Assembly (NCBI GenBank): GCA_963847445.1 | Contig: CAWJZV010000030.1 | Span: 32,001-96,000, forward strand | DNA from: an uncultured delta proteobacterium | GTDB taxonomy: Bacteria; Desulfobacterota; Binatia; UBA9968 | Reading direction: 5' to 3' | DNA length: 64,000 nucleotides | Shown here: positions 1-64,000 of the stretch, one piece after another | Position numbering within the stretch: position 1 is the stretch's first letter | Layout of the letters: each line of letters starts with the position of its first letter | The notes under the pieces: model-generated | Databases searched by the model: none | Told to the model about the DNA's origin: nothing | What the model saw: the letters and a program-made list of their open reading frames with translations, nothing else | Position numbers and translations under genes: made by a program

Positions 1-961
1 TTTGATCGCTGGAATCAGATCCATGATGCGGGGTCGTCACTTCTTCGGTTTGCATGCCCAGTGAGCTCTAACGCCGCCACGGCTTGGTCAAACACTGGCG
101 CTCGACCTCCTTGGCGATGAACGCATCGAAGTAGCCGCGCAGAATGCCGACTTTCATGCCTTTGACCTCCTTGCCGATGGCGAGCGCAAAAGTTCGGCAC
201 CGGCGCATGGGCGCTGAGCGGATCTTTGGGATCGTGGCCGGCGATGGTCTGCAGAACCAGCGCGCAATCTTCCACGGTCCGAGTCAGCAATACCTGTATG
301 ATTCGTCGAATAGGCGCCGGTGCCGGCGACCGTGCCGAACTGACTCACTCGCCCGTAGGTCGGTTTGAGTCCGACGATGCCGCACATGGAAGCGGGGTTG
401 CGCACGGATTGCGCGCTGTCGGTGCCGATGGAAGCGAGGCACAAGTCTGCCGCCACCGCGGCCGCGGAGCCGCCGCTCGAACCCGCCTGCAATGTAGTCG
501 ACGTTCCAGGGATTGTGTGTCGTGCCGTAGAACGGATTGATCGTCGTGCCGCCGAGCGCCCATTCGTGCATGTTGGTTTTGCCGAGCAGGATCGCGCCGG
601 CCGCCTTTCAGCCGCTTTGCACCGCCGTGGCATCGAAGTTCGGGAACCCAATCGGCGAGAATCTTCGATCCCAGCGGTGGTTCTGACTCCCCGCGTCGAT
701 AGATTATCTTTGATCGAAAACGGAATGCCGTGCAGCGGGCCGCGATACGAGACTCCGGTGTATTTCTCGCTGCGCTCGAGCCGCGTCGGCGAGCGCCTGC
801 TCTTCGGTCAGCGGTTAGTGTAGGCATTGAGATGCGGATTGAGCCGCTTGGCACGCGGTCGAGGTAGTAGCCGGGTCAGTTCAACGGAGCGATCGTTCTT
901 TGCGGCGGAGCAGCGGCGCAGCTCGCTGATGAGTCGCGGCGATAGCGTCAGCCACGGCCAT
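1..961 (-). CDS. Amidase-signature family enzyme (5' part; runs off window start; many frameshifts)
   Basis: Fragments in different frames: [12 protein letters not shown]-like, [72 protein letters not shown] at 961 gives an amidase-like N-terminus. Confidence 0.85.
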
Positions 962-1936
962 GGCTAGGACGTTTTGTCGAGCTTTAGCAGCGGCCTTGAG
1001 CTCGCGCTGCACCTGCACCGGACGCAATTCCGGCGGCGTGCGCACGTCGACGTAAATCGAGCAAACGCCGGGATAGTAGTTCGGCCGGAACGGCGCGCCG
1101 CCTTGAATCGAGCCGATGTTGACCTTGGGCACGAGCGGGCCGTGCGGCGACGCATAAACGTGAGCGCGTTCGAACTCCGCGGCCCAGCCATCGATCGCCT
1201 GCAAGACTTTAATCATTTTCAAAATGGCGCTCGAAGCTTCGGGCGGCTTTTCCTCGCGTGTAACACCCCACGCGGCGTGCGGATCGCCGAAGGCGCTGAT
1301 CTTGAATTGCGCCACGCCGTTTTGCGCCCACACGATGGAATGGCCCGACCGGTCCGCCACGATGGCGTAGTCGGACTGAATGCCATGGGTCAACAAGTGA
1401 ATGGTGCCGGTGCCCTCGCCGCGATACGCTTCCGACTGATAGGGACCGATCGGCGTGCGCGAGATTTCGCCGGCCACCGCGGCGAGGATCAGATCGCCTT
1501 TCAGCGCCGCACGGCTTTCGCGGATCGCCTTCCCGGCGATCATAAAGGCGGCGAGTCCGGACTTCATGTTGGATGCGCCGAGGCCGAACACTTTGCCGTC
1601 GCGCACCACGCCTTTGAGATCGTCATCGGGCTCCAGGGTGCGGCAGAACATCGCATCTTCCGCGGTGCCGGTGTAACTCGTGTCCATGTGGCCGTTGATC
1701 ATGAGCGAAACACCGTTGGCGCCGCCTTCGATAATCCCGACGGCATTGAGGCGCTCGGGGCCGATCTCCTGACGCACGGATTTGATGCCGTGGCGGCTTA
1801 ACCAGTTGAGAATAAACTCGCCGAGCGCTTTTTCCGAACCGGTCGGACTTGGAATATCGACGAGCTCCTTAGTGAGCGCGGCCAGCTCATCACGGTCGAT
1901 CCTTTTGATGACTTCCGCTTGTTGCTGCTGACTCAT
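881..1936 (-). CDS. M20 family (ArgE/DapE-like) metallo-hydrolase, C-terminus apparently missing
   Basis: IPSPTGSE, NGHMDT, GLGASNMKSG, AGEISR and a dimerisation domain. The last ~30 aa read into the amidase start. Confidence 0.8.
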   Translation of the reverse strand: MSQQQQAEVIKRIDRDELAALTKELVDIPSPTGSEKALGEFILNWLSRHGIKSVRQEIGPERLNAVGIIEGGANGVSLMINGHMDTSYTGTAEDAMFCRTLEPDDDLKGVVRDGKVFGLGASNMKSGLAAFMIAGKAIRESRAALKGDLILAAVAGEISRTPIGPYQSEAYRGEGTGTIHLLTHGIQSDYAIVADRSGHSIVWAQNGVAQFKISAFGDPHAAWGVTREEKPPEASSAILKMIKVLQAIDGWAAEFERAHVYASPHGPLVPKVNIGSIQGGAPFRPNYYPGVCSIYVDVRTPPELRPVQVQRELKAAAKARQNVLAMAVADAIAATHQRAAPLLRRKERSLR

Positions 1937-2022
1937 TATCGCTCTTTCGCTTTAAGCATTGCGAAGCGTCACCGGCCGCCACTGGTTCTAAACTATTACG
2001 GCTCCCAGCTCGCATTTCGCTG

Positions 2023-3097
2023 TTAGTTTTCCCACAAGGGCTTGACGTTGGCGTCGAGCCACTTGCGCGGGTCTTCGGAATACGCGCTATTGATGAGCGG
2101 GATTGGCTTAACCTTACTGCCCCACGCGCTCTCGACCGACGCTTTGGATTTCATCCCTTTGCGCGACACTTCCCGTCCCACTGCCGCCACCGCCATCTGT
2201 CCCTCCGGCGCGATCATCCACTCGGCGAATAGTTTGGCGCTGTTGATATGCGGCGCTTTGCCGTAGATGCCCAACTGTTGCGCCGAAATAATCGGTGCAG
2301 CGCTTCTCACGTAGTCGACCGGACTGCCCTTTTCTTTCTCTTCGACCACGTCGTGCAGAAGCGAAGGCATAGCGATGGAATATTCGCCGGCAACCAATAG
2401 GCGAAACATCGCGCTGGTGCTTTTGTGCACCGTGACATTGAGCGCTTTGAGGCCGCGAATATATTTGGCCCAGCGCGCGTCGTCTTTCCAGTACTCCTTC
2501 GTTCCCGCGAGCAATCCGCTCAATGGCCCAGCCCGCAATGGATCGTCGAGCGCCACCATCGCTTTATATTTGGGATTGATCACATCCTCCCAGCTTTGCG
2601 GCAGCTCTTCCGGCTTTGAGCTTTTTGGTATTGTAGGAAAGCGCCATGATCTGCAGGCTCACCGTCGGCAGTGTCGGGTCGTGCAACAGCAGCGCGCCAG
2701 CTTGCACGGTGTTATACGGCTCGATCGCCCCCGCGGCGCGCAGCACCACCGGCGCGCCTTCGCTAAGAATCACATCAGTGCTTTTCTGGTCGCCTTGAAA
2801 CTCGGTCAAGGTGCGGGCGATGATCTCGGAGCGCGTGCCCTGCCAATAGCTAGTTTTGATGTCCGGAAATCGTTTATTGTAAGCCGCCAGGATCGAGCGG
2901 ATATGCTCGATATCCCAAATCGTATAGACCACCAACGAACCTTCTTTTTTTGCTTTCGGATATAAATCTTTGGCGAGCTTTTCGAAGCTCGGGTCAGTGG
3001 CGCCGGTGCTTTGCGCGAGCACGCCGGTTGACTCGATATTGAAACTGGCAAGCGCAATCAGCGCCAGGATTAGGAACCGCAGCTTTTTGTTCGTCAT
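2023..3097 (-). CDS. ABC transporter substrate-binding protein (Fe3+/polyamine/thiamine-type), frameshift ~2600
   Basis: Signal peptide, AKKEGSLVVYT, APHINSAKLFAEWMIAPEGQ. Paralogous to the SBPs at 37816-41132. Confidence 0.85.
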
Positions 3098-3273
3098 GTC
3101 GATCTCCTTGTCCGCGCCCGGCACGGTGTTTCAGGAAATTCTTGACGATCAGGATAATGACACGCTAAGCCCGCTCAATTGGCGGCTATATTACATCCGA
3201 ATCGCCAGTCCAGTAAAAAGTTTCAGGAAGCATGGGGAGCAAGCTGCGGGCCAATCTCGTATTTTAACGAACC

Positions 3274-3290
3274 ATCTATTCGGAATAGAT
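3274..3290. promoter_or_regulatory. Perfect palindrome ATCTATTC-G-GAATAGAT in divergent intergenic region (candidate operator)
   Basis: 8-bp perfect inverted repeat between the divergent SBP gene and Mo-hydroxylase operon. Confidence 0.4.
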
Positions 3291-3505
3291 ATACCTGGGA
3301 TAAACGCGAAGATTACGATAGCACTGAAAAAATCTAGCAGTATCGACTGCCGGTTTTGCGAGCAGCTTGCCTAAGCACTAGGCAGTGCACCCATCGAGTA
3401 ATCTAAATTGCTCACGAAACTCCCGATGGCACCGTGGCGCGCCCCCGCCGCTTTTGCATGCCTGCAACATTGAAACCGTCGCCGACTCAGGCTATGTTCG
3501 CCGAC

Positions 3506-4058
3506 ATGAAAAGACAACTCACGCTCACCGTCAACGGCGCAGGACCACGAAGTTGAAGTCGAAGCCAATCGCTTACTGCTGCAAGTGCTGCGCGACACTC
3601 TCGATCTCACCGGCACCAAAGAGGGTTGCAGCATCGGCGTGTGCGGCGCGTGCAGCGTCATCATCGACGGCCGCTTGGTCAGTTCTTGCCTGACCCTCGC
3701 CGCCGGCTGCGTAGGCAAGAAGATCGAAACGATTGAAGGTTTGGCCAAAGACGGCAAGCTCCATCCGCTCCAGCAGGCGTTTATCGAATACGGCGGTTTT
3801 CAGTGCGGTATCTGCACTCCGGGTCAGATCATGGCTGCCAAAGCCTTGCTCGACGAAAACGCCAAACCCAGCGAAGAAGAAGTCAAAGAATGGATGTCGG
3901 GCAACCTGTGCCGCTGCACGGGGTATTATAAAATTCTTGAATCGGTGATGGCGGTGGTGGATGGCAAGACCGATCCCGACTACGCGTTTCGCAAGCGCGA
4001 GACCACCGCGAAGATTCAGAGCTTGGACGTTTATAAACCGGTTGCGAAAACGAGCTGA
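3506..4058 (+). CDS. Mo-hydroxylase small (2x[2Fe-2S]) subunit, CoxS/CutS family, frameshift ~3545
   Basis: GTKEGCSIGVCGACSV, QCGICTPG, GNLCRCTGY. Confidence 0.95.
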
Positions 4059-4079
4059 TATCATCTCGAAGGGATAATG

Positions 4080-4160
4080 TCTCGCGCCAAGGCGCAACGG
4101 ACCCCAAGTTCGGAAAGGCAGCAATCAGTTTTCCTTTGCGCCCTTGCGCCTGCGGAGATA
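4080..4160. repeat. Intergenic palindromic element, CGCCAAG/CGCAAAG...CTTTGCG family
   Basis: Similar arms at 26326-26422, 48231-48346 and 57650-57820. Confidence 0.6.
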
Positions 4161-4189
4161 ATCCGAGAAAACAGCGAGCCGCATCAATC

Positions 4190-6542
4190 ATGTCTAAATC
4201 AGAAAACTTCTCCGTCGTCGGCAAGCGCGTGCAGCGCGTCGAGGGCTTCGACAAAGTCACCGGCGATTCAAAATTCATCGCCGACATTCATTTGCCCGGC
4301 ATGCTGACCGGCAGAATCCTGCGCAGCCCCTACCCCCACGCGCGCATCCGCGCCATCGACACCAGCAAGGCGGAGAAGCTGCGCGGCGTGCGCGCCGTGG
4401 TCACCGCCGAAGACACCCTCAAACGACCCTGGGGCGCGTTCTTCGCCGACCAATACATTCTATCCGTCGGCAAGACCCGCTATGTCGGCGAAGAGGTCGC
4501 GGCGGTGGCGGCCATCGATCCGGATATCGCCGAGGAGGCGCTGGATTTGATCGAGGTGGATTGGGAACCGTTGCCCGGAGTGTTCGACGCCGAGGAAGCG
4601 ATGCACGACGGCGCGCCACTGGTGCACGACGACAAGCCCAACAACATCGCCATGCATCTGGATCTCGAACGCGGCAACATCGCTCAAGCCTTCGCCGACT
4701 CGGACATTATCGTCGAGGACACCTTCACCAGCATGCCGCAGTGGCACTGCTCCATCGAAACCATCGGCAGCGTGGTCGAGTACTCGCCCAACGGCAAATA
4801 CACGATCTACATGAATACTCAGACTCTGTTTAACGCGCGCTATCGCATCGCCACGGCTCTCGGCGTGCCCGAGACCGACGTGCGGATCATTCAGAGCGCC
4901 GTCGGCGGCGGTTTCGGCGGCAAGTCGTGCGACGATAACAATGCGCTGGTCTGTGCCGTGCTCGCGCGCAAGGCCGGCAAACCGGTGCGCGTCATCAATA
5001 CGCGCGAAGAAGAGTTCCTCGCCGGCTGCCGGCCGCGCGTGTTCATGAAGATCAACGTCAAGTTGGGGTTCAAGAAAGACGGCCGCATCCGTGCCAAAGA
5101 ATTAAAAGTCATCGCCGACAACGGCGCCTACTCGGCCAAGGCGCCGGCGATCACCGGCGTCGCGGCGATGCGCCATGACACCTGTTACAAGTACTCCGAC
5201 GTCAAGCTCGAAGCCAAGCTGATCTACACCAACAAGATTCCCACCGGCGCCTTCCGCGGCTTCGGCAATCCGTCGGCGGAATGGGCGGTGGAGCAAGCCA
5301 TCGACTTGGGCGCCCACGCTCTCGGCATCGATCCATTGGAGATAGCCCGGATCAACGCCGCGGAAACCGGCTACGTCTCGCCCCATGGCAATCGCGTCAC
5401 CAGCTGCGAGCTCAAGCAATGTCTCGACATGGCTGAGCAGATGATCGACTGGAAAGCCAAGCGTGCCAACAAAGCGCCGAATACGGGCTTGGGCTTGGCC
5501 TGCACCGTGCACGTCAGCGGCAAGCGCCATTTCGGCGATTACGACGGTAGCTCGGCGACCATCAAGATCAACGAAGATGGCAAGGCGCTGATCCTGAGCG
5601 GCGAAGGCGAATGCGGCCAGGGCGTGCATACGGCGATGTGCCAGATCGCCGCCGAAGAGTTGGGCGTGGCGGTGGAAGACGTGGAAATCTCCCGCGCCGA
5701 CACCGATCTGACGACCTTTTGTCTGGGCGCTTTCGCCAGCCGCTTGACCTACGTCAGCGGCAACGCGGTCAAGAACGCCGCCACCAACGTCAAAGCACAG
5801 CTCTTCGAGCAAGCCGCCGAAATGTTGGAGGCCAACGCTGCCGATTTGATGTCGCGGGACGGCAGGATTTTCGTCAAAGGCGCCGAAGGCAAAGCGGTGA
5901 CCGTCGCCGATGTCGCTCGTGCGCGCTTATTCCGCCACAACGGCGCGCCGATTGTCGGTTCCGGCAGTTTCGACGCCGACTCGGTGTTGCCCAGATAGCA
6001 CGCGCTTCGGTAATGAATCGGGCGCTTACAATTACGGCGTGCAAGCGGCGCAAGTCCATGTCGACCCGCAAACCGGCCAGGTTAAAGTCTTGCAAATGGT
6101 CGTCGCCTCCGACTGCGGCACAGTGATCTATCCCATCGGCGCCGAAGGCCAGGTCGAGGGCGGTTTGGCCCAAGGCATCGGCTACGCCCTCACCGAAGGT
6201 TTGCAGATCGACGAAGGCCGGCCGCTCAATCCCAATTTTTCCGATTACCGCATCCCCTCCATGCGCGACATGCCGCCGTTACAGCATGCCTTCGCCGATT
6301 CCTACGAGCCAACGGGACCGTTCGGCGCCAAAGGACTGGGCGAACTCAACATGGACCCGACAGCCGCGGTTATCAACAACGCCATCTTCGACGCCGTCGG
6401 CGTGCGGGTGAAGACCCTGCCGATCACCCCGGAAAAAATCCTACGTGCGCTAAAGGAAAACAGAGCAACAAGTAAGCAGCACAAGAGCCATGATGAGAAA
6501 GACTTTTCACCACGATCACGAAGCACCATGCTTGAAGAATAA
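4190..6542 (+). CDS. Xanthine dehydrogenase family molybdopterin-binding large subunit, frameshift ~5995
   Basis: LRSPYPHARI, VGGGFGGK, TGAFRGFG, GPFGAKGLGE (catalytic Glu). Confidence 0.95.
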
Positions 6543-6595
6543 TCATCCGACCGTTGTGGTGCATAGCTATTTGCGCTGTCCGCGCGAGAACAAGC

Positions 6596-7456
6596 ATGAT
6601 TAGATTCGACTACCAGGAACCGACGACGCTGAAAAAAGTCTTCGCCTTGATGGAAAAACATGGCGACGATGGCCGCGTCATCGCCGGCGGGACATCGTTG
6701 ATCATCATGATGCGCCAGCGCTTGCTCACCCCCAAAGTGGTCATCAGTTTGGCGCGGCTGTCGAAGTTCGACAAGATCAGCTACGGCGCCAAAGACGGCC
6801 TGCGCATTGGCGCCGGTGCGCGCCATCGCGACATCGAGCTGTCGAAAGCCGTGCAGCAGCATTATCCCCTGCTCCACGAAACCTTTCGTAAAGTCGCCCA
6901 GCCGCGCATTCGCAACATGGGCACCGTCGGCGGCAACCTCGCCGCCGGCGATCCGCTGACCGATCCCGGCGCCAGCCTGATCGCTCTTGATGCCGAAGTG
7001 ACGCTCACCAGTAGTAAGGGCCACAGAACATTGCCGTTGGATGAGTTCTTCATCGACTACTATCAAACAACCATGGAACCCGGCGAATTGCTGACTGAAA
7101 TCCACGTCCCACCGCCGACCCGGCCCGGCTGGTCACATATCAAGTTCACGCCGCGCAGCGTCGAAGATTTCGCCACGGTGGGCGTGGCAATCACTCTGCG
7201 AACCAAGGATGGCATCTGCGAGGATGTGCGGCTCGGCCTCAATTCGGTTTCCTCGACGATAGTTCACGCTAAGAAAGCCGAAGCGATTTTGCGCGGCAAA
7301 GCCATCACGGACGAGCTACTGCGCGAAATGGGCGAAGTCGCCGCCAGCGAATGCGATCCCACCGACGACAACCGCGGCTCTGCCGAATACAAACGCGAGC
7401 TTGTGAAAGTCTTGGTCCCCCGCGCCGCGAACGAAGCAATTGCGCGCGCCGGTTGA
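6596..7456 (+). CDS. Mo-hydroxylase medium FAD-binding subunit (CoxM/CutM family)
   Basis: IAGGTSL, IRNMGTVGGNL, DDNRGSAEYK. Confidence 0.95.
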   Translation: MIRFDYQEPTTLKKVFALMEKHGDDGRVIAGGTSLIIMMRQRLLTPKVVISLARLSKFDKISYGAKDGLRIGAGARHRDIELSKAVQQHYPLLHETFRKVAQPRIRNMGTVGGNLAAGDPLTDPGASLIALDAEVTLTSSKGHRTLPLDEFFIDYYQTTMEPGELLTEIHVPPPTRPGWSHIKFTPRSVEDFATVGVAITLRTKDGICEDVRLGLNSVSSTIVHAKKAEAILRGKAITDELLREMGEVAASECDPTDDNRGSAEYKRELVKVLVPRAANEAIARAG

Positions 7457-7587
7457 ACTTTCTCACCAAATAATTTGCTGACCACCGGGTCTCGGCCTAC
7501 CACGCAGCAAGCTGTGGGGATTCGACCCAGTGAGCATGCTCTGAGCCCGCTGGCCGAGTAGAATTTACAATCTCCGAGAGTCGTTTC

Positions 7588-8817
7588 ATGGCCAGCGACA
7601 CCAAAGGTCTGCAGTTTCTCGTGCGCGCATTAGGTTCGCGCAACTTTCGGCTGTTTTTCTTCGGCCAAGCCGTGTCGTTGATCGGCACCTGGATGCAACT
7701 CATCGCCATGCGCTGGCTGGTCTATCGCTTGACGAAATCCGAGCTGACGTTGGGCATGGTGGGATTTATCAGCGACCTCCCGCTCTTTCTTCTCGTGCCC
7801 TTTGCCGGGGTGTTGGCGGACCGAATCAAGCGTGACCGGATCATGATCGTCACCCAAGCGCTCTCGGCGCTCCAGGCAGCGCTATTGGCGCTGCTCGTCT
7901 TCACCGATCAAGTGGCGGTCTGGCATGTGTTCGTTCTCGGCGGGCTGCTGGGCATCGTCAGCGCCTTCGATATCACTGCGCGCCAAGCCTTTATCGTCGA
8001 CATCATCGAAGAAAGAGCGAACCTGCCCAACGCCATCGCCTTAAACTCTTTCATTTTTAACGGCGCATTACTGGTCGGTCCCGCCGTCGCCGGCATTCTC
8101 ATCGCCTTGGTCGGCGAAGGGCCCTGTTTCGCCCTCAACAGCTTGAGTTATCTGGCGGTCCTAGGCGCGCTCCTCCTGATGAAAATTCCGGAAAAGACTT
8201 TTTCCGGCAGCCCGCTGGATTTCACGGCGGCGATCATGGAAGGCGCCGCGTACACGTTCGCTTCGGTGCCCATGCGATCCATCCTAATGCTGGTTGCGGC
8301 GGTCAGTCTTGTCGCCGCATCGTACACCCTGCTCATGCCGGTATTCGCCGAAGACATTCTGCGCGGCGGCCCGAAGGTCTTCGGCTATCTCATGTCCGCC
8401 ACCGGCGTTGGCGCCCTCGCCGGCGCGATATTTCTCGCCTCGCGCAGGCGCCTCAAAGGGCTGGCCGAGATGATTGTGATCGCCGGCACACTCTACGGCG
8501 TCGGCTTGGTGGCGTTGTCATTCTCAGCTTCACTAGCGATCGCGTTGATCATCGCCCTGGTGCTGGGACTCTCCTTGATGCTGCAAATGGCGATCGAGCA
8601 ACACCATCGTCCAGAGCATTGTCGACGACCAGAAACGCGGCAGGGTAATGAGCCTGTTTGTCATGGCGCGCCGCGGCATCGAATCCTGGGCAGCCTATTG
8701 TTCGGCGTTATCGCCGACTGGGTTGGCACACCCAGGACTTTGATGATCGGTGGCGCGTTCTGCCTGCTTGCGGTGGCTGCTTTAGGGTGCAATTCAACTC
8801 CAAAAACCTGCCGCTAA
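7588..8817 (+). CDS. MFS transporter (MFS_3-like), frameshifts near 8600-8690
   Basis: RNFRLFFFGQAVSLIGTWMQ, AGVLADR, NAIALNS; about 12 hydrophobic segments. Confidence 0.9.
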   Translation: MASDTKGLQFLVRALGSRNFRLFFFGQAVSLIGTWMQLIAMRWLVYRLTKSELTLGMVGFISDLPLFLLVPFAGVLADRIKRDRIMIVTQALSALQAALLALLVFTDQVAVWHVFVLGGLLGIVSAFDITARQAFIVDIIEERANLPNAIALNSFIFNGALLVGPAVAGILIALVGEGPCFALNSLSYLAVLGALLLMKIPEKTFSGSPLDFTAAIMEGAAYTFASVPMRSILMLVAAVSLVAASYTLLMPVFAEDILRGGPKVFGYLMSATGVGALAGAIFLASRRRLKGLAEMIVIAGTLYGVGLVALSFSASLAIALIIALVLGLSLMLQMAIEQHHRPEHCRRPETRQGNEPVCHGAPRHRILGSLLFGVIADWVGTPRTLMIGGAFCLLAVAALGCNSTPKTCR

Positions 8818-8962
8818 ACGCTTCGACCACTCTAATACGGGAAGCAATCATTGGATCGACAACCTGCTACGGTGCGACCCGATGCGTTGCCGCATGGTGC
8901 CTGGATCGGCGCTGAACGGACGCCGGATAAAGTCACTTTGGCCTTTGCGGCAGATGCCGTAT

Positions 8963-9061
8963 TCATGGCAGTCTGCTTTTCTTAAAATGCTCTCGATGAG
9001 ACATCCGAGCCGCTTGGCGCTTGCGCCGTTGCAAGTTCTGACGTTTAGCATTCTGGTTCAT
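8963..9061 (-). CDS. Putative 32-aa basic small protein MNQNAKRQNLQRRKRQAARMSHREHFKKSRLP
   Basis: ATG at 9061 preceded by GGAGG (7-nt spacer); TGA at 8965-8963; below the ORF-track length cut-off. Confidence 0.45.
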   Translation of the reverse strand: MNQNAKRQNLQRRKRQAARMSHREHFKKSRLP

Positions 9062-9520
9062 CGTAGTGCCTCCATGCCATAGGTTACTGAACAGACTCCA
9101 AGCTTCTATCAAATACTCACTATCGAACAACAAAGTTCCATTGTAGGCCGGGTCTTAAACGTTGCCGTGTCAAACGTAAACGAGTCCGGAACCTGTCAAG
9201 TGCGCCAGGAAAATCTAGACGATTCCGAAGGTTTGAACTGGGGACCTTTGCGCTTCTGGCAGGTTTTGGCAGCATACACATCGTAGGACGGTTGAATGTT
9301 GGCGATCCGGTCTATCTGTCGGCTTTTCCTCGCGGCTTTTTAAGTAACGTCCTGAACGGAGCGCAGCGGTTGAACGGCTTGAACGTTTTGATCGGTTTCT
9401 TCCCTGTCCCTTTGCTTGCCATCCCATCCCGTTGACACGAGCTCTGAATCCGCTAGGGTTTTTATATTGGCTCAATGAAGCGAGCGGCAGACTTATTATT
9501 GAAGAAAGCTAGATTACGCA

Positions 9521-9961
9521 ATGACACGAACAAAATATTTTCTCGCCGCGGTGCTCTTTCCCTTGACCCTGATTGCCTGCGCAGCGCAGCGCCCGGTACT
9601 TTATCCAAATCAACACTTGCAACGGGTTGGCAGCAGCGCGGCGGATCGGGACGTCAATGAATGCATGCAACGAGCTGAGGAATATGTTTCCTCGGATGCC
9701 GGCAGAGCAGCGTTGGAGCAGGCAGCGGTGAGTGGCGGTACCAGCGCGGCCGTAGGCGCCGCGGCCGGAGCAGCCGGCGGCGCGGTATGGAGTCGCGCCG
9801 GGACGGGCGCCGCAGCGGGCGCTGCCGGCGGCGCAGCTGCCGGTGTCACGCGCGGCCTAATTCACGGTCTCACGCGTAAGCAAAGCCCGAGTCCGGTTTA
9901 CAAGAGTTTCGTCAATCGCTGTTTACGCGAGAAAAACTACGATCCGATCGGCTGGCAATAG
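9521..9961 (+). CDS. Glycine-zipper lipoprotein
   Basis: Lipobox LIAC, Gly/Ala zipper GAAAGAAGGA, Cys pair (ECMQRA...RCLREKNY). Confidence 0.8.
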   Translation: MTRTKYFLAAVLFPLTLIACAAQRPVLYPNQHLQRVGSSAADRDVNECMQRAEEYVSSDAGRAALEQAAVSGGTSAAVGAAAGAAGGAVWSRAGTGAAAGAAGGAAAGVTRGLIHGLTRKQSPSPVYKSFVNRCLREKNYDPIGWQ

Positions 9962-9994
9962 ACCGCGGCGTCGAACAAGAGCAAGATGAAAGAT

Positions 9995-10200
9995 TGACCT
10001 TCAACAACGAAATGACCGGCGCTTCCAGCATCGACTGAAGCGAGCCGAACTGCTTCAACAACTGCCGCGCCAATTCAACTGCCTTCGTGCTTTTGACGCC
10101 AACCCGAAGCAATATCGTGACAAGCTCCGCATTTTCAGCGCCCGCGCGCCCTTGCACAACCGCCGTTCCCGTGTGCGTTCATCCTGAGATCATTATGCGA
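9995..10200 (-). pseudogene. radC: radC (UPF0758) N-terminal remnant
   Basis: AELVTILLRVGVKSTKAVELARQLLKQFGSL resembles the RadC N-terminus; upstream ERTRERRLCKGA is in another frame; JAB/MPN domain absent. Confidence 0.65.
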
Positions 10201-10346
10201 TACTAATCGTTGTAACTTTCATACGTCGGGGTGATTGATTTGGTTCAAATCGCTCCGCTTCCTTCAAACGCGGCGCATGCGCAACTATCGTGCGCAATTA
10301 TCGGCGAAGCTTGATTCACTGAATCTCTACAGATATTCTCCGCCTT

Positions 10347-10823
10347 ATGAAACAAACGCATCCGTGTCACTATCAATGGCCGGCTCTACGAAGAAGAGGT
10401 CGAGCCGCGCATTTTGCTCGCCCATTTTCTGCGCGAGACCATCGGACTGACCGGCACCCATGTCGGCTGCGTCATCGGCGAATGCGGCGCCTGCTCGGTG
10501 CTGCTCGACGGCAAAGTGGTCAAGTCTTGCCTGCACTTCGCGGTGCAGGCCGACGGGCGGGAGATCACGACCATCGAAGGCTTGGCCAAAGACGGCGAGC
10601 TCAATCCGGTGCAGGAAGCGTTCGTCAAGAATTACGCCTTTCAGTGCGGCTATTGCACGCCGGGCATGGTGATGACCAGCCACGCGCTGCTTGCAGAAAA
10701 ACCCCAATCCATCGGAAGAGGAGATCCGCAAAGCGCTGGCCGGCAATCTGTGCATGTGCACCGGCTATGTGCAGATCGTCGACGCGGTGAAAGACGCGGC
10801 AAAGGGAATGAAAAATGGCTAAG
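10347..10823 (+). CDS. Mo-hydroxylase small [2Fe-2S] subunit, frameshifted
   Basis: [32 protein letters not shown] (alternate frame). Confidence 0.9.
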
Positions 10824-13247
10824 TTCGTAGGCAACCGTTCACGCAGCAAAGAAGGGCCGCGCCATGTCACCGGCCGCGGTCTTTTCACCGATGATTTCAC
10901 AATTGCCCGGCATGCTCCAGGCGATGATTCTGCGCAGTCCGCACGCCCATGCGAAAATACTTTCCGTCGATGCCTCGGAAGCGCTCAACCAGCCCAACGT
11001 GTTTGCCGTGGTCACCCCCGACGATGTCAAAAAACTGACCAAGCCCTTCAAGCCCGGCCGCTATGCCGCCGGTTTGAAAAGACCAATTGACGAGTACGCC
11101 GGCGCCGTCGACAAGGTCCGCTATGTCGGCGAGCCCATCGGCGCGGTGGCGGCATGGGATCGCGGCACGGCGGAAGATGCTCTCGAATTGATCCAAGTCG
11201 ACTACGAGCCGCTGCGCCCCAACGTCGACGTGCACGAAGCGATCAAGCCGTCGTCGGCGGCTTTATTCGACGAGCTCGGCACCAATCTGGCCTGGACCGG
11301 TTCGCTGCAATACGGCGACATCGACGCTGCGTTCAAGTCCGCCGATCGCGTCGTCACCGAGAAATCTGAAAATTCATCGCTACAGCTCGACGCCGTTGGA
11401 ACCCTTCAACGTCATCGCCTCCTTTGACGCCGCGAGCAAACGCTTGACCGTGTGGGTGACGGCGCAGGTGCCGGAAGTGATTTACGACGGCCTGCGCGAA
11501 GCGCTTGGGGCTGCAAGACGTTCGCGTGATCATTCCCGATGTCGGCGGCGGCTTCGGCCAGAAGATTCATTTGATTCGCAAATACGTCGTGCTGGTGTCG
11601 CTCTTGGCGATGAAAACCGGCCGGCCGGTGAAATGGATCGAGGACCGCACCGAGCACATGATGGCCGGCGGCCATGCCTGCGCTCAGGAAGTCGAAGCCG
11701 AAGCGGCGGTGAAGAACGACGGCACGGTGCTCGGTCTCAAATTCAAAGAATATGATGACGTCGGCGGCTCGATCAGCACGCTGACGATTCACTTCACCAA
11801 CAAGCTCAACAATCTGTCGAACACCTACAAGACGCCGGCCATCTACATGGAAGGCAATGCGGTGGTGACCAACAAGTGCCCGGTCATTCCCAACCGCGGC
11901 ATCGGCAAGCCGGGCATGTGCTTCATCTGGGAACGGATGATGGACCGGGTGGCCCAGGCGCTGAACTTGAGCCCCATCGAAGTGCGCCGGAAAAATCTCA
12001 TCCAGGCCAACGAGATGCCCTACACGCACCATCAGCGGCAACGTCTACGACAGCGGCGATTACCCCGGCCTGCTGAAAACGCTTTTGGAGAAAATCGACT
12101 ACGACAAGCTGCGCGAAGAGCAGAAAACAAGCGCGCGAACAAGGCAAGCTGATCGGCATCGGCATCGTCATCGGCGTCGAGCCCGGCGGGCGCAATGCGG
12201 CGCGCGACATGGCGATCTTTCCCGAGATGAAAGAACCGCCCGGCTCCGGCGGCGTCAACGGCGCGAAAATTAAACTGGAGAAAAACGGCACGCTGTCGCT
12301 CCACTTGGGCTCGCCCAACTGCGGCCAGGCGCATGAGACGACGACGGCGCAGGTCGCCGCCGATATTCTCGGTTCGACGCCGGATAAGATTCAGCACCAG
12401 CATCCCCTTCGACAGCGATCTGTCGTCCTGGGGCGTGGCCGCGGCCAATAGCGGCAATAACTTTCACTTATACGATATCGGCGCGATCCACGGCGCAGCG
12501 ACCAAGCTGCGCGAGAAGATTCTCAAGCTCGCCGCTTTCAATCTCAAAGCCGAACCGTCCGAACTGATCATTGAAGACAGCGTCGTGAAAGTCCCCGGCG
12601 CGGCGGCGAAACAAATCACCTTCGCCGAGTTGGGCCGCATCGCCTACAACAACCAGCATCTGATCCCCGACGACATGGAACCGGGGCTAGAGGCGACCTT
12701 CTACTACATGTTTCCCCACGCCAAACCGAACATCGTGCCCGGCGCCGACCGCAAGGTGCGCGCGCAGTTTACCTTTTCCGCCGGCGCCCATGCGGCCATC
12801 GTCGAAGTCGACAAGAACACCGGCGCGGTGCATGTGCTGCGCTATTTGATCGTCGGCGACAACGGCACGGTGATCAATCCCGATGTCGTCAACGGCCAGG
12901 TTTACGGCTCGGCGGCCCACGGCATCGCCGTCGCCCTGGGCGAGGGTTTCATGTACAGCCCCGAGGGCCAGCCGCTGACGATCACCTATCTCGACTACGG
13001 CAAATGCTCGACGGCGGAGACGCCGCGCGTCGAAGTCATCCATCAGCCCTCGCCGTCGCCGTTCACCTCGCTGGGCCAGAAAGCCGCCGGCGAAGGCGCG
13101 GCGATCCCCTCGCCCGCCGCCATCGCCAGCGCCGTCGAGGATGCCTTGCAGCCCTACGGCGTGAAAGTTTGCGAGTTGCCGATCACACCCGAAGCGGTGT
13201 GGCGCTTGATCAATCACAATCCGGAAAAAGAGCGGAGGACTTTCTAG
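10815..13247 (+). CDS. Xanthine dehydrogenase/CoxL-like large subunit, several frameshifts
   Basis: [28 protein letters not shown] loop, [15 protein letters not shown]. Confidence 0.92.
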
Positions 13248-13249
13248 TC

Positions 13250-14110
13250 ATGATTCCCGGCTCTTTCGAATACTTTGCGCCCCGTTCTCTCGACCGATGC
13301 GGTAAAGTTCCTGGCGGATCATCGCGACGATGTAAAAATTCTCTCCGGCGGGCAGAGCTTGCTGCCGCTGATGAAGATGCGCTTGTCAAAGCCCGCCTAC
13401 ATCGTCGACATCGGCCGCATCCCCGGCTTGGATACGATCAGCGAAGACGGCAACAATCTCATCATCGGCGCGCTGGTCACCCACGAACAGATCGAATATT
13501 CCGACCTGCTCAAGGTTAAATGCCCGCTGCTGCCGCAAACCGCCACGACCATCGCCGACGTGCAGGTGCGCAACCGCGGCACCATCGGCGGCAGCATCGC
13601 CCACGCCGATCCGGCCGGCGATTGGCCGGCTGCGGTCATCGCCCTTGACGCCGAGATTCGCGTCTTCGGTCCCAGCGGCGAGCGTTGGGTCAAGTGTGAC
13701 GACTTCTTTCTCGGCTTGCTTGATGAGTGTGCTCGGAACCGGATGAGATCGTCACTGGAATCAAAGTGCCGGTGACCGGCAGCGACAAGACCGCCTATCA
13801 GAAAGCCGCGCCACGCTCTTCCGGCTTCGCCGTCACCGGCGTCGCCGTGCGTTTGGCGGTCGATGCCGCCGGCACATGCAGCCGCGCGGCCATCGGCATC
13901 ACCGGCGTCGGCGACAAGGCTTACCGCCCCGAGCGCACCGAGCAGATGTTAACCGGCAAGAAGCTCGACGCGAAATTGATCGAGGACGCGGCCGCCGAGT
14001 CGACGCGCAATATCGAAGTCATCGAAGACATCAACGGCTCGTCGGAATACCGCGCCCATCTGACTCATGTCTACGTCGTTCGCGCGATACAAGAAGCATT
14101 GAGCCGATAG
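13250..14110 (+). CDS. Mo-hydroxylase FAD-binding medium subunit, frameshifted
   Basis: LSGGQSLLPLMKMR, VRNRGTIGGSIAHADPAGD, EDINGSSEYRAHL. Confidence 0.93.
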
Positions 14111-14163
14111 CGGCAACCTACGGCAATTGATGTGGAGGCGCAGCATGCTGCGCCCTGGCCTTT

Positions 14164-15048
14164 TCACATAACCTGGCGGCGCAGGTAGGCGCTGATGTAA
14201 TCGACAATCGTCACCAAAATGTAAATCGCTATGATTAAGGTCAGCAACTGCTGCTCAAAAAATAAGCTGATGGCGATATGGATGCGCTGGCCTAAACCGC
14301 CGGCGCCAACCAGCCCCAACACCGCGGCCATGCGAATGTTAACTTCCCAGCGATAAAGCGTGTAGGAAATAAACTGCGGCAGCACCTGCGGCACGATGCC
14401 GTAGAATAATATTTGCAACCGATTCGCCCCGGTGGCTTGGAGCGCTTCGATGGGCTGGGAATCGACGTTTTCCAGCACTTCACCGAAGAGTTTGCCAAGC
14501 ACGCCGCCGGTGTGAACGCCGAGGGCGAGGACCCCCGGAAACGGCCCGAGGCCGACGAGAAATACAAAGATCAACGCCCACACCATCTCCGGCACCGTGC
14601 GCAGTATATTGAGCAGGCTCTTCGCCGCGAGATAGGGCACGATGCGCGCCTTGCGCCGCCAACCCTGTTTGGGCTCCATCTCATAGAGCAAACCGGAAAA
14701 TATTAAGTTGCGCGAAGCGAAAAATACCACTGACAGCGCGATGGCCACGGCCAGGAGCGTTCCCATGAAGGAAATCGCGAAGGTCTCAATGCTCCCCTTC
14801 ATCGCCTCGTGCAAGACGTTGGGCGAAAGATCCGGTGGCAGCAATTTTTTTATGTAGATGAGGATCTGTCCGAAGCTGTCGGCGCTGAAGAGCTGCGCCA
14901 GATCGATGCCCGCGCCGCGATAGCTCCAGATAAGAAAGGCGCCAAAGGCCAAACCGATGGCAGCGTTCTTCCATGTCGAGGGCGTGGCAGCACGGGCGCG
15001 GGTCGGCGGAATCGTCTCACAAGCGTTCGGCAGCGGCGACGGGCTCAT
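14164..15048 (-). CDS. PhnE/PtxC-family ABC permease (putative selenate/oxyanion transporter)
   Basis: LRTVPEMVWALIFV, GLGPFPGVLALGVHTGGVLGKLFGE, YRWEVNIR. Confidence 0.9.
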   Translation of the reverse strand: MSPSPLPNACETIPPTRARAATPSTWKNAAIGLAFGAFLIWSYRGAGIDLAQLFSADSFGQILIYIKKLLPPDLSPNVLHEAMKGSIETFAISFMGTLLAVAIALSVVFFASRNLIFSGLLYEMEPKQGWRRKARIVPYLAAKSLLNILRTVPEMVWALIFVFLVGLGPFPGVLALGVHTGGVLGKLFGEVLENVDSQPIEALQATGANRLQILFYGIVPQVLPQFISYTLYRWEVNIRMAAVLGLVGAGGLGQRIHIAISLFFEQQLLTLIIAIYILVTIVDYISAYLRRQVM

Positions 15049-15899
15049 AGCATGGCACGCACTTTCGCGCTCAAGTAATCCACTGCGGCAACCATCAGAA
15101 ACAACATGATCAAGATCGTCAGCACTTCATTGAAATTGAACATGCGCATGGAGATTTCGATCTGCTGGCCCAAGCCGCCGGCGCCGACCAAGCCTAAAAT
15201 TGCCGAGGCGCGCACAGCGCACTCCCAGCGATACAGCGTATAGGAAACGAAATTGGGCAGCGCCTGGGGAAACCAGCCATAGAAAAACACCTGCAGCTTA
15301 TTTGCCCCGGTGGCCTGCAACGCTTCCAGAGGCCGGGAATTCACCGACTCGAAGATCTCTGAATAGACTTTGCCGAGCATGCCGCCGTAGGCGACCCCGA
15401 TGGCGAGCACGCCGGGAAACGGCCCCAAGCCGACGGCGCGAACGAACATGAAGGCCCAGACGAATTCCGGTATTGAGCGGAATAGACTCAGCAAGCCGCG
15501 CGCGACCAGATAGATGCCCTGACGTAGACCCCGGCGTAGGGGCGCGCCTTGGAGCTCGGCATCGTTGAGGATGCCGCCGACGACCAGCGTATGGGTGCCC
15601 AACAGTCCGAGTGGAAAACCGATCAGAACCGCGATCGCCGTGCCCCAGATAGAGATTTGAATAGTCTCTAAAGCCGGACGCAGCATCAAGGATAGAAAAT
15701 TCCACGAGACCTCCGGCGGAAACATGCCGGTAAGAAATTTCCCCAACGACGCGCGCCCGCGGTTGGAAAAAAACAGCTCCGGCTCGATCCCCGCCCTTCT
15801 CCAACTGTCGACGAATACTATTACGAAGAGAGCCGCGAAAAGATAGGGAAAGTAGGCTTTAGCTGAGCGAAGGGTAAGCGATGGGCTCGATGGTTTCAC
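15045..15899 (-). CDS. PhnE/PtxC-family ABC permease (second copy)
   Basis: RSIPEFVWA, GMLGKVYSEIFE, YRWECAVRAS. Confidence 0.9.
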   Translation of the reverse strand: MKPSSPSLTLRSAKAYFPYLFAALFVIVFVDSWRRAGIEPELFFSNRGRASLGKFLTGMFPPEVSWNFLSLMLRPALETIQISIWGTAIAVLIGFPLGLLGTHTLVVGGILNDAELQGAPLRRGLRQGIYLVARGLLSLFRSIPEFVWAFMFVRAVGLGPFPGVLAIGVAYGGMLGKVYSEIFESVNSRPLEALQATGANKLQVFFYGWFPQALPNFVSYTLYRWECAVRASAILGLVGAGGLGQQIEISMRMFNFNEVLTILIMLFLMVAAVDYLSAKVRAML

Positions 15900-16683
15900 G
15901 CGCGGTCTCGGTCACGGCAGGGTCGCGAAAATTGCCGGAGTACAAATCCTCTAACATATCCTCGCCGATCTTGTCAGGGGACAGATCGAAAGTTACCCGG
16001 CCCTGCTTGATGCCAACGACGCGAGGGAAATAGGCGAGCGCGAGGTCGACACTGTGCAGGCTGACCAGCAAAGTCTTGCGCGTGTTTTGGCTGATATCGA
16101 CCAACAGCCGAACAATCGACGAAGCCAGGGTGGGGTCGACGGATGAAACCGGCTCATCGGCAAGAATAACTTCAGGGTCCTGCACCAAGACACGGGCGAT
16201 CGCGACTCGCTGCTGTTGGCCGCCGGAGAGCTCATCGGTACGCTCAAAAATCTTCTCGGGGATTTCCACTTGGCTGAGCGCGCTGTGGACAAGTTCGACA
16301 TCGGCTGGCTTGCACAAAGACAAGAGCGACCGCAGCGTCGGCCAGCGGCCCAATTGGCCGGCTAGGACGTTATGAATCACGCGCAGGCGCGGCACTAGAT
16401 TATGCTGTTGGTAAACGCTGCCGATGCGGCGCCGCACATGGCGTAAACGCTGGCCATGCAATAAGTCAATATCTTCGCCGTCAATATAAAGTTTTCCCGA
16501 AGTCGGCCGGAGCGTGCAGTTGAGCAGACGAAACAGCGTGGTCTTGCCGGCGCCGCTGGGACCGATCAGGGCGACTTTCTCGCCCTGATCGATCTTTAGA
16601 TCGATGCCGTCGAGCGCCACCTGAAGGCGGCCAAACTCCTTGCGTACGGATTCGAGTTGATATTGCCGGGCCGGGGTGTTCAC
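15859..16683 (-). CDS. PhnC-family ABC ATP-binding protein
   Basis: [37 protein letters not shown]. Confidence 0.93.
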   Translation of the reverse strand: MNTPARQYQLESVRKEFGRLQVALDGIDLKIDQGEKVALIGPSGAGKTTLFRLLNCTLRPTSGKLYIDGEDIDLLHGQRLRHVRRRIGSVYQQHNLVPRLRVIHNVLAGQLGRWPTLRSLLSLCKPADVELVHSALSQVEIPEKIFERTDELSGGQQQRVAIARVLVQDPEVILADEPVSSVDPTLASSIVRLLVDISQNTRKTLLVSLHSVDLALAYFPRVVGIKQGRVTFDLSPDKIGEDMLEDLYSGNFRDPAVTETARETIEPIAYPSLS

Positions 16684-16688
16684 GCGAT

Positions 16689-17546
16689 TTACTTGAACAG
16701 GCCAGCCGCCACCGCCGCCTCTTCGATGCCCTTCCAGTCCGCATCCTTGGCGACGATGTAGCCCTTGGTGCGGTGCAGGTCGAGAAGCTTTTTGTCGTCG
16801 GGTTTGTTGTAGTCGAGTTTGAGAAACGCTTTGGTGATTTTTTCGACCGTAGCCTTGTCGACACCGGCGCGCACGGTCCAGACGTAATCGACATAAGGCG
16901 GCGTGGTCCAGAAAATATTCACCTTGCTGGTATCGACCTTTTTGGTTTCGACGAGCTTATCCCAAACCAAGAAATTCAACGCGCCGGCATCCACCTGGCC
17001 GGATTCGACCCAAGCGGCAGTCGCATCGTGGGCACCGCTAAAGCTGAACTTGGAAAAATCTTTTTCCGGGTTGACGCCGCCTTTGATCAAGAAGTAGCGC
17101 GGCATCAGATGCCCGGAAGTGGAACTGACGCTGCCGAATGCAAAGGTTTTGCCCTTTAAATCTTTCAGACCTTTGATGCCCGTGTCCTTTCGGGTGATAA
17201 AGTGGCTCTTAAACTCGGCGTCCTCTTTGCGCATGATGACACGGTGCGCGCCTTTGGCCTGCTTGGCAGCTTGCACAGACGTCAAGCCGCCGTACCAAAC
17301 CATTTCCAGGCGATTGGCGGCGAGACCTTCAACCGTCGCGGCGTAATCGACCACGGGAGTGAATTTGACTGGAATGCCGATCTCCTTGGTCAAATAATCG
17401 GCAAACGGCGCATAGATGCGCAGCATCTCCTGCGGGTTTTCATCGGGAATCGCCGATATTCGTAATTCCTTCAACCCCTGGGCTTGCGTGCTAGCCCAAC
17501 CCAAAGAGATTGCCAGAGCCGCCGCAAAAAATACTACTCGCTTCAT
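16689..17546 (-). CDS. PhnD-family substrate-binding protein, resembling the putative selenate ABC transporter SBP subfamily
   Basis: Signal peptide, LRISAIPDENP, WYGGLTSVQA, STSGHLMPRYFL, FSGAHDAT, TPPYVDYVW; RBS AAGGGGGAG. Confidence 0.8.
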   Translation of the reverse strand: MKRVVFFAAALAISLGWASTQAQGLKELRISAIPDENPQEMLRIYAPFADYLTKEIGIPVKFTPVVDYAATVEGLAANRLEMVWYGGLTSVQAAKQAKGAHRVIMRKEDAEFKSHFITRKDTGIKGLKDLKGKTFAFGSVSSTSGHLMPRYFLIKGGVNPEKDFSKFSFSGAHDATAAWVESGQVDAGALNFLVWDKLVETKKVDTSKVNIFWTTPPYVDYVWTVRAGVDKATVEKITKAFLKLDYNKPDDKKLLDLHRTKGYIVAKDADWKGIEEAAVAAGLFK

Positions 17547-17594
17547 GATCTCCCCCTTATAAATATCGCTCACAATCGTGACCCATGTTAGATA

Positions 17595-17631
17595 ACAGAG
17601 ACAGCCTATAAGTCAAATCGATTTTATCTAT
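17595..17631. promoter_or_regulatory. Two LysR-type boxes (ACAG-N7-CTAT 17595-17609; ATCG-N7-CTAT 17617-17631) overlapping a TTGACT -35-like hexamer
   Basis: One-mismatch matches to the ATAG-N7-CTAT seen at 20771 and 22310; 22-bp spacing. Confidence 0.6.
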
Positions 17632-17713
17632 CGGTGCCGAGCGAACAAAGGCAGCGGCTACGCTCCCGTGCAATAGCCGGTTGCCCAGGACGTGCAAGCC
17701 GTCCGGCGGCGCG

Positions 17714-18185
17714 CTAACTTTGCGCTTTCAGAAAATCCATCACGGCTTCAGGATGCTCCTCGGCCTTTTTAACAGTCGTCCAGTGCTTGATCACGTCGCC
17801 TTTGGGATCGATCACGACCGTGGAACGGATCGTGCCCTGCACCTCTTTGCCGTACATCATCTTCTTGCCGAAGGCGCCGTATTTTTTCATCACCTCGGTC
17901 TTGGGATCTGAAAGCAATATGAAGGGCAATTTATAACTTCTCGACGAACTTGTTGTGGGACTCGATGCTATCCTTACTGACACCGAGAACGACCGTTCCG
18001 GATTTCTTCAATGCAGCATTCAAATCGCGAAATCCGCAGGCTTCTTTGGTGCAACCGGGCGTGTTGTCCTTTGGATAAAAATAAATCACCACGGTTTTGC
18101 CTTTGTAGTCGTCCAGTGAATGCGTCTTGCCATCGTTGCCTTCCAGGCTAAATGCCGGCGCTTTCTTGCCTTCTAAACTTGCCAT
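17714..18185 (-). CDS. bcp: Peroxiredoxin BCP/PrxQ, Cys form (frameshift ~17935)
   Basis: [37 protein letters not shown]. Confidence 0.93.
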
Positions 18186-18252
18186 CGGTTTATTCCTCCT
18201 AGACTTGTCGAACGGATATTCAAAACGCTGATGAATTATTTAGCACCGCCGG

Positions 18253-19053
18253 TCAAACTAACGAAACCCGCTCGGCCTTGTGCGCCATCGCGCGTATCGG
18301 ATCGTAGTCGTGATCATCGGCGGCGGTAAAACGCAACCATCGGCCATCCGCGAGGACCTTGCGGCCAGCGGGATCGAGATGCATCTCGACGAGCAACTGG
18401 CGCAGCGCCTGCCGTTGGGATGCCGCAACCTGGCGCGAGATCACCCAGGGCGGAATCGGACTCGGCCCGATGGTGTCGATCACGCGAATTTCATCCGCTA
18501 GATCATTTCGCTGGCCGCCGAGCCACTCCAACACGGTGCTGTCGATGGCCGCGCCGTCGACGGCTCCCGATAAGATCATTTGCAACGACTTGGTATGGGC
18601 GCCGGCTTCCACCGCCGCGGCAAAAAAATTATCGATTTCACCGAGATCGAAGAGATGCGCGCGCACGACGTTGAAACCGGAATGGGAACGCGGCTCGTTG
18701 TAAGCCCAGGTCGCGCCACGGAGGTCACGGAAAGATCGGCAAGCGCTGTCCCGCCGCACCACCACATCGGAGAAATACACCGGTCTGGATCCGTAGCGCT
18801 CTCCCACCGGTATCGGCACGGCGAGCAACTCCATACTGCTCTCGGCAAGGTCGGCCTTGTGGACGTAGGGTAATCCACAGAGCCAAAGCACTTGAATCTC
18901 GCCGCGATCGAAGAGCGCTTCACGCTCCTGCCAGGGCATGCCGGTCACATACTCCGTCGGGACATTGAGCTTCCCTTGCAGATACCCGGCGATAGCTCGA
19001 CAGAAATCTTCGGTGTTCTCCGCCATGCAGGAAGCGAGCTTTAAAGGATTCAT
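18253..19053 (-). CDS. PhnD/SsuA-fold substrate-binding-like protein without signal peptide
   Basis: WLCGLPY, RPVYFSDVVVR, AYNEPRSHSG, DGAAIDS, GPSPIPPWV; N-terminus not hydrophobic. Confidence 0.8.
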   Translation of the reverse strand: MNPLKLASCMAENTEDFCRAIAGYLQGKLNVPTEYVTGMPWQEREALFDRGEIQVLWLCGLPYVHKADLAESSMELLAVPIPVGERYGSRPVYFSDVVVRRDSACRSFRDLRGATWAYNEPRSHSGFNVVRAHLFDLGEIDNFFAAAVEAGAHTKSLQMILSGAVDGAAIDSTVLEWLGGQRNDLADEIRVIDTIGPSPIPPWVISRQVAASQRQALRQLLVEMHLDPAGRKVLADGRWLRFTAADDHDYDPIRAMAHKAERVSLV

Positions 19054-19066
19054 CGAGGCGGAACTG

Positions 19067-19348
19067 CTACTCGCTGACCGTCACGCCACGCCAAAAGGCA
19101 ACGTAGTTTTTAATCGAGCCCGCCGCCTCTTTGGGTTCTGGATAAAACCAAGCGGCATCTTGGTTGACCTGGTCGCCCACCTTGACGTGATAGTAACTGG
19201 CCAGCCCTTTCCAGGGACAAGTGCTGTGGGTGTCGCTCGGCGCGAAGCAATCTTTCTTGATCGATTCCGGCGGAAAGTAATGGTTGCCTTCGACGACGAT
19301 GGTTTCGTTTGATTCGGCGACAACCGTATTCTTCCAAACTGCTTTCAT
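19067..19348 (-). CDS. DUF427 domain protein
   Basis: VVEGNHYFPPES, STCPWKGLASYY, AAWFYPEPK, YVAFW. Confidence 0.9.
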   Translation of the reverse strand: MKAVWKNTVVAESNETIVVEGNHYFPPESIKKDCFAPSDTHSTCPWKGLASYYHVKVGDQVNQDAAWFYPEPKEAAGSIKNYVAFWRGVTVSE

Positions 19349-19374
19349 GATCAATCCTTTCGATTTACTACGGG

Positions 19375-20736
19375 TCAGTCAGTGACGCAGCGAAACTTGG
19401 CGAACACATAGGGATAGTGCGCTTGATACCAATTGCGAAAACTTGGCCGCAGCAGTGCCGCATCGGTGGCCCAGGACGCGCCTTTGACGACAAAATGTTT
19501 GCCGTCGAAAAAATCCTTGGAATAGTCGGGATAGGTCGTCATGTAGGGCGTGAACCCCGGCAGCGGTGCAAACGGTGTATCGGTCAGCTCCCAACCATTG
19601 CCGACCAGCTCTTGAACTCCCCAGCGGCTAGCACCCGCGGGATGTGAACCGACCGGCTGCGGCGACCATGCGCCAAAGTTGAAGTTGCCATGGCGGGCCG
19701 CAGGCTCGGCATCGCCCCAAGGATACGCCGACTCCCGTTCGTCTGGACCGTAGTAGGCGGCGCGCTGATATTCGGCCTCGGTCGGCAAGCGCTTGCCGCG
19801 CCACGCGGCATAGGCACGCGCTTCAGCCAGACTTACGTAGACCGGCCAACTGGCAACTTGCTCCAGCGGAAATTGGTCGAACATCGCACGGTATGACCAG
19901 GTGTCATCCTGTTTGAACCAACCGGTCGGATGTTGTTTCTTCTCAAGTTCTTTCCAGTGCCAATCATCCTCGCGCCAGTAGCGGCGCGCCGCGTAGCCAC
20001 CGGAAAGAACAAACTCGAGATATTCGCCATTGGTAACCGGCAAAGAGTCCATCGCGAAGCCTGCGACATCAACCGTGATCTCGGAGAACTCATTGTCCCA
20101 GCCAAAAGTGATATCTTCTAATCGCGCCCCCAACCGGGCTCTGCCTGGGGGAATGCGAATACTCTCCGCTCTTGCGGCGCGCCCGAATGCGTAACGGGCA
20201 AGACTCGCGCGGCCGAACTTTATCGCCGGGCGCCATCTGCTGCATCATGTAGAGCAAGGTCTCTTGATGCATGTATTCATGCTCCAAGATCAGCTCAAAG
20301 ACGCGCCCGCCTTGGGCCAACAGATCGGTAGAACGGCAATAGCCGAGCGCATCAGTCGACTCTAAGAGAGAGCGCCGGACTTTGTCACGATACTCGAGGG
20401 TCTCACCAAGGCTGGGCCATTGATCCGGTACTTCCGGGTGCCAGTGGCATTCGCCGGTGTCGACGTCGGGATCGATGCCGCGGCAGAACAGATCGTCAAA
20501 ATAAGCATTGAACAGACGGCCAGTGCAGAATGCCGCCGCAAACCTGGTTCCAGGAAAACGCCGGCAAATGACCGATATAAAAAATAAACGGATGACGCCA
20601 AACGATCGGCTTGGTCAAACGTTTGGCCGGTGCCAACGATGGCGAAAATCTTGTCTGAACGCGCCCAGGCATCGACCAACCTGTCACGCAACTGCTCGGC
20701 AGCGCTCGGACCGCGGCTCTTTAACGGCAGTGCCAT
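19375..20736 (-). CDS. EgtB/OvoA/SenA-superfamily non-heme iron sulfoxide (or selenoxide) synthase-like protein: DinB_2 + FGE-sulfatase domains, frameshifted
   Basis: RHPFIFYIGHLPAF, EHEYMHQETLLYM (His triad), FGWDNE, RLPTEAEY, LVGNGWE, RPSFRNWYQAHYPY; RBS GGAGG. Confidence 0.88.
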
Positions 20737-20748
20737 AACTCGGTACCT

Positions 20749-20785
20749 CCATTAATTAGCTATATACTAAATAGGAATTAGCTAT
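20749..20785. promoter_or_regulatory. LysR-type operator: perfect ATAG-N7-CTAT (20771-20785) plus a half-site 22 bp closer to the gene
   Basis: ATAGGAATTAGCTAT; direct repeat AATTAGCTAT at 20754-20763 and 20776-20785, immediately upstream of the egtB-like start. Confidence 0.7.
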
Positions 20786-20829
20786 GTAAGACCGCGGAGG
20801 TAAAATTTCGATGAAAAAAATGCCGCAGA

Positions 20830-21742
20830 TTATCGGTGTTTGAGAAAATCGCGGAAAGCTTGGGCGATGGGATGGAACGGCCGGCGGCTATGAAAGACTT
20901 GGTAGAAGTTGCGTTCGAGTTTCAGGCCACGGATCGGCACTTCGACGATGCTGCCTTGATCGAGCTCATGGCGAATCGAGATGCGCGATAAAATCGAAAA
21001 GCCGTAACCGGCCATCAGGGCTCCCTTGACGGCTTCCGTGCTGCCAAGCTCCATGGTGATGTTCAAAAGGTCGTGGGCGGGCGGTTTGCGTTTGACCGAG
21101 CAATTGCCGGATGGAATCCAACGTCCCCGAGCCATGTTCGCGTGAAATGAATCGTTCACTGCGCAGGTCCGCGACTTCGATCGCTTTACAGCGGCTCCAT
21201 GGATGGCCTTTGGGCACGGCGACGACCATTTCGTCATCCCAAATCTTTTCGAAACTAAGTCTAGGATCGTCGCCTTTGAAGCCGACGAAGCCGATCTCGA
21301 CCTTGCCATCCAAGAGATCGGCGACCACACCGGCGGAATCGCCAATGCGCAGGATCGGTTTTACCTGGGGAAACTTTTTGATGAACTCGCCGAGCTTTTG
21401 CGGCAGGAGATATTCGCCGGGAATGCTGCTGCCGCCGACCCAAAGCTCGCCGCTGAGAGTGCCGTGAAATTGCTCCACCGCGGCGACGGTTTCGCGTTTG
21501 AAGGCGAGTAGATTCTTCGCCCGTTCGGCGAGCATGAGGCCCAACGGCGTCAGACTGATCTTGCCCGGCATGCGGTAGAGCAGTTTGCCACCCACCGCTT
21601 CTTCGAGCTCTTGGACATGAGCGCTGATGGTGGGCTGGCGCAGCGAGAGCAGCTCGGCAGCCTGAGAAAAACTCTTATGTTCAGCGACCCAGTAGAAAAT
21701 TTCTAATTTGTGGAGATCGAGGTCGGCTTTGATTTTCGCCAT
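20830..21742 (-). CDS. LysR-family regulator (resembles the selenium-metabolism-associated, HrsM-like subfamily), frameshift ~21090
   Basis: HTH SFSQAAELLSLRQPTISAHVQELE; GGSSIPGEYLLP, REHGSGT, ELGSTEAVK. Confidence 0.9.
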
Positions 21743-21762
21743 GGAACAGGAAAAGCTTTGTC

Positions 21763-21808
21763 GCTGAGGGAGCGCGCCATTACAAACAATCGGCCGCGCT
21801 CCCTCAGC
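21763..21808 (-). terminator. GC-rich hairpin between the Sec-peroxiredoxin and LysR genes (terminator or processing stem)
   Basis: GCTGAGGGAGCGCG(CC)...GGCCGCGCTCCCTCAGC stem; weak U tract. Confidence 0.5.
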
Positions 21809-21822
21809 TAGGGTTTGACTAC

Positions 21823-22290
21823 TTACTTACCGAGGAATTCCAACACTTCCGCCGGATGGGCGCCGGCGTCAGTGACAGGAATCCAATGCTTCTTAATCGT
21901 GCCATCGGGGCCGATCAATGCGGTCGAGCGGATCGTCCCTTCCGAGACTTCGCCCGCGGCATTTTTGCGCGGTCCCCAGGCGCCATAGGCTTTCATGGTT
22001 TCTTTCTGCTGGTCGGCTAAGAGCACGAACGGCAGGTTGAACTTGTTGATGAACTGATTGTGAGAGTCGATGCCATCCGGGCTGACACCTACAACCACGG
22101 TATTGGCTTTCGTCACGGTATCGATAGCGTCGCGGAACCCGCACGCTTCTTTGGTTCAGCCAGGTGTGTCGTCTTTCGGATAAAACCACAGAATGACGTT
22201 TTTGCCGGCGTATTCCGCCAGCGAATGTTGCTTGCCGTCGCTCCCCGCCAAAGTGAACGCCGGCGCTTTTTGCCCTTCAAGTCCTGCCAT
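21823..22290 (-). CDS. bcp: Selenocysteine-containing peroxiredoxin (BCP/PrxQ), 155 aa, Sec at codon 45
   Basis: GGAGG + ATG 22290; MAGLEGQKAPAFTL...WFYPKDDTPG-TGA(22158-22156)-TKEACGFRD continues in frame into ORF 21823..22116; TGA aligns to the peroxidatic Cys of the paralog. Confidence 0.9.
22127..22146 (-). promoter_or_regulatory. Candidate bacterial SECIS hairpin
   Basis: GCGU-GCGG-GUU-CCGC-G-ACGC begins 9 nt after UGA; the G-containing apical loop lies 17 nt downstream of UGA. Confidence 0.65.
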
Positions 22291-22309
22291 GAAGCACCTC
22301 CGTATTAAG

Positions 22310-22324
22310 ATAGTGTTTGTCTAT
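22310..22324. promoter_or_regulatory. Perfect ATAG-N7-CTAT LysR-type operator upstream of Sec-peroxiredoxin/LysR
   Basis: ATAGTGTTTGTCTAT, 20 bp upstream of ATG 22290. Confidence 0.7.
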
Positions 22325-22370
22325 CACACCGATAATCTATCTATCAATGATCGAGGACCGGCCATTGGCA

Positions 22371-22399
22371 TTGTCAACGGCAATGCTTGACGGTATATT
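22371..22399 (+). promoter_or_regulatory. Sigma70-like promoter for ygfZ-like gene
   Basis: TTGTCA-N17-TATATT. Confidence 0.45.
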
Positions 22400-22408
22400 T
22401 TCGCAACT

Positions 22409-23578
22409 ATGGCAAAGCGATCGACCCTATCGGATTTGCACGAACGCCAAGGGGCGACTTTTATCGAACGGGACGGCTGGCTATTGCCCGACCATTTCGG
22501 CGATCCGGCGAGCGAGTACAATTCGGTTCGTGAATCCGCCGGCCTGTTCGACCTCGCCAATCGCGCCATGCTGCAATTCACCGGCGAGGACCGGCTATCC
22601 TATCTGCAAGGCATGCTATCCAATGATCTGCGCCCGCTTAAAATGTTCGATGGCCAGCAGGCGACGATTCTGACGCAGCAGGGCAAGGTGGTCGCCGATG
22701 TTCGCGTACTCTGCTCCTTGAACTCTTTTTACCTGGATTTCTGGGAGCCGCTCAAGGAAAAGATTCTCACCCATCTCAATCGCTATCTGGTCGCCGATGA
22801 CGTAGAGATCCATGATCCCAATGAGCAATGGAAAATGCTTTCGCTGCAAGGGCCGCGGGCGCAAGTGATGCTTGATCAAGTGTTTGCCAATGCCGAGCTG
22901 CCGGCGCACGCGAATCACCATGGCATGGTGCAATTCGACGGCACTCCGGTCTGCGTCGTGCGCGCCGATCGCACGGGCCATGACGGCTTCGATCTGATCG
23001 TGCAAACTTCTCAGCTCCTAACCTTTGCCCAACGCCTGACCGAGCTCGGCGCGGCCTGGGTCGGCGCACAGGCGCAGAATATCTTGCGCGTCGAAGCCGG
23101 TATGCCTCGTTACGGCGTCGATTTCTCCGAAGATAATCTGCTTCTTGAAGTTGCCCTGGATGACGCCGTGAGTTTCACCAAGGGCTGTTATTTGGGCCAG
23201 GAAGTCGTCGAGCGCATCCGCTCGCGCGGCCATGTCAACAAGAAGCTATGCGGGCTCTTGCTCGATGGCGACACCCCGGCAAGCCCTGGCGACAGGATCA
23301 GCGCCAGCGGCAAAGAGGTTGGCCAGATTACCAGCTCCGTCGCCTCCCTCGCCCTCCAGCGGCCTATTGCCTTGGGCTATGTCAACAAGGACTGCTGGAC
23401 GCCGGGCACCAAGTTGGCGGTAAGCCATGGCGGCAGTGAATTCGCGCGCGACGATAACCTGCAAGACCGATCGTCCCCGCTGCACACCCTGGCCCTTGAA
23501 TCCATGTCTCAACTCCGTATATTAGGCGGAAATTTGCTCCAGCTCAGAAAGGAACTTCGGCAATGGCCAATTTCGTAA
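22409..23578 (+). CDS. ygfZ: YgfZ/GcvT-family folate-binding aminomethyltransferase-like protein (true stop probably earlier; C-terminal frameshift)
   Basis: KGCYLGQE motif, LRVEAGMPRYG, GLFDL. Confidence 0.85.
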   Translation: MAKRSTLSDLHERQGATFIERDGWLLPDHFGDPASEYNSVRESAGLFDLANRAMLQFTGEDRLSYLQGMLSNDLRPLKMFDGQQATILTQQGKVVADVRVLCSLNSFYLDFWEPLKEKILTHLNRYLVADDVEIHDPNEQWKMLSLQGPRAQVMLDQVFANAELPAHANHHGMVQFDGTPVCVVRADRTGHDGFDLIVQTSQLLTFAQRLTELGAAWVGAQAQNILRVEAGMPRYGVDFSEDNLLLEVALDDAVSFTKGCYLGQEVVERIRSRGHVNKKLCGLLLDGDTPASPGDRISASGKEVGQITSSVASLALQRPIALGYVNKDCWTPGTKLAVSHGGSEFARDDNLQDRSSPLHTLALESMSQLRILGGNLLQLRKELRQWPIS

Positions 23579-23871
23579 AAGTCTGCAAAACCGATGAGGT
23601 CAAAGGCGGTTGCGGCAAAAGCTTAGAGATCGACGGCAAAGCCATCGGCGTGTTCAATGTCGACGGCAAGTTCTACGCGATCAACGATGTCTGCGGCCAC
23701 CGCGGCGGCCCGCTCGCCGAAGGCGAGATGGATGGCACCACCGTGATCTGTCCCTGGCATGGCTGGCGCTACAACGTCACCACCGGCGAAAACGAATTGT
23801 TGCCGGCTCTGCCCACGGAAAAGTATGAAGTCCAGGTCGAAGGCGACGACGTACTGGTCGATTTAGGTTAG
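23563..23871 (+). CDS. Rieske [2Fe-2S] ferredoxin
   Basis: CGHRGGPL...CPWHGWRY. Confidence 0.93.
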   Translation: MANFVKVCKTDEVKGGCGKSLEIDGKAIGVFNVDGKFYAINDVCGHRGGPLAEGEMDGTTVICPWHGWRYNVTTGENELLPALPTEKYEVQVEGDDVLVDLG

Positions 23872-23894
23872 TCTAATCCACAATAAAGCAGTGG

Positions 23895-23929
23895 AGGCCC
23901 GCAGCTTGAATCAAGCTCGCGGGCCTTTT
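23895..23929 (+). terminator. Rho-independent terminator
   Basis: AGGCCCGC-AGCTTGAATCAAGCT-C-GCGGGCCTTTT hairpin followed by a T run. Confidence 0.65.
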
Positions 23930-23987
23930 GTTATGCGGTGAATACGTTGTTGAGCTGACCGGTTCAGTAAAGCGCTCTTGCTTTTTC

Positions 23988-24016
23988 CGTCATTCCCGCG
24001 CACGCGGGAATCCAGG
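23988..24016. repeat. REP-like palindrome CGTCATTCCCGCG-CA-CGCGGGAATCCAGG
   Basis: Inverted repeat; related two-arm element at 56125-56196. Confidence 0.6.
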
Positions 24017-24038
24017 TTCACCGAAACGACACACATTG

Positions 24039-24590
24039 TTATTTCAGATAAGCCCGAATGTAGTCGTTAAGCGCGTCCTTGGTGCTGTCGAAGGCGAGCT
24101 CATGCCAGGGCACTTCTTTGGGCGCAAAGATTGCGGCATCGGTCGACTCGTCCGCAGCCGTCATCGTGCCGCCGACCACTTCCGCCGTGTAGACGACGAT
24201 GACATTGGGCGAACGTGGATAGGAGTAAACGTTAAGCAGCGGCCCAAGCTTGACGTCGAGCAAACACTCTTCTTTGGTCTCACGCACCGCCGCATCTTGC
24301 ACGCTCTCGCCGCGGTCGACGTAACCGCCGGGAAACACCCACTTGCCCAGTGCCGGTTCGACGCCGCGTTTGAGCAAAACGATCCCGCCGTTCAACGTGA
24401 ATACCGTGCCGGCGACGACCTTGGGGTCCTGGTAGAAAATAAACGAACAGGCCTGGCAGACCAGCCGCCTCGGCTCGCTCGTTTTGACGATCTTCTTATC
24501 CAATCCGCCGCCACACTTCGGACAAAATCGGTACTCGATATGGCCGTGCCCGTGGCCGGCGTGATGCGCCTGATGATGATCTGCTGCCAT
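24039..24590 (-). CDS. NUDIX hydrolase with N-terminal zinc ribbon
   Basis: FCPKCG...CQAC, PGGYVDRGESVQDAAVRETKEE Nudix box; His-rich N-terminus. Confidence 0.92.
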   Translation of the reverse strand: MAADHHQAHHAGHGHGHIEYRFCPKCGGGLDKKIVKTSEPRRLVCQACSFIFYQDPKVVAGTVFTLNGGIVLLKRGVEPALGKWVFPGGYVDRGESVQDAAVRETKEECLLDVKLGPLLNVYSYPRSPNVIVVYTAEVVGGTMTAADESTDAAIFAPKEVPWHELAFDSTKDALNDYIRAYLK

Positions 24591-24649
24591 GGTTGGTTAT
24601 CTAGCGCAGATCGCGTTGAAACAAAAGACGAATCCTGTAAGTTAACCGC

Positions 24650-25327
24650 ATGCTGCGCGCGGTCATTTTCGATTTCAACGGCATCATCGTCGACGACGAG
24701 CCGATCCATTTCGAACTGTTCCAAAAGGTTCTTGCCGAAGAAGGCATTGAGCTGACTAATGACGCCTACTATGCCCGCTATCTGGGCTTCGACGACCGTG
24801 GCGCCTTCAGCTTCGGTTATCGCGAGCACGACCGGCCCTTGAGCCAACTGAAGCTGGCGGAGTTAATCGCGCGCAAAGCCGTCTACTACCAGGAAGCGAT
24901 CCGCAATCATGTGGCGATCTTTCCCGGCGTCAAGAAACTGGTCGCCGATTTGGCGCAAAGTCTGCCGCTGGCCGTCGCCTCGGGTGCCCTGCGCAACGAG
25001 ATCGAAACCATCCTGACCACCGCCAACTTAATCCATCACTTTAAGGTGGTCGTCAGCGCCGAGGACGTCGAACGGGGCAAGCCGGAACCGGATATTTTTT
25101 TGCAAGCGCTGGCAGCATTGAATGCGCACGACGGTAACCCCATCCAAGCGAATCAATGCGTCGTCATCGAAGATTCCAAAGAGGGCATCAAAGGCGCCCG
25201 CCGCGCCGGCATGAAGTGTCTGGCGGTCACCAACTCCCATGCAGCTGAACTGCTCGGAGAAGCTAACCTGATCGTGAAAAGTCTCGATGAAGTGGGGCTG
25301 GCCCGACTAGCTCAGCTTTGTCCATAG
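24650..25327 (+). CDS. HAD-superfamily phosphatase (beta-PGM-like)
   Basis: FDFNGIIVDDE, ASGA, GKPEPDIF, VIEDS. Confidence 0.92.
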   Translation: MLRAVIFDFNGIIVDDEPIHFELFQKVLAEEGIELTNDAYYARYLGFDDRGAFSFGYREHDRPLSQLKLAELIARKAVYYQEAIRNHVAIFPGVKKLVADLAQSLPLAVASGALRNEIETILTTANLIHHFKVVVSAEDVERGKPEPDIFLQALAALNAHDGNPIQANQCVVIEDSKEGIKGARRAGMKCLAVTNSHAAELLGEANLIVKSLDEVGLARLAQLCP

Positions 25328-25439
25328 CCAGAATTCTGAACCACGTTGAGTAAGATGTTGGGAATCTCCCCTTTGAAAAAAGGGGCGATTTTACGCGATC
25401 AACGCGGCGAATTTTTCAACGAACTATTGGGGCCGGACG

Positions 25440-26201
25440 CTATTGACTGGCCGACACAAAGACACCAGTCTGGTGAAAGGCAACCGTGAGCAGTCTCGCA
25501 TGTACTGAATACCACTGGCCGCGCTTGCCGCGCGACACTACCACAGCGATAGCTTCAAGCGTTGCATCACGAAATTTAAATACCTGGTCAATCTCAAGAG
25601 CAATATCCGAATAAAAACTTATCCCGGTCAAAGAGAGGTCGCGCATCTTAACCGTCATGCTTTGGGCCTGTCCGATTGGATGAATGGTGGCGAAGTGGCT
25701 CTTCACGATGCGCGGCGTAGCGCGCCGGCCGAAGAGTTCGCGCCCAAAAGCACCTGGCTTTGGCGACGCGTACAACGGACTGCGGCAGCGCTCGCAGCGC
25801 GTATCCGGCCGGATCAACTTCGGCAGCGCTGTATTGCAGTAGGGGCACTGACCGGCTTTCCCTTCGCGCGCTTGGGGCGCAGGGCTCGGCCGTCCTGTCG
25901 ACCCGGCAGCCGGCCGTGCGCCAGCGCTATTCGCGGTTCTTTTCGCCCTCTCGCGGGCGGCGGTCTGCGCCGCCTGAATCCGTTGCAGCAAATACAAGCG
26001 ATCGTACTTAACCCGTTTCGATTCATCCTTGAGCACCGCGTAGGCTTCGTTGATCTGTGCCGCGACATCGTGATCGCCGCCCAGATCCGGGTGCATCTTC
26101 ATCGTCACCATTAGCGTGCGATAACTTGCTTTGATCGTATCGACCGATGCGTTGTGCTGAACTCGAAGAATAATGTAGTAGTTGGGAAGGTTTTTAGCCA
26201 T
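25440..26201 (-). CDS. J-domain protein with Zn-ribbon and C-terminal PilZ-like domain
   Basis: NYYIIL..KASYR..HPDLGG..INEAYAVL; CPYC..CERC; RRATPR and DLSLTG PilZ motifs. Confidence 0.8.
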   Translation of the reverse strand: MAKNLPNYYIILRVQHNASVDTIKASYRTLMVTMKMHPDLGGDHDVAAQINEAYAVLKDESKRVKYDRLYLLQRIQAAQTAARERAKRTANSAGARPAAGSTGRPSPAPQAREGKAGQCPYCNTALPKLIRPDTRCERCRSPLYASPKPGAFGRELFGRRATPRIVKSHFATIHPIGQAQSMTVKMRDLSLTGISFYSDIALEIDQVFKFRDATLEAIAVVVSRGKRGQWYSVHARLLTVAFHQTGVFVSASQ

Positions 26202-26272
26202 GCGCGCAGATGTGCCTTTATGCATCTATCGGCTCAAACATGGAATTCTTTAGGAAGGTGTTCAACAAAAAA

Positions 26273-26548
26273 GTAGAGCGGGTTTCAAACCCGCCCCTAC
26301 GTCGAACCGTCGGATTAGGATACTTTCTCCCGCCAAGGCGCAAAGACGCCAAGTTCGGAAGAGGATCATAAAAGTTCGAGAGGATAGTTTACCCATTCTG
26401 CTCTGAACTTTGCGGCCTTGGCACCGGTGCTGCTAAGTAGTCGCGCTCAATGAGAAAAATTCAATCTCACCACGAAGAACACGAAGATCACGAAGTTCGG
26501 AGAAATAATTTTCCGAAACCTTCGTGTCCTTTGTGACCTCCGTGGTAA
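26273..26548. repeat. Cluster of intergenic palindromic repeats (GTAG-REP 26273-26300; CGCCAAG element 26326-26422; CACGAAG element 26466-26548)
   Basis: GTAGAGCGGGTTTCAAACCCGCCCCTAC; TCACCACGAAGAACACGAAG...CTTCGTGTCCTTTGTGACCTCCGTGGT. Confidence 0.7.
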
Positions 26549-26625
26549 AAATCTTTCCCATTTGGTTGCGGCTGTGCCGCGCTAGGTTCTTTGCGGCTAA
26601 CAATCCGATTCGGAAACCGGATTCT

Positions 26626-27690
26626 TTACAGCCGGTAGAACTCCTTGGAGTTGCTCTCAAGAATCTTGTGCGCCTGAGCATCGTTGATCCGGCCCTCGTC
26701 GACCCAGCCGCGCACCTCGTCGAGGGCGCTCAGATTGGCGGAGATATCGGTGTGGCTGTAGTCGGTGCCGATCATCAGGTTGTCCTCCGTGCCGAACTTG
26801 AGAATCGACTCGATGTCGTCGATCGGGTCGATGGTGACGAACAACCGGTTGGCGCGGAACATCTCCGGTTCCAATTCATAAAGATTGGGCAAGCGCGTCC
26901 CCTTGCCGCGCAGCGATTGGCGTTTCACCGCGCCCAACTGGGAAATGGTATAGGGAATCCATGACGCCCCCGACTCAATGAAACCAAATCTCAGTTTCGG
27001 GAACTTCTTCGCAATCCCCGAGCTGACCACGGCGTAACAGGAGTACATGATCGGAAAGCCGCGATCCCATTCGTGGCTCGGCAGCGGATGGCCGGTGTGG
27101 ATGCACAGCGGCAGGTCGAGGGCGCTGGCCTCCTCGTAGACTGGAAAGAAGTGCGGATCGGTCACATACCGGTCAAGGTCGAAGCCGCGCTTGAAGATGC
27201 CGCAGGCGCCGTTCTCTTTCGCCCAACGCACTTCGGCAACCGCTTTGTCGGGACTCAGGAAGGGCAATACTGCGGCCCAGCGCAGCCGCCCGTTGGTAGC
27301 CGCGCATTTCTCGGCAAGCCAGCGGTTGTAGGTCGTGGTCAATGCCCATTCGGCCTCGGCATTACTGGTATTGTAACGGATGAAAAACGTCGGGAAGATG
27401 ACCTGAACGGCCACGCCCATCTTGTCCATGTGAGCGACCCGGCCCGGCACGTCCTGAAGCTCGCGAAACACCCGGGGAGGATGGTTGATATCATCGCGGA
27501 TCGCCCGGTTTTGCAGCCTGCCCTCGACCACCCAACAGCGGCTGTTGGTCGGATTATAGCCGGCCCGTTTAGCCTCGTCCGGCGGCATCGTTGTCGTCAC
27601 GGGAATGTACTTGGCGTAGGGCGTACCCTCCAACTTTTTCCAAGTTTCTTCGCACTCGTCGACATGAGTATCGGCATCGATCATGGACAT
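26626..27690 (-). CDS. Amidohydrolase_2 family protein
   Basis: IDADTHV, LCIHTG, FIESGASW, IGTDYSHTD. Confidence 0.9.
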   Translation of the reverse strand: MSMIDADTHVDECEETWKKLEGTPYAKYIPVTTTMPPDEAKRAGYNPTNSRCWVVEGRLQNRAIRDDINHPPRVFRELQDVPGRVAHMDKMGVAVQVIFPTFFIRYNTSNAEAEWALTTTYNRWLAEKCAATNGRLRWAAVLPFLSPDKAVAEVRWAKENGACGIFKRGFDLDRYVTDPHFFPVYEEASALDLPLCIHTGHPLPSHEWDRGFPIMYSCYAVVSSGIAKKFPKLRFGFIESGASWIPYTISQLGAVKRQSLRGKGTRLPNLYELEPEMFRANRLFVTIDPIDDIESILKFGTEDNLMIGTDYSHTDISANLSALDEVRGWVDEGRINDAQAHKILESNSKEFYRL

Positions 27691-27872
27691 CGGGTATCCT
27701 CCACTAACAACTTTAGGATTTCTTTCCTATAGAGTTACAGTTTATGGATTTTCCTGTCAAATCGTGAAGGGCGTCCGACATGAACATGACGAATAGACCT
27801 CGCCCATGCTGGAGCAAGCTGCGGGGAATGATTAGATTCAATTCAATTAACCAATCCGCCAGCTAAATAGAG

Positions 27873-28580
27873 TTATCTATACGGCGTACGTTGCGGCCGA
27901 ATCGTAATCTCGACGGGACACGCCGTTGCCGGCGCGTTGACAATGTAAAGCACTGCTTGAGCTACGTCATCAGCTTGAATCATCTTGCTGCGGTCCAAAT
28001 GTTTCACCGGCGGAATCATCGGTGTGTCGACGAAACCCGGCAAGATCACCGCGACTTTGATGCCGTGCTCTCGGACTTCTTCGTACAGGGATTGGGTGAA
28101 ACCGATCAGGCCGAACTTCGAGGCTGAGTAGGCGGCGCCGTTGGCTTCGCCGCTTTTGCCTGACACCGAGCCGATGTTGACGACCGCGCCCTCGCCTTTC
28201 TTGATCATTGCCGGCACAAGCTCTTTGGCGAGGATCATCGGCGCGCGCAGGTTGACGCGGAATGTTTGATCCCAGTCGTCGACAAGCGAGCGCACCACCG
28301 ATGCGCGCTTGCCCCAACCGGCGTTGTTGATGAGAAAGTCTACTGCACCGCAGGCCTGAACTAACGAATGCAGATCGTGGTCGCGGGTGAGATCGGCTTG
28401 GATGACCCGAGCTTCGCCTTTGGCCGCAAGGATCTGTTGCTGAACAGATACCAGTTCCGGCGCCGTCCGCGCCGTTAGATAGACAGCACAGCCGGCTTTG
28501 CCCAGGGCAATGGCGATGGCGCGGCCTATTCCCCGGCCAGCACCTGTGACGAGCGCGGTTTTACCTGTGAGATTTTCCAT
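27873..28580 (-). CDS. SDR oxidoreductase
   Basis: TGAGRGIG, NNAG, YSASK. Confidence 0.93.
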   Translation of the reverse strand: MENLTGKTALVTGAGRGIGRAIAIALGKAGCAVYLTARTAPELVSVQQQILAAKGEARVIQADLTRDHDLHSLVQACGAVDFLINNAGWGKRASVVRSLVDDWDQTFRVNLRAPMILAKELVPAMIKKGEGAVVNIGSVSGKSGEANGAAYSASKFGLIGFTQSLYEEVREHGIKVAVILPGFVDTPMIPPVKHLDRSKMIQADDVAQAVLYIVNAPATACPVEITIRPQRTPYR

Positions 28581-28776
28581 TATTACAGCGTCAACGAGAG
28601 AATTAGAAATACTTCAACAAGCTCAGCTGAACGGAATATTTTTTTGAACTCAATCACTCATGAATCGATTCCACCAACTCGCTGCACCGAAATCCGAACG
28701 TAGGATGGGTTGAGCGTTAGCGATACCCATAGATTCCCGGACGCGGATATCGCCGTTCTGCGCTTGTACGTCGCGG

Positions 28777-29199
28777 TTAGTGAACCGTATTGCTCTCATC
28801 CTGATCCGGCGGCTGCGATACCGACGAGCCGTGATGCAGGATCATGCGCCAGCCGTCCGCGGTCTTTTGAAACATATTCGTGGTCAGTATCGCGGCGGAG
28901 AAAGTCTGGCCTTCGATGGAGCTCGCCAGGTTTTCATACTGCGTCACCCAGGCAAGCTCGCCGCGCACTTCGATCTTCACATCGGTCAAAGTGAACTGCA
29001 CAGACGGGGTATTTTGAAAAATCCTTTTCCAGCTCTCCATCACCGGGCCCCAGCCCCGCAGGATACGCCAGCCGGGATGACCGCATTGAATGTCGGCGTC
29101 TTTCGACCACACTTGTTCCATGGCCTCGATCTTGAGAGTTTCGAAGGCATGGTAAAAGGCTTGGTTCGCCTGAGCGATTGCTTGGATTTCGTCAGTCAC
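28777..29199 (-). CDS. SnoaL-like/NTF2-family protein
   Basis: ANQAFYHAFE, CGHPGW, WRMILHHGS. Confidence 0.85.
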   Translation of the reverse strand: MTDEIQAIAQANQAFYHAFETLKIEAMEQVWSKDADIQCGHPGWRILRGWGPVMESWKRIFQNTPSVQFTLTDVKIEVRGELAWVTQYENLASSIEGQTFSAAILTTNMFQKTADGWRMILHHGSSVSQPPDQDESNTVH

Positions 29200-29301
29200 A
29201 GCTTCCCTCGTTTAGCCTCATCGTCGCAGTTCAAACACGAAGTTTCGATTCGAATTGACGTTGAACTTTTGAACCTGGAACCTTGAACCGCCCGCTTCGG
29301 C

Positions 29302-29628
29302 TCAATGATGCGGTTTGGGCGTCACGAAAACCAGGGTCACCAGGCGCGATTGGCTGCGATTGGCGACGCCGTGGCTCTGGCCGGCCGGCGCCAAGGCGAT
29401 CTCGCCCACTCCCAACTCCCTTTCTTCAGCACCGATGGTGAACGAACCGCGCCCTTCGAGCACGTAGTAGACCTTGTCTTCACCGGCGTGGGTGTGCGGC
29501 TTCTGCTCTTGTCCAGGCTCGAAACAGTAGGTGTCGCAGAAGAAACGCTCGGTCTCGAAGACGCCATTCTTTTTCATCTTGTCCGCCGAATAGCTCATGG
29601 CATCGGTTAGTTTCTTGAAGTTGCTCAT
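29302..29628 (-). CDS. Cupin domain protein
   Basis: PHTHAGEDKVYYVLEG, APAGQSHGVAN. Confidence 0.88.
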   Translation of the reverse strand: MSNFKKLTDAMSYSADKMKKNGVFETERFFCDTYCFEPGQEQKPHTHAGEDKVYYVLEGRGSFTIGAEERELGVGEIALAPAGQSHGVANRSQSRLVTLVFVTPKPHH

Positions 29629-29714
29629 CGCTCACTCCTCATTTATTTCGTCGTGCGATACTACCATAGGGCCGACGGCATGCAAAAGCCGGATGAATCT
29701 GTTAGTTCTCGTGC

Positions 29715-30875
29715 ATGGATTCCGTTCTGATCCGCTATCACGAAATCGCTCTCAAAAAGGGCAACCGGGCTTATTTCACCGAGATGCTCAAGCGTAACAT
29801 CCTCGCCTCGGTCAAAGACTTGGGCGCCAAGGAAATCCGCAGTCTCCATGCCCGCTTGCTGCTGACTTTCAGAAACGAAATCGCGCCGGAGGTCATCGTC
29901 AAACGGATTTCCAGTGTGTTCGGCATCGCCAATTTCTCCCTGGTTCGGCGCACCGAGCGTGATATCGACGAATTGCGCAGGCAAATCTTGACCGGGATCA
30001 ATGGCAGCCAATTCGCCAGTTTCCGCATCGACACCCAGCGCGGCGACAAAAATTTTGCGCTAAACTCGGTGGAGATCAATCGCCAATTGGGCGCGGCGGT
30101 GCAAGAGAAATCCGGCGCCCGGGTCGACCTGACTAACCCTGAGTTCACCGTCTTCGTCGAAGTCTTGCCCAAGGATGCGTTCTTCGGTTTCAACAAACTG
30201 CCAGGCCCCGGCGGCCTGCCGGTGGGTGCCAGCGGACGGTTGGTGTCGCTGATCTCCGGCGGCTTCGACTCGCCGGTGGCGGCTTATCGCATGATGCAGC
30301 GCGGCTGCCGGGTGATCTTCGTGCACTTTCACAGCGCGCCCTACCAGGACAAGACTTCCCAGGACAAAGTGCGCGAGCTGGTCAAGCTGCTGACGCGCCA
30401 TCAGTTTCAATCGCGCCTCTACATGGTTCCCTTCGGCGAGATTCAACGCCAGATCGTCGCCGCGGTGGCGCGGCCTCTGCGCGTGGTGCTCTACCGGCGC
30501 ATGATGTTGCGCATCGCCGAGAAGATCGCCCGCAGCGAGAAAGCCAAGGCGCTCGTCACCGGCGAAAGCTTGGGCCAAGTGGCGTCGCAGACGTTGGAAA
30601 ACATGACGGTGATTCAACAAGCGGTAACCATGCCGATCCTGCGCCCGTTGGTGGGCATGGATAAGCAGGAGATCGTCGACCAGGCGCGCCGCATCGGTAC
30701 CTTCGATATTTCGTCAGTCCCCGACCAGGACTGCTGCCAGCTGTTCGTGCCGAAACACCCATCGACCAAGGCGAGATTCGATGAAGTCGCAGCGGACGAG
30801 ACGAAGCTCGATGTGAATGAATTAGTCGGCTACGGGTTGGAGAATGTGAGCGACGAGGATGTTACTTTTCCGTAA
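29715..30875 (+). CDS. thiI: tRNA 4-thiouridine synthase ThiI (THUMP + PP-loop, no rhodanese domain)
   Basis: YHEIALKKGNR, GGLPVG, SGGFDSPVA, TGESLGQVASQT, QDCC. Confidence 0.95.
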   Translation: MDSVLIRYHEIALKKGNRAYFTEMLKRNILASVKDLGAKEIRSLHARLLLTFRNEIAPEVIVKRISSVFGIANFSLVRRTERDIDELRRQILTGINGSQFASFRIDTQRGDKNFALNSVEINRQLGAAVQEKSGARVDLTNPEFTVFVEVLPKDAFFGFNKLPGPGGLPVGASGRLVSLISGGFDSPVAAYRMMQRGCRVIFVHFHSAPYQDKTSQDKVRELVKLLTRHQFQSRLYMVPFGEIQRQIVAAVARPLRVVLYRRMMLRIAEKIARSEKAKALVTGESLGQVASQTLENMTVIQQAVTMPILRPLVGMDKQEIVDQARRIGTFDISSVPDQDCCQLFVPKHPSTKARFDEVAADETKLDVNELVGYGLENVSDEDVTFP

Positions 30876-31005
30876 TAGCTAGACATCGCGCACTAGCCCT
30901 GAAAAACTGCCACAACCCTTAAGCGAAGCTTGAAACCTGTTGTCAAATGTTTGGCACTTGTCTTAATTGTGCCGGAGGCTGTGTTCTGATTCAGCTGAGG
31001 TAACG

Positions 31006-31908
31006 ATGAGGAACCGAACCTACGTTGTCGTCGCATTGATGCTCACGATTACTGCCGTGGCCGTTTTATCGCCCCAAGGGCCGCTCCAGAATGTCGCCAT
31101 CAGGACTTTTATATGGGCAACCGGCAATGGAGGGGGTTGTACGTTTGCGCAATGTGTCAATGAGATAGGGAATGGTCTGCTCGAAAAAGCGGAGAGTATC
31201 AAAGCCAAAAGTACTCTGATGACGACCAACCGAGACCTCGAGCTGTGGGACACTCCCTCCGGTCAATTCTGGAACCCCAAGGGAAACGCGCTGTTCTTCG
31301 ATCTGGCCGAGCAATCTTTCGATGTGTACCAAAGTAAACAGGGTGGAATCCGCGACGGCGACATCGTGCTTGATTGTGGAGCTAACGTGGGCACATTCAC
31401 TCGAACCGCCCTTATGCAAGGCGCTTCGCTTGTGGTCGCGTTCGACATCGATCCGCGCAACATCAAGAGCCTAAACGCGACGTTCTTCAAGGAAATTGCT
31501 GCCGGGACCGTCATTGTCGTGCCTGAAGGGGTGTGGCACCAAGACGACACTCTGGAGGCGAAGTTTTACTCGAACACAAACCTAAATACCATCACGATGG
31601 CGACCCGAACGGAAACCGACGAGAAACCAGAGATGGTTAGAGTTCCACTTACTAAGATCGACACGGTGGTAGAACGCCTTGGGTTGCCGCGTGTCGATTA
31701 CATCAAAATGGATGTCGAGGGAGCCGAGGCCGCTGCGCTTCGCGGTGCCCGTGCGACCATTACGCGATTCCATCCGAGAATGAGCATCGCTGTGGAAAAC
31801 GAACCGGGAGACATCGATACAATTCCGGCGCTCCGAGCGGCTTGGCAGATTAACCTGGATTCCGCGTGGCGAATGACGGAAGATTTCGACCATCCGCAAA
31901 CGTTTTGA
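31006..31908 (+). CDS. FkbM-family methyltransferase with N-terminal membrane anchor
   Basis: VLDCGANVG, VDYIKMDVEGAE. Confidence 0.88.
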   Translation: MRNRTYVVVALMLTITAVAVLSPQGPLQNVAIRTFIWATGNGGGCTFAQCVNEIGNGLLEKAESIKAKSTLMTTNRDLELWDTPSGQFWNPKGNALFFDLAEQSFDVYQSKQGGIRDGDIVLDCGANVGTFTRTALMQGASLVVAFDIDPRNIKSLNATFFKEIAAGTVIVVPEGVWHQDDTLEAKFYSNTNLNTITMATRTETDEKPEMVRVPLTKIDTVVERLGLPRVDYIKMDVEGAEAAALRGARATITRFHPRMSIAVENEPGDIDTIPALRAAWQINLDSAWRMTEDFDHPQTF

Positions 31909-31959
31909 CCGGCTGGAACCTGTGGAACGTTTGGAACCTTGGAACAAACCGCGAAGCGG

Positions 31960-32933
31960 TTACACATAGTGTTGTATCCGTTCCAAGCTCGGCGCAAAAA
32001 ACAATTCCTCGACCTGCGGATTTTTCTTAATCATCCCCTGCTCGAACTCGTAGCGGATCACGGCTTCTAACGCCTTGCGGTTGTCATCCAGATTATATGG
32101 CCAGGGGTCGGCGCCGAAGATTTCAGTTTGCTCGCGCATGAGATCTTGCACCCAGACCAGGGCGAAGCTGCGCGGGTCGCTGTTGCGGTTATAGCAGATT
32201 TGCTTGGCCCTCTCGAAGGCTTGCACCAGGCTGATGCCGACCCATGGATGTTTCTCAAGAACGTGGTTTTTCACCACCACCGTGTGCATGATCGGGAAGT
32301 GGCCGCCGTTTCTGATAATATTCGATCTCGGCTTTCTTCGGGATCGGGAAACAGCAGCGCAACTTTGGGATTGCCGGCGCGCATCGACGGCAGGGTTTCC
32401 GGATAGAGCGACGCTTCGAGCTCGCCGTCGACCAGCATCTGGTCGATGTTTTTGCCGTGGGGCACGCGTTTGACGTTCATCCAAGCGGCCGGTTCGAACG
32501 GGATGTCCTCTTCCTCCTGGCACCACCACTCAATGGTCTTCAAGTCGACGTGGTAATGATCCTGCAAGATGCCGCGCATCCACAGGCCGGCGGAGTTTTG
32601 CAAGGTATCGAGCGCGACTCTTTTGCCATTTAGGTCAGATGGTTTTTCGATGCCGCAGCCGGTGCGCTTGACCATGTACTGATGGCGAAAACGCCGGTGT
32701 GGGAATACCGGGATGGCGTTGTAGCCGCAGCCCTTGTCGCGTGACACCAGATAGCCAACTAACGACAGCTCGCAAACATCGAACTCTTCATGCTTCAACA
32801 TGCGGCCATGGCGCTCCGGCGAAGGCATGGTCAGCACATTCAGCTCGATTCCCTGCGGCTGGATCTCGCCGTTGATAAGCGGCCGGAGAAAATCATAATC
32901 GCCGCAAGCCAAGGTTAATTTAAGTTTTGCCAT
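31960..32933 (-). CDS. 4,5-dihydroxyphthalate decarboxylase-like / SBP-fold protein, frameshift ~32335
   Basis: LTLACGDYD, FDVCELSL, IPVFPHRRFRH, FPIMHTVVVK, DPWPY. Confidence 0.85.
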
Positions 32934-33526
32934 CTAGTCGCCTTTCACATGCTGCCGGTAAAGCTCCGGCGTATCGATATCGACAGTGATGCCGGCATCC
33001 TCCGTGTCGATCTCCAACGTGTCGTTGCGGTGCGCGTTGACCACCGCCTTGGCGCCCTGATCCATCGGCGCCCTCGAGCAATTCATCAAACAACATCACC
33101 GAGAAAATCACCGGGTGGCCGCGCTTGCCCCGGTGGCGCGGGACGACGATCGCGTACGTCGACTCGTCAAAGCGCTCGGAGCATGAGGCTCACAAGCTTA
33201 GGATCGATATAAGGATGATCGACCAAATGAACCATCATGCCGCTGCAATTTTTCATCGCCTGCAAATGACGCACGGCGACATGAAGCGACGACAACTGTC
33301 CAAGTGGGTAGTCGGGATTGACGAGAATCTCCACCGGCAGATGGGCGATTTGCCGCCGCATCTCCTCGGCTTCAAAGCCCAGAACCACAATGATGCGCTC
33401 GACGCCGCCTTGCTTGAGCGCACCGACGATCCGCTCGATAAATGTCTGCCCGTCGATCGGCAACAGCGCTTTGGGCCGGCCCATGCGGCTCGATTCACCG
33501 GCGGAAAGAACTACAGCGACGATCAT
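32934..33526 (-). CDS. mocA: MocA-like molybdenum cofactor cytidylyltransferase (NTP_transf_3), frameshift ~33180
   Basis: LSAGESSRMGRPKALL, VDHP, GHPVIF, GAKAVV, DIDTPE. Confidence 0.8.
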
Positions 33527-33558
33527 GAGTTGATTCGATGAGGTGTAGCGTCGTCAGA

Positions 33559-33648
33559 AATCTCCCCTAACCCCTCTTTTTCAAAGAGGGGAAACGATCC
33601 GAGTCCAGGAGCTTCCCCCTTTGAAAAAGGGGGACTGAGGGGGATTTT
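33559..33648. repeat. CCCCCTTTGAAAAAGGGGG-type palindromic element (degenerate copy at 25363-25392)
   Basis: AATCTCCCCTAACCCCTCTTTTTCAAAGAGGGG...CCCCCTTTGAAAAAGGGGGACTGAGGGGGATT. Confidence 0.65.
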
Positions 33649-33708
33649 CTTAACGCTAGAAATCCAATCGGACATGACAACAAACCTTCAGTTACATGGA
33701 ACTCGCGA

Positions 33709-34704
33709 TCACTTGTAGATCTTGTCGATAAAGCCGCTCTTTTCGAGCTCGCGCACGATGCTGTCGTCGACTATATCCTCGACGCGCAATGTAGCGCCGG
33801 GCTTGCGAGCCAAAGCCTCTTTGATCTGGACCTCAGTTCCTTCTCGGGTTACCAATGGAACGCGATCATGCAACTTTACATTGGCGGCCCAGGAGGACTC
33901 TAAGAACTGCGGATTATTCTGACGCGTGTACTTGGCGATGAATTTCATGGTCTCTTGTTTGCGGGTCTTGAGAAAATGGGTCGCTTCTATCAGCGCCATC
34001 GTGAGCTTTCTCATGGTTTCCCGGTTGCTCGCCAGATAACTTTTTGCGGTGGTCGAGCAAATATACGGAAAATCGAAACGCTTTTGAAAGTCCGCCGTGC
34101 TGATCATGATCCGATGGGGCATGCCCTTGGCGAGGTGAATCGTTCCGGGGGGTGATGGGAAGCCGACGATTTTACCGGTCCTGAAACGCCGCCGCCCGTT
34201 CCGAAGGGCCGCCCACCTGCATGATCGGCACATCTTTCACCGGCTCCAAACCCAGCCCTTTGATCAGTACCCTTGCCGCGACGTCCGAAGCACTCCCGAC
34301 GCGGCTGATACCAACATTCTTGCCTTTTAGATCTTCGATCGATTTGACCGACTCCTGAACCACCAGTTCGTAGGGCAAGGTATTGATGTAGCACGCGGTC
34401 ATCACCAAATTAGCCCCAGCCACGACTGCACTCGCCACTGCGCCGCCGGAGCTGTTGGCAATCTGAATATCGCCCGAGACCAACGTGGAAACGCTCATGG
34501 TCGAGCTCTGGATGAAGATGAGTTCGACGTCCAAACCATGCTTCCGATAGATGCCGCCATCCAAGGCGGTGAACCATACGACGTTGGACGCGTCGGCCGA
34601 GCTGTAGGCGATCTTGACGCGCTCCTGAGCCGCGCCCGGAGCGTAACTTCCGATAGACGCGAATACCAAATAACGACAAGCCAACAGCTGATTCGGTTTA
34701 CCAT
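33709..34704 (-). CDS. NitT/TauT-family ABC substrate-binding protein, frameshifted
   Basis: KHGLDVELIFIQS, LKGKNVGISRVGSASD, VRELEKSGFIDKIYK. Confidence 0.88.
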
Positions 34705-34840
34705 GCCAATTAACCTCCTGCTTCGAATCGCTCATACGCGAGCGGTCGCAACCAAAGTTATGAACTATCTCAATCGCGATCAGCGAATCAACAAGACGAG
34801 AAAGCCGGTTCGGGCTACCCGTGCGGCGAGCTTATCGAGG

Positions 34841-35967
34841 TCACTGTTCCGTGGGCAGCGCCATGCACTCGCCCGCCGGCAACTCGACCCAGACCGGATC
34901 GCCGCGGCGGACTTGCAAGGTGTAGCGCTGATGAGTCTGCAAAATATTCTTGCCGAGCTCGATGGTGCAGTCGACGTATTCACCCAAAAACATGGCAGCG
35001 CCGATTTTACCTTCGATAACGTTCGCACAAGTTGGTTGGCTTCTGCAGGTGCAGATTAAGGCTCTCAGGCCGCACCACGACAACCACCTTGCTGCCCGCA
35101 GTCAAGCCATCGAGGATGCCGCAAGAGATCTCGCCGTCGTCGGTGCGCACCGTCGCCGTGCCGTTTCCTTCCAGTCTGGTCACCTGGCCGGTCATCTGAT
35201 TGGTCGAACCGATAAAGTTGGCGACGAATTTGGTTTTCGGTTGCAGATAGATATCCCGCGGCGCGCCCTCCTGGACGATCACGCCGGAGTTCATCACCGC
35301 GATGACATTGGACATCGACAAGGCTTCGATCTGGTCATGGGTCACGTAGAGAGTCGTGATGCGCAGGCGGCGCTGCAACTCGCGCAGCTCGAAGCGCATG
35401 CGCTCGCGCAGTTTGGCATCGAGATTACTGAGCGGCTCGTCCAAGAGCAGCACCAGCGGTTCGCGCACCAAGGCGCGGGCCAGCGCGAGGCGCTGCTGCT
35501 GCCCGCCGGAGAGCTGCGTCGCCATGCGATCTTCGTAGCCGTCCAATTCCACCTGCTCCGAGAGCGGTGCGAACCTTCTTTTTGCACGTCGGCACTACTG
35601 ACTTTCTGTTTTCCCACGCGCAAAGGAAATGCGACGTTTTCGAATACCGTCATATGCGGCCAGATGGCGTAGCTCTGAAAAACCATGCCGATGGGGCGAC
35701 GGTAGGCGGGCACAACGTGCCGTCGTCGGCCGAAAAAACTTTCTTGCCGGCGACGAGGATCTCGCCGCCGTTGGCCTTTTCCAAACCGGCGATGCAGCGC
35801 AGGGTGGTGGTCTTGCCGCAGCCCGAGGGTCCGAGCAAAGTATAAAAACGCCCTTCTTCGACCTTGAACGATATGTCGTTGACGGCCTTGACACCCGCGT
35901 TCTCGCCGTCTTCGTAGATTTTAACCAGAGACTTTATTTCAATACAAATTTTCTCTTGGTTAACCAT
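34841..35967 (-). CDS. ABC ATP-binding protein (PotA/FbpC-like, TOBE), frameshifted
   Basis: [47 protein letters not shown]. Confidence 0.92.
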
Positions 35968-36045
35968 TGAACCGCTTCGCAGAGTTGGAATACATGTGCT
36001 CCGAATTCAAAGCTTGAACTGTTTAGAACGACTTGAACCCTTCTC

Positions 36046-37773
36046 CTATGTTTGGATGCCCACTTTGCCGGTGAGCTTGTAGAAGATCGCCGACGATCGA
36101 TAGCAAGGTAACGATCATCAAAACGCCGATGGCCGCGACCACGGTCACCTGTCCTTGCTCGAACATGGTGAAGAGCAGAATCGACAGCACCCGGCTTTCG
36201 CCGGTGGCGAGCAAGACCGACGTGGAAAATTCCCGAAACGACACGATGCAGATGTAAATCCACCCCGCCGCCAAGCCGGGCCGCAAGAGCGGCAACGTAA
36301 CGCGTTTGAACGGTTCCCACCAGGAAGCGCCGGAAGCCGCCGCGGCCTCTTCCAATTCGCTGTGAATTTGTAAAATCGATCCCGAGGCCGCGCGCATGCC
36401 GTACGGAATAAAGCGGGTGACATAGGCGATCAGCAAAACCCAGATCGTGCCGTAAATCGGAATTGGAAAAGCGACATAGAGCAGGATCAATGCCATGCCC
36501 ATGACGATGCCAGGGATCGTAATCGGCACGAAGGCGAGAAAATCGAGGATCCACGAGCCCGGCAACCGGCTCTTGTAAACGATCCACGCGACCAGCGAAG
36601 TCAGCACCATCGCCACCGTCGCCGTCAGCGTCGAGAGGATGATGCTGTTTTGCATCGCATCCCAAAACGGTCGAAAACCGCCAAGATAGCGATAGTTGTC
36701 GAGACTGAGCTTGCTGACGGCGTCCCAACTCGGCGCCGCGAAGAACGGCAGAAAGGACGCCCAGAACAAGACTAAAAACGGCAGCAGCACGACGAATAAG
36801 AAGTAGCCGGTCAAGAAATCCGAAACCGGCCCAGCGCCAGGCGCCGAGATCGAACTGCCGCGGCCGAAACGCTTTGCCGGTAACGGTCTGGAATTTCTTT
36901 CCTTCTTTGGTCGCGCGCGTGTACAACCACACGCCGATCGCGCTTAGCAGCAGCAAGCCCACCGCCAGCGCGCCGCCGCGGCCATAATCCGGCGGATACT
37001 CGTTAAACGCCAGATAAGATCTCGCTGGTATAAACGTAGATGCGCGCCGGAATGCCGATCAACGCCGGGGTCTCGAAGGATTCCAAGGTGCGCACAAACA
37101 GGATCAGCATCACCGAACCCGCCGTCGGCATCAGCAGCCTCAACGTTACCCGTCTAAACGTCTGCCAGGTGTTGGCGCCGGACATCATCGCCGATTCTTC
37201 CAAGGAGGGGTCCATTGATTTGAACGCGGCGACCATCAATAAGAAGGCCAATGGCACCTGCCCCACCGAATGGACCCAGATCATGCCCGGCAAGGAAAAG
37301 ACGTTGAACGGCGGCGATTGCAGGCCGAACAAATTCATCAGCCAGACGTTCATGTAACCGAACTTTGGACTCAACAGAAAAATCCACGCGATCGACTCCA
37401 AAACGCCGGGAAGAATCAACGGCACCACGGCGATGGGCACAAAAATACTTCGCATCGGCGTATTGGTCCGCTCGGTGAGCCAGGCGAGCATGGTGCCGAG
37501 AATGAAACTGAGCCCGGCGGAACCCGAGGCAAAGATCAATGAGTTGAGAAAAGTCGAGTAGGTGTATTCGCTGGCGTAGGCGGCATGGTAGTTCTTGAGC
37601 GTGTAGACGAACTCCCGCGGCGCCACTTCCGCCTGGAAGCTGCCGACAAACAGCATCAGCAGCGGCAGAACCGCTAGATAAACCAGGACGCCGGCGCCGA
37701 CCACCGGGATCAGCAGCGCCGGATCCAAACTCATACTCATTTTTCCGGTACGGGGAATTGCCGCAGTCGCCAT
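36046..37773 (-). CDS. FbpB-like duplicated ABC permease, frameshifted
   Basis: DPSLEESAMMSGA and ELEEAAAASGA EAA motifs; many transmembrane segments. Confidence 0.9.
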
Positions 37774-37815
37774 AAATCAGCCTCGTAAGAGTAGACGCAG
37801 CGAGATACCGCCGCG

Positions 37816-38843
37816 CTATCTCAGCTTGAAGATTTCCTTCCAGATTTTATCGTACTTCGGAAATTCTTTGAGATCCGCGACCGTAATGAAATAGGTTTTC
37901 TCCGTGCGGGTCTTTTCCGTCGGTTCGACCTTTGGATGAGCCGGATTGCGCCCGCCTTGGGACATCACTTTCTGACCTTCCTGGCTGGCCATCCAGCGGG
38001 CAAACAGCAATGCCGTGTTCGGGTGCGGCGCGCCTTTGAAGATCGCCGTGGCGTTGATCGAGGCCACGCCTTCGCTGAGCATGTAGTTTACCGGCGCGCC
38101 CTTCTTGATGCGGCTCGGATAGTGGTGCGAGTAACAGGTCAAACAAACCGCCGCCTGACCGGCCACGAGCAACTCGGCCAATTGCGAGTGGCCTTTATGA
38201 AATTCGACGTTGTTCGCCGCGACTTTTTTCCAATAGTCGATGGCCTTCTCGTCGCTCTTGAACTTGTACTTGGCAAATGCCAGCAACATCTCCAGGTCGC
38301 GCGGCTCGGCGATCAGGCGGCCTTTCCAGCGCGGATGGATGAAGTCATCGTAAGACTTTTCGGTTCTTCCTCTTTTTTGACCAGGTTGGTATTCCATGAA
38401 GCGATAAAATATTGCAGGTCCGAAGAGATCCAAAATGCGCCCTTCAACCCCGCCGGATAGTCCGCCGCTTCCGGCAAGTTGGTGTCGAGCAGCAAGCCCT
38501 GATCATGGGCCTGGGTGACGTTTTCCAACGGCACTTGTAAGACATCCGCTAAAGTCTTGCCGCCGCGCGCCTCGGTGACGGCTCGGGCGACCAGCTTATC
38601 CGAGGTCGCATCGACGTGGTTGATCTTGATGCCGGGAAAGCGTTTTTCGAACACCGGCAAGATCTTTTCGGCGTTGACCTGGGCCAAAGTCCCATAGAAA
38701 TTGAGCGTCCCGCCTTCCTTCACGGCCAATTTGTGCAGGTCATCGAGACTCTGGGCAAGCACAAAACCAGGCAGACTCAGCGCCGCGACAAGCGCAATCG
38801 CGCTGAGTTTGTAGCCTTGTCGAATCCGTCGAATCAACCCCAT
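37816..38843 (-). CDS. ABC substrate-binding protein (paralog 1 of tandem triplet)
   Basis: FEKRFPGIKINHVDATSDKL, NNVEFHKGHSQLAELLVAGQ; frameshift ~38360. Confidence 0.9.
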
Positions 38844-39040
38844 AGCACAACCTCCAACAGTGAATAATTAAGTGATTCTACGCTTTTTTAAGCGCAGCGA
38901 TACCTAATACTACAATCTTTTCTTGAGTCAAGAATACCCGGCATTAACCCGTTGTCGATGCGGCAAAACCCTGCGGGCCGACCCGGGTTGGTCGCCCGCA
39001 GGCAGATTCGCGATCAATTTTGCCGCGACACGGACCAGCT

Positions 39041-40067
39041 CTAGCGTATTTTGAACACTTCCTTCCAGACTTTTTCGTAGCGGCGCCATTCCTTTATTTC
39101 ATCCGTGCCGATCGGATAGAGCACTGCCGGGCGAATCTTCTCCACCGGTTCCACCTTCGGATGCGGCGGCAGACGGCCTCCCGCCGCATAGGCTTTCTGC
39201 CCTTCTTCGCTGGCGGACCAGCGGTAAAAAAGCCGTGCCGCGTTGGGATGCGGAGCGTCCTTAGCCAAGGCATTGGCGGTGATCGTGGCGATGCCTTCGG
39301 TGAGCATGTAACCCAGCGGCGCGCCCTTTTTGATTCGCGGCGGGTAGTGGTGCGCATAACAGGTCAGGCAGGCGGCGGCTTGGCCGGCCACGAGGAATTC
39401 AGCGAGCTCGGAATGACCCTTGTGGAATTCCACATTATTGGCCGCGAGCGCGGCGCAGAAAGTCATAGGCCTTTTCGTCGTTCTTATACTTGTGCCGGGC
39501 CAAGGCGATCAACAATTCGACGTCCCGTGCTTCGGCGATCAATTTCCCTTTCCATTTGGGATCGGCGAAGTCGTCGAACTGCTTGGGCTCGTCCTCTTTC
39601 TTCACCATACTGGTGTTCCACGAGGCGGTAATGATCACCATGTCCCCGGCCAACCAATTCGTTCCCTTGAAATTGGCCGGATAAGCCGCGGCTTCAGGCG
39701 GGAGCCATTCAAGCGTCAGCTTCTGATCGATCACCTGCAGGACGTTTTCAAGCGCCATTTGAAAAACATCGGAAAAGACCCGGCCGCCGCGCGCTTCGGT
39801 GATCGCCCTGGCGGCGAGCTTGTCCGCGGTGGCATCGACGTGATTGACCTTGAGGCCGGGGAAACGCTTCTCGAATACCGGCAGAATTCTTTCCGCATTG
39901 ATTTGCGCGAGAGTGGCATAAAAATTAACTACGCCGCCCTCCTTAATCGCCGCCTTGTGCAGTTCGTCCCAGGTCTGGGCGCCCGCCGTCGAGAACGCCG
40001 CAAGAAAGCCATAGCCCAGTACGAGACTCAAGATCTTCAAAGAAACCTTGTTGTGTTTCGCAAACAT
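39041..40067 (-). CDS. ABC substrate-binding protein (paralog 2)
   Basis: Same motifs; frameshift ~39460. Confidence 0.9.
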
Positions 40068-40121
40068 TATTCCTCCTGTGATTATCGAAACGTCCCGCTC
40101 GTCGTTGTTGCAGCAATTTGC

Positions 40122-41132
40122 CTATCTGAGCTTAAATACTTCCTTCCACGCTTTTTCGAATTTGCTGTATTGCTTCAGGTCCTCGACGCCGACGGCGTAA
40201 ATGACCGCCGGGCGGATTTTTTCGCTGAGCTCGACTTTCGGGTGTGCCGGCGTTCTGCCCCCTTTGGAGTAAACGGTTTGTCCCTCTTCCGACGCCGCCC
40301 AACGGTTGAATAGCCAGGCGGTATTGGGATGCGGCGCGTTTTTCATCACGGCCACTGCGATAATACCTGCCGCGCCTTCACTGAGCATATAATCCACCGG
40401 CGCGCCCTTACGCTTGCGCGACGGATAATGGTGCGAATAGCAGGTGAAACATGCCGCCGCCTGACCCGCGACCAAAAGTTCGGCGAGCTGCGAATGGCCT
40501 TTATGGAATTCGACGTTGTTGGCGGCGATCCTGGCCAGCACGGCGCGCGCTTTTTCCAGGCTCTTGTGCTTGTGCGTGAGCGCGATCAAGATTTCATAAT
40601 CCCGCGGCTCGGCGATCAGCCGCCCTTTCCAGCGCGAGTCGCCGAAATCGTCGAGAAACTTCGGCTCCTCTTCCTTCTTGACCTTATCGGTATTCCAGGC
40701 GCCAACGAAGAAGATCAAATTGTTGGCGGTCCAATACGGGCCTTTTAAGTTCGCCGGATAGGCTGCCGCCTCCGGCGGAGCCTTGTCCAGGATCAAGCCC
40801 TGCTCGTGTATCTTATTGATGTCTTCCAGGCCGAACTCGACAACGTCAGCGAGAGTCTTGCCGCCGCGAGCTTCGGTGATCGCGCGCGCGGATAATTTAT
40901 CGGAAGTTGCATCGACGTGGTTGATCTTGATGCCGGGGAAGCGCTTCTCGAAAACCGGGTAAATCTTCTCCGCGTTGATTTGCGCGAGCGAACAGTAGCA
41001 ATTGAGCACGCCATCTTCTTTGAGCGCCTTCTTGTACAGCTCATCGAGGGTTTCGCTTTGCGCAAAAATCGCTGGCGAACTGATCGCCAATGCACCCAAC
41101 ATTGCACATAGCCAGGCAACTATTTTCAACAT
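40122..41132 (-). CDS. ABC substrate-binding protein (paralog 3)
   Basis: Same motifs; intact ORF with signal peptide. Confidence 0.92.
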   Translation of the reverse strand: MLKIVAWLCAMLGALAISSPAIFAQSETLDELYKKALKEDGVLNCYCSLAQINAEKIYPVFEKRFPGIKINHVDATSDKLSARAITEARGGKTLADVVEFGLEDINKIHEQGLILDKAPPEAAAYPANLKGPYWTANNLIFFVGAWNTDKVKKEEEPKFLDDFGDSRWKGRLIAEPRDYEILIALTHKHKSLEKARAVLARIAANNVEFHKGHSQLAELLVAGQAAACFTCYSHHYPSRKRKGAPVDYMLSEGAAGIIAVAVMKNAPHPNTAWLFNRWAASEEGQTVYSKGGRTPAHPKVELSEKIRPAVIYAVGVEDLKQYSKFEKAWKEVFKLR

Positions 41133-41173
41133 TTGGAACCTCCTTTTTTGACCCAAAACCCAACAGTCCAATA

Positions 41174-42256
41174 TTATTTCTTTACCGGAGTCTTCAAAAC
41201 CGTCTGCAACTTATTCTTCAAATCGCTAGGCATGCCGAGAAACTCGGTGACCAGCTTGGTGATCGTGCTGCCGATCAGCGGATCGATCTCCAAGCGGCCT
41301 TTGTCGGCGTCGGCGATCAGTTCCTTGTCTTTGAACACTTTGGCGAAGGCACTTTCGAGAGCCGCGGCGCGGTCCGCCGGCACCCCTGCCGGTATCACAT
41401 AGACTTTGCCGAAGTCGTTGGGCGTGCTGGTGCCGTACTTGAGCAGCAAACGCTGCTCTTCGGAGCGGGCAATCTTCTGGATCGTCGGCACGTTGGGCAC
41501 GATCAAGTCCTTCATCGGGGTTTCGGTCAGTTGCGCCAGGACCACCCACTCGCCGCTCTTCACTTTGTCCATGGACGTTACTTTCGACGACGTCCAAGTG
41601 TTGAAGAAGCCGTCGACCTCGCCGCTGTCCAAGGCCAACCGCACGTCGGCGGTGCCTTTGTAGCCGGAAACGACTTTGAGATTGGTGTTGAGTACTTCTC
41701 TGACCATGATCGGCGCGTGCTCGACGGTGGAGCCGGGGATCGCCCCCATGGTCAACTGCTTGCCCTTCTCACCTCTGACCTCGTCAAACTTGGTAATGCC
41801 GGTACGCTTATGGGCGATCATCAGATAGCTTTCACTAACCGGCACGGCAAGATAGCGGAACTTGGCCATATCGTATTGCACCGCCGGATTGCCGAAGAGC
41901 TGCTCTAGGACGATGGGACCGGAAAGATTGCCGATAACTGTGCCGTCCTTGGGCGCGGCGTTATACATATGATTGGCCGCGATCATGCTGCCGGCGCCGG
42001 CCATGTTGTCGACCAGGACGTTCGGGTTGCCGGGGATATGGCGCGACAAGTGGCGCGCGATGAGCCGGGAGTACTGGTCGTAACCGCCGCCGGCGGAAAA
42101 GCCGACGACGATGCGCACGGTCTTGCCGCGGTAGAAGTCAGCCAGCGCTTTTTCGTCGAATGCCGGCTTCGCTGGCGCCGGTTGAGCGGCGAAGACGTTT
42201 GGCGTGATCAGAGCGACCCCGGCCAGCAACAGAAATAGTCCATTTTTTAGATGCAT
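41174..42256 (-). CDS. Tripartite tricarboxylate transporter substrate-binding protein (Bug/TctC)
   Basis: VGFSAGGGYD, NMAGAG, GYKGTAD, GEVDG. Confidence 0.92.
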   Translation of the reverse strand: MHLKNGLFLLLAGVALITPNVFAAQPAPAKPAFDEKALADFYRGKTVRIVVGFSAGGGYDQYSRLIARHLSRHIPGNPNVLVDNMAGAGSMIAANHMYNAAPKDGTVIGNLSGPIVLEQLFGNPAVQYDMAKFRYLAVPVSESYLMIAHKRTGITKFDEVRGEKGKQLTMGAIPGSTVEHAPIMVREVLNTNLKVVSGYKGTADVRLALDSGEVDGFFNTWTSSKVTSMDKVKSGEWVVLAQLTETPMKDLIVPNVPTIQKIARSEEQRLLLKYGTSTPNDFGKVYVIPAGVPADRAAALESAFAKVFKDKELIADADKGRLEIDPLIGSTITKLVTEFLGMPSDLKNKLQTVLKTPVKK

Positions 42257-42312
42257 GATGCTATTTGTACTCCGTTTCTTAGACGCTGGTGGGAACCTGG
42301 GCTTCAGATCGA

Positions 42313-43284
42313 CTACAGATTCTCGAGTTTCTTCAAAGTCGCGCCGTAATCCTGCGACCGCCTTGTCGATTGGATAATCCGGCTCATAGCCCAGTTGCTC
42401 CTTGGCCCGGAGAAGTCGCTCGACAAGCGCGAGTCGGGATAGGGCATCGGATTGTTAGTTTTGACGATTTCGATATTGGCGCCGGGGAATTTCTTGCGGA
42501 TCGCCGCAACGATATCCTCGCCGCTGACCATATCGGCGTTGCCGATGTGAAAGAGCGTGTCTTTGAACTTGTCTTTGCAGACCGCCAACACCGTCCCTTT
42601 GGCGGCGTCCTTGCCGTAGAGAATTTCCGCCGGGCCGTAGGGCCAGCTAATCTTCGCCGCCTCACCTTTGACGGCGGCGCGGATCATTTGTTGGATGGCG
42701 ATCTCACGGGTCGCTTTGAGCGCCGCCGGCGACGGACCGTAAAGTCCGCCGGTGTAGCGCAGGCAGATGAACTCAAAGTTGTAGCGCTTGGCATAGGCGC
42801 GGCCCATAAACTCACAGCTCGCCTTGGTCGCGGCGTAGACAGACGGCGGGTTCATCGGGATATTTTCGTCGATTTGCTTAACCCCTTCGCCTAACGAACC
42901 CAGGTAGACGGTGCCGGAACTGGGGAAGACGACGCGCCTGACGTTTTCTAAGCGCGCGGCTTCGAAGACATTGATGGTGCCCATGAAGTTCAAGCGCACG
43001 CCGCTGTAGGGCCGGCGTTGCACTTCCTCGCCAAGAAAGGCAGCCAGGTGGATAATCTGATCGCAATCGTTTTCGCGGATGGCCGAGATCAGCGCCGGCA
43101 TGTCCGCCATGTCGCCGCGGATCAGCGTTACCTTGCTGGTGTCGACACCGACGGCGCCGAGCAACCGCTCGTTGAGGGCGACGTCGAAGATCACTGGACG
43201 CTCGCCGCGCTCCAGCAACATCTGCGACGCATAGGCGCCAACTAGACCTGAACCACCGGTAATGAGAATGCCCTTCTTAGCCAT
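42313..43284 (-). CDS. NAD-dependent epimerase/dehydratase (extended SDR)
   Basis: TGGSGLVG, HLAA, YAATK. Confidence 0.9.
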   Translation of the reverse strand: MAKKGILITGGSGLVGAYASQMLLERGERPVIFDVALNERLLGAVGVDTSKVTLIRGDMADMPALISAIRENDCDQIIHLAAFLGEEVQRRPYSGVRLNFMGTINVFEAARLENVRRVVFPSSGTVYLGSLGEGVKQIDENIPMNPPSVYAATKASCEFMGRAYAKRYNFEFICLRYTGGLYGPSPAALKATREIAIQQMIRAAVKGEAAKISWPYGPAEILYGKDAAKGTVLAVCKDKFKDTLFHIGNADMVSGEDIVAAIRKKFPGANIEIVKTNNPMPYPDSRLSSDFSGPRSNWAMSRIIQSTRRSQDYGATLKKLENL

Positions 43285-43503
43285 CTCTTAGCCCCCCTGA
43301 CGAAAGTCGTGCCTTGAGTATATCAAACGAGATATTGAGTCAATGTGTATTCGATGGGTATTCGCCAATAGTCGCAATAAGTACAGTCCTCCATTCGATT
43401 GTGCTGAATTAGAGAAATAACCACCCAGCGTAGTTGACCAAAGACTAAATTCGCGCAATATGTCCGGCGCAACGTCTAATCATCGCAGTGGAGGTAAGAA
43501 TGC

Positions 43504-44503
43504 ATGTCCATCAAAACCACTTTGTCCACACTAGTCAGTACTAATCACGGCAGTAGCTTCCATAGCCCGCAGGTCTCGGCTCAAGAAAGACTGCGCCTGG
43601 CTTGGGCCGGCTTCAGTCCGACCAATAGTCCCATCTGGGTCATGGAAGATCGAAAACTGCTGCAGAAACAGGGCGTCGACTCCGGAAATCATCGCGATCA
43701 ACGCCAGCCCCACTGTGCTCCAAGCCTTGCTCGCCGATGAAATCGATGCGGCCAGCGTCTCGGTGACGACCCTCACCAGTTCCCGCCTGCAAGGTGCGGA
43801 TACGGTCATGATCGTCGGCGTCGTGCCGACCTTTGTCGACCACATCATTTCGCGTCAAAGCATCACCAAGGTCGATCAATTGAAGGGCAAAGTCGGCGGC
43901 GTCAATCGTCTCGGCAGCACCTCCGACCTGGGTCTTGCGCCTGGCTCTGCGCAAACTCGGCGTCGATCCGGAGAAAGGATGTAAAGATTCTGCCCGTCGG
44001 CGGCAACCCGGAACGCTTCGCCGCGCTGTCGAAAGGCTTGACTCAGTTCACCATCATGCCGGAACCGTTTCTGACCCAGGCCGAGAAGCTCGGTTTTCGC
44101 AATCTTTACAATGTCACTGATCTTGAAAATCCCCTTCTGGTGGAACGGCATCCTGAGCCGCGAAGCGATCGTCAAGACCAAACGGCCGCTACTGCTCAAA
44201 CTCACCCGCGCCATGATCGAAGCGATCCATATCATCAAGACCGAAAAGGAGTACGCCAAGGCACTGTTTCAAAAAAATCTCGGCGTCGCCGATCCCGAAG
44301 GGCTGGAGCGCGCCTACATGGACTATTCCGCCGTCTTCCCCGAAGTCCCCTACCCCACTGCCGATGGCGTGAAGACCATGCTCGACGACCTCGCCCCGCG
44401 CAACCCGAAAGCCGGCGCGGCGGATGCCAAGACCTTTGTCGATATGAGCTTGGTCGCCGAGCTGGAGAAGTCGGGGTTTATCAAGCAGCTGTACAAGAAA
44501 TAG
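43504..44503 (+). CDS. NitT/TauT-family ABC substrate-binding protein, frameshifted
   Basis: LKGKVGGVNRLGSTSD, PYPTADGVK, ELEKSGFIKQLYK. Confidence 0.88.
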
Positions 44504-44509
44504 CGAGTT

Positions 44510-44588
44510 GGGGAATTGGAGTAATGGAGTGATGGAGTGATGGTATTCCGCGCCAATACTCCATTACTCCATCGCTCCACTACTCCAG
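44510..44588. repeat. GGAGTRAT tandem/inverted repeat element (second copy 45526-45592)
   Basis: TGGAGTAATGGAGTGATGGAGTGATGG...AATACTCCATTACTCCA; the two copies flank the SDR gene. Confidence 0.7.
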
Positions 44589-44679
44589 TTTGCTTATAGC
44601 CCTCGCAGTTGAAATCCCTCGCCAGCCTGGGATAAGTGAAGCGAAGAACTTCACACAAAAAAGCTAGGAGGCACAAACG

Positions 44680-45515
44680 ATGGCGGAAATCATTCTAAAA
44701 GACGAACACGACATGCTGCGTCCCGGACTCGGACGGCTCAAAGGTAAAGTTGCGATTGTTACCGGCGCCAACAGCGGCATCGGCCGTGCCACTTCACGCC
44801 TGTTCGCTCGCGAGGGCGCAAAGGTCGTTTGCTGCGATATCCAAGAAACCATCTCGCCGCGCATTGATATTTTGATCAAAGAGAAAGAAGGCGGCGATGC
44901 GCTGTTCGTCCACTGCGATGTCACCAAGCAGGAAGATTTGGACCGGGCGGTCAAGAGCGCCGTCGACACCTTCGGCAAAGTGGACATACTCTACAACAAC
45001 GCCGGCGCCGGCATTCGCAAAAAAGTCCATGAACACACCGACGAGGAATGGAACTTTGTCGTGAATACCAACTTGAACGCCATGTACCGCGGCGCCACGC
45101 GCGGTGATGCCGACAGTTCATCAAACAAGGCAACGGCAACATGGTGACCACGGCGTCGACCTTCGGCCTGCTCGCCTCGGCGGAATATCCCGGCTACTGC
45201 GCCACCAAAGCGGCGATCATCAATCTGACCCGCGAAATGGCCATCGATTACGGCCCGCTGGGTATTCGCGTCAACTGCGTCTGTCCCGGCGCCATCGAGA
45301 CGCCGCGCTTCAGAGGCTTTCCGCCCCGACCGACGCTCGGTGAAGGCATGACCGACGAGCAAAGAAAGAGGATGGGCGCCAGCAACAAAGCGCTGCTACG
45401 CATGGGCCGCCCGGAAGAGATCGCCTACGGCGTGCTCTTCCTGGTTTCCGATGAAGCAACCTTCGTCACCGGCCATGCCCTGGTAGTCGACGGCGGTCAA
45501 ACCATCGCGGTGTAG
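44680..45515 (+). CDS. SDR oxidoreductase, frameshift ~45110
   Basis: TGANSGIG, NNAG, YCATK, VDGG. Confidence 0.92.
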
Positions 45516-45635
45516 GACGACAAATTGGAGTGATGGAGTACTGGAGTGATTGGAGTGTTGATCGAATCCGAAGCCAATACTCCATCACTCCATTCTTTCC
45601 GGGCCGACGCTGTCGGCGTCATCAGCTTTTCCGTC

Positions 45636-46483
45636 TCAACGCGGTAGATCGAATCCGTCGCCGCGTAGGAGATACTCGCGGGCGAACACTGCGACAGCAA
45701 CGGCAAGATCATTGGCGGTGCGCTCCAGGTTCGCCTTTGCGCGCAGATCGCTACCCAGTTCCAACTGGATCGCGTCGATCTTCGTCCCTCGATGGCTGCC
45801 GTAAGTACGGGTCGTATAACCGCCGGTGTAGCGAGTCTCGCGATCCTTCCCGGCCGGATCCGGCAGAATCTTGTAACCGATCGAAGCGAGATGTCCCAAC
45901 ACGCTCTTGGGTCCGCTTACGGCCGCAGCGCCGAATCGTTTATTTAGTTGGACAACGCTCTTGCCATTATCCGTGCCGCGGTAGATCGCTTCCGCCAGCG
46001 TCCCCTGGGCATGAATGTCGAGCAACAAACCGCTGCCCCATTTCAGCCGAATCGCTGCCGCAGCGTCACCCATGGCGCGATGATAACCATCATAGAAGGG
46101 CTGGGCTTGCGGCGATTCATAAGCTGCAACAGCCGGTCCGGTTGGCGTCGACAAATTTGCGTTCGAACCGGGCGACCACGAGAAACGGCGTGGCGCCCAA
46201 TCGCTCGCGCAGCTTTTACCGCCAACATTTCAGCCAATTCCGCGGTGTTACTGTCGCGTTCGGCGGTGAATTGCGCCACGCCGACGCCGCGCCGCGGCGC
46301 GACACCGGGGATCGCCTCCCGGCCGCCATGAGGCGCGGCAAGAATGATTGGCAGAGAGCCGGCCCACAGGGTTAAGAGTTTATCGTTATCCGGAGGATTT
46401 GAGCGACGGCATTGAGCATGAATAAGTAGAGTACGCTGCGAATAGTAACCAGCGCAGCGATTGAACCTGGCTCTGTTGCACAT
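45636..46483 (-). CDS. N-formylglutamate amidohydrolase family protein, frameshifted
   Basis: IILAAPHGG, YDGYH, LLLDIHAQ, DAIQLELG. Confidence 0.75.
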
Positions 46484-46546
46484 TGCGACCTGTTACCGGC
46501 AAGTAAACTTCAACTCCTGTGCGACCGCTCCAAGTGCACGCGGAAA

Positions 46547-47270
46547 CTACTTCGGCTCAGGCATCTTGGCGGAAAGTTTTTTCAAAAACTCCGGCGGAAA
46601 CGGCTCGGCTCTTGAGTTCGCGGGCGCGCTTGGCTTTGATCCACGCCTCCGAGTAACGCTCCTGGTCGTACAACGATATCGCCCACTCGCGCCAGCCCGA
46701 GGCAAATTTGGGATCGTTCTCCAAGCTCTCGGTGAAGCGGCTATTGGCCATGACGAAATGGTGCGCCCGCTCCAACTGTTTGTCGGCGCCAAGGCGCGAA
46801 GCATACTCCGAATGGACATTGCCGAGGTCGGCGAGCAATGCCGGCCTTTGCGTCGGATCGTCGATCAGTTCCCGCGCGGTCTCTAGCTGCTCGATCGCTT
46901 CCATCAATTTGCCGCGCTCGCTCAATACCGCGCCAAATCCCCAGAAGGCGCTGTAGTTTTTCGGATTGAGCAGCCAGGCATGATTGAAGCGCAGCATCGC
47001 CGCATCGAGCTGTTTGGCTCGCACCGCGCTCCAACCCTGGGAGGCGAAAGCACTGCTAGCGGCTTGGCGAGTTTTATAGCGCAGCGTGTTGTCGCGGATA
47101 AACGCTTCATCGGCTTGCTTCTGGCTCTCCGATCGGACTACTTTCGGCTGGCCGAACATCGGCAATGTGTCGGGATTGACGGGCGTTTGCGCCGCGGCGA
47201 CAACCGTGCTGCAATAGACCACGATGCCAAGCAAGAGCGCAACGGCTTTAAGACTGAACAACGTTCTCAT
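46547..47270 (-). CDS. Exported tetratricopeptide-repeat protein
   Basis: Signal peptide; AMLRFNHAWLLNPKNYSAFWGFG TPR-like helices. Confidence 0.8.
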
Positions 47271-47394
47271 TCAAACGACCGCCTTTTTGCTGACGCATAA
47301 TCACCGCTTTTTTCATTAGACGCAACAACTCGCCTTGACAGTTAAAAACATCTAAGGCTATTTTGACGGCAAAGCAAATTATTGGAGCGATTTT

Positions 47395-48165
47395 ATGATT
47401 CAAGGACTAAAAGACAAAGTGGTTATCGTCACCGGCGGCGGCCACGGCATCGGCCGGGCTTATTGTCACGGCTTCGCCGAAGCGGGGGCGAAGGTCATAG
47501 TCGCGGACATCGACGCGCCGGCGGCGGAAAAAGTCGCCGGCGAAGTGGTCCAGCAATTCGATGGCAAAGCGCTGGCGGCGAAAGTCGACGTCGCCAACGA
47601 GCAGTCGACGAAGGACATGGCTAAACTGACATTGGATAAATTCAGCCGTATCGACGTGCTGGTCAACAACGCGGCGATATTTTCGACGATCCCGATGAAC
47701 CGCGGCGGCATCGACACCATCGATCCGGCGGAGTGGGACCGCATGATGACGGTCAATCTCAAAGGGCTATTTTTTTGTTCTCGTGCCGTGCTGCCGGCCA
47801 TGCGCCAGCAAAAGTCGGGCAAGATCATCAATATCTCTTCCGGCACGGCGCTCAACGGCAGCGCCGGGCGGATTCACTACGTCACTTCCAAGGCTGGCGT
47901 CATCGGCTTCACCCGCACTCTGGCCCGCGAAGTCGGCGAAGATAACATCAATGTCAACGCCATCGCCCCCGGCTCGACCTTGTCTGAAGAGAATCCCACC
48001 GAAGAAGTTCTCAAAATGCGCGGCGCCCGCTTGTCCGATCGCGCGTTGAAGCGCGTGCAGCTGCCGAAGGATCTCGTCGGCACCATGCTGTTTCTCGCCT
48101 CGCCGCTGAGCGACTTCATGACCGGCCAGACCGTCGCCGTCGACGGCGGCGTATGTTTTCTATGA
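47395..48165 (+). CDS. SDR oxidoreductase (FabG-like)
   Basis: TGGGHGIG, NNAA, YVTSK, VDGG. Confidence 0.93.
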   Translation: MIQGLKDKVVIVTGGGHGIGRAYCHGFAEAGAKVIVADIDAPAAEKVAGEVVQQFDGKALAAKVDVANEQSTKDMAKLTLDKFSRIDVLVNNAAIFSTIPMNRGGIDTIDPAEWDRMMTVNLKGLFFCSRAVLPAMRQQKSGKIINISSGTALNGSAGRIHYVTSKAGVIGFTRTLAREVGEDNINVNAIAPGSTLSEENPTEEVLKMRGARLSDRALKRVQLPKDLVGTMLFLASPLSDFMTGQTVAVDGGVCFL

Positions 48166-48230
48166 ATGGGAGTTAGACATTCAAGCGGAAAGAACACAGC
48201 TCGGCAGAGCCGCAAACGAAACTCGGAATA

Positions 48231-48346
48231 TCTCCCGCAAAGACGCCAAGGCCGCAAAGGTCGGAAAAAAATCGAACGAGATGGTTTGTGAAATTATCAA
48301 TCCTTCGATTCCGAACTTTGCGATACTTTGCGCCTTGGCGGGAGAT
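48231..48346. repeat. CGCAAAG-family MITE/REP-like inverted repeat
   Basis: TCTCCCGCAAAGACGCCAAGGCCGCAAAGGTCGGAA...TTCCGAACTTTGCGATACTTTGCGCCTTGGCGGGAGA. Confidence 0.75.
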
Positions 48347-48383
48347 AAACTCCCCTCATGTGCAGCTTTGAGGAGTTAGATCA

Positions 48384-49221
48384 ATGGCCGCTTATCAGCA
48401 CCGGACAATTGTCGTCGGCGACATCAAGACTCATTTCCTCGAAGCCGGCAGCGGTCCCGATCTGGTGTTACTTCATGGCGGCGAGTACGGCGCGTCGGCG
48501 GAGATAACCTGGCGCTACAACATCGACGCGCTGTCAAAGACTTTTCACGTTATCGCACCGGACACCCTCGGCTGGGGACAAACCGACAAACTTTACAGCT
48601 TTAGCGATCCGGCCGGCCTGCGCATCAAGCACCTCCAGCGTTTTCTCGAATCATTGGGCATCGGCAAGGCGTTCTTCGTCGGCAATTCCGCCGGCGGCGG
48701 TCTGATCTTGCGCGCCTCCGTGCGCCAACCCGGCGCCGCTGCAGATCCGCAAGATGGTCACCATCTGCGGCAACGCCAGCGTGTTCAAGACCAACTCCCA
48801 AGCCGACCTGGAAAACTACACGCCGTCGCTGGAGAACATGAAAAAGATCGTCGCGCTGCTCTATCACGACGCCAAATGGCAGAGCGACGACAACATTCGC
48901 GAGCGCTATGAAAGCTCGATCCTGCCCGGCGCCTGGGAAACGCTTTCAGCGGCGCGCTTGCGCAGCCCGGCGCATCAAGTGCGCTCGACAACGGATGAGT
49001 TCGTCAAGCAACTGTCGCAGCTGACCATCCCGCTGCTGCTCATGTCCTGCGAACATGATCCGCTCAACCAGCGCGATTGGGATGTCAATTTTCAAAAAAT
49101 CGTTGCCGGCTCCAAAGTTCATCGCTTCAAGCATTCGGCCCATGAACCGCAGATCGAAGAGACTGAAGAGTTTAACCGGGTGCTGACGGAATTTTTACTG
49201 AGCGAGGGTGAGGCATCATGA
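48384..49221 (+). CDS. Alpha/beta hydrolase (meta-cleavage-product hydrolase-like), frameshift ~48735
   Basis: LLHGG, GNSAGG nucleophile elbow, CEHD, SAHEPQIE. Confidence 0.88.
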
Positions 49222-50222
49222 AGATCAGACGGATCCGGCGGATCGGACCCATCGGTCTGATCCTTTTGGCGAGCGTGCTGGCTTCGGCGAACGCCCACGC
49301 CCAGCTTACCCGCCTCAAGACTTCCTACAGCGCGCTGACCGCCAACATGGCGGCTTATTGGCTGGCCAAAGAAGCCAAGATCTTCGAGAAGCATGGGCTC
49401 AGCGTCGACGTCGTTTTGATCGAGAGCGGCGTCACCACGGTCCAGGCGCTCACCGCCGGAGAGACGCAAATCGCCATGGGCGGCGGCACCGTTGCAGTCA
49501 GTAGCAATCTGGCGGGCAGCGATATCGTGTCGATCTCGAGCATCGAAAGCCGCATGCCCTACGCGCTGCTGGCGCAAAAAGAAATAAAGACCATCGACCA
49601 GCTCAAAGGCAAACGCTTGGCGGTGTCCCGCTTTGGCAGCGCATCCGATCTGGCGGCGCGTTTGATCTTGCAGCGCTACGGATTGGCGCCCGACAAAGAT
49701 GTCACCATCCTGCAGACCGGCGGCACGAGCACGCGGCTATCGGCGTTGAGCAAGCGCAGCGTCGACTGCACCGTGTTGACGCCGGAATTTTTCAATATCG
49801 GCAAGAAAGCCGGTTTCACCATCCTCGTCGACCCGACCCAGTACGATATCCCCTTCCCGCAACTCGAAGTGATCACCACCCGCGCCTATCTGAAAGCCCA
49901 ACCCGAGGTGATCACCCGCTACATGCGCGCCATCGTCGAAGGTATCTACATGGTCAAACAAAACCCGGAGCCGTCGATCCGGGCGCTGAGTAAGTATCTG
50001 AAGATAGACGACCGCGAAGCGCTCGAAGAAGTCTACAAGCTCTACAAAGAACTATATCCCCAGATTCCCCATCCCTCGCCCGCGGCGATCCAAACCCAGC
50101 TCACCTGGATGGCGGAAAAAGATCCCCGCGCCAAGGCGGCCAAACCGGAACAGTTCATCGACGGCACGATCTTACGCGAGATCGAGAAGAGCGGTTTCGT
50201 GGCGAAGCTATATCAAAAGTAA
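49218..50222 (+). CDS. NitT/TauT-family ABC substrate-binding protein
   Basis: Signal peptide; LKGKRLAVSRFGSASD; EIEKSGFVAKLY. Confidence 0.92.
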   Translation: MKIRRIRRIGPIGLILLASVLASANAHAQLTRLKTSYSALTANMAAYWLAKEAKIFEKHGLSVDVVLIESGVTTVQALTAGETQIAMGGGTVAVSSNLAGSDIVSISSIESRMPYALLAQKEIKTIDQLKGKRLAVSRFGSASDLAARLILQRYGLAPDKDVTILQTGGTSTRLSALSKRSVDCTVLTPEFFNIGKKAGFTILVDPTQYDIPFPQLEVITTRAYLKAQPEVITRYMRAIVEGIYMVKQNPEPSIRALSKYLKIDDREALEEVYKLYKELYPQIPHPSPAAIQTQLTWMAEKDPRAKAAKPEQFIDGTILREIEKSGFVAKLYQK

Positions 50223-50249
50223 CTACGTCTGTGGCAGGTCACGACTAAG

Positions 50250-51205
50250 TTACTTCACCTTGATGCCCAGCTCTCTCTGCACCTCGCGTAGAATTGACAG
50301 ATCCGCGACTTCACTCAGGGCGATTTCGCGATCGACTTTGGTCACCGACTTGGTGTCTTCGATGAGTCTGCGCAGTCCGTCTTCCGGCAGATTTCCGTCG
50401 TCGTTAAAGCCCTTCACAAGCGAGCCATACAGCGCCGTGGCGGTCTCTTTGTCGAGCCGGTAGGTGCTCATCAACACTTCGATGGTGCCATCGCGATTGG
50501 CTGCGCATGTAGCGGTTGGCTTTGATGCCGGCCCTGATCGCCCGGCGAATCTCATCCGGCCGCTCCTTGATCTTGCGGCTATGAGCGATCAGGCCGCTGA
50601 TCGGATAGCTAAATAGATCTTCGGCTCGCGCCAGGATGGTCAAACCCAACTTCCTGCTGCGGTAATCCCAAGGAACCGGCATCACCTGAGCATCGATCTG
50701 TCCCTGACTCATCCGCATCAGAGCGGTCTCGCCGCCGGGACTAGCGATAAACTTGAGGTCTTTGTCCGGGTCCATGCCAAAATGTTTTATTATCAAGCGA
50801 GCGACCAAATCAGGCGCGCTGCCCGGCGCTGCGCCAATGGTTTTGCCCTTGAGATCTTTGACGGTTTTTAGCTCCGGTCGGCTGAGCAAGACGAAATGCG
50901 CCACGGGCCGAAAGCAAGCCACGATCCTGGTCGGCAGCTGACCCTGAAGCATCGCCCGCATCGCCGAGCCAAAGCCCGTGTAGTAGTCAATGTCGCCGCT
51001 GGCCAATGCGACATTCGCCACCGGCCCGGTGATCGTGATGATCTCGGCATCGAAGCCCTCTTCGCGCAGGAAACCGCGCTTTTGCGCAGAGCGAAAGCGT
51101 GAAATGACCCGCATCGGCCGGCATGCCGATGCGAATCTTGTCCGCTGCTTGGGCAGTGGTCTGGAGTAGACAGATAATCAGTAGGCTACCAATTATCTCT
51201 CGCAT
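50250..51205 (-). CDS. NitT/TauT-family ABC substrate-binding protein, frameshifted
   Basis: ADKIRIG, GFLREEG, LKGKTIG. Confidence 0.85.
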
Positions 51206-51215
51206 TTTTTGTTCC

Positions 51216-52451
51216 TTATCGTGCCGCGCTTTGGGTGAGCGGTTTTAAATAATTTTGCACAGCATATTGCCCGTTTTTCTTTCCCATCGCCGCACCGACT
51301 TCGCCAGAGGTGCGATAGTGCACACCGTCATAAACCCGTGCATTGACGACTTCGGTGACATAGTCGGACAACTTGGAAAATTTACGCGTCACTCCCGGTG
51401 CGGTCGTGCTGGTCATGGTAAACGTCGGCACCGCGTCGCCGAAAAAGGCTTCGAGCACGCTACCTGCACTACCTTGAGAGATGCAATGAGCACAGGGATA
51501 TTCCGGATGCATCGGCGTTGCAATAATCGGTTCCCAAGTCGGATCGCGCTCGGTGGCGTTATTGCCATCCATATCTGCGTTACGGATAGCCGTCACCGGG
51601 CGCCAGAAATTGTAGGCATATTTGGCATCGAAGATCGCAATACCTGCATCGGCCGTTGCCATGGAGAAAAGCGCAAACAAGCGCGCGTTATCCAAGACAT
51701 CAAGCCCTTTAGCCGCCGAAAGCTGGCGTACCACGGGGTTGTACGTCGCCGGTCCGGTCAAAGCCCAGAAGCGCGCGATATCCGTCTGCTCCGCCGTGCG
51801 TGCCGATCCGGTCTTTGCTCCGATTTTTTTTACTTCGTTGAAATCTTTGGCCCACTGCGCGCTTTTGAGCGAGTAAGGGGCTGGCGGCCGCAACTGATTG
51901 CCAGACTTAAGTGAAAAAGGTCTCACCGCGCTAGCACTTGAGTTAATTGGGAAGACGGTCGGAACGTACTTGCCGGCAACCGTGAATGGCCGATAGGTGT
52001 TAGGTGCGTCCGAGCCATCGTCGCGCCGATCGCCGACGATCGCCGCGCCCGCCATTTGGCCGAGCTGCACACCTTGTGTCTTGGAGGTTCCATCCGGCAC
52101 GGCAGTAAGTGACGCTTGGAGCGCCTTATCCAGTTCCGCGGTTTGATCGGGATACACTTTGACCAAAACGGTATGGGCGGCGCTGGCGGCCGCGGCCTCG
52201 CGGGACGCGCCGGGCTCCGCCGATAAGCGGGCTCGATATGGAGTATAACGAGGCTCGATTGAGTTGACCGCCTCGAACATCGCCAAATGAACCATGGTAA
52301 TGGCTCTAGCCGTTGGGGAATTGCCGACGCGCGCCTTATCGCCGGCGACAACCGCTCTTTCGTTCCAGTCGGCAATGACATCGGCGCGTGCTGATCCGGC
52401 CAACCCAGCAAACAGAAACACGGCTAGAATGCTACTGGTTAAGTTTCTCAT
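51216..52451 (-). CDS. Secreted PAP2 / vanadium-dependent haloperoxidase-family protein
   Basis: Signal peptide; AKYAYNFWRP, HPEYPCAH, ARVYDGVHYRTS; RBS AGGAGG. Confidence 0.88.
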   Translation of the reverse strand: MRNLTSSILAVFLFAGLAGSARADVIADWNERAVVAGDKARVGNSPTARAITMVHLAMFEAVNSIEPRYTPYRARLSAEPGASREAAAASAAHTVLVKVYPDQTAELDKALQASLTAVPDGTSKTQGVQLGQMAGAAIVGDRRDDGSDAPNTYRPFTVAGKYVPTVFPINSSASAVRPFSLKSGNQLRPPAPYSLKSAQWAKDFNEVKKIGAKTGSARTAEQTDIARFWALTGPATYNPVVRQLSAAKGLDVLDNARLFALFSMATADAGIAIFDAKYAYNFWRPVTAIRNADMDGNNATERDPTWEPIIATPMHPEYPCAHCISQGSAGSVLEAFFGDAVPTFTMTSTTAPGVTRKFSKLSDYVTEVVNARVYDGVHYRTSGEVGAAMGKKNGQYAVQNYLKPLTQSAAR

Positions 52452-52582
52452 GGTTTCCTCCTGACAAAATGTTAGGGATTTATTGGCGGAGAGCATCGAC
52501 GGGCGGCACTTTGTTCGCGACCTTCGAGCCCGGCGCGCGGCGCAGTTGCGACCTCGCCGCGCGCTGGGCTCTGCCACACAGC

Positions 52583-53123
52583 TTATTTTCCCGGTAGCAC
52601 TTTCACGAAACCGAACATTTCAAACCCCCCTGTCGGGGGAGTAAAATGATTTTTGCGCGCACAGATTACGAGGTAGGTGCCGGGCTTTGAGAACTGTACT
52701 ACTTCAACGCCGTCGCGCCGACCAGTAAAGCATGGCCCCCGGTAAATTCGATCATTAGAGTCACTGAGAACCCCACCGGCCGTCGTAGCACAAGTAGTAG
52801 CCGGCTCTGTGTTGGTCAAATTGATGTCCTCAGGCTGGGTTCCGTCATCGTAGATGGCTACGACGTGGCCACCGCTAATGTTGAAACTGACCGAGCCGCC
52901 TTGCTTTATGGTCGTGATCATGAGGATAGCAGTCTCGTGATTATTGCCCACGCCCCCACCTGGGTCACCAAGTATGCGGTCCAGCGGCGGATCCGCTTTC
53001 CCACTGTCCAAAGCTTACCGTTGCATTCGCCATCGGACCATCAATGGCCATCGCCGAGGAAGCAATCATAGCGACTCCACAGAAGGTCAAAATACTTATT
53101 AGCGAAATTATCGAACGTTGCAT
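52583..53123 (-). CDS. Secreted cupredoxin-like (type-1 copper) protein, frameshift ~53000
   Basis: Signal peptide MQRSIISL...; GGH, FSKPGTYLVIC-ARKN-HF...EMFGFVKV (H...C..H..M ligand pattern). Confidence 0.7.
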
Positions 53124-53332
53124 TTGTTTCTCCTCTGGTTTTTCAAAATCATAGAAGTAATCGTCCGTAACGAACCCCGTGGCGCACGCCGTTCGCCCCC
53201 TGAAGGCCCACGGACAACCTTCGGGGGGCAACTTGCAAGCAGCTCGGCATACCTCCGTGCTGCGTTTCTCTGCAGAATCGAATTTCTGCATTCGTTGGCT
53301 ACCTTCCAACGACCGCAGTCGCTGACCAGCTA

Positions 53333-54265
53333 CTAGCGACGGGCTGGCCTTCGCGCCAGAATCTGTTGCAGGCTGCTTTCCAGTTCGCGCGCGGTCACGA
53401 GTCCTTCGAACTTGGCGCGGATGATTCCATCCCTATCGACGACAAATACCCATGGCTCGGTATCGAGGCGCCATTCTTCCACGGTAGAGAACATTTTTTT
53501 CGTGGCAAAGTCCTGCCAGATCTCCTGGTGCGTGAATGCGACACTTTTTCCGTAGGCGGGATACAAAGAACGGACGATATCGACTACCGGGCCGCACATG
53601 CGGCTGGTGCAGAATTGCGGCGTAGCAAAGACGATCAACTGCGGCTTGCGCTGGGCGATCGCGTCGGCGATGCGCACTTGATGCAAACGAATGTCGGGCT
53701 TCTGGCTGGTATCGATCTCACGAAGATTCTTGACGTCGCTGGCGATCAGATTGCGGCTGCGCGGCGCAACACTACCGATCGCCGGAGTAGCCGGCGCCTC
53801 GAGCACATCCACGGCGAATCGTACAGTCTCGACCGTTCCCTTGGTCGCCTGGGCGAGCAGCTCGATGCCCCAAGTACCGGCCCGGAAAAACTCAAAGACA
53901 CGACGTAAAGTCCGCGTACCCCGGCTTCTTCGCCGTGGACATGTTGCGTGCCATCTTGGTGGCGATGGACGGAAGGCTGTTGTTTTAGATTTCGCACGGC
54001 GTGGTACGGCGCCCGGAGTTCCGCAGTCAAAGTCGCCTGTTCGCCGTCCACGGCAAATAGCCGCAGCGTGACGTCAGCACCATCGATGAGCTTATTGCCC
54101 TTCACAAGTCCAAATGCGAATCGATTTGAACCGACGACCAACTCACTCGTCGTAATCAGTGGCCGAAGTTCGTCATCAGCCGAAGCGACGGCGCGACCCA
54201 GGCCGACGAGCGTTCACAATGAAAAAAGTGAAAGCAATAAAACAAATGCCAGCTGATCGCTTCAT
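53333..54265 (-). CDS. Exported thioredoxin-fold protein (CTSRMC motif), frameshifted
   Basis: VVGSNRFAFGL; IVFATPQFCTSRMCGP; EPWVFVVDRDG. Confidence 0.7.
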
Positions 54266-54611
54266 TCGCTCGCCTCCCAACGCTAGGTAAATGTGCAGAC
54301 GAACTAGAGCTGGCCACGCACTCTAAGCTGACAAAAAAATAAACAAACGTGGGCTCTCAGTTAGCTGGACACGGATATGTAGGTAAAATTTTTGAAGGGA
54401 GCAAAACCGAGGCCAAAAATGGCAACATGATCAATTTTAGTTGAGGTGCGTAATCATAGTGAAATTTGTCATTGGCAAATCACCGCGCGATATCGCATGC
54501 GGCAGCTCTGTGTAATTTTGGATACAGAGGGTGTATCAAAAATTTCCAACCGACGAGCGAACACCACCTTCGCTTTAGTCAGGTGGATTGGAAGCGCCAC
54601 CGCCGTTGGAA

Positions 54612-56035
54612 TCAGACCGATGCGATAGTCGGTTTAATCTTTCCGAATCCGGTAGCCTGCTCGAAACCATGGGCAAGCTGCAGCACGCCGAGATCGTTGC
54701 GGTAGCGCCCGACGATCTGAATGCCGACGGGCAGACCGTCCGCGGTGAATCCCGGCCGGAACCGAGATCGCCGGACAGAATGTCGAAGTGATCCAGTACG
54801 CCGACTTCATCCAGTCGAGATAGGTTGCCATTTGCACACCGTCGATCTCGTGGGGCCAGTCGAGGGTCGCGTCGAAGGGCGGCACCTGGTTCACGGCACA
54901 GATAACGAATTCATATTTTTCTTGGAAGCGGTGCATGCGCTGCATCAACTCACCATGCAGCTGCATCACTCGGGCGATATCGTCGCCAGTCAAATTGCGT
55001 CCCAATTCTATCTGCCACACCGCTTCTGGTTTCATTTTGTGACGATGATGTTCAAGCAGCGATCCAAGCGTGTGCCAGTAGTGCCACGCGCGCAGAGTCA
55101 AAAACACTTCGTCGGCGCCGCTCAAGTCCGGCACTGCATCTTCCACGGCACAGCCTAGATCGACAAACGTCTGACGCTGAACAGCCAGCACCGCGCGCAC
55201 CCGCCGGTCGAGGGGCAAGCCGCCTAGATCCGGACACCAGGCAACTCGAACGTCTTTGAACTCACGATCCAACGGTTCGGCAAACACGCGCGGGTCGGAC
55301 GGATAACAAGCCGGATCGCGCGGGTCGGCCCCGGCCATTACGCTCAGCAAAAACGCCGTATCCGCCACCGACCGCGCCATCGGCCCTTTCACTGTAAAAC
55401 CCAAGAACGGCAGCGCCACGGGTGCGGTGGGCACCAGTCCGACACTCGGACGCAGCGCCACGATGTTGTTGAAGTTAGCCGGATTGCGCAGCGAACCGCC
55501 GAGGTCGCTGCCGCTGGCGAGAGGTAGCATGCCCGCCGCCAATGCCGCACCGGCGCCACCGCTCGATCCACCGGCGCTCTTGGTCAGATCGTAGGGATTG
55601 ACGAGTTGTGCCGTACACTTCGTTGTAACTATGCGAGCCCATGCCGAACTCGGAGATGTTGGTTTTGCCGATCGGCACCACGCCGGCAAGGCGCAGCCGT
55701 TCCGCAAGAACCGAGTCTTCAGTGGGCATGAAATCTTTGAAGATCAACGACCCGCGCGTCATCGGAAAACCAACGACCGGGTCGAGTTCTTTGAATGCGA
55801 AAGGCAAACCATGCAGCGGCCCGACAGCGTCGCCGCGGACAATTCGCCGATCTGCTTCATCCGCCAAAGCGAGACACTCTGCGTCAGGCAGCTTGGCGAC
55901 GATGGCGTTGATCTTGGGATTGAGCCGGGCGATCTGCCCGAGGAACGCCGCCATGACTTCGCGCGCCGACACCTCGCGAGTGCGGATTAATCGAGCTAAC
56001 TCCCGAGCGCTGGTAAAGCAGAACTCATTGCCCAT
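54612..56035 (-). CDS. Amidase-signature family enzyme, frameshifted
   Basis: GPLHGLPFAFKE, GKTN, AGGSSGG, GSDLGGSLRNPA. Confidence 0.92.
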
Positions 56036-56124
56036 CAAATTGAACAACCTCGGGTGATAATTGAGAGACAACTAGGCCGTAACCCTGAAGTGACTCTCTA
56101 GCGAAGCAGTCACTCGCGCATTAT

Positions 56125-56196
56125 CGTCACCCCGGTGAAAACCGGGGTCCATCCCCATCCTCCTAACCTGGATACCGTTTTCCAACGGTATGACGG
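56125..56196. repeat. Two-hairpin REP-like element CGTCAC...TGACGG
   Basis: CCCCGGTGAAAACCGGGG and ATACCGTTTTCCAACGGTAT arms. Confidence 0.6.
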
Positions 56197-56281
56197 ACCA
56201 ATATCGTCACCGAGCTGCTGTATGGAACAATATCACTGCGCCGGGAACGAAAAATTCAATTTCGCGAGCGACAGAATGACA

Positions 56282-56827
56282 CTAGATTCCCGGTTCTTTC
56301 GGAGTCAAAGGCGGCGCGACGATGTTTTTGGCGATCAGCTCGGTATCCCAAAGTTTGGAGAATTTTAGCGCGCGCGGGCAATGGCTGTAGGATTCATCGA
56401 CGTCGATGAGCAGACCTTGGAGAACCTCGGCCTTGTCGTCGGCGTTGAAGACTTCGAGCTGGACGTCTTTCAGTTCGGCGCGGTCGACGACTGTCACGCG
56501 GCCGTTAATTCGAACAGTATTATCATGCCCGGGGATGAGAAAGATCAGCCCGACCTTCGCATTGGTTTGCAGATTGCCGTAGCCATGGAACAGCTTGTTG
56601 CCCGCCACATCGGGGAGAAACAACTGCTTGTCGTTGAGGATTTTGACAAATCCCGGCCGGCCGCCCTTCGGCGACGCATCGCAATTGCCCTCCGCGCTGC
56701 TCGTCGCCATCACGCAGAACGGCGAGTGACGGATAAAATCCTGAATCCACTCCGCCATATAGGGCCGCACCTTGCCCCTAGTCCGCTCCGCCGGATAGCC
56801 GAATTTTTCTTGATAATTGTTGTCCAT
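56282..56827 (-). CDS. Pyridoxamine 5'-phosphate oxidase-like FMN-binding protein
   Basis: CDASPKGGRPGFV, PDVAGN, VRINGR, HCPRAL. Confidence 0.88.
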   Translation of the reverse strand: MDNNYQEKFGYPAERTRGKVRPYMAEWIQDFIRHSPFCVMATSSAEGNCDASPKGGRPGFVKILNDKQLFLPDVAGNKLFHGYGNLQTNAKVGLIFLIPGHDNTVRINGRVTVVDRAELKDVQLEVFNADDKAEVLQGLLIDVDESYSHCPRALKFSKLWDTELIAKNIVAPPLTPKEPGI

Positions 56828-56852
56828 CGACCACTCCTTAGAGTTAGGCGAA

Positions 56853-57410
56853 TTATTTCTTCGGATCGAGAAAACTTAAGCGCTCGGCCATGGGCGTTTC
56901 GGGAAAGACAAAGCCGCATGACTTGCATGTGCGCATGGTTTCGCTGGCATTGAACTCAGTGTAAACCGCTGTCACTTGCGACGGGATATTCCCCTGGTTC
57001 ACCACGCGGGAAAGCACCAGCTCGTCGCACTGCTCGCAGAACCAAGCGAACTCTTCCTTCTCTTCCTGGCGCCGCTTGCGCTCGATCACTAGCCCCCAGG
57101 TGTTGTCAAAGCGGCGCGGCGAGTGGGGCAAGCCGCCGGGACAGACGAAAATCTCCCCTTCTTTGATCCGGACATTCTGGCGGCGCTCGCCATCGGGCTT
57201 TAGAACCAATTCCATCTCCCCTTCCACCTGATAAAAGAACTCGTCCCCCGGCTCGATATGAAAATCCAGCCGCGTATTCGGCCCGCGCAGGATCATCACC
57301 AGGAAATCTTTCTGGTGCACGAGAAGCTGATTGGTTCTGAACGGTGGATTGAATAAGTGGCGGTTTTCGCCAATCCACTTCTTCAGATGAAAACTCGAAA
57401 GCAATTCCAT
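56853..57410 (-). CDS. nbaC: 3-hydroxyanthranilate 3,4-dioxygenase
   Basis: GPNTRLDFHIEPGDEFFYQ, PHSPRR, IERKR, CEQC...CKSCG rubredoxin-like site. Confidence 0.9.
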   Translation of the reverse strand: MELLSSFHLKKWIGENRHLFNPPFRTNQLLVHQKDFLVMILRGPNTRLDFHIEPGDEFFYQVEGEMELVLKPDGERRQNVRIKEGEIFVCPGGLPHSPRRFDNTWGLVIERKRRQEEKEEFAWFCEQCDELVLSRVVNQGNIPSQVTAVYTEFNASETMRTCKSCGFVFPETPMAERLSFLDPKK

Positions 57411-57534
57411 AATTGAACCTCAATGGGGCGCCCTAGATCGAGTCACTCTTCGTTGCCCCCGTTGCGTTGCCATTGTTAAGTGTTTGCCTGGCATGGGCAA
57501 ATTTTGGTTCCCATGAGCGCCGCCGCGCTACCCC

Positions 57535-57830
57535 AGGGCGTATGCCATACGCCCCTACGAAGAGATCCGAACATTGCATTGCTATAGCTACCAGTTTGCG
57601 TAGCTTGAGCAAATTTCTCTGGCGGTGAATTGCTCGGATTCGGATATTCCTCCCGCAAAGTCGCCAAGTTCGGCAGAGATGTCATTTCGACCGCAGGGAG
57701 AAATCTTTCTAGATCCCTGCATTCGCTCGGGAGGACGGGCATTAGCCCGTCACCTTTGCGCCTGACTTTGCGGGAGATAATCCGATACTTTTTTTGCGCC
57801 CTTTGCGCTCTTTGCGGCCATTCTTCCCTT
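57535..57830. repeat. Composite cluster of REP/MITE-like elements
   Basis: AGGGCGTATGCCATACGCCCCTAC; CGCAAAG arms enclosing a TGTCATTTCGACCGCAGGGAGAAATCT element. Confidence 0.65.
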
Positions 57831-57873
57831 CAGTTGAGGCTGTGCCGGGCTGCCTACTTTGCGGTTAAATTTC

Positions 57874-58650
57874 TTACTTAGTCAGCTGTCCGCATTCCCG
57901 CGCGACGCCGTCGGTGATCGCCCACCAGATGCCCAATCCTTTGCGTAACGCTTTCACCACCCGCACCTGCATCTCGTTGGTGGTGGCGAACTGTTCGACC
58001 AGTTCGTAACCGATGTTGCTGTGTTCGGTGTCGGCTTCGCCATGTTCGGCGAAAAATTCGATATCATGGGGCTTCAGACCATAATGATCTTTGAAGGCGC
58101 GAAAAAACTGGCCACCGGTGAGATGGTTCGAGTATTCGTTGCAGCAATTGGTCGCAGCCACTTGTTCAAGAATGTGGTTGCTGCGCAGGGCGATATCCAT
58201 CCAGCCGACCCGCGCCAATACCGTGGTGGGCAAAAAGTCTTCCTCGATTTCGCAGCGTTCCAACTCTTTCGCTGGCACGCCGATGGCGTCGCCGAAGCGG
58301 AGAAACAACGCCCGATGGCCCAGCACTGCCCGCGGCGATCCTTCGAAGTAGCTGTAGCCGACCTCGGAATGAATGACATCGACAAACTTTTTATGAATCT
58401 CCGGATCGTGAATGCCGGACATCTGGCAGCGCACCAGCTTGGCAGTATTGATCGCGACATTACAGGCGAAGATGCCCCAGGCTTCCTTGGCCCATATGCG
58501 CACGGCTTCGATGGGCAGCTTGCCCTCGAACAGATCGCGATAGAACGGATGATGGAGCCGGGCGTGGCGGTTCTTCACTTCGTCCATCAGCAACTGGCAG
58601 AGGTCTTTGGTCGGCAGGGTTTTGCCGTTCAGCACTGCTTCAATCGACAT
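57874..58650 (-). CDS. Heme-oxygenase-like diiron (TenA/PqqC/CADD-type) redox enzyme
   Basis: HHPFY, SEVG...GH, NEY, FFAEHGEADTEH. Confidence 0.8.
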   Translation of the reverse strand: MSIEAVLNGKTLPTKDLCQLLMDEVKNRHARLHHPFYRDLFEGKLPIEAVRIWAKEAWGIFACNVAINTAKLVRCQMSGIHDPEIHKKFVDVIHSEVGYSYFEGSPRAVLGHRALFLRFGDAIGVPAKELERCEIEEDFLPTTVLARVGWMDIALRSNHILEQVAATNCCNEYSNHLTGGQFFRAFKDHYGLKPHDIEFFAEHGEADTEHSNIGYELVEQFATTNEMQVRVVKALRKGLGIWWAITDGVARECGQLTK

Positions 58651-58736
58651 AGCGTTCTCACTCCTTCGTGCTCGCCCTCACCCTCCCAGCTCCGAAACGG
58701 GCGAGGGTAAGACATGCGGCGTCAACGTTTGCCAAA

Positions 58737-59741
58737 CTATTTTTTGTACAGCTGCGCCACAAAGCCACTGTCGTCCAACTCTTTAAGAAAGCGTGGTTCG
58801 AGGAAACGCTTTGCATCGGCACCGCGCGCTTTAGGATTGGTCTTGGCTAAGTCTTCGAGTATCGTTTCGACGCCCTTGATGCTCGGATACGGCAGCCGCG
58901 CCATGTATTTGATCGCGTAGGTGTTGTACGCCTCTTCCAGTGATGGGCGATCTTTGAGCTTGGTAAACTTGGCGATGGACTGAATGCTCGCTTCTTTCTG
59001 GGATTTGTAAAAATGAATGCCTTCGATCAAGCCGCGCACAAAGCGCCGCACCACCGCTTCTTTTCGTTGAATCGTCTGCCGGGTGGTGGCCAGCGAGGTG
59101 CCGAGATAGTCCAGACCGAGATCGCCCAAGCTGCCGTACTCGTGCAGTCCTTCTTGCTTGGCGCGGGTGGAAAACGGCGGCTGCAGCAGTGTCGCATCGA
59201 CCAGGCCGGTCTGCACGGCGGCTAGTCGCGACGGCTGGGTGCCCACCGACAGCATGGTGATCTCTTTGTCGGCGTCGACGCCCCATTTCTTGAAGGCAAC
59301 GCGAATACCGTAGTCGTCGGTCGCCCCCGGCCTGGCGATGCCGACCTTCTTGCCTTTCCAGTCGCCCACGGATTTTAGGTTGGGCCGGGTGATGATCGAG
59401 TGCTCCATGGTGTTGATGAACGTCGCCAGCACCACGGTCTCGGCGCCCTCTAAGTTCGACGACACCGCGGCCGGCCCGGCGAATATCGTCAGATCGAGAT
59501 CCCCCGATACTAACGCGGCGATGTTCGGAGGGGCACCGGCAACGAAAAGAATCTGCAAGTCGAGATCGTACTTCTTGAAGAAGCCGGCATCCCGGGCAAC
59601 GAACAACACCGCCTGCGAACCGCTGATGGCGCTGTGGGAAATATTCACGCGCTCCGCGGCGGTTGCCGCCGAGCCAATTAGCAGCACCGCGATCAAACTA
59701 AAATACGAACCGATTCGCTGCAAAGCATTGCTCCATTCCAT
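58737..59741 (-). CDS. NitT/TauT-family ABC substrate-binding protein
   Basis: GFFKKYDL, PYPSIKGV, ELDDSGFVAQLYK. Confidence 0.92.
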   Translation of the reverse strand: MEWSNALQRIGSYFSLIAVLLIGSAATAAERVNISHSAISGSQAVLFVARDAGFFKKYDLDLQILFVAGAPPNIAALVSGDLDLTIFAGPAAVSSNLEGAETVVLATFINTMEHSIITRPNLKSVGDWKGKKVGIARPGATDDYGIRVAFKKWGVDADKEITMLSVGTQPSRLAAVQTGLVDATLLQPPFSTRAKQEGLHEYGSLGDLGLDYLGTSLATTRQTIQRKEAVVRRFVRGLIEGIHFYKSQKEASIQSIAKFTKLKDRPSLEEAYNTYAIKYMARLPYPSIKGVETILEDLAKTNPKARGADAKRFLEPRFLKELDDSGFVAQLYKK

Positions 59742-59743
59742 GG

Positions 59744-60175
59744 CTAGTGTTTCCTGCGATTGTCGAATCTGAATTTGTTGGCGTTGCAGGCGATTTCGAC
59801 GCGGTTGCCGTCCGGATCGAGAAAGCTCACCGAACGGTTGCCCGCCACCACCAGAGTCTCCGGACCGCTGACCACCGGAATCTTGCGCCGCTTCAAGATC
59901 GGATAGAGCTGGTCGATGATTTCGTTCTTGTCGACGTAGAAGCAGAAGTGATGCAGCTTGGCCACGCCTTTGCCGCGCACATGCTTGGCGCCCTTGGGCA
60001 AAGCTTGCAGCGCGATGTCATGGTGTTCGCGGCCGTAACTCATGAAGGTCATCTTGGTTTGTAAGTTGCGCGCCGAGACCTGGAGGCCGAGAACCGTCCG
60101 GTAGAACTGCTCGGACTTCTTCAAGTCGGCGACATTGAGGACGATGTGACCGAGAGCGCCATTGGAGATTCTCAT
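59744..60175 (-). CDS. VOC/glyoxalase family protein
   Basis: LGHIVLNV, HHDIAL, LHHFCF, FLDPDGNRVEI. Confidence 0.9.
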   Translation of the reverse strand: MRISNGALGHIVLNVADLKKSEQFYRTVLGLQVSARNLQTKMTFMSYGREHHDIALQALPKGAKHVRGKGVAKLHHFCFYVDKNEIIDQLYPILKRRKIPVVSGPETLVVAGNRSVSFLDPDGNRVEIACNANKFRFDNRRKH

Positions 60176-60311
60176 AGGAAGCCTCAATTAATCTTGCCCT
60201 GGCGAAGCTGTCAAGATCACTGAAGCGATAATTTGTCCGACCGCGGTTTGACAAGTCTTTGACGAATACGGGATATTCGCCGCAGTCGTTTGCGGCAATC
60301 AGGAGAACACA

Positions 60312-61020
60312 ATGAAAATCATGGTCGTCATGGGCGAATATCCTGCCGAAGAAGGCGAACGGCGCCGCCAAGCGGTGCTCAAGTGCGCTTCGCCGGGAAC
60401 CGAGATCGGCTTCGACGTGATCAAAGCGACTTTCTTTCGCCATTCCAACTCGCAAGTCAATTCGCTGTCGGCTGGTCCGCTTAGTCGCCGAGATCGCCAT
60501 CCGCGCCGAAGCCAACGGTTACGACGCCGTGGTGCCCTTCGGCACCTTGGACGCCGGCGTCGAGCTGTCGCGCAATCTGGTCAAGATCCCGATCGTCGGC
60601 GCCGGCCAATCGGTGCTGCATCTGGGCGCGCAGCTGAGCAACCGTCTCGGCGTGATCGCCTACGAAGACAAGAGCGTGCCGTTCATGCGCAAGCAGATGC
60701 ATGTCTGGCGCGTCGCCGACTTCGTCGTCGGCATCCGCGGCATCGGCATCCCGCTGCCCGAGAGCACCAAGAACCGCGACGCCATGCGCGGCCGCTTCAT
60801 CGAGGTCGCCCGCTATTTAATCGACCAGTGCGACGCCGAAGTCATCGTGCCCATGGGCGTGACCATGGTGCCGGTGCAATATTCGCCCCAGGAAATGGAA
60901 AAAGAACTCGGCGTGCCGGTGATGGACGCGCTCAAGACCAGCATCCAGACCGCCGAGATGATGGTGCGCATGGGGCTGACGCATAGTGTGAGGACCTATC
61001 CGCGGCCGGCAGTGAAGTGA
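60312..61020 (+). CDS. Asp/Glu/hydantoin racemase family protein, frameshift ~60480
   Basis: ASPGTEI, GYDAVV, IPIVGAG, LGVPVMD. Confidence 0.8.
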
Positions 61021-61060
61021 GTTCGAACGATGGAGAATCGAGGATTGAGGATGGCTTTCG

Positions 61061-61929
61061 ATGCGTCGGTTTGACCTGGTTGAGCCGAGATCGCTGTCAG
61101 AGGCTTGCGCGATGCTCGCCAACGACAGCGATGCCAAAGTCGTTGCCGGCGGCACGGCGCTGCTGACGATCATCAAGCAAGGATTGTTGCTGCCGAAGTT
61201 ACTAGTCAACTTAAAAAAAATCAGCGATGCTTCCGCGATCACCTTCGATCCAGTCCAAGGGCTTGCGCATTGGCGCGTTGGCGACGATCAACGAGATCGA
61301 AACCTCTGAAACCGTTCAGACGCACTATCCCGCCCTCGCCGAAGCCTGCCATGTGGTGGCGAACATCCGCATTCGCAACATGGCCACCCTCGGCGGCAAT
61401 CTCGCCCATGGCGACTATCAATCCGATCCGCCGACCGTGTTGGCCGCTTTGGATGCTCGTGTCGAACTGATGAGCGCAGGCAAGGTTCGCCAGCTTGCGC
61501 TTGACTGATTTTCAACTCGGCAGCTATGAAACCGCGCTTCAGCCGGGCGAGCTGCTTGCCGCCGTGGTGATTCCGCCGCTGCCGCAGGGAATGAGCGGTC
61601 ATTATGTCAAATTCACCACCGGATCTTCTGAAGAGCGGCCCTGCGCCGGCGTTGCCGCGTTGGCGAGATTGAAAGATGGCGTTTGCCATGAACTGCGCCT
61701 GGCGGTGGGCGCGGTGTCGGCTAAGCCACTGCGCATCGCTGCGGAAAAACTCGCCACCGGCAAGGCGCTAACCGCCGAGCTTATTGCGACCATTGCCGCC
61801 GATGCGGCGCGGACCATCGATCCCATCGACGATGTGCGTGGGCCGGCGGATTACAAGCGCCATCTGGTCGGCGTGTTGACCCGCCGCGCGCTGCAAGATC
61901 TCGCCAACGGCAGAACGGAGACAAGCATC
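61061..61929 (+). CDS. Mo-hydroxylase FAD-binding medium subunit, frameshifted
   Basis: VAGGTAL, IRNMATLGGNL, DDVRGPADYKRHL. Confidence 0.9.
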
Positions 61930-64000
61930 ATGACCCTGGTCGGCACCAACGTTGAAATGGTCGGCGGCCGCGCCAAGGTCAGCGGCGCGGTGAGCTACGT
62001 CGCCGATATGGAATTCCCCGGCCAGCTCTACGCCAAGGCGCTGCGCAGCCCCTATCCCCATGCGAAATTGCTGCGCATCGATGCCAGCAAAGCTGCGGCG
62101 CTGCGCGGTGTGCGCGCCGTGGTGACACGCGACGACTTGGCCGGATTGAATCCCTACTTCGGCACCGGCGTCGAAGATCAGCCGGTGCTGGTCATCGACA
62201 AAGTGCGCTGCGTCGGCGACATCGTTGCCGCGGTGGCCGCCGACAGCCGGGAGATCGCCGAAGAGGCGGTGGCGCTGATCGAGGCGGATTACCAAGAACT
62301 GCCGGCAGCCACCGACATCCTCGAAGCGGCCAAGGCCGGACGCGCCGATTATTCAAGAATTGCATGTCGACCAACGCGCCGGCGGCAACATTCACGGCGT
62401 CTATCGGGCCTCCAGCGGCAATATCGAGCAGGGCTTTAAAGAATCTGACGAAGTTATCGAAAATATTTATAAAATTCCACCAGTGCAGCATGGCCATATC
62501 GAGCCCCATGTGGTCACCGCATTGTGGGAGCCCAGTGGCAAGCTGGTGGTCCATACGCCGAGCCAGACGCCGTCGCCGCTGCAGGAGCAGATCGCCAAAG
62601 TTTTCAAAATGCCGCTTAACCGCGTGCGCGTCATCGTGCCATTCATCGGCGGCGGTTACGGCGGCAAGAACCACGCGCGCATCGAACCGGTGGTGGCGCT
62701 GTTGGCGCGCAAGGCGCGCCGCCCGGTGCAGTGGATTCTCACCCGCGACGAAGTCTTTTTCACCGGCCGGCGCTTCGGCGCGGTGGTGAAAATCAAAACC
62801 GGCTTCAAACGCGACGGCCGCTTGTGGGCGCGCAAGGTCGACGCCTGGTACGATATGGGCGCCTACGCCCTCTCCGGTCCGGCGAACACCAAGAACGCCG
62901 CCATCATCGCCGGCGGGCCCTACAACATTCCTCATCGTGATTTCACGACCTACGCGGTTTACACCAACCTGCCGCCGGCCGGACCTTATCGCGGCGTCGG
63001 CGCGTCCCATGTCTGTTGGGCCTACGAATCGGACATCGACGACATCGCCCGGCGCTGCAATCTCGATCCGCTCGAAATCCGGCTGAAAAATTTGCTTCAA
63101 GAAAACGACCGTTTCATCACCGGCGAACCGATGATTTCCGTCGGCGTCTCCGAGTGCCTCAAACAAGTGGCTCAATCGATCAATTGGCAAACTGGAGCGG
63201 AGCAATCCTTGCGCAGCGATGCAATGGCAGCGGAGCAATCCTTCGCGCGAAGTCCGCGATGCGATCGTCCGCGGCAAGGGGCTCGCGGTCGCGATCAAGA
63301 GCACGTCGACGCCGAGCACCTCCGCCGCCAGCGTGCGGTTGAATGCCGACGGCTCGGCGATCTTGCTGACCAGCACCGTCCGACATGGGCCAGGGCGCCC
63401 AGACCGCGCTGGCGCAGATCGTCGCCGACGAGTTGGCTCTGCCTTTCGAGCGCGTGACCGTGACATTCCCCGACAGCGATATTACTCCCTACGATAAATC
63501 GACAAGCTCGAGCCGCGCGACGTTTCACATGGGCAAAGCGGCGCAGATCGCCGTGGGGCAGATTCGCGAGCAATTGTTTCAAGCCGGATGCGAAGTCGCT
63601 CGAAGCGCGCGTCGAGGATCTAGAGCTGCGCGATAGCCGCTTGCAAGTGAAAGGCGTGCCGGAAAGAAGCCTGACCTATCCGCAGCTCTTCAAAGCGATC
63701 TACGGCGAGGCCAGCGGCAACTTGTTCGGCAGCCACACACTGCGCACCGAAGGCGGCGTCGATGCCGTGACCGGCCAAGGCAAGGGTTCGTCGTTTTGGT
63801 TCTACTCAGCGGCCGGCGCCGAGGTCGAAGTCGACACCGAGACCGGCAAAGTGCGCGTGTTGCAAGTGGCCAGCGCCGTCGATGTCGGCAAGGCGGTCCA
63901 TCCGCTCCAGTGCAGTCTGCAAAATGAAGGCTCGGCGCTCGCCGGCTTGGGCTCGGCGCTGTTCGAAGAAATACGCTACGACAACGGCCAGCCGATCAAC
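61930..64000 (+). CDS. Xanthine dehydrogenase family large subunit (runs off window end; frameshifted)
   Basis: LRSPYPHAKL, IGGGYGGK, AGPYRGVG, MGQG. Confidence 0.92.

Follow-up and report, generated by a model that had tools for sequence, protein, structure and literature searches.

A 64,000-nucleotide stretch of DNA from an uncultured delta proteobacterium (the window) raises the question of whether ten neighbouring genes, with two peroxiredoxin genes and a LysR gene among them, form one regulon that responds to selenium, as the original prediction held.

Anatomy and conservation of the gene cluster

All ten genes are present in the window, in one orientation on the minus strand between 14164 and 22290 and with the identities first named for them. 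In cluster order, starting with an adjoining divergent pair and ending with an optional importer, the genes are:

22409-23578, plus strand: GcvT/YgfZ-like folate-binding protein (Pfam GCV_T plus GCV_T_C)
23563-23871, plus strand: small [2Fe-2S] Rieske protein, second in the divergent pair (Pfam Rieske, 75.8 bits)
21823-22290, minus strand: Sec-PrxQ/BCP peroxiredoxin (bcp1), in-frame TGA at 22156-22158
20830-21742, minus strand: LysR_Se-family regulator (NF040786), frameshift near 21094-21097
19375-20736, minus strand: EgtB-IV-type non-haem-iron sulfoxide synthase, single-base insertions near 20621, 20513 and 20199
19067-19354 (also given as 19067-19348), minus strand: DUF427 protein (Pfam PF04248, 113.6 bits)
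18253-19053, minus strand: AioX-like protein of PhnD fold, cytoplasmic, with C9, C18 and C59 invariant
17714-18185, minus strand: second PrxQ/BCP (bcp2), Cys (TGC) in the window, frameshift near 17934
14164-17573, minus strand: ABC importer (SBP, ATPase and two permeases; TIGR04553 for the SBP), consisting of the four genes below
16689-17573, minus strand: SBP, 'putative selenate' (334.9 bits on TIGR04553, cut-off 250), probable ATG at 17546
15859-16683, minus strand: PhnC-like ATPase
15045-15899, minus strand: first PhnE-like permease
14164-15048, minus strand: second PhnE-like permease

Single-base frameshifts interrupt three genes here (LysR, EgtB-like and Cys-bcp) and are probably assembly errors. 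The synteny expected across relatives was found: gene order was the same in 11 of 11 related genus loci and recurred in 9 of 80 genome loci, labelled Binatia or 'delta proteobacterium', and cluster neighbours were seen at 78 of the 80 metagenome loci that were retrieved with the AioX-like protein as query. The gene cluster is real and is widely conserved in Binatia-like soil bacteria. As a unit, including the divergent pair, it appears to be new; its LysR_Se and its putative selenate SBP belong to published or curated families and therefore are parts already described. The Sec machinery whose co-occurrence had been anticipated was detected in the source genome (selA-selB-selD and tRNA-Sec), and Sec use was evident in every cluster-bearing genome checked.

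Peroxiredoxin genes

The UGA of bcp1 lies at the peroxidatic position, with the resolving Cys 5 residues downstream, and the TGA codon position was identical in 12 of 12 loci. Two hairpins accompany the gene:

22123-22149, minus strand: SECIS-like hairpin GCGUGCGG-GUU-CCGCGACGC, 9-11 nt past the bcp1 UGA
21764-21807, minus strand: strong GC-rich hairpin, immediately 3' of the bcp1 stop codon

The SECIS-like hairpin followed the UGA in all 12 loci, in line with the predicted Sec peroxiredoxin, and its mean MFE was -12.8 kcal/mol in 22 TGA forms compared with -7.0 kcal/mol in 14 Cys forms. Together with the T-P-G-U motif and the AhpC/TSA fold, it likens bcp1 to the Sec-containing Bcp/Prx family (COG1225, TxxU), of which bcp1 is a new member with no essential difference; its partner is a paralog alternating between Cys and Sec. 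The GC-rich hairpin was seen at all 10 parseable loci with differing stem sequences and may act as a terminator or attenuator ahead of lysR.

The second gene, bcp2, was found to encode Sec itself at 4 of the 12 genus loci and in 13 of the 65 copies from metagenomes, and bcp1 carries Cys in several Binatia loci. Therefore, a strict pairing of a Sec gene with a Cys gene as selenium-independent backup, as originally proposed, does not hold.

Operator motif

A common box had been predicted ahead of three units, namely (i) bcp1-lysR, (ii) the synthase gene through bcp2 and (iii) the importer; it was recovered exactly for (i) and (ii) and with one mismatch for (iii):

22310-22335, minus strand: operator 1, GATAG-N7-CTATC palindrome plus third half-site, 20 nt 5' of the Sec-PrxQ start
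20760-20785, minus strand: operator 2, exact ATAG-N7-CTAT-N7-ATAG between lysR and the NHISS (synthase) gene
17606-17631, minus strand: operator 3, ATAG-N7-CGAT-N7-ATAG 5' of the SBP gene, one mismatch (CGAT for CTAT)

Exact ATAG-N7-CTAT boxes occur twice in the window (20771 and 22310, directly upstream of units (ii) and (i), respectively) against an expectation of 0.21, a count that was matched or exceeded in 5 of 100 shuffles; the whole 7.19 Mb genome holds 20. Allowing at most one mismatch, ATAG-N7-CTAT-N7-ATAG gave six matches in the source genome, three of them being the three promoters of the cluster. In the genomes of five relatives, all six exact matches of the triple-half-site motif fell inside the cluster, five of them at operator 2; at one mismatch or fewer, the motif was not enriched in these genomes (29 matches versus 45 for the reversed control).

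Operator 2 was exact at all 10 loci with a placeable synthase gene start, its half-sites being invariant and its N7 spacers variable. At operator 1, only the half-site TGATA(G/A)A was kept in 12 of 12 loci, and the full palindrome was present with at most one mismatch in 4 of 12. The site 5' of the SBP gene was found, at the same tolerance, in 3 of 6 loci; in the window, the TTGACT between its second and third half-sites resembles a -35 box. The operator is also present in the Binatia loci L059, L063 and L099, and a search of the sen/egtD locus and of selA-selB-selD gave none. Judged by its sequence, the motif appears to be a newly defined operator for a bacterial LysR_Se; shared over the cluster, it makes selenium-dependent gene control in bacteria directly testable.

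The LysR regulator and proposed selenium-status control

On NF040786, the window LysR scored 191.3 + 57.5 bits, split over two frames, and an intact ortholog reached 267.8 bits (cut-off 250), upholding its assignment to a selenium-associated family. The cluster LysR was the sole NF040786 member above cut-off in all four genomes with an intact copy (G014, G015, G006 and G048). No conserved cysteine was found among 18 cluster LysRs; therefore, a small-molecule effector is likelier than a thiol switch. LysR_Se is described as a predicted selenium regulator (PMC5322559), and HrsM is reported to repress Cys isogenes under adequate selenium, with putative transporters being induced in Methanococcus maripaludis upon selenium depletion (PMC11097638).

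To the reading that the locus is a selenium-status-tuned antioxidant regulon working like archaeal HrsM we give about an even chance. The only LysR_Se of the genome, a putative DNA-binding protein, would bind ATAG-N7-CTAT(-N7-ATAG) ahead of the units, and a selenium-status signal, its presumed effector, would tune antioxidant defence through it, with HrsM as the model for a putative direction of control. Three arms are proposed: a selenium oxyanion, the presumed substrate, may be taken up; the three-cysteine AioX-like protein may capture it in the cytoplasm; and defence may switch between selenium-dependent (Sec-PrxQ, selenoneine) and sulfur-dependent (Cys-PrxQ, ergothioneine) components.

The HrsM regulon of Methanococcus resembles the cluster in its LysR_Se-family regulator (PMC11097638, PMC5322559), in Sec and Cys isoforms of one enzyme in one organism and in putative transporters tied to selenium status. 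In contrast, the cluster is bacterial, its targets would be peroxiredoxins and a thio-histidine enzyme instead of hydrogenases, its operator is known from sequence alone, and its Sec/Cys assignment varies between species. Counting against HrsM-like control, the Sec gene bcp1 likewise bears an operator-like site, this site is conserved as a half-site only, and most gene functions suit a plain oxidative-stress regulon equally well. The loose Sec/Cys pairing, the unenriched one-mismatch motif in relatives, the negative operator search at sen/egtD and selA-selB-selD, the small share of genus genomes with the importer, the sub-cut-off NCBIfam scores of the synthase and the three frameshifted genes of this assembly also weigh against it.

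Such a regulon without selenium sensing is a possible, less probable explanation. In this view, the signal for the LysR would be a metabolite derived from oxidants, and peroxiredoxins, ergothioneine synthesis and Fe-S repair would be turned on in response; selenium would be incidental, owing to Sec use in these organisms' peroxiredoxins. The two PrxQ genes, the EgtB-IV-type synthase and the YgfZ-like domain and Rieske proteins fit this, most cluster-bearing genomes lack the importer, and locus L059 keeps cluster and operator even though both its PrxQ copies are Cys. However, the regulator passes the LysR_Se model as the sole such member per genome checked, its ortholog reached no more than 95.4 bits with the model for OxyR (cut-off 329), it lacks a conserved cysteine, all checked cluster-bearing genomes are Sec users, and the presumed selenium importer, where present, stands under the common operator.

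The importer adjoins the cluster in some genomes only and was above cut-off in just 6 of 31 genus genomes, with a predicted substrate. A selenate-type transporter, as foreseen, is consistent with its curated-level SBP and PhnC/PhnE-type ATPase and permeases, which it shares with TIGR04553 putative selenate systems; it differs from these in having an operator in common with antioxidant genes, selenate being the predicted substrate. A putative selenate transporter has also been noted near some sen clusters (bioRxiv 10.1101/2022.04.13.486033).

The EgtB-IV-type synthase

The best solved relative of the synthase was EgtB-IV (8vih, 213 bits), and the published EgtB-IV motif (bioRxiv 10.1101/2024.04.10.588772) aligned with it at R, Y, H, D, H, H, N and W. 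The iron ligands match, as do the hercynine-type N-W residues. It departs from EgtB-IV in a Y instead of F after the N-W pair and in a CHxHPE insertion common to one sister clade, and its scores lie below the NCBIfam cut-offs (EgtB 224.5 versus 360; OvoA_N 258.8 versus 400; SenA 220.3 versus 420). Cluster-type synthases formed one clade (13 rows, SH-aLRT 98), sister to egtD-adjacent rows and nested on a short branch in egtD-linked EgtB-IV-like enzymes, and no clade-specific active-site change was found in them. EgtD was nearby in 68 of 80 loci of the wider synthase family (outside relatives), but no egtD adjoins the cluster.

Among the 31 genus genomes, SenB was above cut-off in 24 and SenA in 23, and 30 had an EgtD match; the SenA of the source genome is interrupted by a contig end. 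Genome G014 gave 339 bits for senB (cut-off 300), 490 for senA (420) and 304 for egtD (291). The egtD gene is unlinked to the cluster and lies beside senA-senB on another contig. Since canonical senA-senB and egtD exist elsewhere in the genus, the cluster synthase most likely represents the sulfur (ergothioneine) branch instead of a new C-Se enzyme. Its predicted product is the ergothioneine precursor, formed from hercynine and cysteine, the hercynine presumably being supplied by the egtD beside senA-senB, the selenoneine branch. The 'EgtB-like' identity was thereby retained and the C-Se or seleno-histidine reading judged improbable; SenB and egtD are missing from the locus as stated, and these partners occur elsewhere in most genus genomes, as selD does in the source genome. 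An orphan SenA-like C-Se enzyme was considered and rejected. The sen cluster (senA-senB-senC, selenoneine) shares the hercynine precursor and the same genomes with the locus, which, unlike it, has neither SenB nor SenC.

A sharper form of the original idea, which we regard as improbable, is that synthase, DUF427 and AioX-like protein make a selenium compound without SenB, either selenoneine or a new seleno-histidine, with selenocysteine or protein-bound selenium as donor. The context is selenium-linked (LysR_Se, TIGR04553 importer), the AioX-like thiol protein could carry Se(IV), and the cluster lacks a C-S lyase gene; selenoxides undergo spontaneous elimination, and fungal Egt1 reportedly accepts selenocysteine. 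Against this stand the canonical senA-senB of the genus, the low SenA score, the nesting of the synthase, for which no clade-specific active-site change was seen, and the occurrence of DUF427 beside plain EgtB-EgtD pairs at 8 Acidobacteriota loci.

DUF427, the AioX-like protein and the divergent pair

The DUF427 protein has a beta-tent fold with one invariant Cys; its structure model (pLDDT 96.6) matched 3djm at Z 16.2. We infer roles in the regulon for this protein and for the AioX-like protein. The latter bears no signal peptide and is therefore cytoplasmic, as predicted for the PhnD-fold protein. Its nearest solved relatives were AioX and ArrX (79 and 78 bits), periplasmic arsenic-oxyanion sensors that it resembles in PhnD fold and ligand-binding Cys. 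It was identical at 6 of 7 AioX pocket residues, including the arsenite-binding Cys106, and the seven pocket-equivalent positions, C9 and C18 were invariant in 11 of 11 orthologs. It differs from AioX/ArrX in its cytoplasmic location, in two extra invariant N-terminal cysteines, in having no AioS/AioR partner at the locus and in being found only within the present cluster. An AioX-like protein that is cytoplasmic and has three invariant cysteines appears to be new.

This relationship and the conserved As-binding Cys would suit a metalloid (arsenite/antimonite) response, in which the protein binds As(III) and the cluster counters metalloid-induced oxidative stress. We consider this very unlikely: ars or aio genes are missing from the locus, the regulator family is selenium-associated, and the AioX-like gene is absent from 6 of 11 genus loci that keep the remaining cluster. 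Equally slight is the chance that the genes are mere neighbours and the motif a promoter element or coincidence, as the unenriched one-mismatch motif and the poorly conserved bcp1 site might suggest, given the confinement of exact matches to the cluster in relatives, the three promoters among six matches in the source genome, the invariant half-sites around variable spacers and the gene order retained over distant lineages and metagenome loci.

The ten-gene set of the original prediction omitted the YgfZ-like/Rieske pair. The GcvT/YgfZ-like gene is transcribed divergently from the Sec-PrxQ gene, and its ortholog was above the TIGR03317 (YgfZ domain) cut-off (77.3 bits versus 49). Wherever a related locus (genus, Binatia or metagenome) includes the upstream flank, the pair adjoins the cluster.

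Gene content of the cluster and quality of the assembly

Pfam and NCBIfam scans placed all ten cluster genes on the minus strand between 14164 and 22290, conforming with the number, orientation and identities of the genes in the original prediction. They are arranged in three units, i.e., bcp1 with lysR, the synthase gene through bcp2, and an importer, and are listed here in 5′ to 3′ order, followed by the adjoining divergent gene pair.

14164–22290, minus strand, ten genes:
bcp1, minus strand: PrxQ/BCP peroxiredoxin with an in-frame TGA, motif FYPKDDTPG-U-TKEAC
lysR, minus strand: LysR-type regulator
synthase gene, minus strand: FGE-sulfatase/EgtB-type enzyme (Pfam/NCBIfam)
DUF427 gene, minus strand
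PhnD-fold gene, minus strand: AioX-like protein without signal peptide
bcp2, minus strand: second PrxQ, Cys form in the window
SBP gene, minus strand: TIGR04553, 'putative selenate ABC transporter substrate-binding protein' (334.9 bits, cut-off 250)
3′ of the SBP gene, minus strand: PhnC-like ATPase, then two PhnE-like permeases (NCBIfam/Pfam)
22409–23578, divergent: GcvT/YgfZ-like gene
23563–23871: small Rieske gene

The genome assembly (7.19 Mb in 48 contigs) has a completeness of 91.8% and a contamination of 6.9%. In the window, lysR, the EgtB-like gene and bcp2 are each broken over several frames. Comparison with the closest relative (G003, 89% DNA identity), in which the synthase and other genes are intact, revealed single-base insertions at ~21097, 20621, 20513, 20199 and 17934. 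In public short-read contigs of close relatives, the extra base is missing at 21094, 20621, 20513 and 20199, with 17934 lying outside their coverage. At least four unrelated genes of the window are split likewise (4037–6539, 10831–13244, 37819–38867 and 44668–45512), which suggests that indel errors are general in this assembly. selB is in four pieces. The errors do not extend to every gene, as shown by rpoB, which is intact on a different contig. We read the frameshifts within the cluster as probable assembly errors and not as gene decay; decay of the selenium system as their cause was rejected in view of the split unrelated genes, the frame-intact closest relative and the short-read contigs. 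The genes broken or fused across frames, also found at 61474–62436, encode molybdenum hydroxylase subunits, a substrate-binding protein and a short-chain dehydrogenase.

Conservation of the cluster

A synthase ortholog of at least 71% identity was present in 16 of 24 congeners, with the unpublished genome G005 counted as one row. The synteny across related genomes that the original prediction named as a check was found in every genus locus fetched.

Table. Conservation of cluster features in the fetched genus loci.
Order bcp1 - LysR - synthase - DUF427 - (PhnD-fold) - bcp2: 11/11
DUF427 gene: 11/11 (the copy in locus L035 contains a stop)
PhnD-fold gene: 5/11
TIGR04553 importer directly 3′: 3/11

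When metagenome contigs were searched with the PhnD-fold protein, 221 relatives were obtained, and 78 of the best 80 loci had the cluster neighbours in the same order; these 78 loci represent the same cluster and provide no independent selenium context for the AioX-like protein. The divergent YgfZ-like gene and the Rieske gene stood beside the cluster in every locus with enough upstream flank. The span originally drawn (14164–22324) was therefore too narrow for the conserved unit, which includes this pair.

Sec-PrxQ, its paralog and the Sec machinery

The bcp1 product has an AhpC/TSA fold (PF00578, 125.9 bits), and its TGA corresponds in the alignment to the bcp2 Cys. In the window and 11 relatives alike (12/12 loci), the TGA occupies one and the same codon with the frame open behind it, and a hairpin, GCGUGCGG-GUU-CCGCGACGC, follows after 9–11 nt. 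For the 33 nt behind the codon, a mean folding energy of −12.8 kcal/mol in 22 distinct TGA-bearing bcp sequences compared with −7.0 kcal/mol in 14 Cys-bearing ones; as the sequences are kin, the comparison is not independent. The Sec machinery on which the original prediction depended was found in this genome, comprising selA-selB-selD and tRNA-Sec. Since Sec-containing Bcp with a TxxU motif appears as a selenoprotein family in a table of PMC9312934, bcp1 is, as judged from its sequence, a new member of the known Sec-Bcp/PrxQ family. An in-frame TGA, indicative of a Sec-containing SelD, was also seen in selD of this genome (G000:C14:194887–195726) and of 5/5 Binatia-type genomes (G047–G051).

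bcp2 had been proposed to encode a Se-independent 'backup' peroxidase. This agrees with the Cys found in the window and altogether in 8/12 loci (window counted), but not with the remaining 4/12, where Sec (TGA) takes its place. In Binatia-titled loci either PrxQ copy may have Cys or Sec, and in metagenome loci TGA was present in 11/15 copies of bcp1 and Cys in 52/65 copies of bcp2.

Directly 3′ of the bcp1 stop codon, a GC-rich strong hairpin (21764–21807) was observed that recurs in all 10 parsable loci with differing stem sequences. It probably acts as a terminator or as an attenuator ahead of lysR.

The LysR regulator and its likely input

An intact ortholog of the regulator (locus L026) scored 267.8 bits on NF040786, the model of 'selenium metabolism-associated LysR' (cut-off 250), so that the suggested membership in a selenium-associated family was substantiated. 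The copies of G015, G006 and G048 reached 260–268 bits, and the window copy, split by a frameshift, 191.3 and 57.5 bits with its two parts. In G014, G015, G006 and G048, the cluster LysR is the sole NF040786 member over the cut-off. LysR_Se is described as a predicted selenium regulator orthologous to HrsM, the LysR of the archaeal selenium regulon (passages in PMC5322559 and PMC9312934). SelD and SelA, as expected of LysR_Se hosts, were present in this genome and in G047–G051, which are kin and not independent cases.

We favour, as an evenly poised judgement, a reading in which a single LysR_Se would control an antioxidant and selenium-economy module through a shared operator. Its input would most likely be a selenium-status signal, by analogy with what is described for HrsM in PMC11097638. 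The two peroxiredoxins are equally consistent with a plain oxidative-stress regulon. On the OxyR model the LysR scored 95.4 bits (cut-off 329), and no conserved cysteine column was found in 18 cluster sequences, which makes an OxyR-type thiol switch unlikely. With this and the NF040786 assignment considered together, an oxidative-stress regulon is a possibility that we regard as somewhat doubtful.

The synthase: sulfur or selenium branch

A full-length ortholog of the synthase stayed below the cut-offs of the EgtB (TIGR03440, 224.5 versus 360), OvoA_Nterm (TIGR04344, 258.8 versus 400) and SenA (NF041186, 220.3 versus 420) models. Among solved relatives, EgtB-IV (8vih) was the best with 213 bits, followed by EgtB-I (182), OvoA (150), OvsA (109), SenA (84) and EgtB-II (69 bits). 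For EgtB-IV, a composite motif RxYH--DxHxHYxNWFx is described, in which the N-W pair is the mark of hercynine-accepting enzymes (methods of bioRxiv 10.1101/2024.04.10.588772). Of this motif, R47, Y53, H56, D88, H152, H156, N434 and W435 of the synthase could be placed, each opposite an identical residue in 8vih; after N-W, the synthase has Y where the EgtB-IV motif has F.

Of 80 reference-genome loci, 9 were the cluster itself, 68 had an EgtD homolog in the locus and 3 had neither. In a tree of 84 rows (quick search only, rows below 400 residues excluded), the cluster enzymes formed one clade (13 rows, SH-aLRT 98) with a short branch, whose sister group (97) consists of five egtD-adjacent rows. 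No clade-specific change was found at conserved positions of the cluster synthases. An insertion CH(W/D/V/S)HP(E/D) after the GIDPD motif (residues 96–101 of the ortholog L025:6607–7965) is invariant in the cluster clade; CHxHPE was seen elsewhere only in the egtD-linked sister clade of Methylomirabilota, Rokubacteria and Verrucomicrobia. As this sister clade carries the same insertion, it was rejected as a clade-specific marker of a new substrate.

egtD, which would supply hercynine, is not adjacent to the synthase gene yet present in this genome (298.4 bits, cut-off 290.9), and an EgtD match was obtained in 30 of the 31 genus genomes. A '40% paralog' of the synthase beside egtD turned out to be SenA. 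In G014, the genes follow in the order senB (339.3 bits, cut-off 300), senA (489.7, cut-off 420) and egtD (304, cut-off 290.9); that locus (L137, G014:C29:292000–306000) also contains a GlcNAcase-like gene, a hydrolase gene and a gene for a short FGE-like protein. Across the 31 genomes, SenB exceeded its cut-off in 24 and SenA in 23 (G005 included). SenA of the genome under study is truncated by the start of contig C23 (G000:C23:18–1018), which accounts for SenB not being found there; its senB is probably unassembled. The five Binatia-type cluster genomes revealed SenB in 4/5 and SelD with SelA in 5/5.

Neither a SenB glycosyltransferase nor a SelD homolog was found in the cluster locus, which thereby lacks the adjacency of a sen cluster. 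The absence of SenB, SelD and EgtD noted in the original prediction was accurate for the locus but did not extend to the genomes, egtD and selD being present in this one and senB-senA in its relatives. The proposal of a novel C-Se-forming, SenA-like enzyme was abandoned in view of the canonical senA-senB in the genus, EgtB-IV as best relative and the egtD-linked kin. On the same evidence, a SenB-independent route to a selenium metabolite is improbable. Both selenoneine and ergothioneine are reportedly produced by bacteria that possess sen clusters (bioRxiv 10.1101/2022.04.13.486033). With the known selenoneine route already encoded in the genus, as its gene content indicates, the cluster synthase is most simply assigned to the ergothioneine (sulfur) route, where it would draw on the same hercynine.

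Importer, AioX-like protein and DUF427

The N-terminus of the predicted selenate SBP is hydrophobic, as judged by eye. The PhnD-fold protein is closest to the arsenite/arsenate sensors AioX (79 bits) and ArrX (78 bits). The AioX binding pocket is described as Y88, C106, Y131, S161, S163, H192 and D210 (PMC5908839); the equivalents W41, C59, Y93, S123, S125, H153 and D171 are identical in 6/7 positions, with W replacing Y88. All seven positions as well as C9 and C18 are invariant in 11/11 orthologs. Because the domain is preceded by 17 residues, three of them acidic (E12, E15 and D16), the protein is predicted to be cytoplasmic, and no sensor-kinase gene was found in the locus. It differs in both respects from AioX and ArrX, which are periplasmic and have a sensor-kinase partner.

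With three invariant thiols, the protein would fit capture of Se(IV) or As(III), selenium being suggested by the context. A metalloid response of the cluster, to which the kinship with AioX and ArrX would lend itself, is very unlikely given this context.

DUF427 (PF04248) was recognised with 113.6 bits (gathering threshold 22.1) and has one invariant Cys. Its model (pLDDT 96.6) matched 3djm with Z 16.2 and an rmsd of 1.1 over 93 residues, the Mis18 yippee domain with Z 10.2 and MsrB1 with Z 6.2; the domain is described as a beta-tent fold (PMC4287342). A specifically MsrB-like DUF427 was rejected, since MsrB1 ranks below yippee and cereblon domains and the common fold is not functional evidence. 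An ESM Atlas search with DUF427 returned other DUF427 clusters only. The order EgtB-EgtD-DUF427 was also observed in 8 Acidobacteriota loci (L082, L094, L101, L108, L111, L117, L120 and L129), which is, on gene order, a second, independent link of DUF427 to the synthase family. In section 7 of PMC13674229, DUF427 (5.7%) and a putative selenate SBP (3.1%) are tabulated without comment as co-encoded with these synthases. A role of DUF427 in handling a sulfoxide product is a lead.

The shared operator

An ATAG-N7-CTAT box had been proposed ahead of each unit. The exact box occurs twice in the window, each time ahead of a unit (expected, 0.21; two were reached in 5 of 100 shuffles), and 20 times in the whole genome; the claim was exact at these two units but not at the third, whose promoter reads CGAT at the position of CTAT. 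The pattern extends to ATAG-N7-CTAT-N7-ATAG ahead of the synthase gene in 10/10 loci with a placeable start, the half-sites being invariant and the spacers variable. Allowing at most one mismatch, this genome contains 6 matches to the three half-sites, 3 of which fall at the unit promoters, one for each unit. In the genomes of five relatives, 6/6 exact matches lie in the cluster, five 5′ of the synthase gene and one 5′ of the SBP gene; at most one mismatch gave 29 matches versus 45 for the reversed control. The pattern was seen at this stringency upstream of the SBP gene in 3/6 loci, and upstream of bcp1 only a half-site, TGATA(G/A)A, is retained (12/12 loci). It was found as well in the Binatia loci L059, L063 and L099.

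LysR sites are usually of the T-N11-A spacing type, and the operator has this spacing; we infer that the cluster LysR would bind it. Neither the sen/egtD locus of G014 nor the selA-selB-selD genes of this genome showed an operator, and its control of either gene set was discarded for this reason. Absence of any common control, for which the reversed control and the reduced bcp1 site might be cited, is hard to maintain with all exact three-half-site matches of five genomes located in the cluster.

The cluster as originally observed was thus confirmed and its interpretation supported in part. Each of its parts can be assigned to a family already known or predicted. The main texts of the papers searched contain neither the cluster, nor the operator, nor a cytoplasmic AioX-like family, and no paper was found among them that treats sen or egt together with LysR. 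For DUF427 and ergothioneine, the co-occurrence table of PMC13674229, whose supplement may list the clade, was the only record found there. A bacterial 'chalcogen switch' is a more tentative extension of the LysR_Se-controlled module, and we rate it rather unlikely: LysR_Se would toggle Sec- and Cys-PrxQ along with selenoneine and ergothioneine, and would also switch on a dedicated selenium-oxyanion importer and a cytoplasmic three-Cys AioX-like selenium carrier, with DUF427 as accessory processing the sulfoxide product. Such a carrier, if real, would be without precedent.

The cluster brings together an operator defined from sequence, three promoters and candidates for both an importer and a cytoplasmic binding protein, which makes bacterial selenium sensing amenable to simple reporter and binding assays. 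Moreover, these organisms encode both an enzyme of ergothioneine type and the pathway to selenoneine, each under its own control, and one may ask what decides whether a cell uses sulfur or selenium antioxidants. For DUF427 and the AioX-like protein of the cytoplasm, both families without assigned function, the cluster provides a concrete biochemical context.

Flanking genes and promoter elements

The window contains two CoxL/CoxM/CoxS-like molybdenum hydroxylase gene sets (4037–7453 and 10351–14110), of which the second is oriented convergently with the importer. The cluster of G014 is followed immediately by the same hydroxylase genes, and the position of the importer is held by a 365 aa ORF, for which no NCBIfam family was matched.

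A scan for consensus promoters and terminators gave no more sites than were found in shuffles. The region's best sigma-70-like match, TTGTCA-17-TATATT (10/12) at 22371–22399, is oriented towards the divergent YgfZ-like gene, and its −35 box coincides with the TTGACAATGC element conserved 5′ of bcp1 in relatives.

Follow-up and report, generated by a model that had tools for sequence, protein, structure and literature searches.

A probable selenocysteine-containing BCP/PrxQ-type peroxiredoxin with a SECIS-like hairpin inside its coding sequence in an uncultured delta proteobacterium

On the minus strand of the window, by which we mean the whole stretch of 64,000 nucleotides analysed here, direct translation gives a single frame that runs from an ATG at position 22290 to a TAA stop ending at 21823. 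The frame has 155 codons before the stop, requires no indel, and contains a sole internal TGA, at codon 45 (Table 1). The sequence-only reading of this DNA had claimed such an uninterrupted frame together with a start codon backed by a ribosome-binding site, and both are borne out, the former by the translation and the latter by a GGAGG motif 6 nt upstream of the ATG. It is to be noted that the orthologs described below share the start Met of this gene, with MAGLEGQ or MANLEGQ in the tblastn alignment. The same reading had remarked that only the tail of the gene appears among the open reading frames, and indeed the program-made list has only a 97-aa product, 21823..22116, which begins at an internal GTG and whose translation lacks the active site. 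Past the stop codon lies a GC-rich inverted repeat, which from its sequence is a possible candidate for a hairpin that ends or stabilises the transcript; a terminator scan made no call on it because the repeat is not followed by a T-run.

Table 1. Features of the peroxiredoxin locus, in positions of the window.
Feature	Position	Strand	Basis
Complete CDS of a probable Sec-containing BCP/PrxQ peroxiredoxin	21823..22290	-	One frame with one internal TGA; PF00578 E 1.1e-36, PF08534 E 3.7e-22
UGA codon 45 at the peroxidatic position, very probably read as Sec	22156..22158	-	Column conservation; TGC or TGT in Cys-form homologs
Shine-Dalgarno-like GGAGG, 6 nt before the start codon (ATG at 22290)	22297..22301	-	Seen in sequence
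Putative SECIS hairpin within the CDS	22123..22149 (core stem 22146..22127; loop GUU 22138..22136)	-	Folding, criteria, synonymous constraint
13-bp GC-rich inverted repeat CTGAGGGAGCGCG ... CGCGCTCCCTCAG, 16 nt past the stop codon	21764..21807	-	Seen in sequence

To what kind of protein does this frame correspond? If codon 45 is read through, the product matches the Pfam family PF00578 (AhpC/TSA) over residues 6-134 with 125.9 bits against a cut-off of 26, and PF08534 (Redoxin) matches as well. Among solved proteins, its best relatives are BCP-type peroxiredoxins, namely 3drn, 5enu, the 5iiz series and 3gkk. The residues of the predicted active site are P38-K-D-D-T42-P-G-U45 (P38-x3-T42-x2-U45), Cys50, and R121 in the segment GTIRSTALI, and both the motif and the Arg align to the solved BCPs. 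These Cys-type BCP/PrxQ proteins share with the present one the fold family, the length, the stretch FYPKDDTPG-C-T(K/R/T)EA, the Arg of RST and a second Cys at +5, and differ from it in having Cys at the peroxidatic site, where the present protein would have Sec. The closest NCBIfam models are PrxQ (NF053650), with 155.4 bits against a cut-off of 260, and BCP (NF006960), with 116 against 140, so that both scores stay below the level of equivalog membership. Judged from these matches, the protein is a BCP/PrxQ-subfamily peroxiredoxin at the family level only and an equivalog of neither model. The proposal made from the sequence alone, that a BCP peroxiredoxin has UGA at its peroxidatic Cys, agrees with the Pfam score and the solved relatives in its first part, and in its second with the finding that the column of the TGA holds a Cys codon, TGC or TGT, in the Cys-form homologs. 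The resolving Cys stands five residues past the peroxidatic residue (U45 and C50 in U-TKEA-C), a spacing that we take to be that of atypical 2-Cys enzymes such as the BCP of E. coli, and which defines one class of BCPs. In the excerpted text of PMC13188914, the peroxidatic motif is given as PxxxTxxC/U.

The TGA is not a peculiarity of one genome. Orthologs were sought with the read-through protein in 41 genomes, including the own genome (G000), and matches were accepted at E <= 1e-20. Within the genus, 19 of 24 genomes have a full-length ortholog with exactly one TGA, 79-98% identical; in another family of the order, 10 of 11 genomes have one, with identities of 42-47%. One of the 19, in G003, is split by a frame break, and another, L030, belongs to an unpublished genome, G005, which is counted among the genus rows but on which no result depends. 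In all of these orthologs (29/29) the tblastn alignment places the TGA in the peroxidatic column. The five remaining genomes of the genus, whose completeness is 65, 82, 92, 97 and 98%, gave no match at E <= 1e-20. The orthologs of the other family have Arg instead of the resolving Cys in nine of ten cases. A wider scan of prokaryotes, in which each species is represented by one genome, kept 80 loci, of which 70 have TGA in the column and 10 have TGC or TGT; these counts are not independent of those from the 41 genomes, since many of the loci with at least 78% identity come from the same genomes. A search for homologs with aligned U or C had been suggested along with the original proposal, and both states are thus found, Cys being present also in homologs from the databases. 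Loci of 42-59% identity are titled Acidobacteriota (Pyrinomonadaceae, Chloracidobacterium), Gemmatimonadota, Latescibacterota, Vulcanimicrobiota/Baltobacteraceae, Dormiibacterota, Planctomycetota and Polyangia. The labels that depositors give to metagenome-assembled genomes (MAGs) are, however, unreliable, as sequences 79-95% identical to the own one bear titles as varied as delta proteobacterium, Syntrophobacter sp. SbD2, Binatia, Verrucomicrobiia and Chloroflexota, and therefore the spread of the Sec form over phyla is to be taken as a lead rather than a result.

Bacterial decoding of UGA as Sec would require a SECIS element just downstream of the codon. Starting 10 nt past the UGA, RNA folding gives a hairpin (AA)GCGUGCGG-GUU-CCGC(G)ACGC(U.AU) with a minimum free energy (MFE) of -13.0 kcal/mol, which overlaps codons 48-56 including that of the resolving Cys50 (22143..22141). 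A stem-GUU-stem inside the coding sequence had been pointed out in the sequence-only reading, with folding as one way to check it, and this is the hairpin that folding returns. According to the excerpted text of PMC13188914, the apical loop of a bSECIS measures 3-9 nt and its upper stem 4-16 bp; G occurs among the first two loop nucleotides, usually with G or U after it; the UGA and the loop are 16-37 nt apart; and the MFE is -7.5 kcal/mol or lower. The present hairpin lies within all four ranges: its loop is the 3-nt GUU, its upper stem has 4 bp and sits on a bulged G, the loop is 17 nt from the UGA, and the energy is that given above; loop, stem, G-U start, spacing and energy are all alike to the bSECIS consensus, which that excerpt gives after the 2005 model of Zhang and Gladyshev. 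If only the MFE structure is considered, 61 of 81 Sec sequences pass these criteria in comparison with 2 of 13 Cys sequences, and the 20 Sec sequences that fail are mostly labelled Acidobacteriota and have a different, shifted hairpin. The hairpins of 84 Sec sequences have a median energy of -11.1 kcal/mol versus -4.2 for those of the 13 Cys sequences, a comparison that lacks phylogenetic independence and in which relatedness and GC content act as confounders.

Stability alone is weak evidence for such a hairpin and does not beat chance here: the plain fold of 71 nt has z = -0.36 against dinucleotide shuffles, 60 of 200 of which are at least as stable. Because this z-score is not significant, we relied on tests of coding constraint, namely recoding and synonymous variation. 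When the segment was recoded synonymously 5000 times with the genome's own codon usage, the recodings averaged -7.8 +/- 2.4 kcal/mol and 2.4% of them folded as well as the native sequence; the peptide A-C-G-F-R-D-A predisposes to pairing by itself. A scan of window positions 21000-23000 with Rfam at E <= 10 returned no SECIS family, and what it did return was junk (mir-550, snoRNAs and so on) far below the gathering scores.

The strongest evidence for the hairpin comes from comparison. Synonymous variation, measured as the share of sequence pairs with the same residue but a different codon for it, amounts to 0.01 at codons 49-55 versus 0.48 at the other 140 degenerate codons among 28 unique coding sequences of the genus, and this is the lowest value of all 7-codon windows in the gene. 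The 28 sequences come from ungapped matches that begin at residue 1 and reach 75% identity or more, a definition that leaves out L071, L038/L074, L076 and L039/L077. The codons for A49-C50-G51-F52-R53-D54-A55 are fixed by both protein and RNA structure: they are frozen at their synonymous sites because they encode the segment of the resolving Cys and, at the same time, the stem of the putative SECIS. Thus the gene offers a clean example of dual coding, in which seven codons serve both the protein and the SECIS stem. The hairpin of the own gene is identical to that of 19 relatives. When 81 Sec sequences are placed in one fixed register, 72% of the cells are paired, compared with 27-56% for controls slid along the alignment, and three of the pairs show double changes between GC and AU, which amount to 26 cells; none of 500 shuffles reaches this number. 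This alignment, like the counts of criteria above, leaves out L018, L019 and L020, Prx-like paralogs of the own genome with about 30% identity. The paired fraction in the common register is only 72% because the hairpins of the other family, those labelled Vulcanimicrobiota and many of those labelled Acidobacteriota are shifted by one to a few nucleotides, and the alignment was not re-aligned by structure so as to avoid fitting it to the hypothesis. For example, in the clade of the other family the hairpin reads GGCCCGUA-GUA-UACGGG(A)CC, a different sequence that is shifted by one nucleotide and shows a compensatory change of its own, from U-A to C-G. The Cys paralog on the minus strand at ~17729-18185 reads gcc tgc gga ttt cgc gat ttg in this segment and has no hairpin; the original observation that the paralog uses different synonymous codons which disrupt the stem is therefore correct.

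Taken together, the gene very probably encodes a genuine selenoprotein, that is, a BCP/PrxQ-type peroxiredoxin with peroxidatic Sec45 and resolving Cys50, whose UGA would be decoded by SelB with the in-frame SECIS. The protein would be a thioredoxin-fold peroxiredoxin in which Sec (U45) has replaced the peroxidatic Cys. From its anatomy and its conservation, the hairpin past the UGA is expected to act as a bacterial SECIS and to recruit SelB-GTP with Sec-tRNA(Sec), and UGA-45 would thereby be decoded as Sec instead of as a stop. If the chemistry follows that of the family, T42 and R121 would activate the selenolate of U45 for its attack on the peroxide, from which a selenenic acid would arise that Cys50 would resolve into an intramolecular selenenylsulfide, and a thioredoxin-type reductant would then regenerate the enzyme as in atypical 2-Cys BCP.

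Does the organism have the machinery for such decoding? The sequence-only reading had made its proposal depend on selABC in the genome. Of these, selA and selB are present, and so is selD, selB with four +1 insertions; an intact selC, the gene for tRNA-Sec, was not found. The three genes are clustered at 191-196 kb of contig C14 of the own genome. In profile searches, selA (C14:191714-192742) scores 495.7 bits and has no stops, and the wing domain of selB scores 75.4 bits. selD (C14:194887-195726; 360.3 bits) has a TGA of its own in the context SAG-U-AAKLGPGDL, and the arrangement selA-selB-selD(U) recurs in four relatives. With regard to selC, tRNA-Sec is present in all five relatives tested, with 73-78 bits, and the best Rfam hits in the own assembly are tRNA-Ser of at most 45 bits against a cut-off of 47; as the assembly is 91.8% complete, selC is counted as not found rather than absent. 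According to aragorn, all the Rfam tRNA-Sec matches in the genome are tRNA-Ser, Leu, Tyr, Gly or Phe, and the one 'tRNA-SeC' that aragorn itself calls, at C2:139122-139203, was rejected for its mismatched acceptor stem and its lack of any Rfam support. The gene is found neither beside the sel cluster nor at the place syntenic with the tRNA-Sec of G014 (C14:202.5-208.5 kb). What is found is a 3′ fragment with the last 30-34 nt of tRNA-Sec, at C12:77569-77602, directly past the gene of a 396-aa tyrosine integrase with Arm-DNA-binding and Phage_integrase domains. The fragment looks like the att site of an element with tRNA-Sec as its target, and an intact copy would then lie beyond the assembled part, as contig C12 ends 21 kb past the fragment.

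We considered four alternatives to a genuine selenoprotein, namely that the trait is decaying, that the TGA is a sequencing or assembly error, that it is a true stop, and that it is recoded but not to Sec, and regard even all of them together as improbable. The one that survives best, itself quite unlikely, is that Sec decoding is decaying in this organism, with selB frameshifted and tRNA-Sec disrupted by the element, so that translation ends at the TGA and a gene that is functional in the relatives has recently become a pseudogene here. It draws on the tRNA-Sec fragment beside the integrase gene, in an assembly that has no intact selC, and on the frame of selB, which compared with G014 and G021 has four +1 insertions (C14:193251, 193417, 193808 and 194124), in contrast to the intact ORFs of 638-653 aa in four relatives. 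Such insertions are, however, not restricted to selB. In the 6.5 kb around the peroxiredoxin gene there are seven +1 insertions specific to the own assembly, about one per kb, and none is inside the gene. Contigs from four independent runs of four studies (X1, X2, X7 and X10) were compared with window positions 20100-23600: six of the six insertions tested are missing in the contigs of X1 and X2, those of X10 lack the insertion at five of six places and do not cover the sixth, and X7 covers none of the places. Since the insertions are common in unrelated genes and are missing from independent contigs, the assembly carries systematic +1 insertion errors, and the earlier statement that the assembly errors visible here are frameshifts holds. 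As the breaks in selB are of the same type, they are most probably errors of assembly as well, and the organism would then have an intact selB. Decay is also at odds with the intact selA and selD, the latter retaining its own TGA, with the hairpin of the peroxiredoxin gene, which has stayed identical to that of the relatives, and with the incompleteness of the assembly and the nearby end of C12, beyond which an intact tRNA-Sec could be located. In such error-prone MAGs, this case illustrates how assembly indels can be told from real decay of the Sec machinery.

If the assembly is demonstrably error-prone, might the TGA itself be an error for TGC or TGT in an ordinary Cys-type BCP? This is hardly credible, because the errors observed are single-base insertions rather than substitutions, and none of them falls in this gene. 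In addition, 29 other genomes have TGA in the same column, including, by the names of the contigs, assemblies made with other assemblers, and the hairpin is specific to the TGA forms. Contigs that bridge the TGA site exist in X1 (record 1), X2 (record 12) and X10 (record 9); the substitutions listed for the comparison with these runs cover positions up to 22021. As for RNA, only 0.06-0.08 of the words were present in runs X15-X20.

Another explanation, to which we assign next to no weight, is that the TGA is a true stop, either in a nonsense pseudogene or as the end of a 44-aa peptide, with or without expression of the 97-aa tail from the internal GTG. Gene callers do give exactly this 97-aa product (P0077, with 132 member sequences), but a nonsense codon at the catalytic site would not stay in one column down to 42% identity with open and conserved peroxiredoxin flanks on both sides, and the tail has no active site. 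In other systems, Cys may replace Sec at UGA under selenium limitation. That UGA-45 is recoded to a residue other than Sec, be it Cys carried by tRNA-Sec at low selenium or a residue from near-cognate read-through, has nonetheless a negligible chance, considering that dedicated machinery including a Sec-form selD is encoded and that Cys-form paralogs and orthologs use ordinary Cys codons, which would make UGA and SECIS for Cys redundant.

How does a genuine Sec-BCP relate to what is already known? PrxU of Eubacterium acidaminophilum is a Sec-peroxiredoxin reportedly shown as such by experiment by Sohling and co-workers in 2001. Like the present protein, it has Sec at the peroxidatic position. 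The PrxU model NF040737, which has a length of 233, matches the present protein of ~155 aa weakly, with 41 bits against a cut-off of 270, and this score far under the cut-off indicates that the two belong to different peroxiredoxin subfamilies, the present one being BCP/PrxQ. In the available part of PMC1794560 (2006), 12 Sec-peroxiredoxin sequences and five Cys-to-Sec events are reported, and its Table 3 lists one 'peroxiredoxin' selenoprotein for Syntrophobacter fumaroxidans together with several other Deltaproteobacteria. In the excerpt of PMC13188914 (2026), Prx stands in the table of verified prokaryotic selenoproteins, above the group 'Predicted with high confidence', and the 2001 paper on PrxU is cited there as reference 83. 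Sec-peroxiredoxins have thus been in print since 2001-2006, and the present protein adds a member to an established family of bacterial selenoproteins. The bacterial Sec-Prx family of these surveys (PF00578, T/SxxU), as it appears in the excerpts, is of the same Pfam family, has Sec in PxxxTxxU with the SECIS directly after it within the CDS, and occurs in selenoprotein-rich Deltaproteobacteria. Those excerpts differ from the present account in that they do not separate BCP/PrxQ-type from AhpC-type Sec-Prx and name neither the genus studied here nor its sequence. Among the open-access papers listed, judged on titles and the openings of abstracts, none deals with a bacterial Sec-BCP/PrxQ by that name; the supplementary tables of PMC1794560 may already include the orthologs found here.

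In protein databases the Sec orthologs take a peculiar form. In a collection of 5.8 billion proteins, the sole cluster with more than 90% identity is the 97-aa tail (P0077, 97% identity). Full-length clusters at 66-78% identity, among those with sequence inspected, carry Cys at position 45, and a singleton of 85% identity has Arg there. Because public sets hold the close orthologs only as the 97-aa tail, the Sec orthologs are systematically truncated by gene callers, which agrees in a broad sense with the sequence-only reading, where the selenoprotein was called unannotated. The practical value of the finding therefore lies in annotation, as the antioxidant repertoire and the selenium dependence of uncultured soil and sediment bacteria are under-counted. 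The lineage is related to Syntrophobacter, and its relatives are known for very large selenoproteomes. For specialists a Sec-BCP here is well supported but unsurprising.

It is tempting to go further, though what follows is a tentative possibility that we would rather doubt than believe: the BCP/PrxQ-type Sec-Prx might form one coherent and very widespread lineage, in which the SECIS always lies over the region of the resolving Cys, Sec and Cys have been exchanged repeatedly, and a '1-Sec' sister family does without the resolving Cys. By depositor labels, such a lineage may reach soil phyla such as Acidobacteriota, Gemmatimonadota, Vulcanimicrobiota, Dormiibacterota, Planctomycetota and Latescibacterota, beyond the classical anaerobic groups rich in selenoproteins. 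If this is true, the lineage would be a natural replicated experiment on when selenium pays in a peroxiredoxin, and one largely hidden from the protein databases because of the truncation by gene callers. The own genome has further Prx-like genes with TGA at the same catalytic column, and within the genus a second paralog, located ~4 kb away, contains a single TGA in 5 genomes and no TGA in another 10.

The stretch around the UGA codon and the SECIS hairpin of the Sec-BCP gene is strongly conserved at the nucleotide level, since several short contigs that belong to other organisms in the independent runs align near window 22127-22188 over no more than 30-45 nt around these two elements and then diverge. 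As for the protein, the resolving Cys is kept by L040 alone among ten Sec-BCP orthologs from the other family of the same order, and the remaining nine (L041-L049) carry Arg in its place (U-TKEA-R), a replacement which, judged from the sequences, implies that they would work by a "1-Sec" mechanism without an intramolecular selenenylsulfide. Another full-length homolog, from ENA (P0001 in the public protein collection; 659-nt contig, 85% identity), shows Arg where the peroxidatic residue is expected (TPG-R-TKEAC). It represents one cluster with two sequences, and its Arg could come from a change of TGA to CGA or AGA, or could be an error.

A second BCP paralog with about 61-65% identity is located about 3.6 kb downstream of the Sec-BCP gene, and its peroxidatic codon is TGC (Cys). 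In the source assembly (G000), there is one change of frame around codon 83 of this paralog, likely a further indel of the assembly. Its counterpart in relatives is free of stops in 10 genomes versus one TGA in 5, which suggests flips between Sec and Cys within the genus; in one of these five (L072, genome G011), the TGA falls in the peroxidatic column and the gene has its own hairpin. Five additional Prx-like genes of the source assembly also have one in-frame TGA apiece, and in three of them (L018, L019 and L020) this TGA aligns with the peroxidatic residue, the surrounding sequences being DWTPT-U-S/TKE and DFSPT-U-IKD. Probably, the thioredoxin-fold selenoproteome of this genome is rich.

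The order of the LysR-family regulator, Sec-BCP and GcvT-like genes is syntenic in four relatives, with nucleotide identity of 71-80%, and it may be guessed that the LysR protein is a redox regulator. The frames of this LysR gene and of selB are broken by single-base insertions, which are specific to the source assembly and occur there at about 1-2 per kb; further genes are probably broken in the same way. All six insertions tested are missing from independent contigs, and "pseudogene" calls in this assembly that rest on frameshifts are to be distrusted.

Features in the window and on contigs (C) of the source assembly
Feature	Location	Strand
LysR-family regulator, directly downstream of Sec-BCP, same strand	window 20966-21742	-
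GcvT-like aminomethyltransferase, upstream of Sec-BCP, divergent	window 22409-23578	+
Second BCP paralog, Cys form	window about 17729-18185 (C30:49729-50185)	-
Prx-like, one in-frame TGA	C27:94635-95042	
Prx-like, one in-frame TGA	C15:16319-16744	
Prx-like, one in-frame TGA	C30:181587-181910 (outside window)	
Prx-like, one in-frame TGA	C17:138731-139057	
Prx-like, one in-frame TGA	C16:43487-43819	
Own-specific single-base insertions	window about 20199-20204, 20511-20514, 20619-20621, 21094-21097, 23445-23447, 23460-23461	
Own-specific single-base insertions, selB	C14:193251, 193417, 193808, 194124	
tRNA-Sec 3' fragment, 30-34 nt	C12:77569-77602	-
Tyrosine integrase, 396 aa (Arm-DNA-bind_2, Phage_integrase)	L136 (extracted locus):1651-2841	-

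An intact tRNA-Sec was not found in the source assembly, where only the 3' part is present. This fragment is located about 80 nt downstream of the stop codon of the tyrosine integrase gene and looks like the att site of a mobile element integrating into tRNA-Sec.
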